A stretch of 46,533 nt of DNA from Bacteroidales bacterium. GTDB lineage: Bacteria; Bacteroidota; Bacteroidia; Bacteroidales; UBA12077. The translations under genes were made by a program, and so were the position numbers. The stretch is from positions 1-46,533 of the forward strand of contig JANQHR010000068.1 in the NCBI GenBank assembly GCA_028282585.1, given 5' to 3'. Positions 1-46,533 of the stretch are shown here, one piece after another (position 1 is the stretch's first letter; each line of letters opens with the position of its first letter). The notes below the pieces were generated by a model that saw only the letters and a list, made by a program, of their open reading frames with translations, was not told the origin of the DNA and did no database searches.

Positions 1-91
1 ACATTAAGGGGAGTGGTGGATATTAAATTTTTCTTATTTCGTGTAGCTAAAATATGGGCTTAACTTTTTATAAATCCACCATAATTTTCAA

Positions 92-185
92 GTGATCCGA
101 GAACCCAGGTTCGAGCTAGGCGAAGCGTTTTCATGAGCCAATCTGCCGATTAGGTAGGTGAAGCGAATAATCCTGATGGGATCAC
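92..185. repeat. Structured element with terminal inverted repeat, ending in a tRNA-3'-end-like sequence
   Basis: GTGATCC (92-98) pairs with GGATCAC (179-185). Internal GAACC-CA-GGTTC hairpin at 101-112. It ends in AATCCTGATGGGATCAC, resembling the T-arm/acceptor 3' half of a tRNA. GC-rich patch in an AT-rich intergenic region; no full cloverleaf could be drawn. Confidence 0.4.
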
Positions 186-505
186 AAATAATTTAATTAT
201 GATCCAAATAGGATCTCTAACAAAATAGAAATCTCTTTTGTTTCAATTTGCTATATATACGAAATAATTTGAAGAAGGATAAAATTACTTTACAATATCA
301 ATAATTCTTCATAATTTTATTTGCACTTACCTTTTAGAGCGTATTTTTTATCGGAATAGAGTACAGGCAATCTAATAATTACTGAGTTATTAGCTGTTTT
401 TAAGTTTTAGATATAATAGATATGCTTATATTAAAACTACAATATAAATTATCTTACATCCGGATAATTCTTTACAAATAGAATTAGAATGAAAATAATT
501 AAACC

Positions 506-3500
506 ATGAAAAAAGGGATTATACCTCAAACAGTTTATTCTGGAATTACATTTACAACGATTCTTATAATACTATTTGCTTTTTTACTTTATTTTTTTGT
601 TTCGGTAAAAAATAATGAAAATGATATAACTGAAAGAGGCTTTCGTATACTAGACCAGTATTCCACGAACTTAAATAAGAGAATTGATAATTACGAATCG
701 ATGGCTACTAATGAAAATAAAGAAAAAAATGCATTTTTCAATTTTAGCCTTGATTCAATTATGGGTTATCCAAAAGAAAAAGACTACACTAAATTAATAG
801 AATTCTCGAAAAGTATTAAGAATGAAAATGCAGGTAGTTTGCTGTACAATGTTTCAACAAAGGTTATGGTGAATGATATTTTTAGTGATGAGGTTTTTTC
901 TGATTACTTACTAATTAAAGATGAAGAGGTAATATTTAAAACCCTTAGTTTGGAATTTGATATAGATAGTTTAGATTCATTTTCAACAAAGGTTTTAATA
1001 GAAAATAATAGGAATAAGACGCTTTTTTCTTCAAAGGGAGATAATTTGGTAAATAGTGGAGAGTATTTTAAGTCGGGATATATTGCTGATATTAATATTG
1101 CTCAAATAAAATACAAACTATTTCTATATCCAATACTGCCAAAACCCAAAAACGCTGGAGGAGAAAAATGGTATATTGGAGGACTAATTGAGAAGAATGA
1201 TTTTGTAAAAGCAAAGAGATCAGTTCCCGCCTTGGTAATCATTCTAATAACATTAATTTTTATTGCTGTTATAATAAGCTTTCCAGTTCTTAAATTGTTT
1301 ATATTAAAAGCAATAGAACGAATACAGGTTAGGAATTTATATTATGCAGGCGTTGCTCTTATAATAGGTTTTGCAATTTTAAACATATTATACCTTCATT
1401 TATTATCTACTAAATATTTAAGCGATCGGTCACAAAAAACTCTTGAAATATTAAATGATACAATTAGGAACTCACTCGAAAAAGAAGTAAGTGAAGCTTA
1501 TAAAACATTAATAAGTTTAGATAAGAATAAGAGTATAAACGAAAGTCAGAATAATTTTTTTGGAAAAAATTGGACCAAAAATAGAGGCTTATCAAAGTAT
1601 GATTCATTGTCTAATACAGGATCGAATGGATTTTATAAGTTCTTCAAAACCGCTTTCTGGATGGATAATGCAGGAAATCAATTGCTTCAATTAATTTCTT
1701 GGAAGGATCCTATAAATTTAATTAACTTAAGTGCTAGGGATTATTTTAAAGATTATAGCAGATGGAAATTGACAGATTTAAATGTAGATGATTCCAGGTT
1801 ATTTAATCTACAATCTATTTATTCGAATACATCGGGAGAAGCATTGGTTGCTCTTTCTGTCAAATCTAATAAAGGAGAAATTAATTATAAGTTAAGAAAT
1901 AAAGACATAAATGGTTATGCTGAAGTTGCGGCAATAACTACACCCATGTATTCAATTATTGAGACTATTTTACCTAAAAATTTAGAATTTAGAATTATCG
2001 ATAATGATGGAGAAGTGTGGTTTCATAATAATAAAAACAAGAACCTAAAAGAAAATCTATTTATAGAATCAAAGTATAATAGAAAACTAATAACATTTAT
2101 TAAAAATAGAAATAATGAACCTTTAAAGCTGAAATTATATAATCGCAACTATTATGCACATATAAGCCCTATAAAGTTTACTGATTTGTATTTAATTACA
2201 CTAGAAAGTAAAAATAGAAATATATTCCAAAATGCTCGTATTAGTATTGCTTTGTTAGTTTATTTAACTTTATTTTTAAGTATAGGTTTAATAGTAATCA
2301 TATTGCTATCCATAAATTATTTCTCAAATCATAAAGTTAATAAACATCTAATTTCATTAGCATGGTTAATACCAAAACCTAAAAAATCGAAATATTATAA
2401 AATCCTTGCTGTTAATAATATTATTCAAATTTTGGTGTTGTTGATTCTTACAACATTAGTAAGGATGTACTCAATTGAATATCTGAGTAACACAGTCATA
2501 TTTAGTTTAAGTGTTGTTCTGCTTAATATTTTCTTTAACTATTACTTATTAAAAGTAAATGAAGATAGTTATAAAAAATCTAAACATCGAAATTTGATGT
2601 TTGCTTTTGGCATAGTACTACTTGTAATTTCAGTTTTATTAAGCATTATTGATCATAGATATTGGATATATGCCGGTTTAATTTTATTTCAGATTTTCGT
2701 GTTTATTCTAATGATTGGAAATTATAAAATAATAACAAGACTATTTAAAAAAGATTATTTAGCTACATATAGAACATATTTTGTAACAACTATTGTTCTG
2801 GTTAGCATGTCAATTCCATCATATATTTATAAAACATTGTTTGTAGAAAGCCAGTTGAATAATTTAATGGATCAACAGTTTCATATTGCAGAAAAAACAG
2901 AAGAAAGAAATTTTGGAATTGATGAATATTTTAAGAGAAATCTCTATACCAATGAAAAACAATCATTTTTAGATGATATAAAATCTAATAAGAAAGAAAA
3001 AGGAAATTATAGTTTTGTTCATTCAAATACAGAAACTATAAAAAATGTAGAACAAAAGAAAGTGTTGGATACAGCAAGATGCGCTAGTAATTTAACATCA
3101 TTTTATTTTTTATTAGATAATATAACTGGACAGAAAAATGCCCAAGTTATAAGCTTAGGTGAAGAAAAAGCTTACGATAATAATTGGGAATGGGTTTTAT
3201 ATAATCCAGCTAATGACAGAATTAGTAATAATAAAAAATTAAGATTTAGATTTGATCAAAAATATATAGAGAATAACGAAGAAAAAATTAAAAGATCATA
3301 CATTGAATCAGACTTCCAAAATAAAAGCCCAATATGGATATTTAATAGAAATTTACTCAGTTATGCTTTTGCAATATTAATAACAGTTATGTTTATTAGC
3401 TACATAATAGGGCTATTATTGAAAAGGATATTTCTAAATTGGAAAGATAGTACAGTTAGAAAATATAGTTTAGATCAAGCAATAAAATCTTTAAAAAGAA

Positions 3501-4462
3501 CTTCCGGTAATGGTGTTTTTGTAAATCTTCTTGATTATGATGAGGTTAAGCAAAAAATAAAAGATAATATTCATACTAAAAACTCATATCATATTTTAGA
3601 TATTTATACCGATTTTAATACCATAAAAACAAAAAAAGGCGATATATATTTTTATTTTGGCTTATCAGATAATATTTACCAACTTTTAAATGAACTAGAG
3701 CAAATATCTAATTTCCAAAGTAATCCCCATGTATCAATCGTAATATTATCGAAATATACTCCAAATCAGATTATTAAAGGTATTAAAAATAAGGAGGATA
3801 TAAATAAGGATGAATATCTGGCAACTTTATCAAAGTTAAAAGAGTTTTTTGCTAGCTATATTTCATTGTATTTAAAGAATTCTGAAACAAAAATGTATGC
3901 TAATGAATTTTCAAAAGAATTATCAGTTTCTAACTATTTGTTCGGATTAAAAGAGTTATTAAAATATAATAAAAATCAATTAAATGAAAATAAAATAACT
4001 AAAGATCAAATTGTTAGAATAAAAGAAGTTGCAGGCAACTATTACAGATATTTGTGGAATTCATGTACATTAGAAGAGCAATTTATATTATACGACTTAG
4101 CTACAGATTCAATAGCGAATATTCAAAATCGTGATGAACTAATGGCATTGATAGGAAAAGGCTTGATAAAGAATGAGAACGGAATAAAAGTTATGAATAA
4201 AAGCTTTGCAAGTTTTATTATGGATCAGGTAAGTAAGGATAAACTTGTTTATATGGAAATTGAAGCAAAACGAACGGGAGGTTGGAATAAATTTAGAATA
4301 CCGTTATTATTAATCGGAATAAGTATAGCCATATTTATATTTACAACACAGCAAGATTTATTAGCAAAACTATACGGAGTCTTAATTTCATTAGGTGGTG
4401 TAATTAGTGTAATTTCAAGGTTTAATCTCATTTTTAATAAAAGTAATACTAATGTAACCTAA
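506..4462 (+). CDS. Large polytopic membrane protein with two extracytoplasmic Cache-like sensor regions and a C-terminal wHTH-like segment
   Basis: 1318-aa ORF with roughly 12-13 hydrophobic segments. Cache-like motifs NLSARDYFK and FRIIDNDGEVWFH. C-terminal YRYLWNSCTLEEQFILYDLA...LIGKGLI is like the wHTH that follows STAND/AAA NTPases. No kinase or cyclase motif seen. Confidence 0.7.
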   Translation: MKKGIIPQTVYSGITFTTILIILFAFLLYFFVSVKNNENDITERGFRILDQYSTNLNKRIDNYESMATNENKEKNAFFNFSLDSIMGYPKEKDYTKLIEFSKSIKNENAGSLLYNVSTKVMVNDIFSDEVFSDYLLIKDEEVIFKTLSLEFDIDSLDSFSTKVLIENNRNKTLFSSKGDNLVNSGEYFKSGYIADINIAQIKYKLFLYPILPKPKNAGGEKWYIGGLIEKNDFVKAKRSVPALVIILITLIFIAVIISFPVLKLFILKAIERIQVRNLYYAGVALIIGFAILNILYLHLLSTKYLSDRSQKTLEILNDTIRNSLEKEVSEAYKTLISLDKNKSINESQNNFFGKNWTKNRGLSKYDSLSNTGSNGFYKFFKTAFWMDNAGNQLLQLISWKDPINLINLSARDYFKDYSRWKLTDLNVDDSRLFNLQSIYSNTSGEALVALSVKSNKGEINYKLRNKDINGYAEVAAITTPMYSIIETILPKNLEFRIIDNDGEVWFHNNKNKNLKENLFIESKYNRKLITFIKNRNNEPLKLKLYNRNYYAHISPIKFTDLYLITLESKNRNIFQNARISIALLVYLTLFLSIGLIVIILLSINYFSNHKVNKHLISLAWLIPKPKKSKYYKILAVNNIIQILVLLILTTLVRMYSIEYLSNTVIFSLSVVLLNIFFNYYLLKVNEDSYKKSKHRNLMFAFGIVLLVISVLLSIIDHRYWIYAGLILFQIFVFILMIGNYKIITRLFKKDYLATYRTYFVTTIVLVSMSIPSYIYKTLFVESQLNNLMDQQFHIAEKTEERNFGIDEYFKRNLYTNEKQSFLDDIKSNKKEKGNYSFVHSNTETIKNVEQKKVLDTARCASNLTSFYFLLDNITGQKNAQVISLGEEKAYDNNWEWVLYNPANDRISNNKKLRFRFDQKYIENNEEKIKRSYIESDFQNKSPIWIFNRNLLSYAFAILITVMFISYIIGLLLKRIFLNWKDSTVRKYSLDQAIKSLKRTSGNGVFVNLLDYDEVKQKIKDNIHTKNSYHILDIYTDFNTIKTKKGDIYFYFGLSDNIYQLLNELEQISNFQSNPHVSIVILSKYTPNQIIKGIKNKEDINKDEYLATLSKLKEFFASYISLYLKNSETKMYANEFSKELSVSNYLFGLKELLKYNKNQLNENKITKDQIVRIKEVAGNYYRYLWNSCTLEEQFILYDLATDSIANIQNRDELMALIGKGLIKNENGIKVMNKSFASFIMDQVSKDKLVYMEIEAKRTGGWNKFRIPLLLIGISIAIFIFTTQQDLLAKLYGVLISLGGVISVISRFNLIFNKSNTNVT

Positions 4463-4588
4463 AAGATTTAATAATTAAGTATTGTGGTTAATGCCAGAAC
4501 ATTCATTGGTAATGATTTTTGAAATATCCTCAAAATTTAATATATTGTAAAAAGAGGCTTTTCATTAAATCATCCTAAATTTAAAATT

Positions 4589-5284
4589 ATGGCTAACAAT
4601 ATCTTGTTAAAATACTTAGAAGATAGATATAAATATGAAGTTCCATCAGATGAAGTTAAAAATCCAGGGCCGGTTATTACTATTTCTCGATATTTTGGTT
4701 GCCCGGCCAACATGTGTGCAAACGACTTGGCAGATTTGTTAACTGAAATGGAAGGAACGCAAGATAATCCCTGGAAAGTGATTAATAAAGAAATTCTTGA
4801 GAAAGCGGCAAAAGAACTGGGATTAACCCCGGAAAAAATAGAATTTGTTTTCAAATTTGAAAAAAGAAGTGCTGTTGATGAAATTTTGGAGGCTTTATCG
4901 AGTAAATATTACAAAAGTGAACGAAAAATTAAGAATACAATTAAAGAAGTTATTAGATCTATTGGAGAACAAGGAAGGGTAATTATTGTTGGGCGAGGTG
5001 GGGCAGCAATATTAAAAGATATTCCAAATTCTTTGCATGTAAAACTAATAGCACCTTTAGATTATAGAGTAGATGGAATTAGTAAACGTCATGAAATATC
5101 TCATTATGAAGCAAGAAAACTAGCTGACGAAATGGATAAAAAAAGATCACAGTTAAGAATGGATCTTGCTGGAAGGCAAATGGAGTTAGTAGATTATGAT
5201 TTAATTCTTAATAGTGAGAAATTTAGTGTTGATGAAATTGTTAAAACAGTTGCGAAAGCTTCAGAAATAAGAGGTTTGATTTGA
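4589..5284 (+). CDS. Cytidylate kinase-like family protein (Cytidylate_kin2-type)
   Basis: VITISRYFGCPA P-loop variant, VIIVGRGG, and YDLILNS motifs typical of this family. Confidence 0.85.
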   Translation: MANNILLKYLEDRYKYEVPSDEVKNPGPVITISRYFGCPANMCANDLADLLTEMEGTQDNPWKVINKEILEKAAKELGLTPEKIEFVFKFEKRSAVDEILEALSSKYYKSERKIKNTIKEVIRSIGEQGRVIIVGRGGAAILKDIPNSLHVKLIAPLDYRVDGISKRHEISHYEARKLADEMDKKRSQLRMDLAGRQMELVDYDLILNSEKFSVDEIVKTVAKASEIRGLI

Positions 5285-5303
5285 ATGCGTAAAATACAAA
5301 ATG

Positions 5304-5333
5304 AAAAGTCCGGTGTTAAGCCGGACTTTTTTT
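5304..5333 (+). terminator. Intrinsic terminator
   Basis: AAAAGTCCGG-tgttaag-CCGGACTTTT followed by a T-run, 19 bp after the stop of 4589..5284. Confidence 0.85.
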
Positions 5334-5386
5334 ATCTATGCATTTTAGGCAAATAAACCAGTGTGAGTAAATAGAATTGCATAGAC

Positions 5387-5414
5387 AAGAAGAAAGCCTT
5401 TAGGCTTTCTTCTT
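5387..5414 (-). terminator. Intrinsic terminator of the S8 protease gene
   Basis: Perfect 12-bp stem AAGAAGAAAGCC-ttta-GGCTTTCTTCTT immediately past the minus-strand stop at 5420. Confidence 0.75.
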
Positions 5415-5419
5415 AGGCA

Positions 5420-8400
5420 TTATCTTTTAATAAACTGTTTTATAATTGGTTCTTTTTCATCTTCAATAGAAATGATATATGAACCGGCTGGTAAATCAGA
5501 AATGTCGATTTCTTTTTCACTACCATCAATTTCTTGTGTTTTTACTACAACACCAACCATATTGTAAATACTAATTGTTCCAATTCTACTTCCATTTAAT
5601 ATATTAACTGTAATATAAGTATTTGCTGGATTTGGATAAAGATCTACAGTTGATTTACCATCATTGAAATTATGTTCAATATTAGTAGCAAAATTGAATG
5701 TTGTTGTTGGAAGACAGAAATTAGTTACTTCTGATGATGTAAATGAACCGCCTGAAGCTATAACTGAACCGCCTGTTACTTCTAAAGTGTACGATCCATT
5801 ACCATATGAACAACAAATACCATCGCCATATGAATCTAAGATAGTAAAGTCATAACAATCATTAGCTAATCCATTAATAGGAATTACAAGAGTTGAACCA
5901 TCAGCTTGCGAACCATATGTTCCACCTGATGCAACTGTTGTTCCGCTGCTATTAACTAATGTCCAACTGGTTTCTTCCGGATAGTTGTCAAATGTAATTG
6001 TTAACGTCAGATCAGTTCCTGTAGGTAAAGAACCAGTTGTTAAGCTTATATCATCAATTGCAAAGTCACTTCTATAGCTGGAACCAGTTGTTGCTACGTA
6101 ACGTAATTGTACTAAACTACCTAAATATGCACTTAAATTGATATTTTCCGTATACCAAGAATTTCCTTGATCTCCAGATTTGGTCCATAATGTTGTCCAG
6201 TTTGTACCATCTGCACTTGCTTGTAATTCAATTGTTCCCATATTTGAACCATACATATGATAAGCAAAACTATATGTTGCATTAGATTCTAAAGTTAAAT
6301 CGAAGCAAGGACCATTAAGTATAGCTGTTTTACTTGGATAATTTGGGCTTGAAGATTCTACGTATATGTAATACGTGCCTTCGTTTGCAGAAGATGGCCC
6401 TGTCCTTGATGATGGAGTTCCATTGGCATCAACTGTCCAATCAAGGTCATCAGCACTTTCCTGAGACCAAGTACCTATTCCACTTTCAAATCCTTCTGCA
6501 TAAGGGAAAGAAGTTATTGTTGTATTACATGATAAAGTAGCTTCAGTTGTGGTTACATTAATGCCTGATGATTGAGCAGATTCGTTACCTGCTGCATCAT
6601 AAGCGGAAACCTTAACATTGTAAGTAGTATTCGGACTTAAACCAGTAACTGAAGTAGAAGTTCCGGTTGCGTTACTTACATGTGAACTGTTTACATAAAT
6701 TTTATACCCGGTTACACCAACATTATCTGTGGATGCATTCCAACTAATATCAAATGAAGTAGAGCCAACGTTTGAGGATGAAAGTCCGGTTGGTACAGTA
6801 GGAGGATCAGTGTCTACACTACCACCTGCGGATAAAACGGCATCATATGCATTAACCATTCCAGCTCCGTATTCATTAGGATTATAAGCACTAAAACTAT
6901 TATTAGCTGTATTGGCAAGAATAGTTTCTACCTGTGATTTAGTTAAAGAAGGATCTACTGAAAGTACAAGAGCAGCAACACCTGAAACTATAGGAGTTGC
7001 ACCAGAAGTACCACCCATATACATGTAATAATTATTGCTTGTCCATCCTAAAGAACCCATTCTATCCGTTGATGGACATCCATAATCACCTGAAGGAGAG
7101 CCGCCAACCCAATTATCATCAGATGGAGCACAAATATCTAAAGCAGGCCCATAATTACTAAAATTACTACGTTCAGCGTCACCAGAGATACCTCCAACTG
7201 CCCATACAGTTGATAAATTAGCAGGATAACCAACACAATCAAAAAAGTCATTTCCTGATGCTACAAAAATCAAACATCCTTTACCACTACGTCCATTACT
7301 TGCAGCACTAGCAAAAGCTGCAGTAACTGAAGCATCATTATAAGTACACGACCCCCAGCCCCATGAATTTGAAAGGATATCTGCACCCTGATTTACTGCC
7401 CAGGTAATACCATCAGCAACATCAGAATTAGAAGTATTAGGAGCAAAAATATTTACACTAAAATAATTTACATTTGGAGCAACTCCTTTACCTCCAAGGT
7501 TATTATCATGTTGAGACATAATTAATCCTGCTACTAATTGACCATGTCCATCACCAGAAGCTGACGGAGTACCATCACCATTATTTGCAGGAGTATAACC
7601 AGTTAAAGGAGTAGGCATATCCTCATGAGAATTGTCAATACCATCGTCAATAACCGCAATTGTAATATTTGAAGAACCAGTTGTAATTGTCCAAGCTTCC
7701 GGTGCGTCTATATCAGTATTAGAAACTAAGGGGCTACCATTGTAAGAAGTTCCACCGGTGTTATTTAAATGCCATTGATACTGGTAAAGGGGATCTGCAA
7801 ATTTCCTGATATCACTTTTGAAATCAGGACCACCCCAATTTAACACGCCCATTTCATTGAGCTCTTGCACAAGTAAAAATTGATTTTCAATTTTTTCAAC
7901 ATTAAAAACATCAAAAGATTCATCTAAACTTCTCCTCTGATATTCTGCTCCATAACTTTCAAAGATTTCTGCAAAATCTTCATAATTATAACCATCTTTT
8001 AAACTAATTGATACGCGTTTTGTTAAAAACACTTGAACGTCTCGGTCTGTAAATGCCGGCAATACATCGTATGCTCCTTCATTTTGTAAACCGTACGATT
8101 TTAGAGTTTCTTCACGATTTTCGAGTAGGTCAACTGATTTAGTTGATGTAGATTTAACAAGGATCATACCTTTAAGATCCATAGCTTCAATTTCTGCATC
8201 AGCAGAACTTTTTTCACGCATGAAGTTTTGTTTAAATTTAGTAGTTGTCTCTTTTGAAACAACATCATCTTTAAAATAAACTGCCAAGGCGCTGTAATCA
8301 GGTTCAATATAAACCTTTCCTTGTGACCCGATATAATACAGGTCGGATTTAGCTTTTGTCCAGTCTTGTGCGTATGTATTAAATGCAATACTTACTAGAA

Positions 8401-8446
8401 CAGAGATAACAAAAGTTGCCTTACTTAGAGTAAAGATTTTTTTCAT
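5420..8446 (-). CDS. T9SS-secreted subtilisin-like S8 serine peptidase with FN3 and MAM domains
   Basis: Signal peptide (AYA-Q). Catalytic motifs IAVIDDG, DGHGQLVAG, ASGND and GTSGATP. FN3 (DTDPPTVPTGL...VKVSAYDAAGNES), MAM (FPYAEGFESG...FAYHMYG...AIDDI) and a T9SS CTD (LYPNPA...IDISDLPAGSYII). Confidence 0.92.
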   Translation of the reverse strand: MKKIFTLSKATFVISVLVSIAFNTYAQDWTKAKSDLYYIGSQGKVYIEPDYSALAVYFKDDVVSKETTTKFKQNFMREKSSADAEIEAMDLKGMILVKSTSTKSVDLLENREETLKSYGLQNEGAYDVLPAFTDRDVQVFLTKRVSISLKDGYNYEDFAEIFESYGAEYQRRSLDESFDVFNVEKIENQFLLVQELNEMGVLNWGGPDFKSDIRKFADPLYQYQWHLNNTGGTSYNGSPLVSNTDIDAPEAWTITTGSSNITIAVIDDGIDNSHEDMPTPLTGYTPANNGDGTPSASGDGHGQLVAGLIMSQHDNNLGGKGVAPNVNYFSVNIFAPNTSNSDVADGITWAVNQGADILSNSWGWGSCTYNDASVTAAFASAASNGRSGKGCLIFVASGNDFFDCVGYPANLSTVWAVGGISGDAERSNFSNYGPALDICAPSDDNWVGGSPSGDYGCPSTDRMGSLGWTSNNYYMYMGGTSGATPIVSGVAALVLSVDPSLTKSQVETILANTANNSFSAYNPNEYGAGMVNAYDAVLSAGGSVDTDPPTVPTGLSSSNVGSTSFDISWNASTDNVGVTGYKIYVNSSHVSNATGTSTSVTGLSPNTTYNVKVSAYDAAGNESAQSSGINVTTTEATLSCNTTITSFPYAEGFESGIGTWSQESADDLDWTVDANGTPSSRTGPSSANEGTYYIYVESSSPNYPSKTAILNGPCFDLTLESNATYSFAYHMYGSNMGTIELQASADGTNWTTLWTKSGDQGNSWYTENINLSAYLGSLVQLRYVATTGSSYRSDFAIDDISLTTGSLPTGTDLTLTITFDNYPEETSWTLVNSSGTTVASGGTYGSQADGSTLVIPINGLANDCYDFTILDSYGDGICCSYGNGSYTLEVTGGSVIASGGSFTSSEVTNFCLPTTTFNFATNIEHNFNDGKSTVDLYPNPANTYITVNILNGSRIGTISIYNMVGVVVKTQEIDGSEKEIDISDLPAGSYIISIEDEKEPIIKQFIKR

Positions 8447-8598
8447 TTGTTTAAGTTTAGGTTAATAAATGAGTTAAATAATTGATTGTGTAATGTATAA
8501 TAAAAAAAGATAAAAAACTCTTTAAATCGATAAACGACAATTTGCGAATGACAAAAAGTAAATATTAACTATTTTTCAATTTTGTTTTAAACGATTGT

Positions 8599-8606
8599 TA
8601 TTTTTG
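8599..8606 (+). promoter_or_regulatory. Bacteroidota sigma-A -7 element
   Basis: TATTTTTG matches TAnnTTTG, 34 bp upstream of ATG 8641. Confidence 0.45.
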
Positions 8607-8640
8607 GAGATCAAATTGACTAAATTTTAAAATCAATACT

Positions 8641-9837
8641 ATGAAGAAACTATTAGCAATTTTTGTGTTTACAGCAGCTATTATTACTGTATTTGCACAA
8701 GATAGAAACGAAGTAAAGAAACCAGCCTACGAATTTAAAATTGAAAAAGAGGTAAAAGCAACTCCTGTAAAAAATCAGTTTAGATCTGGCACATGTTGGA
8801 GTTTTGCCGGGTTATCATTCATCGAATCTGAAATTTTAAGATTAGGAAAACCATTAGTGAACCTTTCCGAAGCATGGATCGTACGCCATACTTACTCTGA
8901 AAAAGCGAAAGAGTATGTTCGTTGGCATGGTAACTTAAATTTTGCAGGTGGTGGAGCATTCCATGATGTAACAAATATGATTAAAAAATATGGTATTGTT
9001 CCTGAAGAAGTTTATAGAGGATTAAACTATGGAACAGAAAAATTTGTTCATGGTGAACTTGATGCTGTTTTAAAAGGTTACGTAGATCAGGTAATTAAAA
9101 ATAAAAATAAGGAATTATCAACAGCATGGCATAATGGATTAGAAGGAATTTTAGATGCGTATCTAGATAAAAAGCCAACAAATTTTATCTATAATGATAA
9201 AGAGTACACCCCACAAACTTTTGCAATTGAATTTACCGGAATAAATCCAGATGATTATGTTGAAATTTCTTCGTTTACTCATCATCCATATTATTCGGAA
9301 TTTATACTTGAAGTACCTGATAATTGGATGCTGGGAACAGTTTATAACGTTACATTGGAAGAAATTGGAGAAATTATTGATAATTCTATTGAAAAAGGAT
9401 ATTCAGTTGCATGGGCCGGCGATGTGAGCGAAAAAGGTTTTTCATGGAAAAATGGAGTTGCAATAGTTCCGGATATTAAATTTGAAGAAACAAGTGGAAC
9501 CGATAAAGAAAGATTGACAGGTTTAACAACTAAAGAAAAAAATGAAATTTTATATTCATTCGAAAGGCCATTAAAGGAAATGGAAATTAACCCAGAAATG
9601 CGTCAAAAAGAGTTTGATAATTACAAAACAACTGATGATCATGGAATGCATATCGTTGGAATTGCAAAAGACCAAAATGGTACAAAGTTTTATAAAGTAA
9701 AGAATAGTTGGGGCATAGATAATCCTTATGACGGTTATATATATATGTCTGAAACATTTATCAAATTTAAATTGACCAATATAATGGTACATAAAGATGC
9801 AATTCCTTCTAGTATCGCAAAAAAAATAAATTTATAA
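8641..9837 (+). CDS. C1-family cysteine aminopeptidase (aminopeptidase C/bleomycin hydrolase-like), exported
   Basis: QFRSGTCWSF (Gln/Cys), TDDHGM (His), KNSWG (Asn); signal peptide VFA-Q. Confidence 0.92.
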   Translation: MKKLLAIFVFTAAIITVFAQDRNEVKKPAYEFKIEKEVKATPVKNQFRSGTCWSFAGLSFIESEILRLGKPLVNLSEAWIVRHTYSEKAKEYVRWHGNLNFAGGGAFHDVTNMIKKYGIVPEEVYRGLNYGTEKFVHGELDAVLKGYVDQVIKNKNKELSTAWHNGLEGILDAYLDKKPTNFIYNDKEYTPQTFAIEFTGINPDDYVEISSFTHHPYYSEFILEVPDNWMLGTVYNVTLEEIGEIIDNSIEKGYSVAWAGDVSEKGFSWKNGVAIVPDIKFEETSGTDKERLTGLTTKEKNEILYSFERPLKEMEINPEMRQKEFDNYKTTDDHGMHIVGIAKDQNGTKFYKVKNSWGIDNPYDGYIYMSETFIKFKLTNIMVHKDAIPSSIAKKINL

Positions 9838-9855
9838 CCATATCATAATAATATT

Positions 9856-9887
9856 AAACCGTTATCTATTTTGATAGCGGTTTTTTT
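9856..9887 (+). terminator. Intrinsic terminator
   Basis: AAACCGTTATC-tatttt-GATAGCGGTTT (one G-U pair) plus T-run after the peptidase stop. Confidence 0.8.
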
Positions 9888-9929
9888 AACTTTATCGGTA
9901 ATTAATTGTTATACACAAAAACTGAGATT

Positions 9930-10706
9930 ATGGATTTAAAAATTAAAGATCAAACTTTTATTGTTACCGGAGTTACAAGTGGATTTGGGCGCTCGGTAGC
10001 AGAGCAATTAATGGAACAGGAAGCCAACGTTTTTGGAGTAGCTCGAAGAGGCGAATTGTTGAGTGAATTAAAATATAAATATGATTCGAGATTTGAATAT
10101 TTAAACGCAGATATATCAGAAAAGGGAGCAGTTGATAAGTTAATCGATCAGTTAGGTGTAACAGAGATTCAAGGTGTTTTTGTGAATGCAGGAGGTCCTC
10201 CTGCAAAATCATTTTTGGAAACAGAAATAAGCGATTGGGATGAAGCTTATCAAAAATTGTTACGCTGGAAAGTAAACTTAATTAAAAAATTGTTGCCTAA
10301 ACTAATTAATAAAAAATATGGCAGAATCCTTTTTCTTGAAAGCTCATCGGTTAAACAGCCTATCGAAAACTTAGTTTTAAGCACATCATTGAGAATGTCT
10401 GTAGTGGGAATGGCAAAAACTCTATCACAAGAGATTGCAGATAAAGGAATAACTGTTAATATCTTAGCGCCAGGATCGCATAATACGCAGGCTATTGAAC
10501 GTTTGATTCAAAAGAAAAGTGAGTTGGACGAAATATCATATAATGAAACCAAATCGCTTTTTGAAAAGAATACTAAAGTTGGATTTATGGGGGACCCTGA
10601 GGATCTGGCTTCTTTAGCCCTTTGGTTGTTGTCACCAATATCAAAATATATAACCGGACAAACTATTTCTGTTTCAGGAGGTTCAATTCTTGGGGTTTAT
10701 GGATAA
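9930..10706 (+). CDS. SDR family oxidoreductase
   Basis: TGVTSGFG Rossmann motif, NAGGPP, ITGQTISVSGG. Start moved to ATG 9930 (MDLKIK). Confidence 0.9.
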   Translation: MDLKIKDQTFIVTGVTSGFGRSVAEQLMEQEANVFGVARRGELLSELKYKYDSRFEYLNADISEKGAVDKLIDQLGVTEIQGVFVNAGGPPAKSFLETEISDWDEAYQKLLRWKVNLIKKLLPKLINKKYGRILFLESSSVKQPIENLVLSTSLRMSVVGMAKTLSQEIADKGITVNILAPGSHNTQAIERLIQKKSELDEISYNETKSLFEKNTKVGFMGDPEDLASLALWLLSPISKYITGQTISVSGGSILGVYG

Positions 10707-10730
10707 CTGATCTTACAAATTCAAAAACAT

Positions 10731-10762
10731 TTTGCTCACAAGGCTTATTTCATTTAATTTTG
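10731..10762 (+). promoter_or_regulatory. Bacteroidota sigma-A promoter (-33/-7)
   Basis: TTTG (10731-10734) + 20 nt + TAATTTTG (10755-10762), upstream of ATG 10787. Confidence 0.6.
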
Positions 10763-10786
10763 TAATGAATAATAAAATCTTTTATT

Positions 10787-10996
10787 ATGGAATGTAAGAA
10801 AGATCAAAACAAAGAACATTGTAATTGTTCATATGCATGCAGTAAAAAAGGAATATGTTGCGACTGTATAGCTTATCACAGAAGTATTATGCAATTACCT
10901 GCATGTTATTTTCCGAATGATGTTGAAAAAACATACGATCGTTCGGTAAGTAAATTTTTAGAAACTGTACAACAGCGTGGACCAATCTGGAATTAA
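10787..10996 (+). CDS. Small Cys-rich protein (DUF6485-like)
   Basis: 69 aa; [20 protein letters not shown]...LPACYF...EKTYDRS pattern; 1 bp from the tag start. Confidence 0.8.
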
Positions 10997-10997
10997 T

Positions 10998-11564
10998 ATG
11001 GAAAAACAATCTTGTGGTTGGGCAAAAAAGCCTTTAGATATTGAATATCACGATACGGAATGGGGAGTTCCTGTTCATGATGATCAAAAATTATTTGAGT
11101 TTCTTGTGTTAGATGCATTTCAAGCAGGATTAAGTTGGAGTACAATTTTAGTCAAAAGAGAAAATTTCAGAAAAGCTTTTGATAGTTTTGATTATAGGAA
11201 GATTGCCAAATATGAGCAGAAAAAAATAGAAGAATTACTTCAGAACAAAGGAATAATTAGAAATAAATTAAAGATCAATGCTACTATTACCAATGCAATT
11301 GCTTTTATTAATGTGCAAAAGGAATTTGGTAGCTTTGACAAATACATTTGGGGGTTTACCGGAGGTAAAACAAAAATAAATGCATGGGAAGAAATGAGTG
11401 AGATTCCGGCAACATCAAAAGAATCTGATGCAATGAGCAAAGATTTAAAAAAGCGTGGATTCAAATTTGTTGGTTCAACTATCTGTTATGCTTTTATGCA
11501 GGCATCAGGAATGGTGAATGATCATGTGGTAAGTTGTTTTAGGTATAAAGAAGTAATGAAATGA
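10998..11564 (+). CDS. tag: DNA-3-methyladenine glycosylase I
   Basis: CGWA, YHDTEWG, FQAGLSW, IIRNKLKI, GFKFVG and NDHVVSC motifs. Start taken at ATG 10998. Confidence 0.95.
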   Translation: MEKQSCGWAKKPLDIEYHDTEWGVPVHDDQKLFEFLVLDAFQAGLSWSTILVKRENFRKAFDSFDYRKIAKYEQKKIEELLQNKGIIRNKLKINATITNAIAFINVQKEFGSFDKYIWGFTGGKTKINAWEEMSEIPATSKESDAMSKDLKKRGFKFVGSTICYAFMQASGMVNDHVVSCFRYKEVMK

Positions 11565-11581
11565 GTTTAAGGCCAACACAG

Positions 11582-11644
11582 CTCCTAAATCCCTTAAAGA
11601 GGACTTTTGTATAAACATTCTTCACACCCTTTAGGGCTGGGGTA
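11582..11644. repeat. Degenerate REP-like palindromic pair
   Basis: CTCCTAAATCCCTTAAAGAGGAC ... CCCTTTAGGGCTGGGGTA: two short C-run/G-run hairpins in inverted orientation in the tag-mnmE spacer. Confidence 0.45.
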
Positions 11645-11676
11645 GATGAAGAAAATGAGATTGATTATTAATAATT

Positions 11677-13068
11677 ATGATATATAATGATATTATTTGT
11701 GCGATTTCAACGCCTCAGGGTAATGGAGCAATTGCGGTGGTGAGGTTAAGTGGGAATGAGTCAATTTCGCTAATTGACAAGCTCTACAGTTCTCCAAAAG
11801 AAGGTAAGCAATTAATTGATCAGACCGCAAATACTATTCACTTTGGAGTTTTAAAGGATGGGGATAAAATAATTGATGAGGTTGTAATTTCTTTATTCAG
11901 AAATCCAAACTCATATACAGGAGAAGATTTAGTTGAAATTTCATGTCACGGTTCAGAGTACATTCAACAGCAACTATTGCAATTATTGGTTAGAAGTGGA
12001 GCGCGTTTGGCAAAACCGGGTGAGTTTACCATGCGAGCCTTTTTAAATGGTAAAATGGATTTATCGCAAGCTGAAGCTGTGGCAGATTTAATAGCTTCAT
12101 CATCTTCCTCCTTACATAAAGTGGCTATGCAGCAAATGAGAGGTGGCTTTTCTAGCGAAATAGTAAACTTAAGAGACAGACTTTTACACTTTATTTCCTT
12201 GCTCGAATTAGAATTAGATTTCAGTGAGGAAGATGTTGAGTTTGCCGATCGTAAACAACTGAATAATTTGTTAAATAATATTCAGGAACTTATATTAAAG
12301 TTATTAAAGTCATTTGATTTAGGTAATGTTATCAAGAATGGTGTTCCAGTTGCAATAGTTGGTCATACCAACGTTGGTAAATCAACACTCTTAAATCAAA
12401 TTTTAAATGAAGATAAGGCAATTGTTTCTGATATTGCAGGAACCACAAGAGATGTTATTGAGGATGTAATAAATATTGAAGGTGTTTCATTTCGTTTTAT
12501 AGATACTGCTGGTATTCGTGAAACTTCAGATACCATTGAATCTATTGGTATTGAAAGAACCTACGACCGAATTTCAAAAGCGTCTATTGTCTTATTATTA
12601 GTTGACGCAACAGAAGAAATTACAGAAATTAAGAAAGCTATAAAAACTGTTGAGGATAAAATCGGGAATACTGATAAAAAGTTGATAGTAGTAATCAATA
12701 AAATAGATCAAGGTAATATTGATGTAAACTTTGGGGAACTAATCAGGAAAGAAGATATTGTTTTAAAAATTTCGGCAAAAACAGGAGAGAATATTGATCA
12801 GTTAATAAAGGAATTATTATCCGTTGTAAATTTAAGTTCTTTAAACCAAAACGAAGTTATTGTAACGAATATACGTCATTACGAAGCATTAGAAAAAGCA
12901 TCAGAATCACTTCAAAGAGCAATAAATGGTTTGGATTCTGGAATTACGGGTGATTTTCTTGCACAGGATATTCGAGAAACCTTACACTTTTTAGGAGAAA
13001 TTACAGGAGAAATTAGTACAGATGAAATTCTTGGGAACATATTTAAGAATTTTTGTATCGGAAAGTAA
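11677..13068 (+). CDS. mnmE: tRNA uridine-5-carboxymethylaminomethyl(34) synthesis GTPase MnmE
   Basis: GHTNVGKS, GTTRD, DTAG, NKID, SAKTG and the conserved C-terminal FCIGK. Confidence 0.98.
   Translation: MIYNDIICAISTPQGNGAIAVVRLSGNESISLIDKLYSSPKEGKQLIDQTANTIHFGVLKDGDKIIDEVVISLFRNPNSYTGEDLVEISCHGSEYIQQQLLQLLVRSGARLAKPGEFTMRAFLNGKMDLSQAEAVADLIASSSSSLHKVAMQQMRGGFSSEIVNLRDRLLHFISLLELELDFSEEDVEFADRKQLNNLLNNIQELILKLLKSFDLGNVIKNGVPVAIVGHTNVGKSTLLNQILNEDKAIVSDIAGTTRDVIEDVINIEGVSFRFIDTAGIRETSDTIESIGIERTYDRISKASIVLLLVDATEEITEIKKAIKTVEDKIGNTDKKLIVVINKIDQGNIDVNFGELIRKEDIVLKISAKTGENIDQLIKELLSVVNLSSLNQNEVIVTNIRHYEALEKASESLQRAINGLDSGITGDFLAQDIRETLHFLGEITGEISTDEILGNIFKNFCIGK
13051..13068 (+). repeat. att-like direct repeat, left copy (3' end of mnmE)
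   Basis: TTTTGTATCGGAAAGTAA; 17/18 identical to 15421-15438, with the last 15 bp identical. Confidence 0.85.
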
Positions 13069-13136
13069 CCTTACTATTTTTTACTTTCTTTTTTCTTTTC
13101 TTTGTAGCTCATTTGCAATAAATTAAACTTATTTTT

Positions 13137-13206
13137 TGTTGCCTGGCATTTAATAATTTCCTATTTTTATCATGTTTTTGTTGCCCAAATCCTTGATTTG
13201 TTGCAC
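13137..13206 (+). repeat. Putative tyrosine-recombinase arm-type sites, left end
   Basis: TGTTGCCT (13137-13144), TGTTGCCC (13179-13186), TGTTGCAC (13199-13206); the same motif recurs at the right end. Confidence 0.55.
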
Positions 13207-13226
13207 CGCCAAAATAGGGTCAAATT

Positions 13227-13253
13227 ATGGCACTAAAAGGAAGTAAAAGATAG
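13227..13253 (+). pseudogene. Possible N-terminal stub of a deleted integrase (MALKGSKR*)
   Basis: ATG directly after the arm motifs, where an integrase gene would start. Resembles from memory the M(A/S)LKxxKTT start of some Bacteroidota tyrosine recombinases; only 8 codons. Confidence 0.25.
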
Positions 13254-13397
13254 TAAAGAATTGGTTCAGCAAAAAGTGGTCATTGGGAAACTCTGATTTG
13301 ATGATGTTGGTTTTTGTTTAGCCTCACTACTCATTTAGCATATTTTTAAAGGGGATGATTAAAACACGATAGGCTAGTAATTATAAATATACAATTA

Positions 13398-13433
13398 AAA
13401 TGTCACGTTTTTACCAGTTAAAACGTGACATTT
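13398..13433. promoter_or_regulatory. Perfect 14-bp inverted repeat, probable antitoxin autoregulatory operator
   Basis: AAATGTCACGTTTT-taccagtt-AAAACGTGACATTT, lying just upstream of the -7 element of the TA operon. Confidence 0.75.
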
Positions 13434-13435
13434 AT

Positions 13436-13443
13436 TATATTTG
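13436..13443 (+). promoter_or_regulatory. Bacteroidota -7 element of the AbiE operon
   Basis: TATATTTG, 17 bp upstream of ATG 13461. Confidence 0.6.
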
Positions 13444-13460
13444 TACAAAACAAATATATC

Positions 13461-14186
13461 ATGAAAACATCTGAAAAAGTGAAAGCTAAAATTGATAAGT
13501 TTGAAAAAGGCTATGTTTTCACCTATGATGATTTTGATATAGAGATAAACGAAGGTGAAGCTCTAAAGAAATACTTGAATAGACTTGTTGAATCCGGAAA
13601 AATAGCAAGATTATCGAAAGGACGTTTCTATAAACCTAAGAAAGGTATAACAGGTAACTTAAAACCAAACGAATATGAAGTTGTTAAAGACCTTTTAAAA
13701 GATGGCAATAAGACCATAGGTTACATTACAGGCTATTCTGTATTTAATAGCTTAAAACTTACAACACAAGTTCCCAATGTTATCCAAGTAGGAGTGAACT
13801 TTGATAAAAAAAGAATAAAAAGGAATATATATACCATAAAATTTGTTCGACAATGGAATCAAATAACAAAGACAAACATTTCATTGCTTCAATTATTGGA
13901 TTGTATTCGTTTTATTAAAACCATACCAGATACAACTTTTGCAAATTCACTAAATAGGATTACTGTTTTATTGAAGAAACTACCAGAACGGGAGAAAAAA
14001 CAACTTATTGATTTAGCAATAAATTATCCTCCATCAACCAGAGCTTTAACGGGAGCAATATATGAACAATTAGGTTATACTGAAATTGCTGATAAACTTT
14101 TGAAAACACTAAAGTCAACAACTTGGTATACTTTTGATGTTGCACAAGAGTTATTACCAAACAAACTCAAATGGAAAATAAAATGA
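13461..14186 (+). CDS. Type IV TA antitoxin, AbiEi-like (DUF6088-type, N-terminal wHTH)
   Basis: LNRLVESGKIARLSKGRFYKP wHTH and GYITG...NSLKLTTQVP motifs; stop overlaps the toxin start (ATGA). Start taken at ATG 13461. Confidence 0.85.
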   Translation: MKTSEKVKAKIDKFEKGYVFTYDDFDIEINEGEALKKYLNRLVESGKIARLSKGRFYKPKKGITGNLKPNEYEVVKDLLKDGNKTIGYITGYSVFNSLKLTTQVPNVIQVGVNFDKKRIKRNIYTIKFVRQWNQITKTNISLLQLLDCIRFIKTIPDTTFANSLNRITVLLKKLPEREKKQLIDLAINYPPSTRALTGAIYEQLGYTEIADKLLKTLKSTTWYTFDVAQELLPNKLKWKIK

Positions 14187-15157
14187 TGCTACATACAGAG
14201 AAAGAGTTATTTGAAGCTGCAATCAAAGAAACGGCTGATAATCTTGGCATAAAGGATTACTTTATTGAAAAAGATTACTGGATTAGTTTAGTGTTAAAAC
14301 GATTATCGGAAAGCAGGTATGTAGATTCGGTTGTTTTTAAAGGTGGTACATCCTTATCAAAAGGACATAAACTAATTAATCGTTTCTCTGAAGATGTTGA
14401 TTTGGCTGTAATTATTACTTCGGAAACAAGCGGAAATCAGGTTAAAACATTAATAAGAACGGTTGAAAAGGAAATAGCATCTGATTTGAATGAGATAGAG
14501 GTTGATAGAGTTACTAGCAAAGGTTCTCGCTTTAGAAAAGCAGTGTATCAGTATCCCACAACATTTAAACCAAAACAGAAGGTTGCCATCTCAGATTCAA
14601 TTATTGTTGAGATAAACTCTTTTGCAAATCCATTTCCTTATTCAAAAGTTAGCATCCAAAGCATGATAGGTGAATACCTGCAAAGTCAAAATCAAGATGA
14701 GTTAGTCAAAAAATATGATTTAAAAGCCTTTAAATTAAATGTGCTGGATAAAGTGCAAACTTTAATCGAAAAACTGGTTTCACTCATACGCTTCTCGTTT
14801 AATGAAAACCCATTAGAAAACATTTCAGGTAAAATAAGGCACTTCTACGACCTTTACTATTTAATGCAAGATGAAGTTTGTAACAAACATGTTAATTCAG
14901 AGCAATTTAGTGTAGCTTTTAAAAAAGTAATTGAGCATGACCGAAAGCAATTTGATGAGCCAATTGGTTGGAATGAAAAGAAAACTATTGAATCACCTTT
15001 AATAAAGGATTTTGATTCAATTTGGGCGAGTCTGAAATCAACCTATACAAATGAATTGTCTTTGTTGGCCTTCACTGATATACCAGAGGAAAAAGATGTT
15101 GCATTAAAGTTCAAAGAATTGGTTGTAATAATTGAAAGTATAACAGATGATTTGTAA
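14183..15157 (+). CDS. AbiEii/AbiGii-family nucleotidyltransferase toxin
   Basis: EKDYW, FKGGTSLSK, RFSEDVD, EKL and RHFYDL motifs. Confidence 0.92.
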   Translation: MMLHTEKELFEAAIKETADNLGIKDYFIEKDYWISLVLKRLSESRYVDSVVFKGGTSLSKGHKLINRFSEDVDLAVIITSETSGNQVKTLIRTVEKEIASDLNEIEVDRVTSKGSRFRKAVYQYPTTFKPKQKVAISDSIIVEINSFANPFPYSKVSIQSMIGEYLQSQNQDELVKKYDLKAFKLNVLDKVQTLIEKLVSLIRFSFNENPLENISGKIRHFYDLYYLMQDEVCNKHVNSEQFSVAFKKVIEHDRKQFDEPIGWNEKKTIESPLIKDFDSIWASLKSTYTNELSLLAFTDIPEEKDVALKFKELVVIIESITDDL

Positions 15158-15364
15158 CGATATTTTCCTTTTTATTACTTTCTATCGCTTTAATTGTTAT
15201 TTGAAAAATGAGAAAATGAAAAGTGTATGAAAAAGCAAAGAATTATTCGGTTATGCTTACACAAAAAATATCTTAAATTTGGTTCAAGATAAAACAAGTG
15301 AAATTATTTTATTCTAAAACTTGTGCAATATTTTCTTTTACTTTCTGAAAATTTTCCGAAATCG

Positions 15365-15383
15365 TGTTGCCCGCTTGTTGCCC
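15365..15383 (+). repeat. Putative tyrosine-recombinase arm-type sites, right end
   Basis: TGTTGCCC twice (15365-15372, 15376-15383), 37 bp inside the right att copy. Confidence 0.6.
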
Positions 15384-15420
15384 AACTACCTTAACGAACT
15401 GATTTACAAATGTATTTACA

Positions 15421-15438
15421 TTCTGTATCGGAAAGTAA
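15421..15438 (+). repeat. att-like direct repeat, right copy
   Basis: TTCTGTATCGGAAAGTAA (encodes FCIGK*), a duplicate of the mnmE 3' end. Confidence 0.85.
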
Positions 15439-15613
15439 AAATCAAAACATAAATTTATAGTTTCTGTGATAAAAGCTATGTTAACTTTTTAATAAATTCA
15501 CAATTTATTATAATTCGTAAGGTATTGATTATTAAAAAAATGTTGAAATGAATTTTGAGATGCTTAACTTTTTGGTATATTTATTGTACATTTCGATGTA
15601 AATTTATAAACCT

Positions 15614-16681
15614 ATGAAAACTGAATTAACCTTTAAAAGATTTTATTCGTTAGCAGCTTTGTTCCTTTTATTTTCTTGTTTTAACGCAATTGCTCAGGAA
15701 GATCCGGCTTGGCTTATGGAAAGCTGGAGAACAGAGCATTACCCATCTAATGTTTATATAAAAGGATTTGCGCAAGATAATAAAAACAACAACGAAACTT
15801 TAGCCGAAGTTACTGAGCGAGTAAAGAATATGGCTCGTTCAAATTTATCAGAAAGTATTTTATCATCAGTAAAAAGCGTAAATGAAAGTTACAGCCAGAG
15901 TGAGATGGTTGGAGATAATGAGGTAGTTTCCGAATCATTTAAGGCTGAAATTGAAGTGTCAACGGATCTTGAAATAAACGGAATTAACGTTGATACATAT
16001 ATGAAAAACAATATAATATATGCTTTTGCTTATGCTAACAAATATGAATTAATTGGTTTTTATAAAGCAAATTTGAATCTGCAAGTTCAACAAATAGAAG
16101 GACATATAAGTACAGCGAATGAACTTGAAGACGATAGAGAAAAAGTAAAAGCGAAAAACGAATTTGAAAAGGCTTTACCCATATTTGAAGAAGTAAAAAA
16201 AGCACAAGGCATTTTAACTGCAATTGACAAGAATATTACTGAAGATGGTTTAAAAATGCAAAAAACCATGAAATTGTATAATGATGTTATGCAGGCTAAA
16301 GCCCGTTTAGAACAGGGTATTATCGTTTTTATGTATACCGATGAAGATGTGTTTGGCGAAAAGGTAAACTCAATTGAGAATGGTTTAAAAGCAATTTTAG
16401 CAGAAAATAATTGTAGATTTACAACTGTTGAGGAAGAGGCAGATTGGAAAATTGATATTAACGCAACCTCAAGAGAATATAATTACTCTAACATGGTATA
16501 CTTTAGTTATGTTGATGCTGAAGTAAAATTATATAAAACGCCATCGGATAAGCATGTCTTCCAGCAAGAATTTTCTGAAAAAGGAGCACATAGCAAATCT
16601 TATGAGGCAGCAGCTAAAAAAGCATGTAATACTATTGGTAAAACTATTTCTGAAAAAATACTAAACTGGATAAATAACTAG
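15614..16681 (+). CDS. Exported hypothetical protein, LPP20-like N-terminal region
   Basis: Signal peptide (AIA-Q), PAW motif after the cleavage site, ARSNLSESILSSV helix, helical middle and alpha/beta C-terminus. Family call is tentative. Confidence 0.6.
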   Translation: MKTELTFKRFYSLAALFLLFSCFNAIAQEDPAWLMESWRTEHYPSNVYIKGFAQDNKNNNETLAEVTERVKNMARSNLSESILSSVKSVNESYSQSEMVGDNEVVSESFKAEIEVSTDLEINGINVDTYMKNNIIYAFAYANKYELIGFYKANLNLQVQQIEGHISTANELEDDREKVKAKNEFEKALPIFEEVKKAQGILTAIDKNITEDGLKMQKTMKLYNDVMQAKARLEQGIIVFMYTDEDVFGEKVNSIENGLKAILAENNCRFTTVEEEADWKIDINATSREYNYSNMVYFSYVDAEVKLYKTPSDKHVFQQEFSEKGAHSKSYEAAAKKACNTIGKTISEKILNWINN

Positions 16682-16685
16682 AATT

Positions 16686-17897
16686 ATGAAACGAATCAAC
16701 TTACTAACTATACTTCTTGTTTTAATATTAGCAGGAGCAGCTAATGGTCAGGGAGAGTCTAAGGTTGCGGTATTCGACCCGGTAGGTGAAGTATCGCAGA
16801 ACCTAAAGATCATCATTCGCGAAGAGCTAAGTAACGCTGTAGTAAATACACCTGGGTATTTAGTTATGGAGCGAGAATTAATTGACAAAGTACTGGCTGA
16901 GAATAAATTCCAAATGACAGGCCATGTTGATGATAACCAGATTGGAGAACTTGGTAGAAAACTGGGAGCAAATTACGTATGTTATGCCTCAATATCATCA
17001 GTGGGTGGTAATTATTATATTTCTTGTAAATTAGTAGATGTTACTACTGCTAAAATTGAACGTCAAAACACGGGAATTACCAAATCGGGCTTGGATGATT
17101 TGGTATTTGTAGTTGCAAGTGTTTCCAGAGAAATGCTTGGGCAAGCTGCAATGAAACCTACGCCTGTAAGCAGACCGGTTGCAAATAACCCTGTTGTAAG
17201 ATCAAATGATTTTGGTGAACTTTCGGAATTAAATATGATGGGATTAAGTTTACTGGTTATGCCAGTTGACGAAACCCCAACAAAAACTACCTGGATAGAA
17301 GCGAGTAGAGCTTGTTTGGAAAGTACAGCTTATGGAATGACAGATTGGAGATTGCCTACTAAACTTGAAATCTCAAGAATGTTTGCACTAAGAATCAAAT
17401 TAAAACAAATGCAAGGTTATTGGTATTGGTCAGGTACTCCCTTTGAAGATGATGAATACTATAGACAGGCATTTGATGCAGATAAATTGGTTCCTGCTTC
17501 AGGCAGAGCAAGATGTTATGTTAGATGTGTGCATAGTAATGGAGCAATTAATTTAGAAGATCATAATGGAGTATGGGGATTTAGTTTTTACGGAAACAAT
17601 TACGAAGTTATGCCAGATGATATAGCCGGAGAATATCGTTGGGAAGAAGCAAGAAATGCTTGCGAAATGTCAACTGCCTATGGACATAACGATTGGTATT
17701 TACCTGAAATTAATGTGTTGGAATTTCTATATAATAATAAAATTGCTTTAAATATGCCTGGTGAGTGGTATTGGTCCTCAACACCTAAAAAACAAGGTTC
17801 AACAAGGGCAATGTTCGAAAAGAATTTTATGGATGGGAAGACTTATGATACCGGTTCAAATGCAAGAAGAAGTGTACGTTGTATAAGAAAAAACTAA
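16686..17897 (+). CDS. Exported CsgG/TolB-N-like domain protein with two DUF1566 (Lcl C-terminal, C-type-lectin-fold) domains
   Basis: VMERELIDKVLAE...ELGRKLGANY...KLVDVTTAKI, then two copies of W-x-EA-x-x-AC...DW-x-LP...WYWS...VRC. Confidence 0.8.
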   Translation: MKRINLLTILLVLILAGAANGQGESKVAVFDPVGEVSQNLKIIIREELSNAVVNTPGYLVMERELIDKVLAENKFQMTGHVDDNQIGELGRKLGANYVCYASISSVGGNYYISCKLVDVTTAKIERQNTGITKSGLDDLVFVVASVSREMLGQAAMKPTPVSRPVANNPVVRSNDFGELSELNMMGLSLLVMPVDETPTKTTWIEASRACLESTAYGMTDWRLPTKLEISRMFALRIKLKQMQGYWYWSGTPFEDDEYYRQAFDADKLVPASGRARCYVRCVHSNGAINLEDHNGVWGFSFYGNNYEVMPDDIAGEYRWEEARNACEMSTAYGHNDWYLPEINVLEFLYNNKIALNMPGEWYWSSTPKKQGSTRAMFEKNFMDGKTYDTGSNARRSVRCIRKN

Positions 17898-17913
17898 AAA
17901 TGATATTAAGAGT

Positions 17914-17942
17914 AAAACGCGGGTTTATAATCCGCGTTTTTT
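17914..17942. terminator. Bidirectional intrinsic terminator
   Basis: AAAACGCGGG-tttataa-TCCGCGTTTTTT between convergent genes. Confidence 0.85.
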
Positions 17943-17969
17943 ATTTGTTGCTCAAAAGAATAATAGTAT

Positions 17970-18596
17970 TTAAAAACGATAACCAATCGCAAGTCCAATC
18001 ACTTTGTTTTTTATATCATCGTTTTTAACAACATCATGTAAACCCATTTCATAGCGTAAATCCAGAAATAATTCGCCTTTATCAAATACTCGGGCGACTT
18101 CACCTCCAAAGACCATTCCCCAATCATAATTGTTAGATTCATCTTCGTAGTCCGTAACAATAGTTTGGCCGGATTCTTCCACTTCAGATTCAGCTTTTCT
18201 TAGGTAGCTATAATAGGGACCACTATAGAATGATACGGACCATTGTTCTGTTAATCCAAGTTCTTCGTTAAATCTGCCTTTTATTAATAAAGGAATATTG
18301 TAGTAGTCATAACTATTGTTTATATCCTTTTTCCCATCAGGTTCATTTTGTTCATAAGCTAAACCTTTTCGTTTATAGTTTAGTTCTGTTTGTAATGAAA
18401 TAGTTTTATGAAAACGATAATCAAAAGTTGCGCCTAATGTAAAACCTGTTTTCATGTCATTATTATCCCATAACATTCCCAGTTCAGATTGGGTACTAAA
18501 ATTTAAGCCTTCTTTTATTCCAAATTTAATTTGTGATTTGACCGTAAAAGTAAGAAAGATCAATAAAAGCATTAAGATATGATTTTTTGCTGTCAT
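17970..18596 (-). CDS. Porin-family outer-membrane beta-barrel protein (PorT/OMP_b-brl_2-like)
   Basis: Signal peptide (VKS-Q), FGIKEGLN, YYNIPLL, DLRYEMGL, terminal GYRF. Start taken at ATG 18596. Confidence 0.85.
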   Translation of the reverse strand: MTAKNHILMLLLIFLTFTVKSQIKFGIKEGLNFSTQSELGMLWDNNDMKTGFTLGATFDYRFHKTISLQTELNYKRKGLAYEQNEPDGKKDINNSYDYYNIPLLIKGRFNEELGLTEQWSVSFYSGPYYSYLRKAESEVEESGQTIVTDYEDESNNYDWGMVFGGEVARVFDKGELFLDLRYEMGLHDVVKNDDIKNKVIGLAIGYRF

Positions 18597-18720
18597 AATA
18601 TACAAATTTAAAAATTCGACTATAATATATTTTTGTTCGACAAATGTAGATGTTAATATTAAAATATTCGAATATAATGGTAGAAAAATCGGAAAAAATA
18701 GTATTAAATGATTGAAGGTT

Positions 18721-18754
18721 TACTTCAAGTGCTAAATAGTATACCTAAAGTGCT
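18721..18754. promoter_or_regulatory. 13-bp direct repeat at 21-bp pitch, candidate transcription-factor site
   Basis: TACTTCAAGTGCT (18721-18733) and TACCTAAAGTGCT (18742-18754), 11/13 identical, in the divergent porin/kinase promoter region. Confidence 0.45.
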
Positions 18755-18851
18755 GGATCATTAATAAAAAGTTGTAAAAATTCTTAATATCGATTTATTT
18801 TTTTAAATTGAAACAGTTAAAATCAGTTCGCTTTAACCAAATAATCGAATA

Positions 18852-21800
18852 ATGGGCAAGCTCGATGCTAAAAGAATAATTGAGGCACTTCCTCAAGATT
18901 ATTATGTAATAGATACTAAAACTTTAAAAATAGTAGAAAGCAATAATCCAGAAGTAAATATTGATCAAACACACTGTTATAGTCATTTGTATGGTTTAGA
19001 TAAACCTTGTGATAAGAAAATTTTAGGACAGGAATGTACGTGTAAAAAGATATTAAAACAGAGACAAAAGGTTGAAGTAGAACACATATTTAGTGCTCCA
19101 AATGGATTTAAGGCTTTTAAGGTAATAGCAAATCCGATATTCAATGAAAAAAATGAAATAACTCATTTTCTTACTCAATATGTAGATATCAGGAATGAAA
19201 TAGAATTAAAGCGTAAAATAGAGAATCAAAATTTAAAGCTAAAGTTTCAAAACGAAGAATACCTAGTCGCAAATGCAGAGTTGCATGAACAAAAGGAAGA
19301 ATATGAAGCTCTTTATGAGGAACTAAAAGAAGCCGCCTTTAGAATTGAAAAATCCAAAAAGAAAATTGAGAATCTAAAAGATTTTTTTGAAAATATCAAT
19401 GAGGCCATCCAGGATGGAATATGGGTAACGGATAAAAATGATGCAATTTATTATACTAATCCTGGAATGGAAAAAATAACCGGGGTTAATCGCCGTGAAA
19501 TCATTAAAAAGAATATATTTAAAAACTTTCCCAAAGAAACGGTTAAGCAGCTTGCTTCCTTTTATAATAAGGCTAAAAATGAGTTAAAACCGGTATGGTA
19601 CGAAATAGCAGCAAAAACGCATTCAAATAAAAATACTTACCAGAATGGTTGGTTAATACCTTTATCTAAAAAAGGTAAATATAATGGTATGATTTGTACC
19701 GCTCGTGATGTTACTGCTCGTGTAATTTCTGAGAAATTATTAAAACAAAGTGAGGAAAGGTTTAGGTCGGTATTGGAAAATATGAAGTTAGTTGGTCTAA
19801 TGTTAAATAATAAAGGCAAAATTATTTTTGCCAATGAATATTTACTAAAACTAACCGGTTGGAAACTTAAAGAAGTTATAGGTGAAGATTGGTTTACTAC
19901 TTTTCTTCCGGAAGATACAAGAGAGAGTGTTTTTGAATTTTTTACAAAAACCATGACTAATAAAGATATGCCTGTAACTCATGTAAATGAAATTATAACC
20001 AAAACCGGAGAATTAAAGTTAGTTCAGTGGAATAATACCCTTCATTTTGATGAAAAAGGCGAAATAATATCTTTAACAAGTATCGGTGAAGATATAACGG
20101 AAAAGCAAAAAGTTCAGGTTGCTTTAAGGCAAAGTGAAGAAAAACACAAACAAGCTCAGAGGGTAGCAAAAATTGGTCATTGGGAACTAGCCTCGGTAGA
20201 TGCGGCGCCGAAGTGGTCAGATGAAATTTTCAGGATTTTTGGAATTGAACCCGGAAAAGGAGAACCATCTTTTACTAGGCATAATACCATTATACATCCT
20301 GAGGAATGGTCTATCCTAGAGAGTGCAATTAATGATGGGTTCAAGTTAGGCAAATCATTTGATCTTGTATTCCGCATTTTAAAACCGGAAAATGAAATAG
20401 GTTGGATGCAAGCGATAGGAAAGGCAGAGAAAAATACAGTTGGAGAGATTACAAAAATGTTTGGCACAGCGCAAGATATTACGGAGATAAAAAAGACTGA
20501 ACAAGCACTTAAAGAAAACGAGGAAAAGTTAAGAGAAATTTTTAATTCTACTTCAGAAGCAATAATTATACATGACTTTAAAACAGGAAGAATATTTGAT
20601 TGCAATAAGGCAACGCTCAGCATGTATGGGTATAAATCAAAAGATGAAATATTGCTCTTTTCAATCGAAGATATAAGTGCAGTAGAAAAAGGATTTGACA
20701 AAAAGAAAATAATCCAACAATTAGAAAAAGCAACTCAAAGTGATTCTCATACATTCGAATGGTTGGCAAAAAGTAAAAATGGCGATCTTTTCTGGGTAGA
20801 AGTAAGCTTAAAGAAAACGTTTATTGAAGGTGAACGGAGACTTTTGGCCGTTGTGAGAGATATAGCTGAACGTAAGAAGCTAGAACAAGCACGTATAGAA
20901 AGTGAAGAAAAATTCCGAAATGTTTCATCTATTTCTTCTGATTATGCTTACTCAATTATAGTAAATAAAGATGGTACCTTGGAACCTGAATGGGATTTTG
21001 GTGCTTTTGAGAAAATATCAGGTTATTCAGCTAAAGAGCTTCATGAAAAAGGAGGTTTTAGAGTTTTAATACACCCTGATGACTTACCTAAAGCATTCGA
21101 ACGAATTGAAAAGCAGTTAGAAGGTGAAACGGTTACTTCGGAATTAAGAATAATATGCAAGAATGGCGAAATAAAGTGGATTTCTGATAAAGGTGTCCCA
21201 GAGTGGGGTAAAAAAGAAAACAGGGTTGTGCGTATAATTGGTTCGGCAAGAGAGGTTACTGATAGAAAAAAGGCTGAAGAACATTTACAAAGCATTGAAT
21301 GGTTATTAAATCCAAAACGTGAGAATAATAACGATTACATAACACCTTACGGTGATTTAAGTAGTTTAAATAAAGATGGTCTAATTTTAAATTCAGTAGG
21401 GAAAGAAACATTGATTGATATTGTAAACGACTATCTAAATTTATTAGGAACATCTGCTGCCGTATACGAGAAAAATGGAGGTTATGCATTGGGTATTTTT
21501 TCTTCTGGTTGGTGCCAGTTTTTGGATAATTCTTCAAGAAATTTGTTTAAAAACTCTGATAACCAAGCGGCTATGGATTCAGGCAAATGGTTATGCCATG
21601 AATCCTGCTGGACAGATGCTTCAAAGCAGGCAATTAAGTACAATAAGCCTGTTGATATTAAATGTAATGGCGGTATAAATCTTTATACTATACCTATTCT
21701 TGCCAATAACGAAGTTGTTGGTGCAATAAACTTTGGTTACGGAGATCCACCAAAAGATGAAAGTATATTAGAAAAAATCGCCAAACATAATGAGGTTTCA

Positions 21801-24800
21801 ATTGAGGAATTAAAAAAGAAAGCAATTCAATATAAATCAAGGCCGCAATTTATTATTGATATTGGAAAGGAGAGATTGCATGCTTCGGCCAGATTAATTG
21901 GCGAAATTGTGGAAAGAAAGCTAGCGGAAAAAAGATTATTAAAAAATGAAAAAGCACTTCAAAAAATAATAAGCATAACTGGGCAAAAAGAAAAGGGCGA
22001 TTATTTTAATTCAATGGTTGTAGCTTTAAGTGATGTATTTTCAGCCGATTATGTTTATATAGGAAAACTAAAAAGTGAAAACGAAATAGAAGCAATTTCA
22101 TTAAGTAAGCAAGGTGAAATAATAGATAATATGACATATAGTATTATTAATGCACCTTGCGATAAAGTAATTAACAAAAAGGTATGTATTTATGCCAATA
22201 ATGTTCAAATGGAGTTTCCAAAAGATAAACTTTTAATCGAATTGGGAATAAATGGATATATAGGAATTCCGTTGATAAATAAATCAGGATTAGTAATAGG
22301 TATTTTGGTTGCTTTATTTAAAATGGAAATCCGAGACACTGATTTTGTTAAATCTATTTGTGAGTTGTTTGCAGGTAACATAAGTTCTGAGTTAGAACGG
22401 GATTTCGCAGAAAAAGCTTTGCAAGAAAGTGAAGAAAGGTATGATATGGCAATGAGTGCTGCTAACGACGGTTTGTATGACTGGAACTTAGTAACAAACG
22501 AAATATATTATTCACCACGTTGGAAATCTATGTTAGGGTATAAAGATCATGAATTAAAAAATGAATTTTCGGTTTGGGAAGAATTAACTCATCCTGAAGA
22601 TGTTAAAAAATCATGGACTATGCTCAAAGATCATATAGCAGGAAAAATTGATAGGTTTGAGTTAGAGTTTAGAATGAAACATAAAGATGGGCATTGGGTA
22701 GAAATCTTATCCCGTGCTACAGCTCAATTTAACAAGAATGGTGAAGCCTTAAGAGTAGTTGGAACACATGTAGATATTTCAGAACGAAAGCAAGCAGAAA
22801 AAGAACTTAAAAAGCAGAGAGATTTATTTGAGTTAGTTATAAACTCTGTACCCACAAGAATCTTTTGGAAAGATCTGAATTCAGTTTACCTTGGTTGTAA
22901 TAACCAATTTGTTAAAGATTCTGGGATGAAAATTATTGAAGATGTAATTGGTTCTAATGATAATGAATTGGTTTGGAAAAGAGATGCTGAAATATATCAG
23001 GCAGATGATAAACAAGTTATGCAATCAGGAATACCTAAATTAAATTACGAAGAAGAATTTATAGGTATCAATGGTGAAAAAATCGTTTGGCGAACTAATA
23101 AAATGCCTTTAAAAAATAACGAAGGAGAAATTATAGGGGTGGTAGCAACATCTGAAAATATTACAGAAGAGAAAAAAGTTGCAAGCCAACTAAAAGATAG
23201 TGAAGAAAAGTACAGACGTATCACAGAAAATGCAAAAGATATGATTTATCGAATGTCTTTACCTGATGGAAAATTTGAATTTGTGAGCGCTGCATCAACT
23301 GATATTTTGGGATATACTCCTGAAGAGCATTATGAAAATTCTACATTGGTTCGGAAGGTTATACACCCTGATTGGCAAAACTATTTCGAAGTTCAATGGG
23401 AAAACCTGATGAAAGGAATCACGCCACCAACTTATGAGTTTCAGATAATTACCAAAGCGGGTGAGCTAAAATGGTTAAATCAAAGAAACCTTTTAATAAA
23501 GGATAAAAATGGAAATCCTATTGCAATAGAAGGTATTGTTAGTGATGTAACTGAAAAGAAAACTTCGGAAATTGCCTTACGCAATAGTGAAAGAAAATTA
23601 CGAAATATAACGGAACATAGCACTAACCTATTTTATCAGCATAATACTAATCATCAATTAACCCACTTAAGTCCTCAAGTTAAGGATATTTTAGGTTACA
23701 CAGTTGAAGAGGCTATGGTTAATTGGACAGAATTAGTTACTGATAACCCAATAAATGAAGAAGGTTTTTTAAAGACTGAAAAAGCGCTTAAAACAGGTGA
23801 AGTACAGCCTCCTTATGAGTTAGAGGTAAGGCATAAATCAGGGAAAAAAGTATGGGTGGAAATTAGAGAGGCCCCATTACTGGAAAACGGAAAAGTAACC
23901 GGCATTGTAGGCGCTTTGGTTGATATTACTGAACGTAAAATTGCTGAAGATGCTGTTAGGAAAAGTGAAGAAAAATTTAAATCATTATATAAGAGCATGG
24001 ATGATGTAATAATTATTCATGATAAAAACGGTAATATATTAGATGTTAATAACTCCGCAGTAAATGCATATGGTTATTCATATAATGAATTAGTAAGTAT
24101 GACTCCTGCTCAACTTGACACACCAAATCAGGCGATTAATGTCCCAAAAAGGATTAAGGAAGTCTATGACAAAGGATTTGCGCATTTTGAAACTACGCAT
24201 CAAAAAAAGAATGGTGAAATTATATATTATGATGTGAATACCAGACTTGTAGATTATGAAGGGAATCAATCTGTAATGGCGGTTTGCAGAAATATTACGG
24301 AAAAAAAGGAAATAGAATTTGCATTAAAACAAAGTGAAGAGCAATACCGTAGGTTATTTGAAACGGCTAATGTAGGTATTGGGATTTCAACATTAAATGG
24401 AAATATTTTAGCAGCCAATAAAGCGATGACCATGATTTTTGGATATAAAAATGAAGAGCTGCTGCAAATTGATATTCAGGATTTATATTTAGATCTTAAA
24501 GACCGTAAGGAATTAATTGAAGAGGTTAACAGAACAGGCGAAGTTCAAAATATTCAAATTCAAATGAAGCCTAAAAAAGCCAAAAAGCTCTGGGTTCATA
24601 TTTCCGTAAAAGCTTTCGATCTCAAAAAAGATGATAGGTTACTATTTGTTATATCAGATATTACACGTGAGAAAGAAGCGGAGCTGGCACTTTTCAATCA
24701 AATAGAAAAATTTAGAACTTATATTGAAACATCACCTGTACCTGTATTTATTGCAAATGAAAAAGCACAATATGAGTATGTTAATGAAGCGGCCTGTTTG

Positions 24801-26276
24801 ATGTTAGGTTACACCTTTGAAGAGCTAACCAAAATGAAAATACCTGGAGTCGTTGAATACGGCGAAAATCAGGATAAATTAAAGAATTTTAAGAAGTTAC
24901 AAGAAACAGGTTTTATAAAAGGACTTGAGGTAAGTTTAAAGAATAAAAGCGGGAAGATAATTGATGTTAATCTAAGTGCAGTAAAATTATCAAATAACCA
25001 ATCTATTGCTTTTTGCACAGATGTAACACAATTAAAAAACTATGAACGTAAATTAAAAGAATCCAATGAGGAATATCTTGCTTTAAATGAGGAGCTTGAA
25101 GAAAATATAAAACGCATTCAGAAGATTAATAATGAACTAAAATTAGCTAAAGAAAAGGCTGAAGAAAGTGACCGTTTAAAATCAGCGTTTTTAGCGAATA
25201 TGAGTCATGAAATACGCACGCCTTTGAATGGTATACTTGGTTTTTCCGCATTACTCCGAAAAAAAGGAATAAGTAAAGAATCTCACGAACGATATTCTAC
25301 TATTATTGAAAGCAGTGGAAAGCGTTTGCTTTCAGTGGTAAATGATATTTTTGACATTTCGCTTATTGAGGCGGATCAGCTCAAGATGGAGAATGTTGAT
25401 TTTGAACTTAATGACCTTGTGGAAGAGATTTTTACTTTTTACAAAACGGTACAGAAAGAAAAACTGAATATTATTGATCTTAAATTAACTAATAGATATG
25501 AACAAAAAGTTATGCTTTTTACTGATAAATATCGTGTTCACCAAGTATTTAAGAATTTATTGGACAATGCATTTAAGTTTACAAAAGAAGGAAGTATTGA
25601 GTTTGGGTACTTATCTGTTAAGGATGATGAAGTTACTTGTTTTGTTAAGGATACAGGGATAGGTATTCCAAAAGAATATTTAGAAACAGTTTTTAATGCA
25701 TTTCGCCAAGTAGATGATTCAATTACTCGGGATTATGAAGGAGCAGGCTTAGGTTTATCTATATCTCATGGCTTGGTTAAGCGAATGGGAGGTAGAATTT
25801 GGGTAAAATCAGAAAAAGACAAAGGGTCAATCTTCTATTTTACACTTCCCTTAAAAACCTCAAAAAAAATAATGAAAAAAGAAGAGAAAATAAAACAAGG
25901 AAAAACACTCTTAAAAAATAAAATGATACTTATTGTTGAGGATGATCTTGTTAGTTTTGAATTTTTGAAAATTTTCCTCGAAAATTTGGGCGGTGGAGGA
26001 ATTATCCAATCTTCTAATGGTGAAGATGCAATCAATATCATCAAAACAAATAAAATTGATATTATATTTATGGATATTCGTCTTCCGGACATTGATGGAT
26101 ACGAAACTACAAGAAGAATTAGAAAGTTTGATAAAAAAGTCAAAATTATAGCACAAACGGCTTATACTATGCAAAATGACCGTGAAAAATCTAGTAATGC
26201 CGGTTGTGATGATTACCTTACTAAACCCTTAAAGGAAAAAGAATTAATGCTTGTTCTCAAAAAGCATTTTAAATAG
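18852..26276 (+). CDS. Soluble multi-PAS/PocR/GAF hybrid sensor histidine kinase-response regulator
   Basis: 2474 aa with about 13 PAS/PAC modules ending in DIT/DVT-ERK linkers. PocR-like Cys-rich insert, GAF, H-box FLANMSHEIRTPLN, N/G boxes (NLLDNAFKFT, DTGIGI, GAGLGL) and REC (VEDD, MDIRLP, KP). No TM segment. Confidence 0.93.
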   Translation: MGKLDAKRIIEALPQDYYVIDTKTLKIVESNNPEVNIDQTHCYSHLYGLDKPCDKKILGQECTCKKILKQRQKVEVEHIFSAPNGFKAFKVIANPIFNEKNEITHFLTQYVDIRNEIELKRKIENQNLKLKFQNEEYLVANAELHEQKEEYEALYEELKEAAFRIEKSKKKIENLKDFFENINEAIQDGIWVTDKNDAIYYTNPGMEKITGVNRREIIKKNIFKNFPKETVKQLASFYNKAKNELKPVWYEIAAKTHSNKNTYQNGWLIPLSKKGKYNGMICTARDVTARVISEKLLKQSEERFRSVLENMKLVGLMLNNKGKIIFANEYLLKLTGWKLKEVIGEDWFTTFLPEDTRESVFEFFTKTMTNKDMPVTHVNEIITKTGELKLVQWNNTLHFDEKGEIISLTSIGEDITEKQKVQVALRQSEEKHKQAQRVAKIGHWELASVDAAPKWSDEIFRIFGIEPGKGEPSFTRHNTIIHPEEWSILESAINDGFKLGKSFDLVFRILKPENEIGWMQAIGKAEKNTVGEITKMFGTAQDITEIKKTEQALKENEEKLREIFNSTSEAIIIHDFKTGRIFDCNKATLSMYGYKSKDEILLFSIEDISAVEKGFDKKKIIQQLEKATQSDSHTFEWLAKSKNGDLFWVEVSLKKTFIEGERRLLAVVRDIAERKKLEQARIESEEKFRNVSSISSDYAYSIIVNKDGTLEPEWDFGAFEKISGYSAKELHEKGGFRVLIHPDDLPKAFERIEKQLEGETVTSELRIICKNGEIKWISDKGVPEWGKKENRVVRIIGSAREVTDRKKAEEHLQSIEWLLNPKRENNNDYITPYGDLSSLNKDGLILNSVGKETLIDIVNDYLNLLGTSAAVYEKNGGYALGIFSSGWCQFLDNSSRNLFKNSDNQAAMDSGKWLCHESCWTDASKQAIKYNKPVDIKCNGGINLYTIPILANNEVVGAINFGYGDPPKDESILEKIAKHNEVSIEELKKKAIQYKSRPQFIIDIGKERLHASARLIGEIVERKLAEKRLLKNEKALQKIISITGQKEKGDYFNSMVVALSDVFSADYVYIGKLKSENEIEAISLSKQGEIIDNMTYSIINAPCDKVINKKVCIYANNVQMEFPKDKLLIELGINGYIGIPLINKSGLVIGILVALFKMEIRDTDFVKSICELFAGNISSELERDFAEKALQESEERYDMAMSAANDGLYDWNLVTNEIYYSPRWKSMLGYKDHELKNEFSVWEELTHPEDVKKSWTMLKDHIAGKIDRFELEFRMKHKDGHWVEILSRATAQFNKNGEALRVVGTHVDISERKQAEKELKKQRDLFELVINSVPTRIFWKDLNSVYLGCNNQFVKDSGMKIIEDVIGSNDNELVWKRDAEIYQADDKQVMQSGIPKLNYEEEFIGINGEKIVWRTNKMPLKNNEGEIIGVVATSENITEEKKVASQLKDSEEKYRRITENAKDMIYRMSLPDGKFEFVSAASTDILGYTPEEHYENSTLVRKVIHPDWQNYFEVQWENLMKGITPPTYEFQIITKAGELKWLNQRNLLIKDKNGNPIAIEGIVSDVTEKKTSEIALRNSERKLRNITEHSTNLFYQHNTNHQLTHLSPQVKDILGYTVEEAMVNWTELVTDNPINEEGFLKTEKALKTGEVQPPYELEVRHKSGKKVWVEIREAPLLENGKVTGIVGALVDITERKIAEDAVRKSEEKFKSLYKSMDDVIIIHDKNGNILDVNNSAVNAYGYSYNELVSMTPAQLDTPNQAINVPKRIKEVYDKGFAHFETTHQKKNGEIIYYDVNTRLVDYEGNQSVMAVCRNITEKKEIEFALKQSEEQYRRLFETANVGIGISTLNGNILAANKAMTMIFGYKNEELLQIDIQDLYLDLKDRKELIEEVNRTGEVQNIQIQMKPKKAKKLWVHISVKAFDLKKDDRLLFVISDITREKEAELALFNQIEKFRTYIETSPVPVFIANEKAQYEYVNEAACLMLGYTFEELTKMKIPGVVEYGENQDKLKNFKKLQETGFIKGLEVSLKNKSGKIIDVNLSAVKLSNNQSIAFCTDVTQLKNYERKLKESNEEYLALNEELEENIKRIQKINNELKLAKEKAEESDRLKSAFLANMSHEIRTPLNGILGFSALLRKKGISKESHERYSTIIESSGKRLLSVVNDIFDISLIEADQLKMENVDFELNDLVEEIFTFYKTVQKEKLNIIDLKLTNRYEQKVMLFTDKYRVHQVFKNLLDNAFKFTKEGSIEFGYLSVKDDEVTCFVKDTGIGIPKEYLETVFNAFRQVDDSITRDYEGAGLGLSISHGLVKRMGGRIWVKSEKDKGSIFYFTLPLKTSKKIMKKEEKIKQGKTLLKNKMILIVEDDLVSFEFLKIFLENLGGGGIIQSSNGEDAINIIKTNKIDIIFMDIRLPDIDGYETTRRIRKFDKKVKIIAQTAYTMQNDREKSSNAGCDDYLTKPLKEKELMLVLKKHFK

Positions 26277-26336
26277 TTTCTGTAATTTGTTTTGGCATAT
26301 TATAAGGTATATTCATCAAATATTAAGAATAAAAAT

Positions 26337-26344
26337 TATATTTG
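26337..26344 (+). promoter_or_regulatory. Bacteroidota -7 element
   Basis: TATATTTG, 19 bp upstream of ATG 26364. Confidence 0.5.
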
Positions 26345-26363
26345 TTTGTTAACCTGAAAAGAT

Positions 26364-28181
26364 ATGCATTTAGTATCATCAAAAGATATTTCAAAAGCCA
26401 TTCATTTTGAAAAGTTCGGAGGCGAGGTGTTTGCAAAATTCTTAATGCAACTGCTAAAGCTGAATAAAGTGAATAAGATGTATTCTGAGAATAAAGATAA
26501 ATCGGGTTTGGATTTTATTGATTCGGTTATTGAATATCTTGAGTTCAACTATGAAGTTAGTAATGAAGATTTAAAAAGAATTCCTAAAGAAGGCGCTTTT
26601 ATAATCGTTGCAAATCACCCATTTGGTGGAATAGATGCGTTGATATTAACTAAAATTTTTGCAGAAATTAGACCGGACATAAAGGCTATGGCTAATTTTC
26701 TTTTACAAAAAATAGAGCCGGTTAAGGATTTTATGTTTCCTGTAAATCCATTTGAATCCAGAAAAGATGCTAAATCAAGTTTTGCCGGAATAAAAAATGC
26801 CTTGTCTCACCTCGAAGAAGGAAAGTGCTTAGCTATATTTCCGGCAGGAGAAGTATCCTCTTACCAACCTGAAACAGGATCGATTCAAGATAGAGAGTGG
26901 CAGACGTCAATACTTAAATTTATTAAAAAGGCAAATGTTCCGATAGTTCCTCTTTACTTTCATGGCACTAACAGTAAAATATTTCATTTATTAGGACAGT
27001 TACATCCTGTATTACGAACTGCTAAACTGCCATCAGAACTTTTTAATAAAAAGAATAAAACCATAAAAATTCGTATAGGAAATCCAATACCGGTTAAAGA
27101 ACAGCAAGGGTTTACGGATATTGCTCATTATGGAAGATATTTAAGAGCAAGGACTTACGCTTTGGGCACCAGTCTCGAAGCAAAAAAGTTTTATATTAGG
27201 GCATTTCAACCTAAGTTGAAAAAGACCGAACCAATTGCAGAACCAGGAGATAGAAGTTTATTAATTAACGAAATTAAAGAGTTAATAAGCAAATATTCGT
27301 TATTTGATAATAAAAATTATAGAGTTTTCTGCGCACCATCAATAGAAATGCCACATACATTAAATGAAATTGGAAGATTACGGGAATTAACTTTCAGAGA
27401 AGTTGGTGAAGGAACTAACAGAAGTATGGATATTGATGAATACGATTTTTATTATCACCAATTAATTATCTGGGATGAAGAGGAAAATAAAATTGTTGGT
27501 GCTTATCGAATAGGAAAAGGAAAAGATATTATAGCACAATATGGATTAGGTGGTTTTTATATAAATTCATTATTTAGAATTAAAAAGGATTTTTTATCGA
27601 TTCTAGGCGAGTCAATAGAATTGGGTAGATCATTTATTGTTAAGGAATACCAACGTAAACCATTGCCATTATTTCTACTTTGGAAAGGTTTACTTTTCTT
27701 TTTATTAAAGAATACTGAATATCGATATTTGATCGGACCTGTTAGTATCAGTAACGATTTTTCTAAATTTTCGAAGACATTGATAGTTGAATTTGTTAAA
27801 AGGTATCACTATCGATTCGATTTGGCAAAATTTATAAAACCTAGAAAAAAATTCAAGGTAAAACCAGATAGAATTGTTGATCGGGAATTATTCATAAACG
27901 ATGATAATGGGAGCGTTGCTAAGCTAGATAAATTGATACTTGATATTGAAGCTACGTACAAGTTCCCAATTTTATTGAAGAAATATTTGCAATTGAATTC
28001 AAAGCTAATTGGGTTTAATATTGATCCTAAGTTTAATAATGCTTTAGACGGATTAATTATTTTGGATATTTACGATGTGCCTGAAAATTTTATTAAAGCA
28101 CTTTCCAAAGAGTTAAATGACGAATCAATACTTGAAAGATTCAATTTCTCAACGTCTATGCTTGAGGCACAAAACAAATAA
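26364..28181 (+). CDS. Bifunctional PlsC-type acyltransferase + GNAT N-acyltransferase (OlsF-like amino-lipid synthase; often annotated as hemolysin)
   Basis: NHPFGGID (HX4D) and FPAGEV in the N-half; EIGRLRELTFR, DIDEYD, VGAYR, ELGRSF and LWKG in the C-half. Confidence 0.85.
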   Translation: MHLVSSKDISKAIHFEKFGGEVFAKFLMQLLKLNKVNKMYSENKDKSGLDFIDSVIEYLEFNYEVSNEDLKRIPKEGAFIIVANHPFGGIDALILTKIFAEIRPDIKAMANFLLQKIEPVKDFMFPVNPFESRKDAKSSFAGIKNALSHLEEGKCLAIFPAGEVSSYQPETGSIQDREWQTSILKFIKKANVPIVPLYFHGTNSKIFHLLGQLHPVLRTAKLPSELFNKKNKTIKIRIGNPIPVKEQQGFTDIAHYGRYLRARTYALGTSLEAKKFYIRAFQPKLKKTEPIAEPGDRSLLINEIKELISKYSLFDNKNYRVFCAPSIEMPHTLNEIGRLRELTFREVGEGTNRSMDIDEYDFYYHQLIIWDEEENKIVGAYRIGKGKDIIAQYGLGGFYINSLFRIKKDFLSILGESIELGRSFIVKEYQRKPLPLFLLWKGLLFFLLKNTEYRYLIGPVSISNDFSKFSKTLIVEFVKRYHYRFDLAKFIKPRKKFKVKPDRIVDRELFINDDNGSVAKLDKLILDIEATYKFPILLKKYLQLNSKLIGFNIDPKFNNALDGLIILDIYDVPENFIKALSKELNDESILERFNFSTSMLEAQNK

Positions 28182-28192
28182 ATGTAATGATT

Positions 28193-28804
28193 CTATTGCC
28201 GAATTTCGTTTAGAAAGGTTTCGGTGTTAATTATTCTGGCATAACTTCCTTTTAGAGTACTTAAAGTGGAATAATGTACGTCTTCCGCTTTGATAGTAAC
28301 ATCACCAAATTTTAAATCTCTGGTTGTACAGGCATCTTCAATTACTGTACAATTAAATCCGTAATCGGCAGCAGCACGTGTGGCTGCTTCAAGACACATG
28401 TGTGTTTGCATTCCACATAGGACAAGGTTTTCAATTTTACTATCTTTAAGGAATTCCAATAAATCTGTGTTTACAAAAGCATTGGCTTTGTTTTTAGAAA
28501 TTACCTTTTCATTTTCTATGGGAGCAACTAATTCGTGAATTTCAGCACCAGAACTTGCATTATGCTTTATATGAACAACGATGTAATCTTGTTCTCTAAA
28601 AGCATTAAGTACTTTTTGTGCATTTATTGCAGCTTTTTCAGGTTCATTTAAAGGTAACATTCCACCTGGGAAATAGAAATTTTGTATATCTATAATTATT
28701 AAAGCTGTTTTTTCACTTCCAATATTATTTTGCTTAGCTTTCACTGTTAAGGAGGTTACAGCAAAAACAATTGATATTATAAAAAATAATGAATACTTTT
28801 TCAT
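28193..28804 (-). CDS. Isochorismatase-family cysteine hydrolase with N-terminal signal peptide
   Basis: IIIDIQN (Asp), KNKANAF (Lys), GMQTHMC (Cys) and TRAAADYG; hydrophobic leader ending VKA. Confidence 0.88.
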   Translation of the reverse strand: MKKYSLFFIISIVFAVTSLTVKAKQNNIGSEKTALIIIDIQNFYFPGGMLPLNEPEKAAINAQKVLNAFREQDYIVVHIKHNASSGAEIHELVAPIENEKVISKNKANAFVNTDLLEFLKDSKIENLVLCGMQTHMCLEAATRAAADYGFNCTVIEDACTTRDLKFGDVTIKAEDVHYSTLSTLKGSYARIINTETFLNEIRQ

Positions 28805-28857
28805 GAAGATTTTTATTTGGTATATTTATAAATACAATTTTAATAAATTTTAGTTTA

Positions 28858-29988
28858 ATGGAATCAAATAAATCTATAGGCAGATTAAATGAGAACGAAA
28901 TAGGTTCGCAATATGAAAATATTTTAAACACGGAATTCATTAAAAATATCTTTAATTCTTTGCCTCACATTGCAGCTGTGATAAATAATCAACGACAAAT
29001 TATTTTTTCGAACCAAAAACTATTGACTGATTTAGGTTTAAATTCTATCGAAAAAGTTTTAGGAGCAAGACCGGGTGAAGTTATAAGATGTGAACATGCT
29101 GATAAAGGACCCTATGGATGCGGAACTTCTGAGCAGTGTAAGTTTTGCGGAGCATTAAATGTAATGTTGACAAGTCAAAAAGAAAACAGAAAAGTTGAAT
29201 CAGAGTGTACAATTGTATCTGAGATAAAAGAAGAGAGAATTACTTTTGAATTTGGGATAGTTGTTAATCCTTTTGATTTTAGAACTGAGAAATACTATAT
29301 ACTTTCATTATTTGATGTTTCGGATTCAAAACGGAGGTTGTTTTTGGAGAAAATATTTTTTCATGATGTAATGAATAAGGTGGGTAGTTTAAATGGTTTT
29401 TTGCAGCTTATTAAAGCTGTAAGCAATCCCGAAAAAATTAATGATTATATTGAAACACTTGATGAAATTGGGCAACAATTAACAAAGGAGATTATTTCGC
29501 AAAAACAATTAATTGAAGCTGAAAATGGTACGCTGGCAGTGAACAATGATTTGATTGAATCCAAGACTTTTCTTAATTCACAGGTAAATCAAATGTCGGA
29601 ACACGAAGTCGCTAAAAATAAAACAGTGAAATTAGATGAAAAATCAGAGTCGGTTAATTTCTTTGCTGATTCTGTAATTTTAGGCAGAATTATTTCAAAT
29701 ATGCTTAAAAACGCAGTGGAAGCATCCGATGAAAATCAAATGGTCGAGGCAAAATGCATCAAATCAAATGGTTCTATTTTATTTTCAGTAAAAAATGAAT
29801 CATTTATGCCGGAAGAGGTTAAATCAAAGATTTTTAAAAGGTCTTTTTCAACCAAGGATAAAGGAAGAGGCCTTGGTACCTATAGCATGAAATTATTAAC
29901 TGAGAAATATTTAAAAGGAAAAATATATTTCGAATCTTCTAAAAAAGATGGAACTATATTTTTCCTGGAATTAAAAGCTGAATACTAA
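28858..29988 (+). CDS. Soluble sensor histidine kinase with Cys-rich PAS-like input domain
   Basis: RPGE..C-x9-C-x5-C-x2-C, FFHDVMN H-box, NMLKNAVEA, and FSTK..GRGLGTY. Confidence 0.88.
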   Translation: MESNKSIGRLNENEIGSQYENILNTEFIKNIFNSLPHIAAVINNQRQIIFSNQKLLTDLGLNSIEKVLGARPGEVIRCEHADKGPYGCGTSEQCKFCGALNVMLTSQKENRKVESECTIVSEIKEERITFEFGIVVNPFDFRTEKYYILSLFDVSDSKRRLFLEKIFFHDVMNKVGSLNGFLQLIKAVSNPEKINDYIETLDEIGQQLTKEIISQKQLIEAENGTLAVNNDLIESKTFLNSQVNQMSEHEVAKNKTVKLDEKSESVNFFADSVILGRIISNMLKNAVEASDENQMVEAKCIKSNGSILFSVKNESFMPEEVKSKIFKRSFSTKDKGRGLGTYSMKLLTEKYLKGKIYFESSKKDGTIFFLELKAEY

Positions 29989-30012
29989 AACCAGCTTGGA
30001 TAATATGTTGAG

Positions 30013-30846
30013 TTAAAGCGAGACAAAATTTTTAATTTCTTCTATTACTTGTTTACTACTTGCTGTATCCTTTAAAACCATTCTATGGTCAGCACCTTCA
30101 ATAATTTTTATATCCTTTTTTTCCGATGGGCTTAGATTGTATAAATTAATACTCATCGAAGGCGGAATAAAATTATCGGCTTCACCATGAATAAACAACA
30201 TGGGTTTATTACTTTTTGCAACTAGGTTTATATTATCAAGGTTATAAATAGATTCGTCAACTTCAAGTTTTAAGAATGGTCTAACAATACCGGGCAGTGC
30301 CTCTTTTAATAAATAATCCTGCAATTCTTCCAGAGATGTAAATGTTGACATTATTACTGTTTCATCAATAGCATCATGGTTTATAAGGTTAAGCGCAACA
30401 AAACCACCCATCGAATAACCCAAAACTACAGTTGGCAAGCCCCGGTCACCAATATTATTTTCAAAAAAATCCAAAGCTGTTTCGCCATCTCTTACAATAC
30501 CATCTATCGAAGGTTCTCCTTCACTTCTTCCATAACCGCTGTAATTAAACGAATAGATATTGAGTTCAAATTGCTTGCCCAACTCATTAAAAAATGGTAC
30601 TGCAGAGCGAATATTGCTTCCGTTACCAGAAAAATAAATAAAATTCAATTGAGGGTTATTTTCTGTTATATACCATGATTCGATTTTAGTGGAATCTGTA
30701 TTTGGTATATAATTTCTTTCAAACGAAAAATTATCTGTTAGTTCGAATTCCTTAACTGGATTAAAAACATCACTTTGAGTAACCTTTTGACTAATACAAG
30801 ATTGTAATATTAGCGCAATTAACGATGTAATTAGTAATTTTTTCAT
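30013..30846 (-). CDS. Alpha/beta hydrolase lipoprotein
   Basis: Lipobox LQS-C, NYSGYGRSEG, GYSMGG nucleophile elbow, HGEAD and GADH. Confidence 0.88.
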   Translation of the reverse strand: MKKLLITSLIALILQSCISQKVTQSDVFNPVKEFELTDNFSFERNYIPNTDSTKIESWYITENNPQLNFIYFSGNGSNIRSAVPFFNELGKQFELNIYSFNYSGYGRSEGEPSIDGIVRDGETALDFFENNIGDRGLPTVVLGYSMGGFVALNLINHDAIDETVIMSTFTSLEELQDYLLKEALPGIVRPFLKLEVDESIYNLDNINLVAKSNKPMLFIHGEADNFIPPSMSINLYNLSPSEKKDIKIIEGADHRMVLKDTASSKQVIEEIKNFVSL

Positions 30847-30970
30847 AACATTTTGTTTAAATATAAATCTTAAAATTTAAACAGACTTAAATAAAAAATG
30901 TTTATTTGAAAGTGAAGATTTTTATATTTGAGCTTTGTTAAACTAAAATTAAAATATAGAAGTTTGGAAT

Positions 30971-31387
30971 ATGGAATTAATTAAATGGACAGATAAATAT
31001 TCAATTGGAATAAAGGAAATCGATAATCAACACAAGGGGCTTGTTATCATAATTAATGAGCTTTTCAAATTAATGTCAGAAGGGAAAGCAAAAAGCCAAC
31101 TAAATGATATTTTTGATCATTTAACACATTATACTAAAAAGCATTTTTCAACAGAAGAATTAGTACTTTATAAATACGCTTATCCGGAACTGGAACAACA
31201 TAAAAACGAGCATAAAAAATTTATTAAAAAAATTGAAAACTTTCGGTCAGATTTTGTAAATAAGAAAATAACGTTGTCTCTTGAGGTATTAAATTTTCTT
31301 AAAGATTGGTTATTAAACCATATATTAATTTCAGATAAAAAATATTCTGTACATATAAAGAAGTTTGACCCTGAGAGATTCACTTAA
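30971..31387 (+). CDS. Bacteriohemerythrin
   Basis: IDNQH, HFSTEE, HKNEH and WLLNHILISDKKY iron-ligand pattern. TATATTTG -7 element at 30923-30930. Confidence 0.93.
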   Translation: MELIKWTDKYSIGIKEIDNQHKGLVIIINELFKLMSEGKAKSQLNDIFDHLTHYTKKHFSTEELVLYKYAYPELEQHKNEHKKFIKKIENFRSDFVNKKITLSLEVLNFLKDWLLNHILISDKKYSVHIKKFDPERFT

Positions 31388-31468
31388 TTCTTTTGTAAAG
31401 ATGCTTTTTTATGAATAAAAATTCATAAGTTTGGTATGTAAGAGCTAAACATGCTTTAAAGTTAATTT

Positions 31469-32611
31469 ATGAAAGAAGTATTGCCTCCAATAAGTATTAT
31501 GGAGAAAATGGTTGAAAAACTCCAATCTAATTATCCATCGCATAGTTTTAAGAAAGAAGGGACAATACAATTTCATTTAAATCATGAGGGCAAACGTATC
31601 AACTGTTTTATAAAAGTAGATGCCCATTCATTAAATTTTTATGAAGGGATTACAGAAGAACCTACAGTGTCTGTAAAGTCTTCATTTTACGATTGGCTTA
31701 ATTTAGCGGGAGGAAAACTTAAACCTGTTGCTGGGGTATTTACTGGCAGGTTAAAATTCAAAGGAGATACCTCATTTTTTAAAGTATTACCCCGAAAACA
31801 ACTTAAAAATAAAGTAATTGTTCCGGTTGATCCTGTAACCAGGTTCGAACGAAATCCGGTTAAGTATTGGGAAAAGCCAGGTAAGGTCGTTGTATTAAAT
31901 GCTTCTCCAAGAGGAGAAAAGGGATATACAGAGTTTTACCTCAAACCTTTTATAAAAGGGATTGAAAAGCATACGGAAGTTGAGGTTGTATACCTGGCAA
32001 AATATAAAATCAATCCTTGCAAGGGCTGTTTTAGCTGCTGGGTAGACATTCCCGGAGAATGTATTTACAAAGAAAAAGATGGGCATCATAAGTTGTCTGA
32101 GAAATTGTTTAAGGCCGGCCTAATTGTTTATGCATTTCCAATTTACGCAGATGGCATGCCTGGAATCCTTAAAAATTTTTTTGACCGGTCGGTAAGTAGG
32201 GCATATCCTTACCTAATTGAAGGCATGAAGCGGGTTCGGCACCCCAGGAGGTATATAAACCACAACCACTCGATGGTTATATTTTCAATTTGTGCTTTTT
32301 TTGAAAAGGTAAATTTTAAACCTGTAAAGGCATATTTTAAGGCTTTAGCACATAACCGGCACACGCCTGTTGTGGCTGAAATTTACAGGACTACTGCTGT
32401 TGGATTGCACGCAAGCCCATTTGCATACAAGCTTTTAAACAATGCTATTGCCAGCCTTGAAGAAGCTGGGGAACAATTGGTTTTAAAAGGAAAAATAAAC
32501 CGAAGAACCTTAAAAAACATCACCAAATTAGTGGAAAAAAAGCATACAAGTATTAATAAAATTAATGAATGGTGGGATGAAAATAAAGAAAGTGGAAACC
32601 ACAATTACTAA
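31469..32611 (+). CDS. SCP2 lipid-binding domain fused to flavodoxin-fold iron-sulfur flavoprotein (Isf/FMN_red-like)
   Basis: N-terminal SCP2-like (GVFTGRLKFKGD); then NASPR, CKGCFSCWVDIPGEC, and FPIY..MPGILKNFFDR. TAAGTTTG -7 element at 31426-31433. Confidence 0.82.
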   Translation: MKEVLPPISIMEKMVEKLQSNYPSHSFKKEGTIQFHLNHEGKRINCFIKVDAHSLNFYEGITEEPTVSVKSSFYDWLNLAGGKLKPVAGVFTGRLKFKGDTSFFKVLPRKQLKNKVIVPVDPVTRFERNPVKYWEKPGKVVVLNASPRGEKGYTEFYLKPFIKGIEKHTEVEVVYLAKYKINPCKGCFSCWVDIPGECIYKEKDGHHKLSEKLFKAGLIVYAFPIYADGMPGILKNFFDRSVSRAYPYLIEGMKRVRHPRRYINHNHSMVIFSICAFFEKVNFKPVKAYFKALAHNRHTPVVAEIYRTTAVGLHASPFAYKLLNNAIASLEEAGEQLVLKGKINRRTLKNITKLVEKKHTSINKINEWWDENKESGNHNY

Positions 32612-33355
32612 TTAGTGCTTTTCTTCTTTGTATCCTTTTGTTGGGTCAATATCTAAGAATTTAGAGAAAATTCTAACTCCAATATAAAAAGGTACGGTAT
32701 CAACAAGTGCAGATGTCATTTTAAAGAAATAATTTGAAAGTATTAATATGGTCAAATACCGCGTGATGGAATAACCTTCCGGAACATCAATAATTTTGGC
32801 ACCATAATATGTAATTAAAACTACCGATAGTGAGTCAATTAACTGACTAGTTAAAGTTGAGCCATTATTCCTTAGCCATAAATGTTTACCTTTTGTAATT
32901 CTTTTAATAAAATGAAAAACGTGTACATCAACAAATTGGGCTGTTAAATAAGCAATCATTGAAGCAGAAGTTGCTCCAAAAGTTAATGCCCTGATAGTAA
33001 AAAAAGCCTCGCTATTTACGGATGGGTCTTCAGGTAATTTGCCTCCAAACCATAAAATAAAAAGAACCCATAGATTTAATAGAAGACCGGTCCATACAAC
33101 AATATTTGCTCTCTTCTTGCCATATAATTCACAAATGAAATCTGTACACAAGAACGTGATCGGATATGCTAATGTTCCAACAAAAACCCTAAAGGGTATT
33201 TCCTTTCCGCTTATGCTAAATGATAAATCGATCAACCTGGATAAACCAAGAACATTTGTTAATGCTAATGAACCAATAAATAAACCTGCAAGTATAACGA
33301 AAACAGCTTCTCTTCGATAAGCATATTTATCTTCAAATTTTGTATTTGTAAACAT
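32612..33355 (-). CDS. Queuosine precursor transporter (YhhQ/VUT family)
   Basis: YPITFLCTDFICELYG, ASMIAYLTAQFVDV and LWLRNNGSTLTSQLIDS motifs. Start taken at ATG 33355. Confidence 0.92.
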   Translation of the reverse strand: MFTNTKFEDKYAYRREAVFVILAGLFIGSLALTNVLGLSRLIDLSFSISGKEIPFRVFVGTLAYPITFLCTDFICELYGKKRANIVVWTGLLLNLWVLFILWFGGKLPEDPSVNSEAFFTIRALTFGATSASMIAYLTAQFVDVHVFHFIKRITKGKHLWLRNNGSTLTSQLIDSLSVVLITYYGAKIIDVPEGYSITRYLTILILSNYFFKMTSALVDTVPFYIGVRIFSKFLDIDPTKGYKEEKH

Positions 33356-33580
33356 ATCAGTCAATTAAAAAGAAATTTAAAGATATGTAGTTTTTAATTA
33401 ATTATCAATGAACTCGTTAAAAATATAAGAACGAGAATTAAGATCGAAAACCCTCAATTATTAACAAAATCAGCGTACGTATTGTTTGAAATACCGTAAA
33501 AGTTTTTAATCAAATATTTATCAACAATTTAGCTTTGATAACTTAAGGTGATATTTTCACTAACAATTATTACGAATTTT

Positions 33581-33588
33581 TATCTTTG
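33581..33588 (+). promoter_or_regulatory. Bacteroidota -7 element, candidate promoter of the right-end operon
   Basis: TATCTTTG, about 93 bp upstream of ATG 33682. Confidence 0.45.
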
Positions 33589-33681
33589 AAGATTAGATTA
33601 TTAAAAAAGCTTTAATTGCTAGTCTTTTTATTGATAGTTAGCAATTTAATTGGTATATTACGCGATCAAATCTTATATTTC

Positions 33682-36600
33682 ATGATGAAAAATGTTTACG
33701 CTATTTTTAATGTTGAGAAAGAAGAAAAATCAAGCGTTTCATTATTTCTAATACAGTCTGTATTCTTGGGAATATTCTATGGTGCTTTTGATGTTGGAGC
33801 TCACGCATTATTCCTTTCTGAATATCCAGCTTCGATGATTCCAAAAGCTTATGTTATTTCCGGAGTTGTTGGAATTGTTTTAACATCGTTATATGCAAGA
33901 TTTCAAAGTCGATTCAAATTTTCAACTGTTGCAACAGTTAATCTGATCTTTATTGCCATTTCAACAGCCATTTTAAGAGTTCTTTTCCAATTTACTGAAA
34001 GTCCCTGGTTAGTATTTCTTATTTTTATTATGATGGGACCTTTGAATATAATTGCACTTTTAGGTTTTTGGGGTGCGGTAGGTCGAATATTTTCATTAAG
34101 ACAGGGAAAGAGGTTATTCGGATTAATTGATAGCGGACAAATATTCGGAGCTATTTTAAGTACATTCGCTATCCCGATATTGATTGCAGTTGGATTTGAA
34201 CAAAAAAACCTTTTATTTCTTAGTTCTGTAAGTATTGGTTGCGCCTTGATCGTTCAAATAATAACTTCGTTTAAATTTAATCTTAATAAACAGGTAGCAA
34301 AAAAAGAAAAAAAATCTAAAAGAAATAATTTATTTACTTTATTAAAAAATAGGTACGTACTTTACATGTCTGTTTTTGTTGTAATGTCTATGCTTGCAGC
34401 ATTTTTTATACAATTTTCTTTCCTATCGGTTACAAAAGAAAACTATCCTGACCATAATGATTTAGCTGAGTTCTTAGGTGCATTTACCGGTAGTTTGCTT
34501 TTATTTACTTTTATTTTTAAAACATTCCTTTATAGTAAGTTGATGAAAACTTACGGACTAAAAGTGAGTGTGTTAATATCATCGTTTTTATTAGGAATAT
34601 TTACTGTTATTGCGGTATTAATAGGTTCTGCATTTGGATATACTATAGAATCTACAAGTTTTATTTTCTTTTTCTTAATTATAGCTCTAAGTAGATTATT
34701 TTCTAAGGCGTTAAAAGATGGTGTTGAAGTACCTTCATTCAAAATCCTCTATCAATCCTTAAAAGCCGAAATAAGACATGATGTTCAGGCGGTTGTTGAT
34801 GGAACAATTAATGAAATTGCAGCGCTTTTCGCAGGATTGCTATTAGCCGCATTAAGTTTGTTTGAGTTTTTTAAACTAATTCATTTTTCATACTCTTTAA
34901 TTATTATATTGTTGATTTGGTTTTTCTTTTCACGAAAACTTTATTCAGAATATAAATTATCTCTCCAGAAATCGTTGGCAGAGTTTAAAGGTAAAAAAGA
35001 AGAAAGTGAAACGATATCAGATTTTATTGATAAAAGTTTAAACGATGGCATTGACGATATTAAAAACATAATTCCCGGATTAGAATTTGATTATGAATTA
35101 CACCCAATTTTATTTGAAGAAAAAATAGATAAACTTGTAAATCATAACAGGAAAGAGATATCAGAATACTCTAGAGAAAAAATTATAAAATCCAGACTAT
35201 TTGGTTCAATAAATTATTTAGATGGGGCAAATACATTATCAAAGCAAATAAAGGGATTAGATATTAAAATTGATAAATCACCAGGCGTTGAAAAGCTGAT
35301 TAGTTTATCAAAATCAAAAGGAACTGAAGATAGAGTTATAGCTGCGCACTTAATTGGCAGGTTTTATGAACCTGATTTATTTACATATCTAAAAGCATTA
35401 ATCCGAGATTTACAACCTTCCGTAAAAATTGCATCGATTAAGGCTGCGGCAAAATCAAAAAATAAAGATTTCTGTTCGTTAATTATTGATTATTTAGATG
35501 CACCAGGTTTAATATCGTATTCTTATGATGCATTGTTAAGTTTTGGAGGGGATGCGTTGAATACTGTTGATCAATATTTCTATAAAACAGGCGTAAGCCA
35601 TAGAGTTTTACTAAGAATCGTAAAACTAATAGGACAAATAGGAGGAGAAGAAGCAAAAGCTGCATTGCTCAGAAAACTGGATCACCCAAATGAAGAGATT
35701 TTAAATTATGTTCTTGTATCATTAAACAATTTGGGCTTTACTGCAGATGAAAAATCTATTTCACATATTCATCAAATTATTGAGAAACATATTGGTATCA
35801 TAGGATATAATTTAGCTGCACAGGCAACTTTAGATGAAACTAACGGATTTGAATATTTAAAGCAAGCTTTCAAAGAAGAGATAACTTCGAATTATGAATT
35901 GCTATATTTATTATTATCTATTGCCTATGATGCACAATCAGTGCTGCATGTAAAGGAAAATATAGAAAGCGGAACAACAGAAGGTAGTAGTTATGCTTTG
36001 GAGTTGTTGGATTTGTTTATATATGAAGAAATTAAGCCCAAACTATTTCCAATCATTGAAGATATTTCGATAATAGAGAAGATAAAGCAATTACAGAATT
36101 ATTATCCAATAGAGAAATTAACTTTTAAAGACCTATTAATTTCAGCAATAAATAAAGATATTAATGAAATTAATATATGGACTAAAGCATGTGCAATTTA
36201 TGCTTTTTCTGAATTGGAGGATAAAACAATTCCCAGTGATTTAGTTGCACATTTATTTAACCCTAATGATATATTAAGAGAAACCGCAGGTATTGTAATA
36301 AATGATATAAATAAAGACCAGTTTAATGCAATAGGCATAAGATTAAGTGAAGCATATAGGGAGGAGATGGATAACACATTAGATTTATTAAATGTTTCAA
36401 ATAATCATTTATTATTTGAAAAAACATGGTTTTTAAAAGCTAATAAATATTTTAATCATGTTGATGGTAGGTATTTATACCAATTAGCTAAGTGTATGAG
36501 CAGTTTAAACTATCAATCTTATGAGTTAAGCGATTTAATTGTTACAGATTTAAAAGATAAATTACTTTTAACAAAAGGTAAGCCAATTCTTCTTACAATT

Positions 36601-36810
36601 GATGATGAAATATCGCATGAGATTATTGAAGGAGAGCTTTATGACATGAATGACCTATTGGTAGATGCTAAAAAGAAGGTATCTGTTGATAAATCTGAGG
36701 AAAATATACTTTATTTTATCAAAAAGAATGACCTTGTACATAACGTTTTTGATTTTCATAAAATTGAATTAGCAATAATTAATTGGATAGATTCAAGGAT
36801 AAAAGTATAG
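33682..36810 (+). CDS. NTT/TLC (ATP/ADP translocase-like) MFS domain + HEAT repeats + degenerate cNMP-binding domain
   Basis: About 12 TM helices with the NTT-like FWG...IFSLRQGKRLFGLI motif, HEAT-like repeats (LKALIRDLQPSVKIASIKA; LLRKLDHPNEEI), and C-terminal FEKTWFLKANKYF like the start of a cNMP domain. Start taken at ATG 33682. Confidence 0.82.
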   Translation: MMKNVYAIFNVEKEEKSSVSLFLIQSVFLGIFYGAFDVGAHALFLSEYPASMIPKAYVISGVVGIVLTSLYARFQSRFKFSTVATVNLIFIAISTAILRVLFQFTESPWLVFLIFIMMGPLNIIALLGFWGAVGRIFSLRQGKRLFGLIDSGQIFGAILSTFAIPILIAVGFEQKNLLFLSSVSIGCALIVQIITSFKFNLNKQVAKKEKKSKRNNLFTLLKNRYVLYMSVFVVMSMLAAFFIQFSFLSVTKENYPDHNDLAEFLGAFTGSLLLFTFIFKTFLYSKLMKTYGLKVSVLISSFLLGIFTVIAVLIGSAFGYTIESTSFIFFFLIIALSRLFSKALKDGVEVPSFKILYQSLKAEIRHDVQAVVDGTINEIAALFAGLLLAALSLFEFFKLIHFSYSLIIILLIWFFFSRKLYSEYKLSLQKSLAEFKGKKEESETISDFIDKSLNDGIDDIKNIIPGLEFDYELHPILFEEKIDKLVNHNRKEISEYSREKIIKSRLFGSINYLDGANTLSKQIKGLDIKIDKSPGVEKLISLSKSKGTEDRVIAAHLIGRFYEPDLFTYLKALIRDLQPSVKIASIKAAAKSKNKDFCSLIIDYLDAPGLISYSYDALLSFGGDALNTVDQYFYKTGVSHRVLLRIVKLIGQIGGEEAKAALLRKLDHPNEEILNYVLVSLNNLGFTADEKSISHIHQIIEKHIGIIGYNLAAQATLDETNGFEYLKQAFKEEITSNYELLYLLLSIAYDAQSVLHVKENIESGTTEGSSYALELLDLFIYEEIKPKLFPIIEDISIIEKIKQLQNYYPIEKLTFKDLLISAINKDINEINIWTKACAIYAFSELEDKTIPSDLVAHLFNPNDILRETAGIVINDINKDQFNAIGIRLSEAYREEMDNTLDLLNVSNNHLLFEKTWFLKANKYFNHVDGRYLYQLAKCMSSLNYQSYELSDLIVTDLKDKLLLTKGKPILLTIDDEISHEIIEGELYDMNDLLVDAKKKVSVDKSEENILYFIKKNDLVHNVFDFHKIELAIINWIDSRIKV

Positions 36811-36845
36811 TTTAAACAGATTATTCATTAAACCATCAAACATCT

Positions 36846-38858
36846 ATGCTCAAAAGACTAATTAACAGAATTAAATTATATTATATGCGTAAGACCACTA
36901 TTTTTAAGCAACTTATTTTAAATGTTGTTATTCCCGCAGTCTCAGCATTATTAATTTTAGGTGCTTTTAATTATACTCAAACAAAAAAGAATTTAGTTGA
37001 GTCTATTGATACAAAAAATAGATTATTAGCAGAGGAGATAATTCACGTCACAGAATTTATGGAATTATCCTTAAAAATTGTTGAGCGGGAGCTCGACCCT
37101 ATTATGGAGGAATATAGCAACGAATTAGTGCACAAATATTTCAAAAACACAGAAGGTATCGAAGAGGCAGATTTAGAAAAAATTAGGGAAGAGTTGGGAA
37201 TGGATCCTGAAATGGAAGATATCTATATTATTAATAGGGAAGGTGTTGTGGTTAACACCACTTTTGAAAAGGATTTGGGATTGAACCTTTTCTCATTTGG
37301 TGAAGATCATAAAGAGTTACTGCTAGATATTTTTAAAGAAGGGAAATTTGTTAATGAACGTTTTACAGTAGAACATAACACAAAAAGGCTAAAAAAATAT
37401 ACTTACCATCCCACAATGGATGGTGAATATATTATCGAATTAGGTATATATTCTTATAGGACCGATGAAATAATAGAATTTTTTAAAAATACTATTAAGA
37501 AATTATCTCAAAATCAGCCTTCTATTGTTGACGTTGATTTATTTGTAAGTAAAGATCACCCAATTTCTTTAACCAAGGATATGGAGTTACCACAGTCCGA
37601 AATTGACTTTATGAAGGATAGGTTTGCTAAACAGGACTCTACAAGGATTCCAATGAAAATAAATAAGAAGAAGTTGTATTATACATACTTATATATCAAA
37701 AGGGCAAATTCGGACCTTTATAAAGGCGCTGTTGTTAGAATTATTACAGATAGGACAAGAGAAGAAATATTGTTAAGAAATGAGTTAATCAAATTTGTGT
37801 CAATTTTTGGATTAACAATCTTAATCGTAATAATATTATTGTATAGAAAAACAAAGGTAATAACGCACCCAATAAAAAAATTAGTTGAGAAAGTAACCAG
37901 GGTTTCAGATGGTAATTTAAGTATTAGAGCAGAGGTTGAAGGAAACAATGAAATTACTACCCTTTCTCAAAAATTCAATGCCATGATAGCGGAATTGGAG
38001 AGTTATTATAATGAATTGGAACAGAAAGTAAAAGATAGAACAGCTGAGGTGGTTCGTCAAAAAGAGGAAATTGAAATTAAGAACAAGCATATTACAGATA
38101 GTATTAAGTATGCCAAAAGAATTCAAAATGCAATCTTACCTCCGGATAATTACGTAAAACAATTATTGCCTAATTCATTTATACTATATAAGCCTAAAGA
38201 TATCGTAAGCGGGGATTTTTACTGGATGACTAAGAAAAGTAATTTAACGATATATGCAGCTGTAGATTGCACCGGTCATGGTGTTCCCGGGGCATTTATG
38301 TCAATTGTTGGAAATAATCAATTAAACTATGCCGTTGATGTAAAAAAGGCAAGGCAGGCTAGTACTATTCTTGACTGTTTAAATGAGGGTGTAATCGAAA
38401 CCTTAAGAGAAAAAGGTAATGAACATTTGCAAGTAAGTGGTGTAAAAGACGGAATGGATTTGGCTTTATGTATTATTGACCATAAAAATATGAAGCTTCA
38501 ATTTGCAGGTGCTAATAACCCTATATGCTTAGTGCGAAATGGTGAATTAACTCAAATTAAGGGCGATAGAATGGCAATTGGAGGTAACTTTTCTGATGAT
38601 TTACCAAAATTTACAAATCATGAATTAGATTTGCAAAAAGGGGATGTATTATATACATTTTCTGATGGTTATCCTGATCAGTTTGGAGGAGAAAATGGTA
38701 GGAAATTTATGCTTAAGAAATTTAGAGAACTATTACTTAAAATACATAAAAACCCAATCGAAGAACAAGAAAAAATTCTCGATGATGTTTTAGAAAACTG
38801 GAGAGGTAAAGAGGAGCAGGTAGATGACATTCTTGTTATCGGAGTTAAAATTGAATAG
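36846..38858 (+). CDS. Membrane SpoIIE/RsbU-type PP2C phosphatase with periplasmic Cache-like and HAMP domains
   Basis: Two TMs flanking a sensor region (YIINREGVVV), HAMP (ITHPIKKL...NEITTLSQKFNAM), and intact PP2C motifs VSGDFY, DCTGHGVPGA, DGMD, FSDG and VDDI. Confidence 0.92.
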   Translation: MLKRLINRIKLYYMRKTTIFKQLILNVVIPAVSALLILGAFNYTQTKKNLVESIDTKNRLLAEEIIHVTEFMELSLKIVERELDPIMEEYSNELVHKYFKNTEGIEEADLEKIREELGMDPEMEDIYIINREGVVVNTTFEKDLGLNLFSFGEDHKELLLDIFKEGKFVNERFTVEHNTKRLKKYTYHPTMDGEYIIELGIYSYRTDEIIEFFKNTIKKLSQNQPSIVDVDLFVSKDHPISLTKDMELPQSEIDFMKDRFAKQDSTRIPMKINKKKLYYTYLYIKRANSDLYKGAVVRIITDRTREEILLRNELIKFVSIFGLTILIVIILLYRKTKVITHPIKKLVEKVTRVSDGNLSIRAEVEGNNEITTLSQKFNAMIAELESYYNELEQKVKDRTAEVVRQKEEIEIKNKHITDSIKYAKRIQNAILPPDNYVKQLLPNSFILYKPKDIVSGDFYWMTKKSNLTIYAAVDCTGHGVPGAFMSIVGNNQLNYAVDVKKARQASTILDCLNEGVIETLREKGNEHLQVSGVKDGMDLALCIIDHKNMKLQFAGANNPICLVRNGELTQIKGDRMAIGGNFSDDLPKFTNHELDLQKGDVLYTFSDGYPDQFGGENGRKFMLKKFRELLLKIHKNPIEEQEKILDDVLENWRGKEEQVDDILVIGVKIE

Positions 38859-38860
38859 TT

Positions 38861-40234
38861 ATGTCAAACGATGATTCTGACGTTTTAATTTATATCCCGT
38901 TAAAAAAAGATAAATTAGGGGAGTACGATTTAAATTGGATTAATTCTTTTCAGTCTATTTTAGAAACAAGCTTGCAACAAATTACCAGGCAGGCCATTAA
39001 CGTAGATAAATCATTTTTAGGTGAAATTATAGCAGGGCAGAAGTTTAAAGTGCTTGTTGAGTTACTTCCAAATGCGGATTTTGAGGATATAGATGAACAA
39101 TTGTTTGGTGACAAACGAACTATTCAAGTTAATTGTCATCCAGATATTATTAAAGAAATTTCTAAAGAATCTTTTATAGTTAATTTGTATGATGAGATAA
39201 AAAATAATCCAGTTGATATTACAGGGCGTATTGATGAGCTTAAAAATGAAGTTTGGCTGAAGTTTTTAGATATAGCTTATGAAATAAGAGAAGCAGTTAC
39301 AACCAGAAGAGAATCAAAGCGGGTCAAGGGAAAGATATTTGTTGCAGAAACAAGTTCGGAACAGAATGTAAATCGCGAAACAATAATTAGAGAACTAGAA
39401 CATTTAGGTTATAATATTCTACCAGACAAGCATTTTCCAAAAGATATGAACTCTTTTAGCGAATTGGTTCACAATAGTATGAAAGAATGTTTTTTATCTA
39501 TTCATATTATTGGTAATTTTTATGCACCATTAATTAAGAATATTGATGTATCTAGTATTGAATTACAGAACGATTTATTTCATGAAGTAGCAGCTGAACT
39601 AAATACAAAAGGTCAAATTTTAAAAAGATTAGTTTGGATTCCACCGGATATAAAACCAAAATCCGAAAAACAGAAATTATATATTGAAAGTTTTAAACGT
39701 AATATTGAATTACTAAAAAATACAGAAATAATTCAAGCTCCTATTGAAGTATTCAAAACTATAATTGAAGGAAAAGCACAATCTATTTTAGAATCAAAAA
39801 CTACAAAAGAAGTTGATAAGAAAGAAATCAGTTCGGTTTATTTAATTTCAAATAATTTAAATAGTGATTATTATAACGTAATGAAAAGCGAATTGTTAAA
39901 CCATAAACTAGATGTTCTGGAAGTTGTTGATACTAATAATAAAATTGAATTAATACAAAATCATTACTATAATTTAATTAATTGCGATGCTTTATTAATT
40001 GATTATTCGGTTAGTAATTCGCAATGGCTAAATAGTAAATTAAGTGATGTAATAAAATCACCAGGTTTTGGCAGGAAAAAGGATTTTATTGTAAAATCGG
40101 TTTTACTTAATGTGGAAGAAACCCCTGATATAAATATAAAGATTAGTAACCTGGATATTATTAACAATCATAAAAAGGATATTAATCAGAGATTAATTTC
40201 TTTCATCGAAAAAATTAATAAAAATGATACCTGA
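38861..40234 (+). CDS. Cytoplasmic multi-domain TIR-like/DUF4062-like protein
   Basis: Three alpha/beta blocks: DVLIYIP...NWINSF, IFVAET...RETIIRELEHLGYNILP...LSIHIIG, and VYLIS...CDALLIDY...WLNSK. Overlaps the STAND gene by 11 bp. Confidence 0.65.
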   Translation: MSNDDSDVLIYIPLKKDKLGEYDLNWINSFQSILETSLQQITRQAINVDKSFLGEIIAGQKFKVLVELLPNADFEDIDEQLFGDKRTIQVNCHPDIIKEISKESFIVNLYDEIKNNPVDITGRIDELKNEVWLKFLDIAYEIREAVTTRRESKRVKGKIFVAETSSEQNVNRETIIRELEHLGYNILPDKHFPKDMNSFSELVHNSMKECFLSIHIIGNFYAPLIKNIDVSSIELQNDLFHEVAAELNTKGQILKRLVWIPPDIKPKSEKQKLYIESFKRNIELLKNTEIIQAPIEVFKTIIEGKAQSILESKTTKEVDKKEISSVYLISNNLNSDYYNVMKSELLNHKLDVLEVVDTNNKIELIQNHYYNLINCDALLIDYSVSNSQWLNSKLSDVIKSPGFGRKKDFIVKSVLLNVEETPDINIKISNLDIINNHKKDINQRLISFIEKINKNDT

Positions 40235-43200
40235 TAATAATTCAAATAGTACCAATGGTATTTTTAATCCATTTCCCGGACTAAGGCCTTTTAAGGTAGA
40301 AGAAAGCCATTTATTTTTTGGCAGGGAAGGACAAAGCGAAGAAATTTTAAAGAAATTATCCGAAGAAAGATTTGTAGCAGTTATTGGTGCATCAGGTAGT
40401 GGTAAATCTTCTTTGATTTATTGTGGGTTAGTTCCAACATTATATGGTGGGTTTATTGGTGAAGCTAAGTCAAAATGGAACATAATTGCATCGCGTCCAG
40501 GTAATGCTCCTATAGAGAATTTAGCAAATGCAATACTTGCTAAAACTTCAACTGAGGATGAAAATAATTTAATTAAACAAAAGTTAAATGCATCCATCTT
40601 AAGAAGTAGTTCAAATGGCTTAGTTGAGATACTGGATCAAACTTTTGATTTTGAAAAGGAAAATATATTAATCATAATTGATCAATTTGAAGAATTGTTT
40701 AGATATAAGAGCAGTAGAAAGGATCAATCTACATATAATGAATCAGAAGCATTTGTAAAACTCTTGGTTAACGCAGATAAAACGCCGGATATACCGGTAT
40801 ATATAGTTTTGACAATGCGATCTGATTTTATTGGTGAATGTTCGCAATTCCATGAACTAACTGAACTTATTAATGATTCAAACTACCTGGTTCCCCAAAT
40901 GACTCGCGATGATTTTAAGCGGGCGATCGAAGGTCCGGTAGCAGTTGGAGGAGCAAAAATTGAAACTCAGTTGGTACAGCAGTTATTAAATGAGGTTGGA
41001 GACAATCCTGACCAATTACCTATCTTACAGCATGCATTAATGAGAACATGGAATTATTGGATGGAGCATTCCGATAGAAACCAGCCTATAAACATTTCTG
41101 ATTATGAGGCAATTGGTAGAATGGAAAAAGCACTCTCCGAACATGCTAATGAAGCTTACGATGAGTTAAGTGATGATCAAAAGCGAATCTGTGAAAGTCT
41201 GTTTAAAACGATCACAGAGAAAGGAAATGATAATCGAGGAATTCGCCATCCAACTAGTATTATGGACATTGCTTCGATTTCGAAAACAACTTCTGATCAG
41301 GTGATTAGTGTAATTGATCCGTTTAGAGCTGCTGGTAGATCATTTATTACTCCATCGTCGGAAGTTCCTTTAAATGAAGATAGTATTATTGATTTATCAC
41401 ACGAAAGTTTAATGCGGATTTGGAATAAGTTAAAGCTATGGGTTGAGGAAGAATGGAATGCAGTGCAAATGTATATGAGGTTATCGGAGGCGGCGGAGAT
41501 GTATCAAGTTGGAAGTACGGGATTATGGCGCCCACCAGATTTGCAGTTGGCATTAAATTGGCGCGAAAAACAAAATCCAACATTAGCCTGGGCACAACGA
41601 TATAATCCAGCTTTTGAGAGATCAATGGTTTATCTTGAAACCAGCGATAAACAATTTAGAGCCGAAGAAGAAAATAAAGTAAAACTTCAAAAACGACAAT
41701 TACGTCGATCTAAAATATTTGCAATAGTTCTTGGTTCCGCAGCCATTGTAGCGATGGGGCTGACTATTTATTCTCAAACTTTAAAAACAAAAGCAGAAAA
41801 ACAAGAACGTATTGCAAATGAACAGAAACTAGAAGCAGAAAAACAGAAAGAAATAGCAGAGCAGCAAACGGAACTAGCTAAACAACAAGAACAGATAGCT
41901 GTTGAACAGAAAGATATTGCCGATCAGCAAAGGCAAATTGCGGTGGAAAAAGAGCAGGAAGCAACTCAGAATTATGAAATTGCTCAACAACAAACAAATC
42001 TTGCTATTGAAAGAGAGAAAGAAGCTAATGAGCAAAGAGCATTAGCCGAAGAGAATGCCGAGGAAGCAAGAAAGCAATCGATGGCGGCAGAAAAAGCTCG
42101 ACAGGAAGCTTTTCAACGTCGAATGTTGTCAATATCACAAAGTATGGCTGTTAAATCTTTACAGATTTCTGATGATACACAGTTAAAAGCACTAGTTGCA
42201 TATCAATCTTATATGTTTAATGAGAACTTTGAAGGACCAATGCATAATCCTGATGTTTATTTAGGGTTATATTATGCTTTAAAAGGATTAAAAGGTCAAT
42301 TTCATAATGCTTTAAATGGTCATACAGGTTCTGTAATGGATATTGCATTTGTACCGGGATCTAATATTATGTATAGTACTGGTGGAGATGGTAAAATAAT
42401 TAAATGGGATATTGATAATGTTGAAAAACCTTTCGAAACCATAATAGAAAATACATTATCACAACGTTCTTTAGGAATAACTCCGGATGGAAAGTGGTTG
42501 ATTTGTGCCAAAGATGATGGGAAAATATTACTCTTAAACTTAGCCAATAATGTTGAGGTTGATAGAGAACTGGAAGGACATACTCGAATGGTAAGTTCTA
42601 TAGAGGTTGCACCAAATAATAAATTTTTCATTTCAGCAAGTAACGATAAAACCATAAGAAAGTGGGATTTAAATACTTTGGAAAGTGAAGTTTTTGTTCG
42701 AAGTGATTCCAAAATAAATTCCGTTGAAATCTCAAGAAATTCTGAGCTGATATTGGCAGGAACGCAAGATGGAAGAATTCATATTTATAATGCAAATGAC
42801 ACTTCTGATGTTAAAGTTATTGAAAATGAAGTTAATGCATCAATAAGCGCATTAAAATATAATAATGAAGGTAATTGGCTTGTAGCCGGAGATTCAAAGG
42901 GAAATGTAGTTATAAGAGATGCAGAAAGTCTAGTAAAAATAGAAAATCTGGAAGGACATAAATCTAGAATATACGATATTGATTTTAATATTAATGATCA
43001 TCAGTTGGCTACATCTAGTCTTGACGGTACGGTTCGAATTTGGGATTGTATGAATTTAAATAATCAACCAATTGAATTAACAGATCATGAATCATGGGTA
43101 TTGTCAATTGCATTTACGCCAGATGGAAAAAAACTTGTGACTTCCAGCAATCAAAAAGACAGAATATTAATATGGTCTACTAAACTAGACTATATTGCAG

Positions 43201-43304
43201 AAGAATTAAAAACTAGAATTACTCGTAATATGTCAAATGAGGAATGGAACGTTTACGTTGCCGAAGATATAGAGTATGAACAAACACTAGCGAATATAAA
43301 TTAA
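40224..43304 (+). CDS. nSTAND1-type NTPase with TM helix, long coiled coil and WD40 propeller (Hat/HatR-like annotation)
   Basis: NPFPGLRPF, FFGRE, Walker A GASGSGKSS, Walker B IIIDQFEELF, LTMRSDF, LPILQHAL, and DLSHESL. TM at 41715-41774, 16 Ala-led heptads, then about 7 GH...WD repeats. Confidence 0.92.
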   Translation: MIPDNNSNSTNGIFNPFPGLRPFKVEESHLFFGREGQSEEILKKLSEERFVAVIGASGSGKSSLIYCGLVPTLYGGFIGEAKSKWNIIASRPGNAPIENLANAILAKTSTEDENNLIKQKLNASILRSSSNGLVEILDQTFDFEKENILIIIDQFEELFRYKSSRKDQSTYNESEAFVKLLVNADKTPDIPVYIVLTMRSDFIGECSQFHELTELINDSNYLVPQMTRDDFKRAIEGPVAVGGAKIETQLVQQLLNEVGDNPDQLPILQHALMRTWNYWMEHSDRNQPINISDYEAIGRMEKALSEHANEAYDELSDDQKRICESLFKTITEKGNDNRGIRHPTSIMDIASISKTTSDQVISVIDPFRAAGRSFITPSSEVPLNEDSIIDLSHESLMRIWNKLKLWVEEEWNAVQMYMRLSEAAEMYQVGSTGLWRPPDLQLALNWREKQNPTLAWAQRYNPAFERSMVYLETSDKQFRAEEENKVKLQKRQLRRSKIFAIVLGSAAIVAMGLTIYSQTLKTKAEKQERIANEQKLEAEKQKEIAEQQTELAKQQEQIAVEQKDIADQQRQIAVEKEQEATQNYEIAQQQTNLAIEREKEANEQRALAEENAEEARKQSMAAEKARQEAFQRRMLSISQSMAVKSLQISDDTQLKALVAYQSYMFNENFEGPMHNPDVYLGLYYALKGLKGQFHNALNGHTGSVMDIAFVPGSNIMYSTGGDGKIIKWDIDNVEKPFETIIENTLSQRSLGITPDGKWLICAKDDGKILLLNLANNVEVDRELEGHTRMVSSIEVAPNNKFFISASNDKTIRKWDLNTLESEVFVRSDSKINSVEISRNSELILAGTQDGRIHIYNANDTSDVKVIENEVNASISALKYNNEGNWLVAGDSKGNVVIRDAESLVKIENLEGHKSRIYDIDFNINDHQLATSSLDGTVRIWDCMNLNNQPIELTDHESWVLSIAFTPDGKKLVTSSNQKDRILIWSTKLDYIAEELKTRITRNMSNEEWNVYVAEDIEYEQTLANIN

Positions 43305-43314
43305 CCCTAACAAT

Positions 43315-44346
43315 ATGAATCAACTTTTACACTATATTCCAATACTGCTTTTAATTCTAATGTCACTATCTTCCAAGTCACAAGAAAATACTTGTGCTTT
43401 TAAATTGGAAGAAGCTGAAGCTTTATATGAAACTGGTATTCTCGATTCTATTCCATCAATATTAAGATCGTGTATCAGTAATGACGGTTTTGACGATGAA
43501 GAGCTATCAAGAGCATATAAATTATTAATTCTTACTTACCTTTTTGAAGATTATCAGGAAATGGCGGAATTAACTATGTTAAAATTCTTAAAAGAATTCC
43601 CTGAATACGAGTTAAAAGCAACTGATCCCGTTGAATTTACTTTTTTATACAATTCGTACCAAACTATCCCTTCATGGTCAATAGGTATTATAGCTGGAGG
43701 AAACTATTCTTTTGCAAGAATAATTGAACCATATTATATGGATAACTCGAATGAATACAAAGGGGAATATAAGACAGGAATTTCTTTTCAAGCAGGTTTG
43801 CAACTTAAGAAATATATTACAGATGAGATAGATATTAATCTTGATATAATGTATACTGCAAAAACATTCGAATATTCGATCGAACAAATTAATACCACTA
43901 CAAATTACTTAGAAAACCAATCTCTTTTATCAGTTCCATTATCGGGTACATACGATTTTAATTATGGCAAATGGGATCCGTATGTGCGAATAGGAATTAG
44001 TCTGGATTACTTATTAGGAGCTAAAGCAGATTTTGAAAAAATATACCCTTCAGATCAGTCTCAATATAATATTAAAGAAACGGATGTAGATATTATTGAT
44101 GACAGAAATCTATTTCAAATATCCGCCTTGATTGGTGGTGGGGTTAAATACAATATCAAAATGGGCTATGTAATGTTAGACGTTAGATATCATTATAATT
44201 TTACAAATATCGTAAACGGGGAAAACCGTAATAGCAGTTTAAAGTGGGCTAATTATAATTATATAGATGATGATTTTACCGTTAATAATATCTATTTCTC
44301 TTTAGGGTTTGTATATCCTTTCTATAAAACAAAACAAAGCAAATAA
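43315..44346 (+). CDS. Outer-membrane beta-barrel (PorT-like) with N-terminal TPR-like helical domain
   Basis: Signal peptide (SKS-Q), helical CAFKLEEAEALYETG...AYKLLILTYLF region, then amphipathic strands (LSVPL, LDVRYHY, FSLGFVY). Confidence 0.78.
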   Translation: MNQLLHYIPILLLILMSLSSKSQENTCAFKLEEAEALYETGILDSIPSILRSCISNDGFDDEELSRAYKLLILTYLFEDYQEMAELTMLKFLKEFPEYELKATDPVEFTFLYNSYQTIPSWSIGIIAGGNYSFARIIEPYYMDNSNEYKGEYKTGISFQAGLQLKKYITDEIDINLDIMYTAKTFEYSIEQINTTTNYLENQSLLSVPLSGTYDFNYGKWDPYVRIGISLDYLLGAKADFEKIYPSDQSQYNIKETDVDIIDDRNLFQISALIGGGVKYNIKMGYVMLDVRYHYNFTNIVNGENRNSSLKWANYNYIDDDFTVNNIYFSLGFVYPFYKTKQSK

Positions 44347-44362
44347 GTAAATATCAATAATC

Positions 44363-45580
44363 ATGTGTAAACTAAAAAATATTATTATTCTGTTTTCTTT
44401 ACTATTTTTCCTTGCATGCGATCAGCTTGATATTTCTTCAAATCAAGCAGAAAGCTTTGTGAAATTTTATGGATCAGAAGGTGCAGATGTTGGTGTAGAT
44501 GTTAAAAATTTTAATAATGGTTACCTAATTCTTGCTACAGCTACTTCAGGAAGTGGTAGTACTGATATGGTGCTAATTCAAACTGACAAATTTGGTAATT
44601 TGATAGAAAGTGCTGTTGATACCCTATCTTCTGTTAGGGGAGGAAACAATAATGCGTCTGAGTTATTACTAACCTCCGATGGAGGATTTGTGGTAGTAGG
44701 CACTGTTAATGATACTTTAAATAAACATACTGATATTTATGTAGGAAAGTTTAGCTCTAGCGCAGAAAACGAATGGGAAAAAGTAATTGGAACAATTAAT
44801 AACGAAGTAGGAACTTCAGTAAAAAAAGCTAATTCAGGTTATATTATTGCCGGGAGCACTGATGCAGAGGATGATGGAAATGGAAATAACAGAGGGTTCA
44901 AGGATATTTTTTTGGTAAAAATTGATGATACTGGAAATGTTGAATGGATGCAAAATCATGGTTTTGAAGGTAATGACTATTCAGGTGAGGTAATTGTTGT
45001 TGAAAATGGGTATTTGATTGTAGGAACAACAGAATCAACACTTCATAGCCAAGAAAATAATAACATTATTTTACTTAAAACTAATCAAGTGGGTATAAGC
45101 CCCGAAATAGATACATATGGTGGAGATCAGAATGATTATGGAAATGCTATTGTAAGAACTAGTGATGAAGAATTTATTGTGGTTGGTTCTGTAGAGAATG
45201 TTGCAGGAGACAATTCAAGTATTTATGTATTTAAAATATCGGATAATATATTTGAAACCGAATGGGTTGAACAGTATGAGGAATCATTAAATGCACGCGG
45301 ATATGATATTACTGGAGCAAATGGAGGATTTGTTATTGTTGGAGACATAGAATTAACAACTGGTTTTGCAGGCAGCTTTTTAAAAATTAGTGGAGATAGG
45401 GAGATTCTAATTGGTAACTCAAATGAGGGAAGAGATGCATTAACTTATGGCGGTTATGGACAAAAATTATATGCAATAGAACCTACTTCTGATGGAGGTT
45501 ATATTATGGTCGGAAGTTCAGGTGTCTCAGGAATAGAAATGATCTATCTGTTAAAAGTAAACTCCAATGGAGAGTTGTAA
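44363..45580 (+). CDS. Lipoprotein with beta-propeller-type repeats
   Basis: Lipobox FLA-C followed by an acidic stretch; repeated T-x-DGG(F/Y)-h-h-h-G...D-h-h-h-h-K units. Confidence 0.8.
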   Translation: MCKLKNIIILFSLLFFLACDQLDISSNQAESFVKFYGSEGADVGVDVKNFNNGYLILATATSGSGSTDMVLIQTDKFGNLIESAVDTLSSVRGGNNNASELLLTSDGGFVVVGTVNDTLNKHTDIYVGKFSSSAENEWEKVIGTINNEVGTSVKKANSGYIIAGSTDAEDDGNGNNRGFKDIFLVKIDDTGNVEWMQNHGFEGNDYSGEVIVVENGYLIVGTTESTLHSQENNNIILLKTNQVGISPEIDTYGGDQNDYGNAIVRTSDEEFIVVGSVENVAGDNSSIYVFKISDNIFETEWVEQYEESLNARGYDITGANGGFVIVGDIELTTGFAGSFLKISGDREILIGNSNEGRDALTYGGYGQKLYAIEPTSDGGYIMVGSSGVSGIEMIYLLKVNSNGEL

Positions 45581-45621
45581 TTCTGTTTTTTAATTTGATT
45601 AGGACTATAAATTAATTAATT

Positions 45622-46533
45622 ATGAAAGTATTTTATAGGATATTGGGATTGACAATGCTTTTTTTACTGTCAAGTAACGTTTACTCACAAATGACTATTG
45701 TAGATGCAGTAGCAATTGATGGAAATTCAGACGGTTATTATGGCACTATTGAGTTTAAGTTTTCGACTAATATAGTTGATTCAGAATTTGATCAAAGTGT
45801 TTTTACTGATAATGAATGGATATTCTCATTAGATCCATTTTTTTCTGATACTTTAAGCCCAAATAACTGGAATACTAACGTAAATGAAATAGATGGTGGA
45901 GTAACGGGAGGAGATGATGAGTATATACAAATTGTATTTCCTCTTGATGGCCAATTTCAAGCAAGTAGTGGCCCTGTTTACATGAGATATACAAACGGCA
46001 ATGCTGATGAAATTACAGAAAGCGGTGGTGCTAATGATACATTGTTTAGTTTCTCACTGTATAGTGCCCGTGATTTGGCCCCGCCAGAGATTGATACTGT
46101 AATGTCTAATGCAAATTCGGTTGATACATTAATTGTAGGTGAATCCATAACTTTTACGGTGGATTTTAATGATTCTATACCAGATCCAAATCTAACTATT
46201 TATCCTTTACAATATAATGGAGGAGATCTGAATTGGGGGACTTTAAATAATGGTGATACGTATATAGGAACTTACACTGTTGTTGAAGGCCATGATGACC
46301 AATTTCCACCAAAGCAACTTACAGGAGTTTATGCGGTTGACGAAGAAGGTAATACAAGTAAAAGTATGTTTGATGGAAGTGATGTTGAGAAATCCATAGA
46401 TGCCAACACCCCGGTAATTAATAGTGTAACATCTAATGCGACACTTTCAGATACTTTAATTGCAGGCGGTTCAATAGAATTTACAGTAGATATTCAAGTA
46501 GATGATCCGAATTTGGTCATAACACCTTCAACT
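45622..46533 (+). CDS. Exported acidic surface protein with tandem Ig-like repeats (partial, runs off the window)
   Basis: Not in the ORF track. Open for 304 codons from ATG 45622 (MKVFYRILGLTMLFLLSSNVYS-Q). 109-aa repeat: DLAPPEIDTVMSNANSVDTLIVGESITFTVD vs DANTPVINSVTSNATLSDTLIAGGSIEFTVD. Confidence 0.85.
   Translation, partial: MKVFYRILGLTMLFLLSSNVYSQMTIVDAVAIDGNSDGYYGTIEFKFSTNIVDSEFDQSVFTDNEWIFSLDPFFSDTLSPNNWNTNVNEIDGGVTGGDDEYIQIVFPLDGQFQASSGPVYMRYTNGNADEITESGGANDTLFSFSLYSARDLAPPEIDTVMSNANSVDTLIVGESITFTVDFNDSIPDPNLTIYPLQYNGGDLNWGTLNNGDTYIGTYTVVEGHDDQFPPKQLTGVYAVDEEGNTSKSMFDGSDVEKSIDANTPVINSVTSNATLSDTLIAGGSIEFTVDIQVDDPNLVITPST

Follow-up and report, generated by a model that had tools for sequence, protein, structure and literature searches.

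A conserved gene cluster of Bacteroidota centred on a predicted transmembrane STAND NTPase: a possible envelope-spanning signalling module

The window analysed here, a contig of 46,533 nucleotides from a Bacteroidales bacterium (JANQHR010000068.1), ends in a cluster of seven genes, g1 to g7, all of which lie on the + strand and are separated by gaps of 35, 2, −11, 10, 16 and 41 bp. Since the window is the entire contig, the last gene, g7, is truncated by the contig end. The sole cluster gap larger than 41 bp (33365..33681, +) lies between a divergent Vut_1 (YhhQ-like) gene and g1 and is the presumed promoter region; no match to the strict motif TTTG-N17-23-TAnnTTTG was detected in it. Between positions 32000 and 46533 six terminator-like hairpins were found, as compared with 5.5 ± 2.8 in shuffled sequences, and none of the six falls into an intergenic gap of the cluster. 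A preliminary description of this DNA had reported seven co-oriented genes with exactly these gaps and without an internal terminator, and both statements were borne out. No published description of such a cluster was found in the literature.

The product of g4 (40224..43304, +), a gene that overlaps g3 by 11 bp and is present in one copy in the genome, consists of an nSTAND1 NTPase, a transmembrane helix, an alanine-zipper stalk and a WD40 propeller. Pfam detected nSTAND1 (328.9 bits) and WD40, and the Walker A and B motifs are intact. The hydrophobic helix (residues 498–516; 41715..41771, +), located by hydropathy, was called at the same place in 29 of 29 orthologues, two of which have a second, weaker call. 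Its N-terminal flank has a net charge of +6 or +7 in 28 of these 29 proteins and its C-terminal flank one of −1 to +5. Based on hydropathy and this charge bias, the positive-inside rule puts the NTPase on the inner and the C-terminal half on the outer side of the membrane; g4 is thus predicted to be a single-pass protein with a cytoplasmic NTPase and with stalk and WD40 domain in the periplasm. Orthologue comparison revealed that the stalk (residues 524–629; 41793..42110, +) comprises 16 unbroken heptads with alanine at a constant position. At least 15 alanines in one register are present in 33 of 37 orthologues, and exactly 16 in 24 of them; with about 112 residues the stalk would span roughly 16–17 nm if helical. 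The WD40 β-propeller (about residues 695–1000; 42306..43223, +), delimited by Pfam and predicted from topology to be periplasmic, is moderately conserved rather than hypervariable (identity 0.41–0.62).

The adjacent gene g5 (43315..44346, +) encodes an outer-membrane β-barrel protein (OMP_b-brl_2; Pfam, 49.2 bits) with a signal peptide and a small barrel of about 225 residues. The best-conserved portion of g5 is its N-terminal helical domain, g5N (residues 24–116; 43384..43662, +), which was defined by orthologue alignment and whose two cysteines, C27 and C53, show no variation in sets of 29 and 24 sequences. In related and variant loci the gene following g4 always encodes an outer-membrane protein starting with the Cys-paired g5N. 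In four variant loci (L103, L148, L149, L150) it is a TonB-dependent receptor that carries g5N, directly before its Plug domain. In a sample of 401 genomes of the phylum, a g5N gene comes next after 13 of 20 g4-like nSTAND1 genes (at least 289 bits). The C-terminal parts of the other seven are of different kinds, for example TPR, or were not recognised; among them, the WD40 profile of g4 still matches L170 (7e-12) and, weakly, L171. Conversely, g5N is not exclusive to g4, as 12 further g5N genes that were examined from other lineages have no g4-like neighbour. The relay from barrel via WD40 to STAND that had been proposed initially gains comparative support from the persistence of g5N behind g4 even where a TonB-dependent receptor replaces the barrel.

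The arrangement of g4 and g5N resembles cell-surface signalling of the FecA-FecR-FecI type. Common to both are an outer-membrane protein with an N-terminal periplasmic extension, which in the four variant loci directly adjoins the receptor Plug, and a neighbouring gene whose product crosses the inner membrane once and has a large domain in the periplasm. By contrast, the extension is here the Cys-paired helical g5N and not a recognised STN domain (Pfam gave only Plug and barrel), and a STAND NTPase takes the place of the anti-σ factor in the inner membrane, with no ECF σ factor gene in the putative operon.

At the upstream end of the cluster, g1 (33682..36810, +; possible ORF starts at 33616 and 33682) encodes an inner-membrane carrier composed of an NTT domain (TLC/MFS, 12 transmembrane helices), HEAT repeats and a cNBD-like domain. 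Pfam matches were obtained to TLC (23.9 bits, cut-off 21) and HEAT_2 (33.3 bits). The orthologue profile matches the chloroplast ADP/ATP carrier 9j3j (E 2e-11), αRep/HEAT proteins and, with positions 923–1054, the cNMP-binding domains of PKG and HCN (E 3e-9); the orthologue consensus does not preserve the residues of the phosphate-binding cassette. Such NTT-HEAT(-cNBD) fusions, which share the three-part architecture of g1, have been described as a monophyletic, widespread and uncharacterised family (Major, Embley and Williams 2017, PMC5381601). Unlike in this general description, the carrier gene of Bacteroidota nearly always neighbours one for a transmembrane STAND, a context of which the part of that paper available to us makes no mention. 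In the 401-genome sample 11 of 12 strong g1-like genes (ten matched over their full length, E ≤ 1e-219, and one of G430 whose match is split in two, 3e-77 and 1e-57) share a cluster with a g4-like gene. Only in G137, a genome outside the class, do the g1-like and g4-like genes sit on separate contigs. A lone g1+g4 pair resides on plasmid pPP2 of Persicobacter psychrovividus, with no g5 within 13 kb. Judged from gene neighbourhoods, g1, which is likewise single-copy in the genome, is the most faithful partner of g4.

The second gene, g2 (36846..38858, +), encodes a sensor phosphatase with two transmembrane helices, a periplasmic domain, HAMP and a SiaA-like PP2C/SpoIIE domain. Pfam identified HAMP and SpoIIE, and the PP2C part matches PDB 6k4e (E 5e-56). 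While most domain calls of the preliminary description were supported by Pfam or profile matches, its Cache assignment was not, because the 270-residue periplasmic part of g2 matched nothing in domain and profile searches. The order of transmembrane sensor, HAMP and PP2C is that of the partner-switching phosphatases SiaA, RsbU and SpoIIE; however, the match to NCBIfam SiaA (252 bits over residues 295–669) remains far below the equivalog cut-off of 700, and, unlike SiaABCD, the putative operon contains neither SiaB/C/D nor a STAS gene. Mean column identity of g2 is 74% in 22 orthologues. The gene is missing in G043, G046 (where L033 equals L083), L077 and every Cyclobacteriaceae locus, which makes the PP2C a lineage-specific accessory and speaks against the earlier idea of the phosphatase as core output. 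Partner-switching genes also occur next to g4 elsewhere: a STAS gene immediately upstream in L148 and, in L150 and Runella rosea, STAS and RsbW-like kinase genes beside it. Outside the cluster, the genome to which the window belongs contains four free-standing STAS genes and three RsbW-like genes.

Downstream of g5 are the genes for two surface or secreted proteins. g6 (44363..45580, +) is a predicted β-propeller lipoprotein, with a lipobox read from the sequence (Cys19) and a profile match to the CylK β-propeller (E 2e-33). Of g7 (45622 to beyond 46533, +), a giant surface protein with repeats, the contig retains the first 304 residues, a fragment without Pfam match. Its full-length orthologues comprise 1218–1885 amino acids (about 2460 by coordinates in the closest relative) and terminate in a T9SS Por_Secre_tail domain, after which convergent genes follow. 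An ECF-like gene trio lies in convergent orientation downstream of the cluster in relatives.

These surface proteins are compatible with an uptake or surface-organelle machine of PUL-like layout, in which g4 would be a structural or energy-coupling tether similar to TolA-TolB or TonB. From its inner-membrane anchor, the g4 rod with its propeller would keep its partners (barrel or TonB-dependent receptor, lipoprotein and giant adhesin) in place or supply them with energy, and the captured substrate would be taken through the inner membrane by g1. In the variant loci g4 is accompanied by both a TonB-dependent receptor and a g1-like carrier, which amounts to a pair of outer- and inner-membrane transporters, the strongly conserved stalk length of 16 heptads suits a spacer across a periplasm of fixed width, and glycan enzymes (GlgX) adjoin the Runella-type variant. 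Yet STAND NTPases are known as switches, not motors, the small g5 barrel is unlikely to be a substrate channel, SusD-like and TonB/ExbBD genes are absent from the cluster, and PP2C, STAS and RsbW-like kinase are parts of partner switches and point to signalling. We therefore consider a tether unlikely.

Synteny, on which the preliminary description had let its proposal depend, is maintained in all related loci examined as far as the DNA reaches, including many uncultured Bacteroidales. All 17 same-genus loci retrieved keep the order g1 to g7 between identical flanking genes up to the respective contig ends, 16 of them being complete. The order is likewise kept, to the end of the available DNA, in 37 of 37 GTDB-species loci, a set that overlaps with the genomes of the former. 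Five Cyclobacteriaceae loci have the six-gene core g1-g3-g4-g5-g6-giant gene without PP2C. This preservation of gene order across families and orders is more than expected by chance. That the cluster is no single unit but two or three independent modules (g1-g2; g3-g4; g5-g7), adjacent merely by descent, would agree with the dispensability of g2 and g3 in some loci, with g3-like and nSTAND1-TM pairs that occur without g1, g5, g6 and g7, and with the existence of g5N apart from g4. We regard this as very improbable, given the close spacing of the genes without any terminator between them and the association of g1, g4 and g5N, which survives changes of order, barrel type and neighbourhood in at least two orders and G137.

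The soluble product of g3 (38861..40234, +) contains three TIR-like α/β domains, d1 to d3, recognised by profile and motif comparison. d1 is a degenerate TIR domain that has lost the segment bearing the W-x-x-E motif. d2 is DUF4062-like, with Gln236 at the position of the catalytic glutamate. d3 carries the motif W389-x3-K393-x2-D396-x2-K399-x-P-G-x-G, and from motif alignment we infer that Lys393 takes the place of the W-x-x-E glutamate. The match of g3 to DUF4062 is sub-threshold (17.2 bits, cut-off 24.7); eight of 21 orthologues match at E ≤ 0.01, and more distant relatives exceed the TIR_2 and DUF4062 cut-offs. The catalytic position is occupied by Gln in 216 of 225 g3 relatives (Glu in 8, Leu in 1) versus Glu in 8/8 canonical Bacteroidia DUF4062 proteins (motif S-x-T-x-x-E-[YF]). 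g3 was detected in 27 of 36 same-genus genomes and in 4 of 24 other families of the order. It is missing from a second Cyclobacteriaceae cluster (L151, L152) and hence dispensable to the g1-g4-g5 core.

The combination of g3 and g4 raises the question of an NLR/Avs-type system for phage defence or conflict; the preliminary description had named conflict as one option. WD40 or surface parts would sense an invader or envelope breach, the STAND would oligomerise, and g3 would deplete NAD+ or synthesise a nucleotide signal, resulting in growth arrest. According to the accessible portions of two preprints (10.64898/2026.05.01.722283, 10.64898/2026.09.04.749371), DUF4062 domains are TIR-like NADases that STAND (Avs) and further defence systems employ as effectors, and human TEP1/NWD1 have the order DUF4062-NACHT-WD40; nSTAND1, as far as the consulted text of PMC8195603 goes, was defined in conflict-system surveys. 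Moreover, g3 evolves fastest of the cytoplasmic parts, and a set of cytosolic paralogues from the same phylum (a TIR_2+DUF4062 protein, two nSTAND1 proteins and TPR-S) looks conflict-like. Against this stands the apparent lack of a catalytic glutamate in all three g3 domains; the same E-to-Q change at the DUF4062 site is reported to have abolished defence in PsAvs2, Vulcan and Vesta. Furthermore, PADLOC matched no system (only a 20-residue P-loop match, E 5e-4), g3 homologues were absent from the 72,556 plasmids searched, the WD40 domain lacks hypervariability, and the single-copy cluster occupies a fixed locus with constant housekeeping flanks, identities declining in step across its genes. 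A conflict function thus appears improbable.

The likeness to NLR-like STAND receptors (Avs with a DUF4062/NIR domain, TEP1/NWD1, APAF-1) lies in three features: the P-loop NTPase of the STAND class, whose Walker motifs are intact, the WD40 sensor at its C-terminus, and the TIR/DUF4062-like partner, which stands on the N-terminal side and is here the product of a separate, overlapping gene. Unlike in these receptors, the effector-like partner is devoid of the catalytic Glu. The transmembrane helix and the 16-heptad stalk separate the g4 sensor from the NTPase, so that the sensor is predicted to be periplasmic, and the cluster is chromosomal, vertically inherited and tied to outer-membrane and transporter genes.

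We read the cluster as a trans-envelope signalling module in preference to an immune system, and give about an even chance to a vertically inherited, envelope-spanning module centred on the STAND switch g4, in which all protein contacts are deduced from sequence comparison. In this model, g5N would be a periplasmic signalling extension that contacts the WD40 propeller of g4, paralleling the N-terminal extension of TonB-dependent transducers on FecR-type anti-σ factors. A surface event, be it ligand binding or load on the barrel, g6 or the T9SS-secreted g7, would alter this contact; the change would be transmitted along the rigid stalk, and the NTPase would flip between monomer and oligomer. 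The cluster products revealed neither a DNA-binding domain nor any other output domain of a classical kind, which makes the output step the weakest link of the model. The cytoplasmic read-out would be post-translational, with g4 most likely acting on its constant partner g1 and thereby gating nucleotide or NAD-type transport, and g3 may lack hydrolytic activity and serve as an adaptor or as a subunit that binds nucleotides. Through g2, the SiaA-like PP2C, the module would in Bacteroidales additionally be coupled to a partner-switching (STAS/anti-σ-kinase) relay.

An ORF scan places the seven genes g1 to g7 side by side on the + strand, starting at 33616/33682 and running to 46533, where the contig ends, and the coordinates bear out the preliminary description, which had reported seven co-oriented genes with gaps of 35, 2, -11, 10, 16 and 41 bp and had found no internal terminator hairpin. 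Six terminator-like hairpins were found between 32000 and 46533 (5.5 +/- 2.8 in shuffled sequences), none of them in any gap between g1 and g7. Because the window is the entire 46.5-kb contig, the truncation of g7 results from the assembly and not from biology; the genes 3' of g7 are convergent, which makes g7 the last gene of the unit. In two related loci (L042 and L043, from genomes G025 and G031), the position beyond the window's contig end is taken by three small convergent genes, conserved in both, that encode proteins of ~190 aa (sigma-70/ECF-like by N-terminal sequence), ~165 aa and ~190 aa. Three matches to the Bacteroidetes promoter pattern TTTG-N17-23-TAnnTTTG occur in the window (5.2 expected), all away from the cluster, and sigma-70-type promoter matches were no commoner than in shuffles (84 vs 76.5 +/- 9.4). 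Sequencing runs containing the stretch comprise one DNA run, which may be the source of this DNA, and no RNA run is listed. The surroundings of the cluster are ordinary (MnmE, a glycosylase, kinases) except for an AbiE-type pair 18 kb off, in which a DUF6088 gene precedes an AbiEii nucleotidyltransferase toxin gene (13425-15157; type IV toxin-antitoxin/abortive-infection pair). The window also contains a hybrid histidine kinase of 2474 aa with many PAS domains plus GAF, PocR, HisKA, HATPase and a receiver domain (18852-26276), a 1318-aa ORF without Pfam family (506-4462) and, on the opposite strand to it, an S8 subtilase with fn3, MAM and T9SS sorting domains (5420-8446).

The gene for the TIR-like protein, g3, was found in 27 of the genus's 36 other genomes, many of them incomplete, and in four of 24 other families of the order. 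Twenty g3-positive loci were fetched, longer contigs being preferred. Both the order g1-g7 and the flanking genes, a divergent Vut_1/YhhQ-like transporter and an SCP2-FMN-reductase gene, are identical in all 17 same-genus loci fetched, of which 16 are complete and one stops at a contig edge. The transporter gene (queuosine-precursor-type; 32612-33364, - strand, divergent from g1) occupies the same position in several Bacteroidales families (59-85% identity) and was not seen in the Cyclobacteriaceae loci described below. A second scan, in which each GTDB species was represented by one genome, yielded 37 loci that overlap the fetched same-genus set, and none of them departs from the order within the reach of its DNA, so that the gene neighbourhood on which the preliminary description had built its proposal proved conserved in both sets. 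These 37 loci belong to uncultured Bacteroidales MAGs, except for a contig labelled Thiohalospira sp. (Gammaproteobacteria; L075, JBKHIH010000070.1). It carries Bacteroidales flanks and g1-g3 at 34-75% identity, with g3 apparently split into two pieces that overlap, and its label is probably a binning error rather than a sign of transfer. That the cluster is a vertically inherited trans-envelope signalling module, with protein contacts inferred from gene neighbourhoods, is the likeliest reading, to which we give an even chance.

Members of the cluster differ in how firmly they are retained. The carrier gene g1 and the nSTAND1 gene g4 are each present once in this genome, g4 being its only strong nSTAND1 match, and the phosphatase gene g2 is missing in G043, in G046 (a single genome that appears twice, as L033 and L083) and also in L077. 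In a phylum sample of 401 genomes, full-length g3 was found in five of 12 genomes of one family, labelled Cyclobacteriaceae from protein look-ups, and in G310 of another family. All five Cyclobacteriaceae loci lack g2 and have the order g1-g3-g4-g5-g6-giant gene; a paralogous second cluster in these genomes (looked at in L151 and L152) has the order g1-g4-g5-g6-giant gene, g3 being absent. On plasmid pPP2 of Persicobacter psychrovividus, g1 and g4 stand alone within a contractile-injection-system locus (NZ_AP025294.1, 263860-291302), where the pair is flanked by divergent extracellular contractile injection system blocks with sheath, tube, baseplate V, PAAR, gp25, tape measure and LysM genes. 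Strong g1-like genes of the phylum sample (ten full-length at E<=1e-219; that of G430 in two pieces, 3e-77 and 1e-57) adjoin a g4-like gene in 11 of 12 cases, the sole exception being G137, where the two lie on different contigs. This pairing, the absences of g2 and g3 and the standalone couple on pPP2 make g1-g4 the tightest pair; g5-type genes rank next, followed by g6/g7, g3 and g2, which are increasingly dispensable. That g2 and g3 can each be lost would suit seven genes that are not one functional unit; against this stand the narrow, terminator-free gaps and the persistence of g1, g4 and g5-type genes together in changing genomic surroundings, and we regard this alternative as very improbable. 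Cultured carriers of cluster variants are Runella rosea HYN0085 and P. psychrovividus NBRC 101262.

Most domain labels of the preliminary description were verified (NTT-HEAT-cNMP-like, HAMP-SpoIIE, nSTAND1-WD40, barrel and propeller lipoprotein); the Cache label could not be confirmed, as the periplasmic part of g2 matched no family, Cache included, in Pfam at E<=5 or in a profile search. g1 combines a TLC/NTT transporter of 12 predicted transmembrane helices with HEAT repeats and a C-terminal cNMP-binding-like domain. Its orthologue profile matches the chloroplast ADP/ATP carrier 9j3j at 2e-11, alphaRep/HEAT proteins, and the cNMP-binding domains of PKG and HCN at 3e-9; Pfam at E<=5 gave no cNMP_binding, and no family for domains 1 and 3 of g3 or for the N-terminal domain of g5. 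The protein thus has the build of NTT-HEAT-cNBD carriers, three domains in one chain, with transport and cNMP binding as putative activities; the PBC residues are not conserved. g2 has two transmembrane helices, HAMP and a PP2C/SpoIIE domain and resembles the SiaA/RsbU class of PP2C, although it scores below the cut-off of the SiaA equivalog NF038263 (252 bits vs 700) and the cluster contains no SiaB/C/D-like genes. g5 is an OMP_b-brl_2 barrel. The lipoprotein g6 matches the CylK beta-propeller at 2e-33 in profile searches; the acidic residues that follow its lipobox cysteine (window 44363-44440; C-D-Q-L-D, with CDKFD, CDNLD and CSDDL in relatives) resemble the Bacteroidota lipoprotein surface-export signal, and on this ground g6 may be surface exposed. 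The g7 fragment in the window, cut by the contig end, has no Pfam match; full-length orthologues of 1218 to about 2460 aa end in a T9SS Por_Secre_tail sorting domain (E 5.6e-13 in the closest relative).

g4 matches nSTAND1 (PF20703) over residues 16-428 with 328.9 bits (cut-off 27.1), and its C-terminal WD40 sensor scores 146 bits. Walker A (GASGSGKS; GASGEGKS in two) and Walker B (hhhhDQ) are intact in all 29 orthologues. Unusual for an nSTAND1 NTPase is a transmembrane helix between NTPase and repeat sensor; it was found at residues 498-516 or equivalent in 29 of 29 orthologues, with a second, weaker call in two. The N-terminal flank of the helix carries a net charge of +6/+7 in 28 of the 29 and the C-terminal flank -1 to +5, a bias that by the positive-inside rule predicts a cytoplasmic NTPase and a periplasmic location of all that follows, that is, stalk and WD40. 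Directly after the helix, alanine recurs in one heptad position 16 times unbroken (residues 524-629). The count is at least 15 in 33 of 37 orthologues, Cyclobacteriaceae and receptor-variant forms included, and exactly 16 in 24, which suggests a rigid coiled coil, an alanine zipper some 16-17 nm long, that would serve as a periplasm-matched spacer. Identity to the window protein is highest in the NTPase (0.7-0.86) and moderate, not hypervariable, in the WD40 part (0.41-0.62). Open frames of 1483 and 1525 aa gave the appearance of a g3-g4 fusion in G010 and G028; this was rejected, since an in-frame stop separates two ORFs.

The best-conserved part of g5 is its N-terminal domain, g5N (residues 24-116, the first ~95 mature residues). 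Two of its cysteines are invariant (29 and 24 sequences), a pattern that fits a periplasmic domain with a disulfide bond; the PDB yielded no significant match by sequence or profile. Of the phylum sample's 20 genes for g4-like NTPases, 13 precede a gene that encodes g5N. In the window g5N is carried by a small barrel instead of a TonB-dependent receptor; in G310, G137, G400 and G430 (L103, L148, L149, L150; G137 lies outside the class) it sits ahead of the Plug of such a receptor. Runella rosea has the same arrangement but, as an apparent close relative of G430, is not counted separately. This constancy of the g4-g5N adjacency while the barrel type varies is the main comparative argument for a contact between WD40 and g5N, which we infer from gene neighbourhoods. 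FecA-type TonB-dependent transducers carry a signalling extension ahead of the Plug. The variant loci share with them the N-terminal extension and an adjoining inner-membrane partner with a predicted periplasmic domain; they differ in that no STN domain was found, Pfam giving only Plug and barrel on the variant receptors, and the g1-g7 operon contains no sigma or anti-sigma gene. A rod, a TonB-dependent receptor and a giant surface protein could likewise make up a tether that acts structurally or by coupling energy to uptake or to adhesin function; STAND NTPases, on the other hand, are known as switches and not as motors, the accompanying partner-switch components indicate signalling, and we consider a tether rather unlikely.

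g5N is not exclusive to this setting: none of 12 other g5N genes examined has a g4-like neighbour. Conversely, seven of the 20 g4-like NTPases lack a g5N neighbour and have other C-terminal domains, e.g. TPR, or none recognised; among them, the g4 WD40 profile still recognises L170 (7e-12) and, weakly, L171. A word-based search for longer g5N-bearing proteins returned none, whereas the profile search over genomes did find such proteins. In L149 (G400, contig C21), the gene 5' of the g5N-bearing receptor encodes 570 aa with a g4-type WD40 and no NTPase domain, which may be an NTPase-less periplasmic sensor or a split gene. In L159 (G412, contig C1), a g5N-TIG protein adjoins a Ser/Thr kinase with five PEGA domains, another pair of g5N and membrane signalling protein.

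Representatives retrieved with the g3 profile number 2708 at E<=0.001, of which 892 reach E<=1e-30; most matches are full-length. Against DUF4062 (PF13271) the window protein scores 17.2-20.5 bits (cut-off 24.7), and eight of 21 orthologues match at E<=0.01. The relatives L104 (26.1 bits) and L167 (33.6 bits) pass this cut-off, and relatives paired with other nSTAND1-TM proteins also pass that of TIR_2, with up to 80 bits, so that g3 can be read as TIR, DUF4062 and a third alpha/beta domain. In three 2026 preprints (among them 10.64898/2026.05.01.722283 and 10.64898/2026.09.04.749371), DUF4062 is described as a TIR-like NADase whose activity requires one glutamate ('E-Y' in the acidic-SYT region), E-to-Q mutants being dead. 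In all eight canonical Bacteroidia DUF4062 domains examined, this Glu lies at +5 of S-x-T-x-x-E-[YF], with variable flanking positions in some, and an HMM of the eight aligns it to Gln in L102, L099, L167 and L168. The corresponding residue of the window protein is Gln236, an assignment taken from the family alignments A1 and A3, since the HMM alignment stops at residue 222; the 225 relatives have Gln (216), Glu (8) or Leu (1). g3 thus lacks the catalytic Glu motif of the DUF4062/NIR NADases (Swarozyc, Evangelion, Avs-NIR, TEP1). In the window's genus, moreover, the segment of domain 1 that carries the TIR W-x-x-E in relatives is deleted, and domain 3 shows a near-invariant W389-x3-K393-x2-D396-x2-K399-x-P-G-x-G in which, by motif alignment, Lys393 appears to occupy the TIR glutamate position. 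Together these three features suggest that g3 is a non-hydrolytic adaptor or nucleotide-binding subunit, its conserved Gln resembling a natural substrate-trap. PDB searches with g3, its domain 2 and a canonical-looking relative, like those with g5N, gave nothing significant (a designed protein; EDS1 at E 0.35; nothing below E 0.3). hhalign related domains 2 and 3 weakly (E 7e-4, probability 27%, 60 columns) and found no match of domain 1 with either.

The preliminary description had proposed a signalling or conflict system. A TIR/DUF4062-like protein beside an nSTAND1 NTPase is compatible with an immune or conflict function; set against this are the silenced glutamate position and a PADLOC-DB 2.0 screen that matched no defence system, the library dating from 2023 and predating the DUF4062 systems. 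Six of the seven proteins had no match, and g4 had only a 20-residue P-loop match to mad3 (E 5e-4). We consider an immune role distinctly unlikely. A paralogous, apparently cytosolic system that looks like a classical conflict system occurs in the same phylum (L104-L107 in G418, G370, G259 and G426). It consists of a TIR_2+DUF4062+third-domain protein (~540 aa), two tandem nSTAND1 proteins of ~1350 aa and a ~270-aa protein, with Gln at the DUF4062 catalytic position as in g3; one TIR_2+DUF4062 copy has an N-terminal adenylate/guanylate cyclase domain, and L104, the only one of these loci Pfam-scanned, encodes a TPR-S/MAP3K_TRAF_bd protein.

In lineages without g2, STAS proteins are encoded directly upstream of g4: one in G137 (69 bits), and two together with an RsbW-like kinase in G430 and Runella. 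Elsewhere in the window's genome, STAS occurs as four free-standing genes, and three further genes are RsbW-like. The recurrence of PP2C, STAS and RsbW-like genes suggests that the output of the signalling module involves a partner switch under phosphorylation control.

STAND/NLR switches are known as cytosolic sensors, and trans-envelope signalling in Gram-negative bacteria is known from anti-sigma factors and two-component systems. It is tempting to speculate, though we do so tentatively, that g4 represents the first NLR-like STAND receptor sensing outside the cytoplasm: its periplasmic WD40, held on a fixed-length alanine-zipper rod, would read an outer-membrane receptor via the portable N-terminal extension, its NTPase would gate the NTT-HEAT-cNBD nucleotide/NAD carrier, and the catalytically silenced (Glu-to-Gln) TIR/DUF4062 protein would be the NAD/nucleotide-sensing subunit. 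In the literature consulted we found no transmembrane nSTAND1 with periplasmic WD40 and no NTT-HEAT/STAND pairing, though gene neighbourhoods of this kind, or the motif alignment, may be given in supplementary data to PMC5381601, PMC7159879 and the DUF4062 preprints. A periplasmic propeller joined to a cytoplasmic STAND and an outer-membrane transducer-like extension would, if confirmed, constitute a third route across the envelope. The Glu-to-Gln change (216 of 225) would offer a natural 'substrate-trap' TIR-like domain with which the ligands of these domains could be sought. The near-obligate pairing with the carrier makes testable what NTT-HEAT fusions do in free-living bacteria and, if the model holds, would provide the first functional context for a family that extends to cyanobacteria, Chlamydiaceae and oomycetes.
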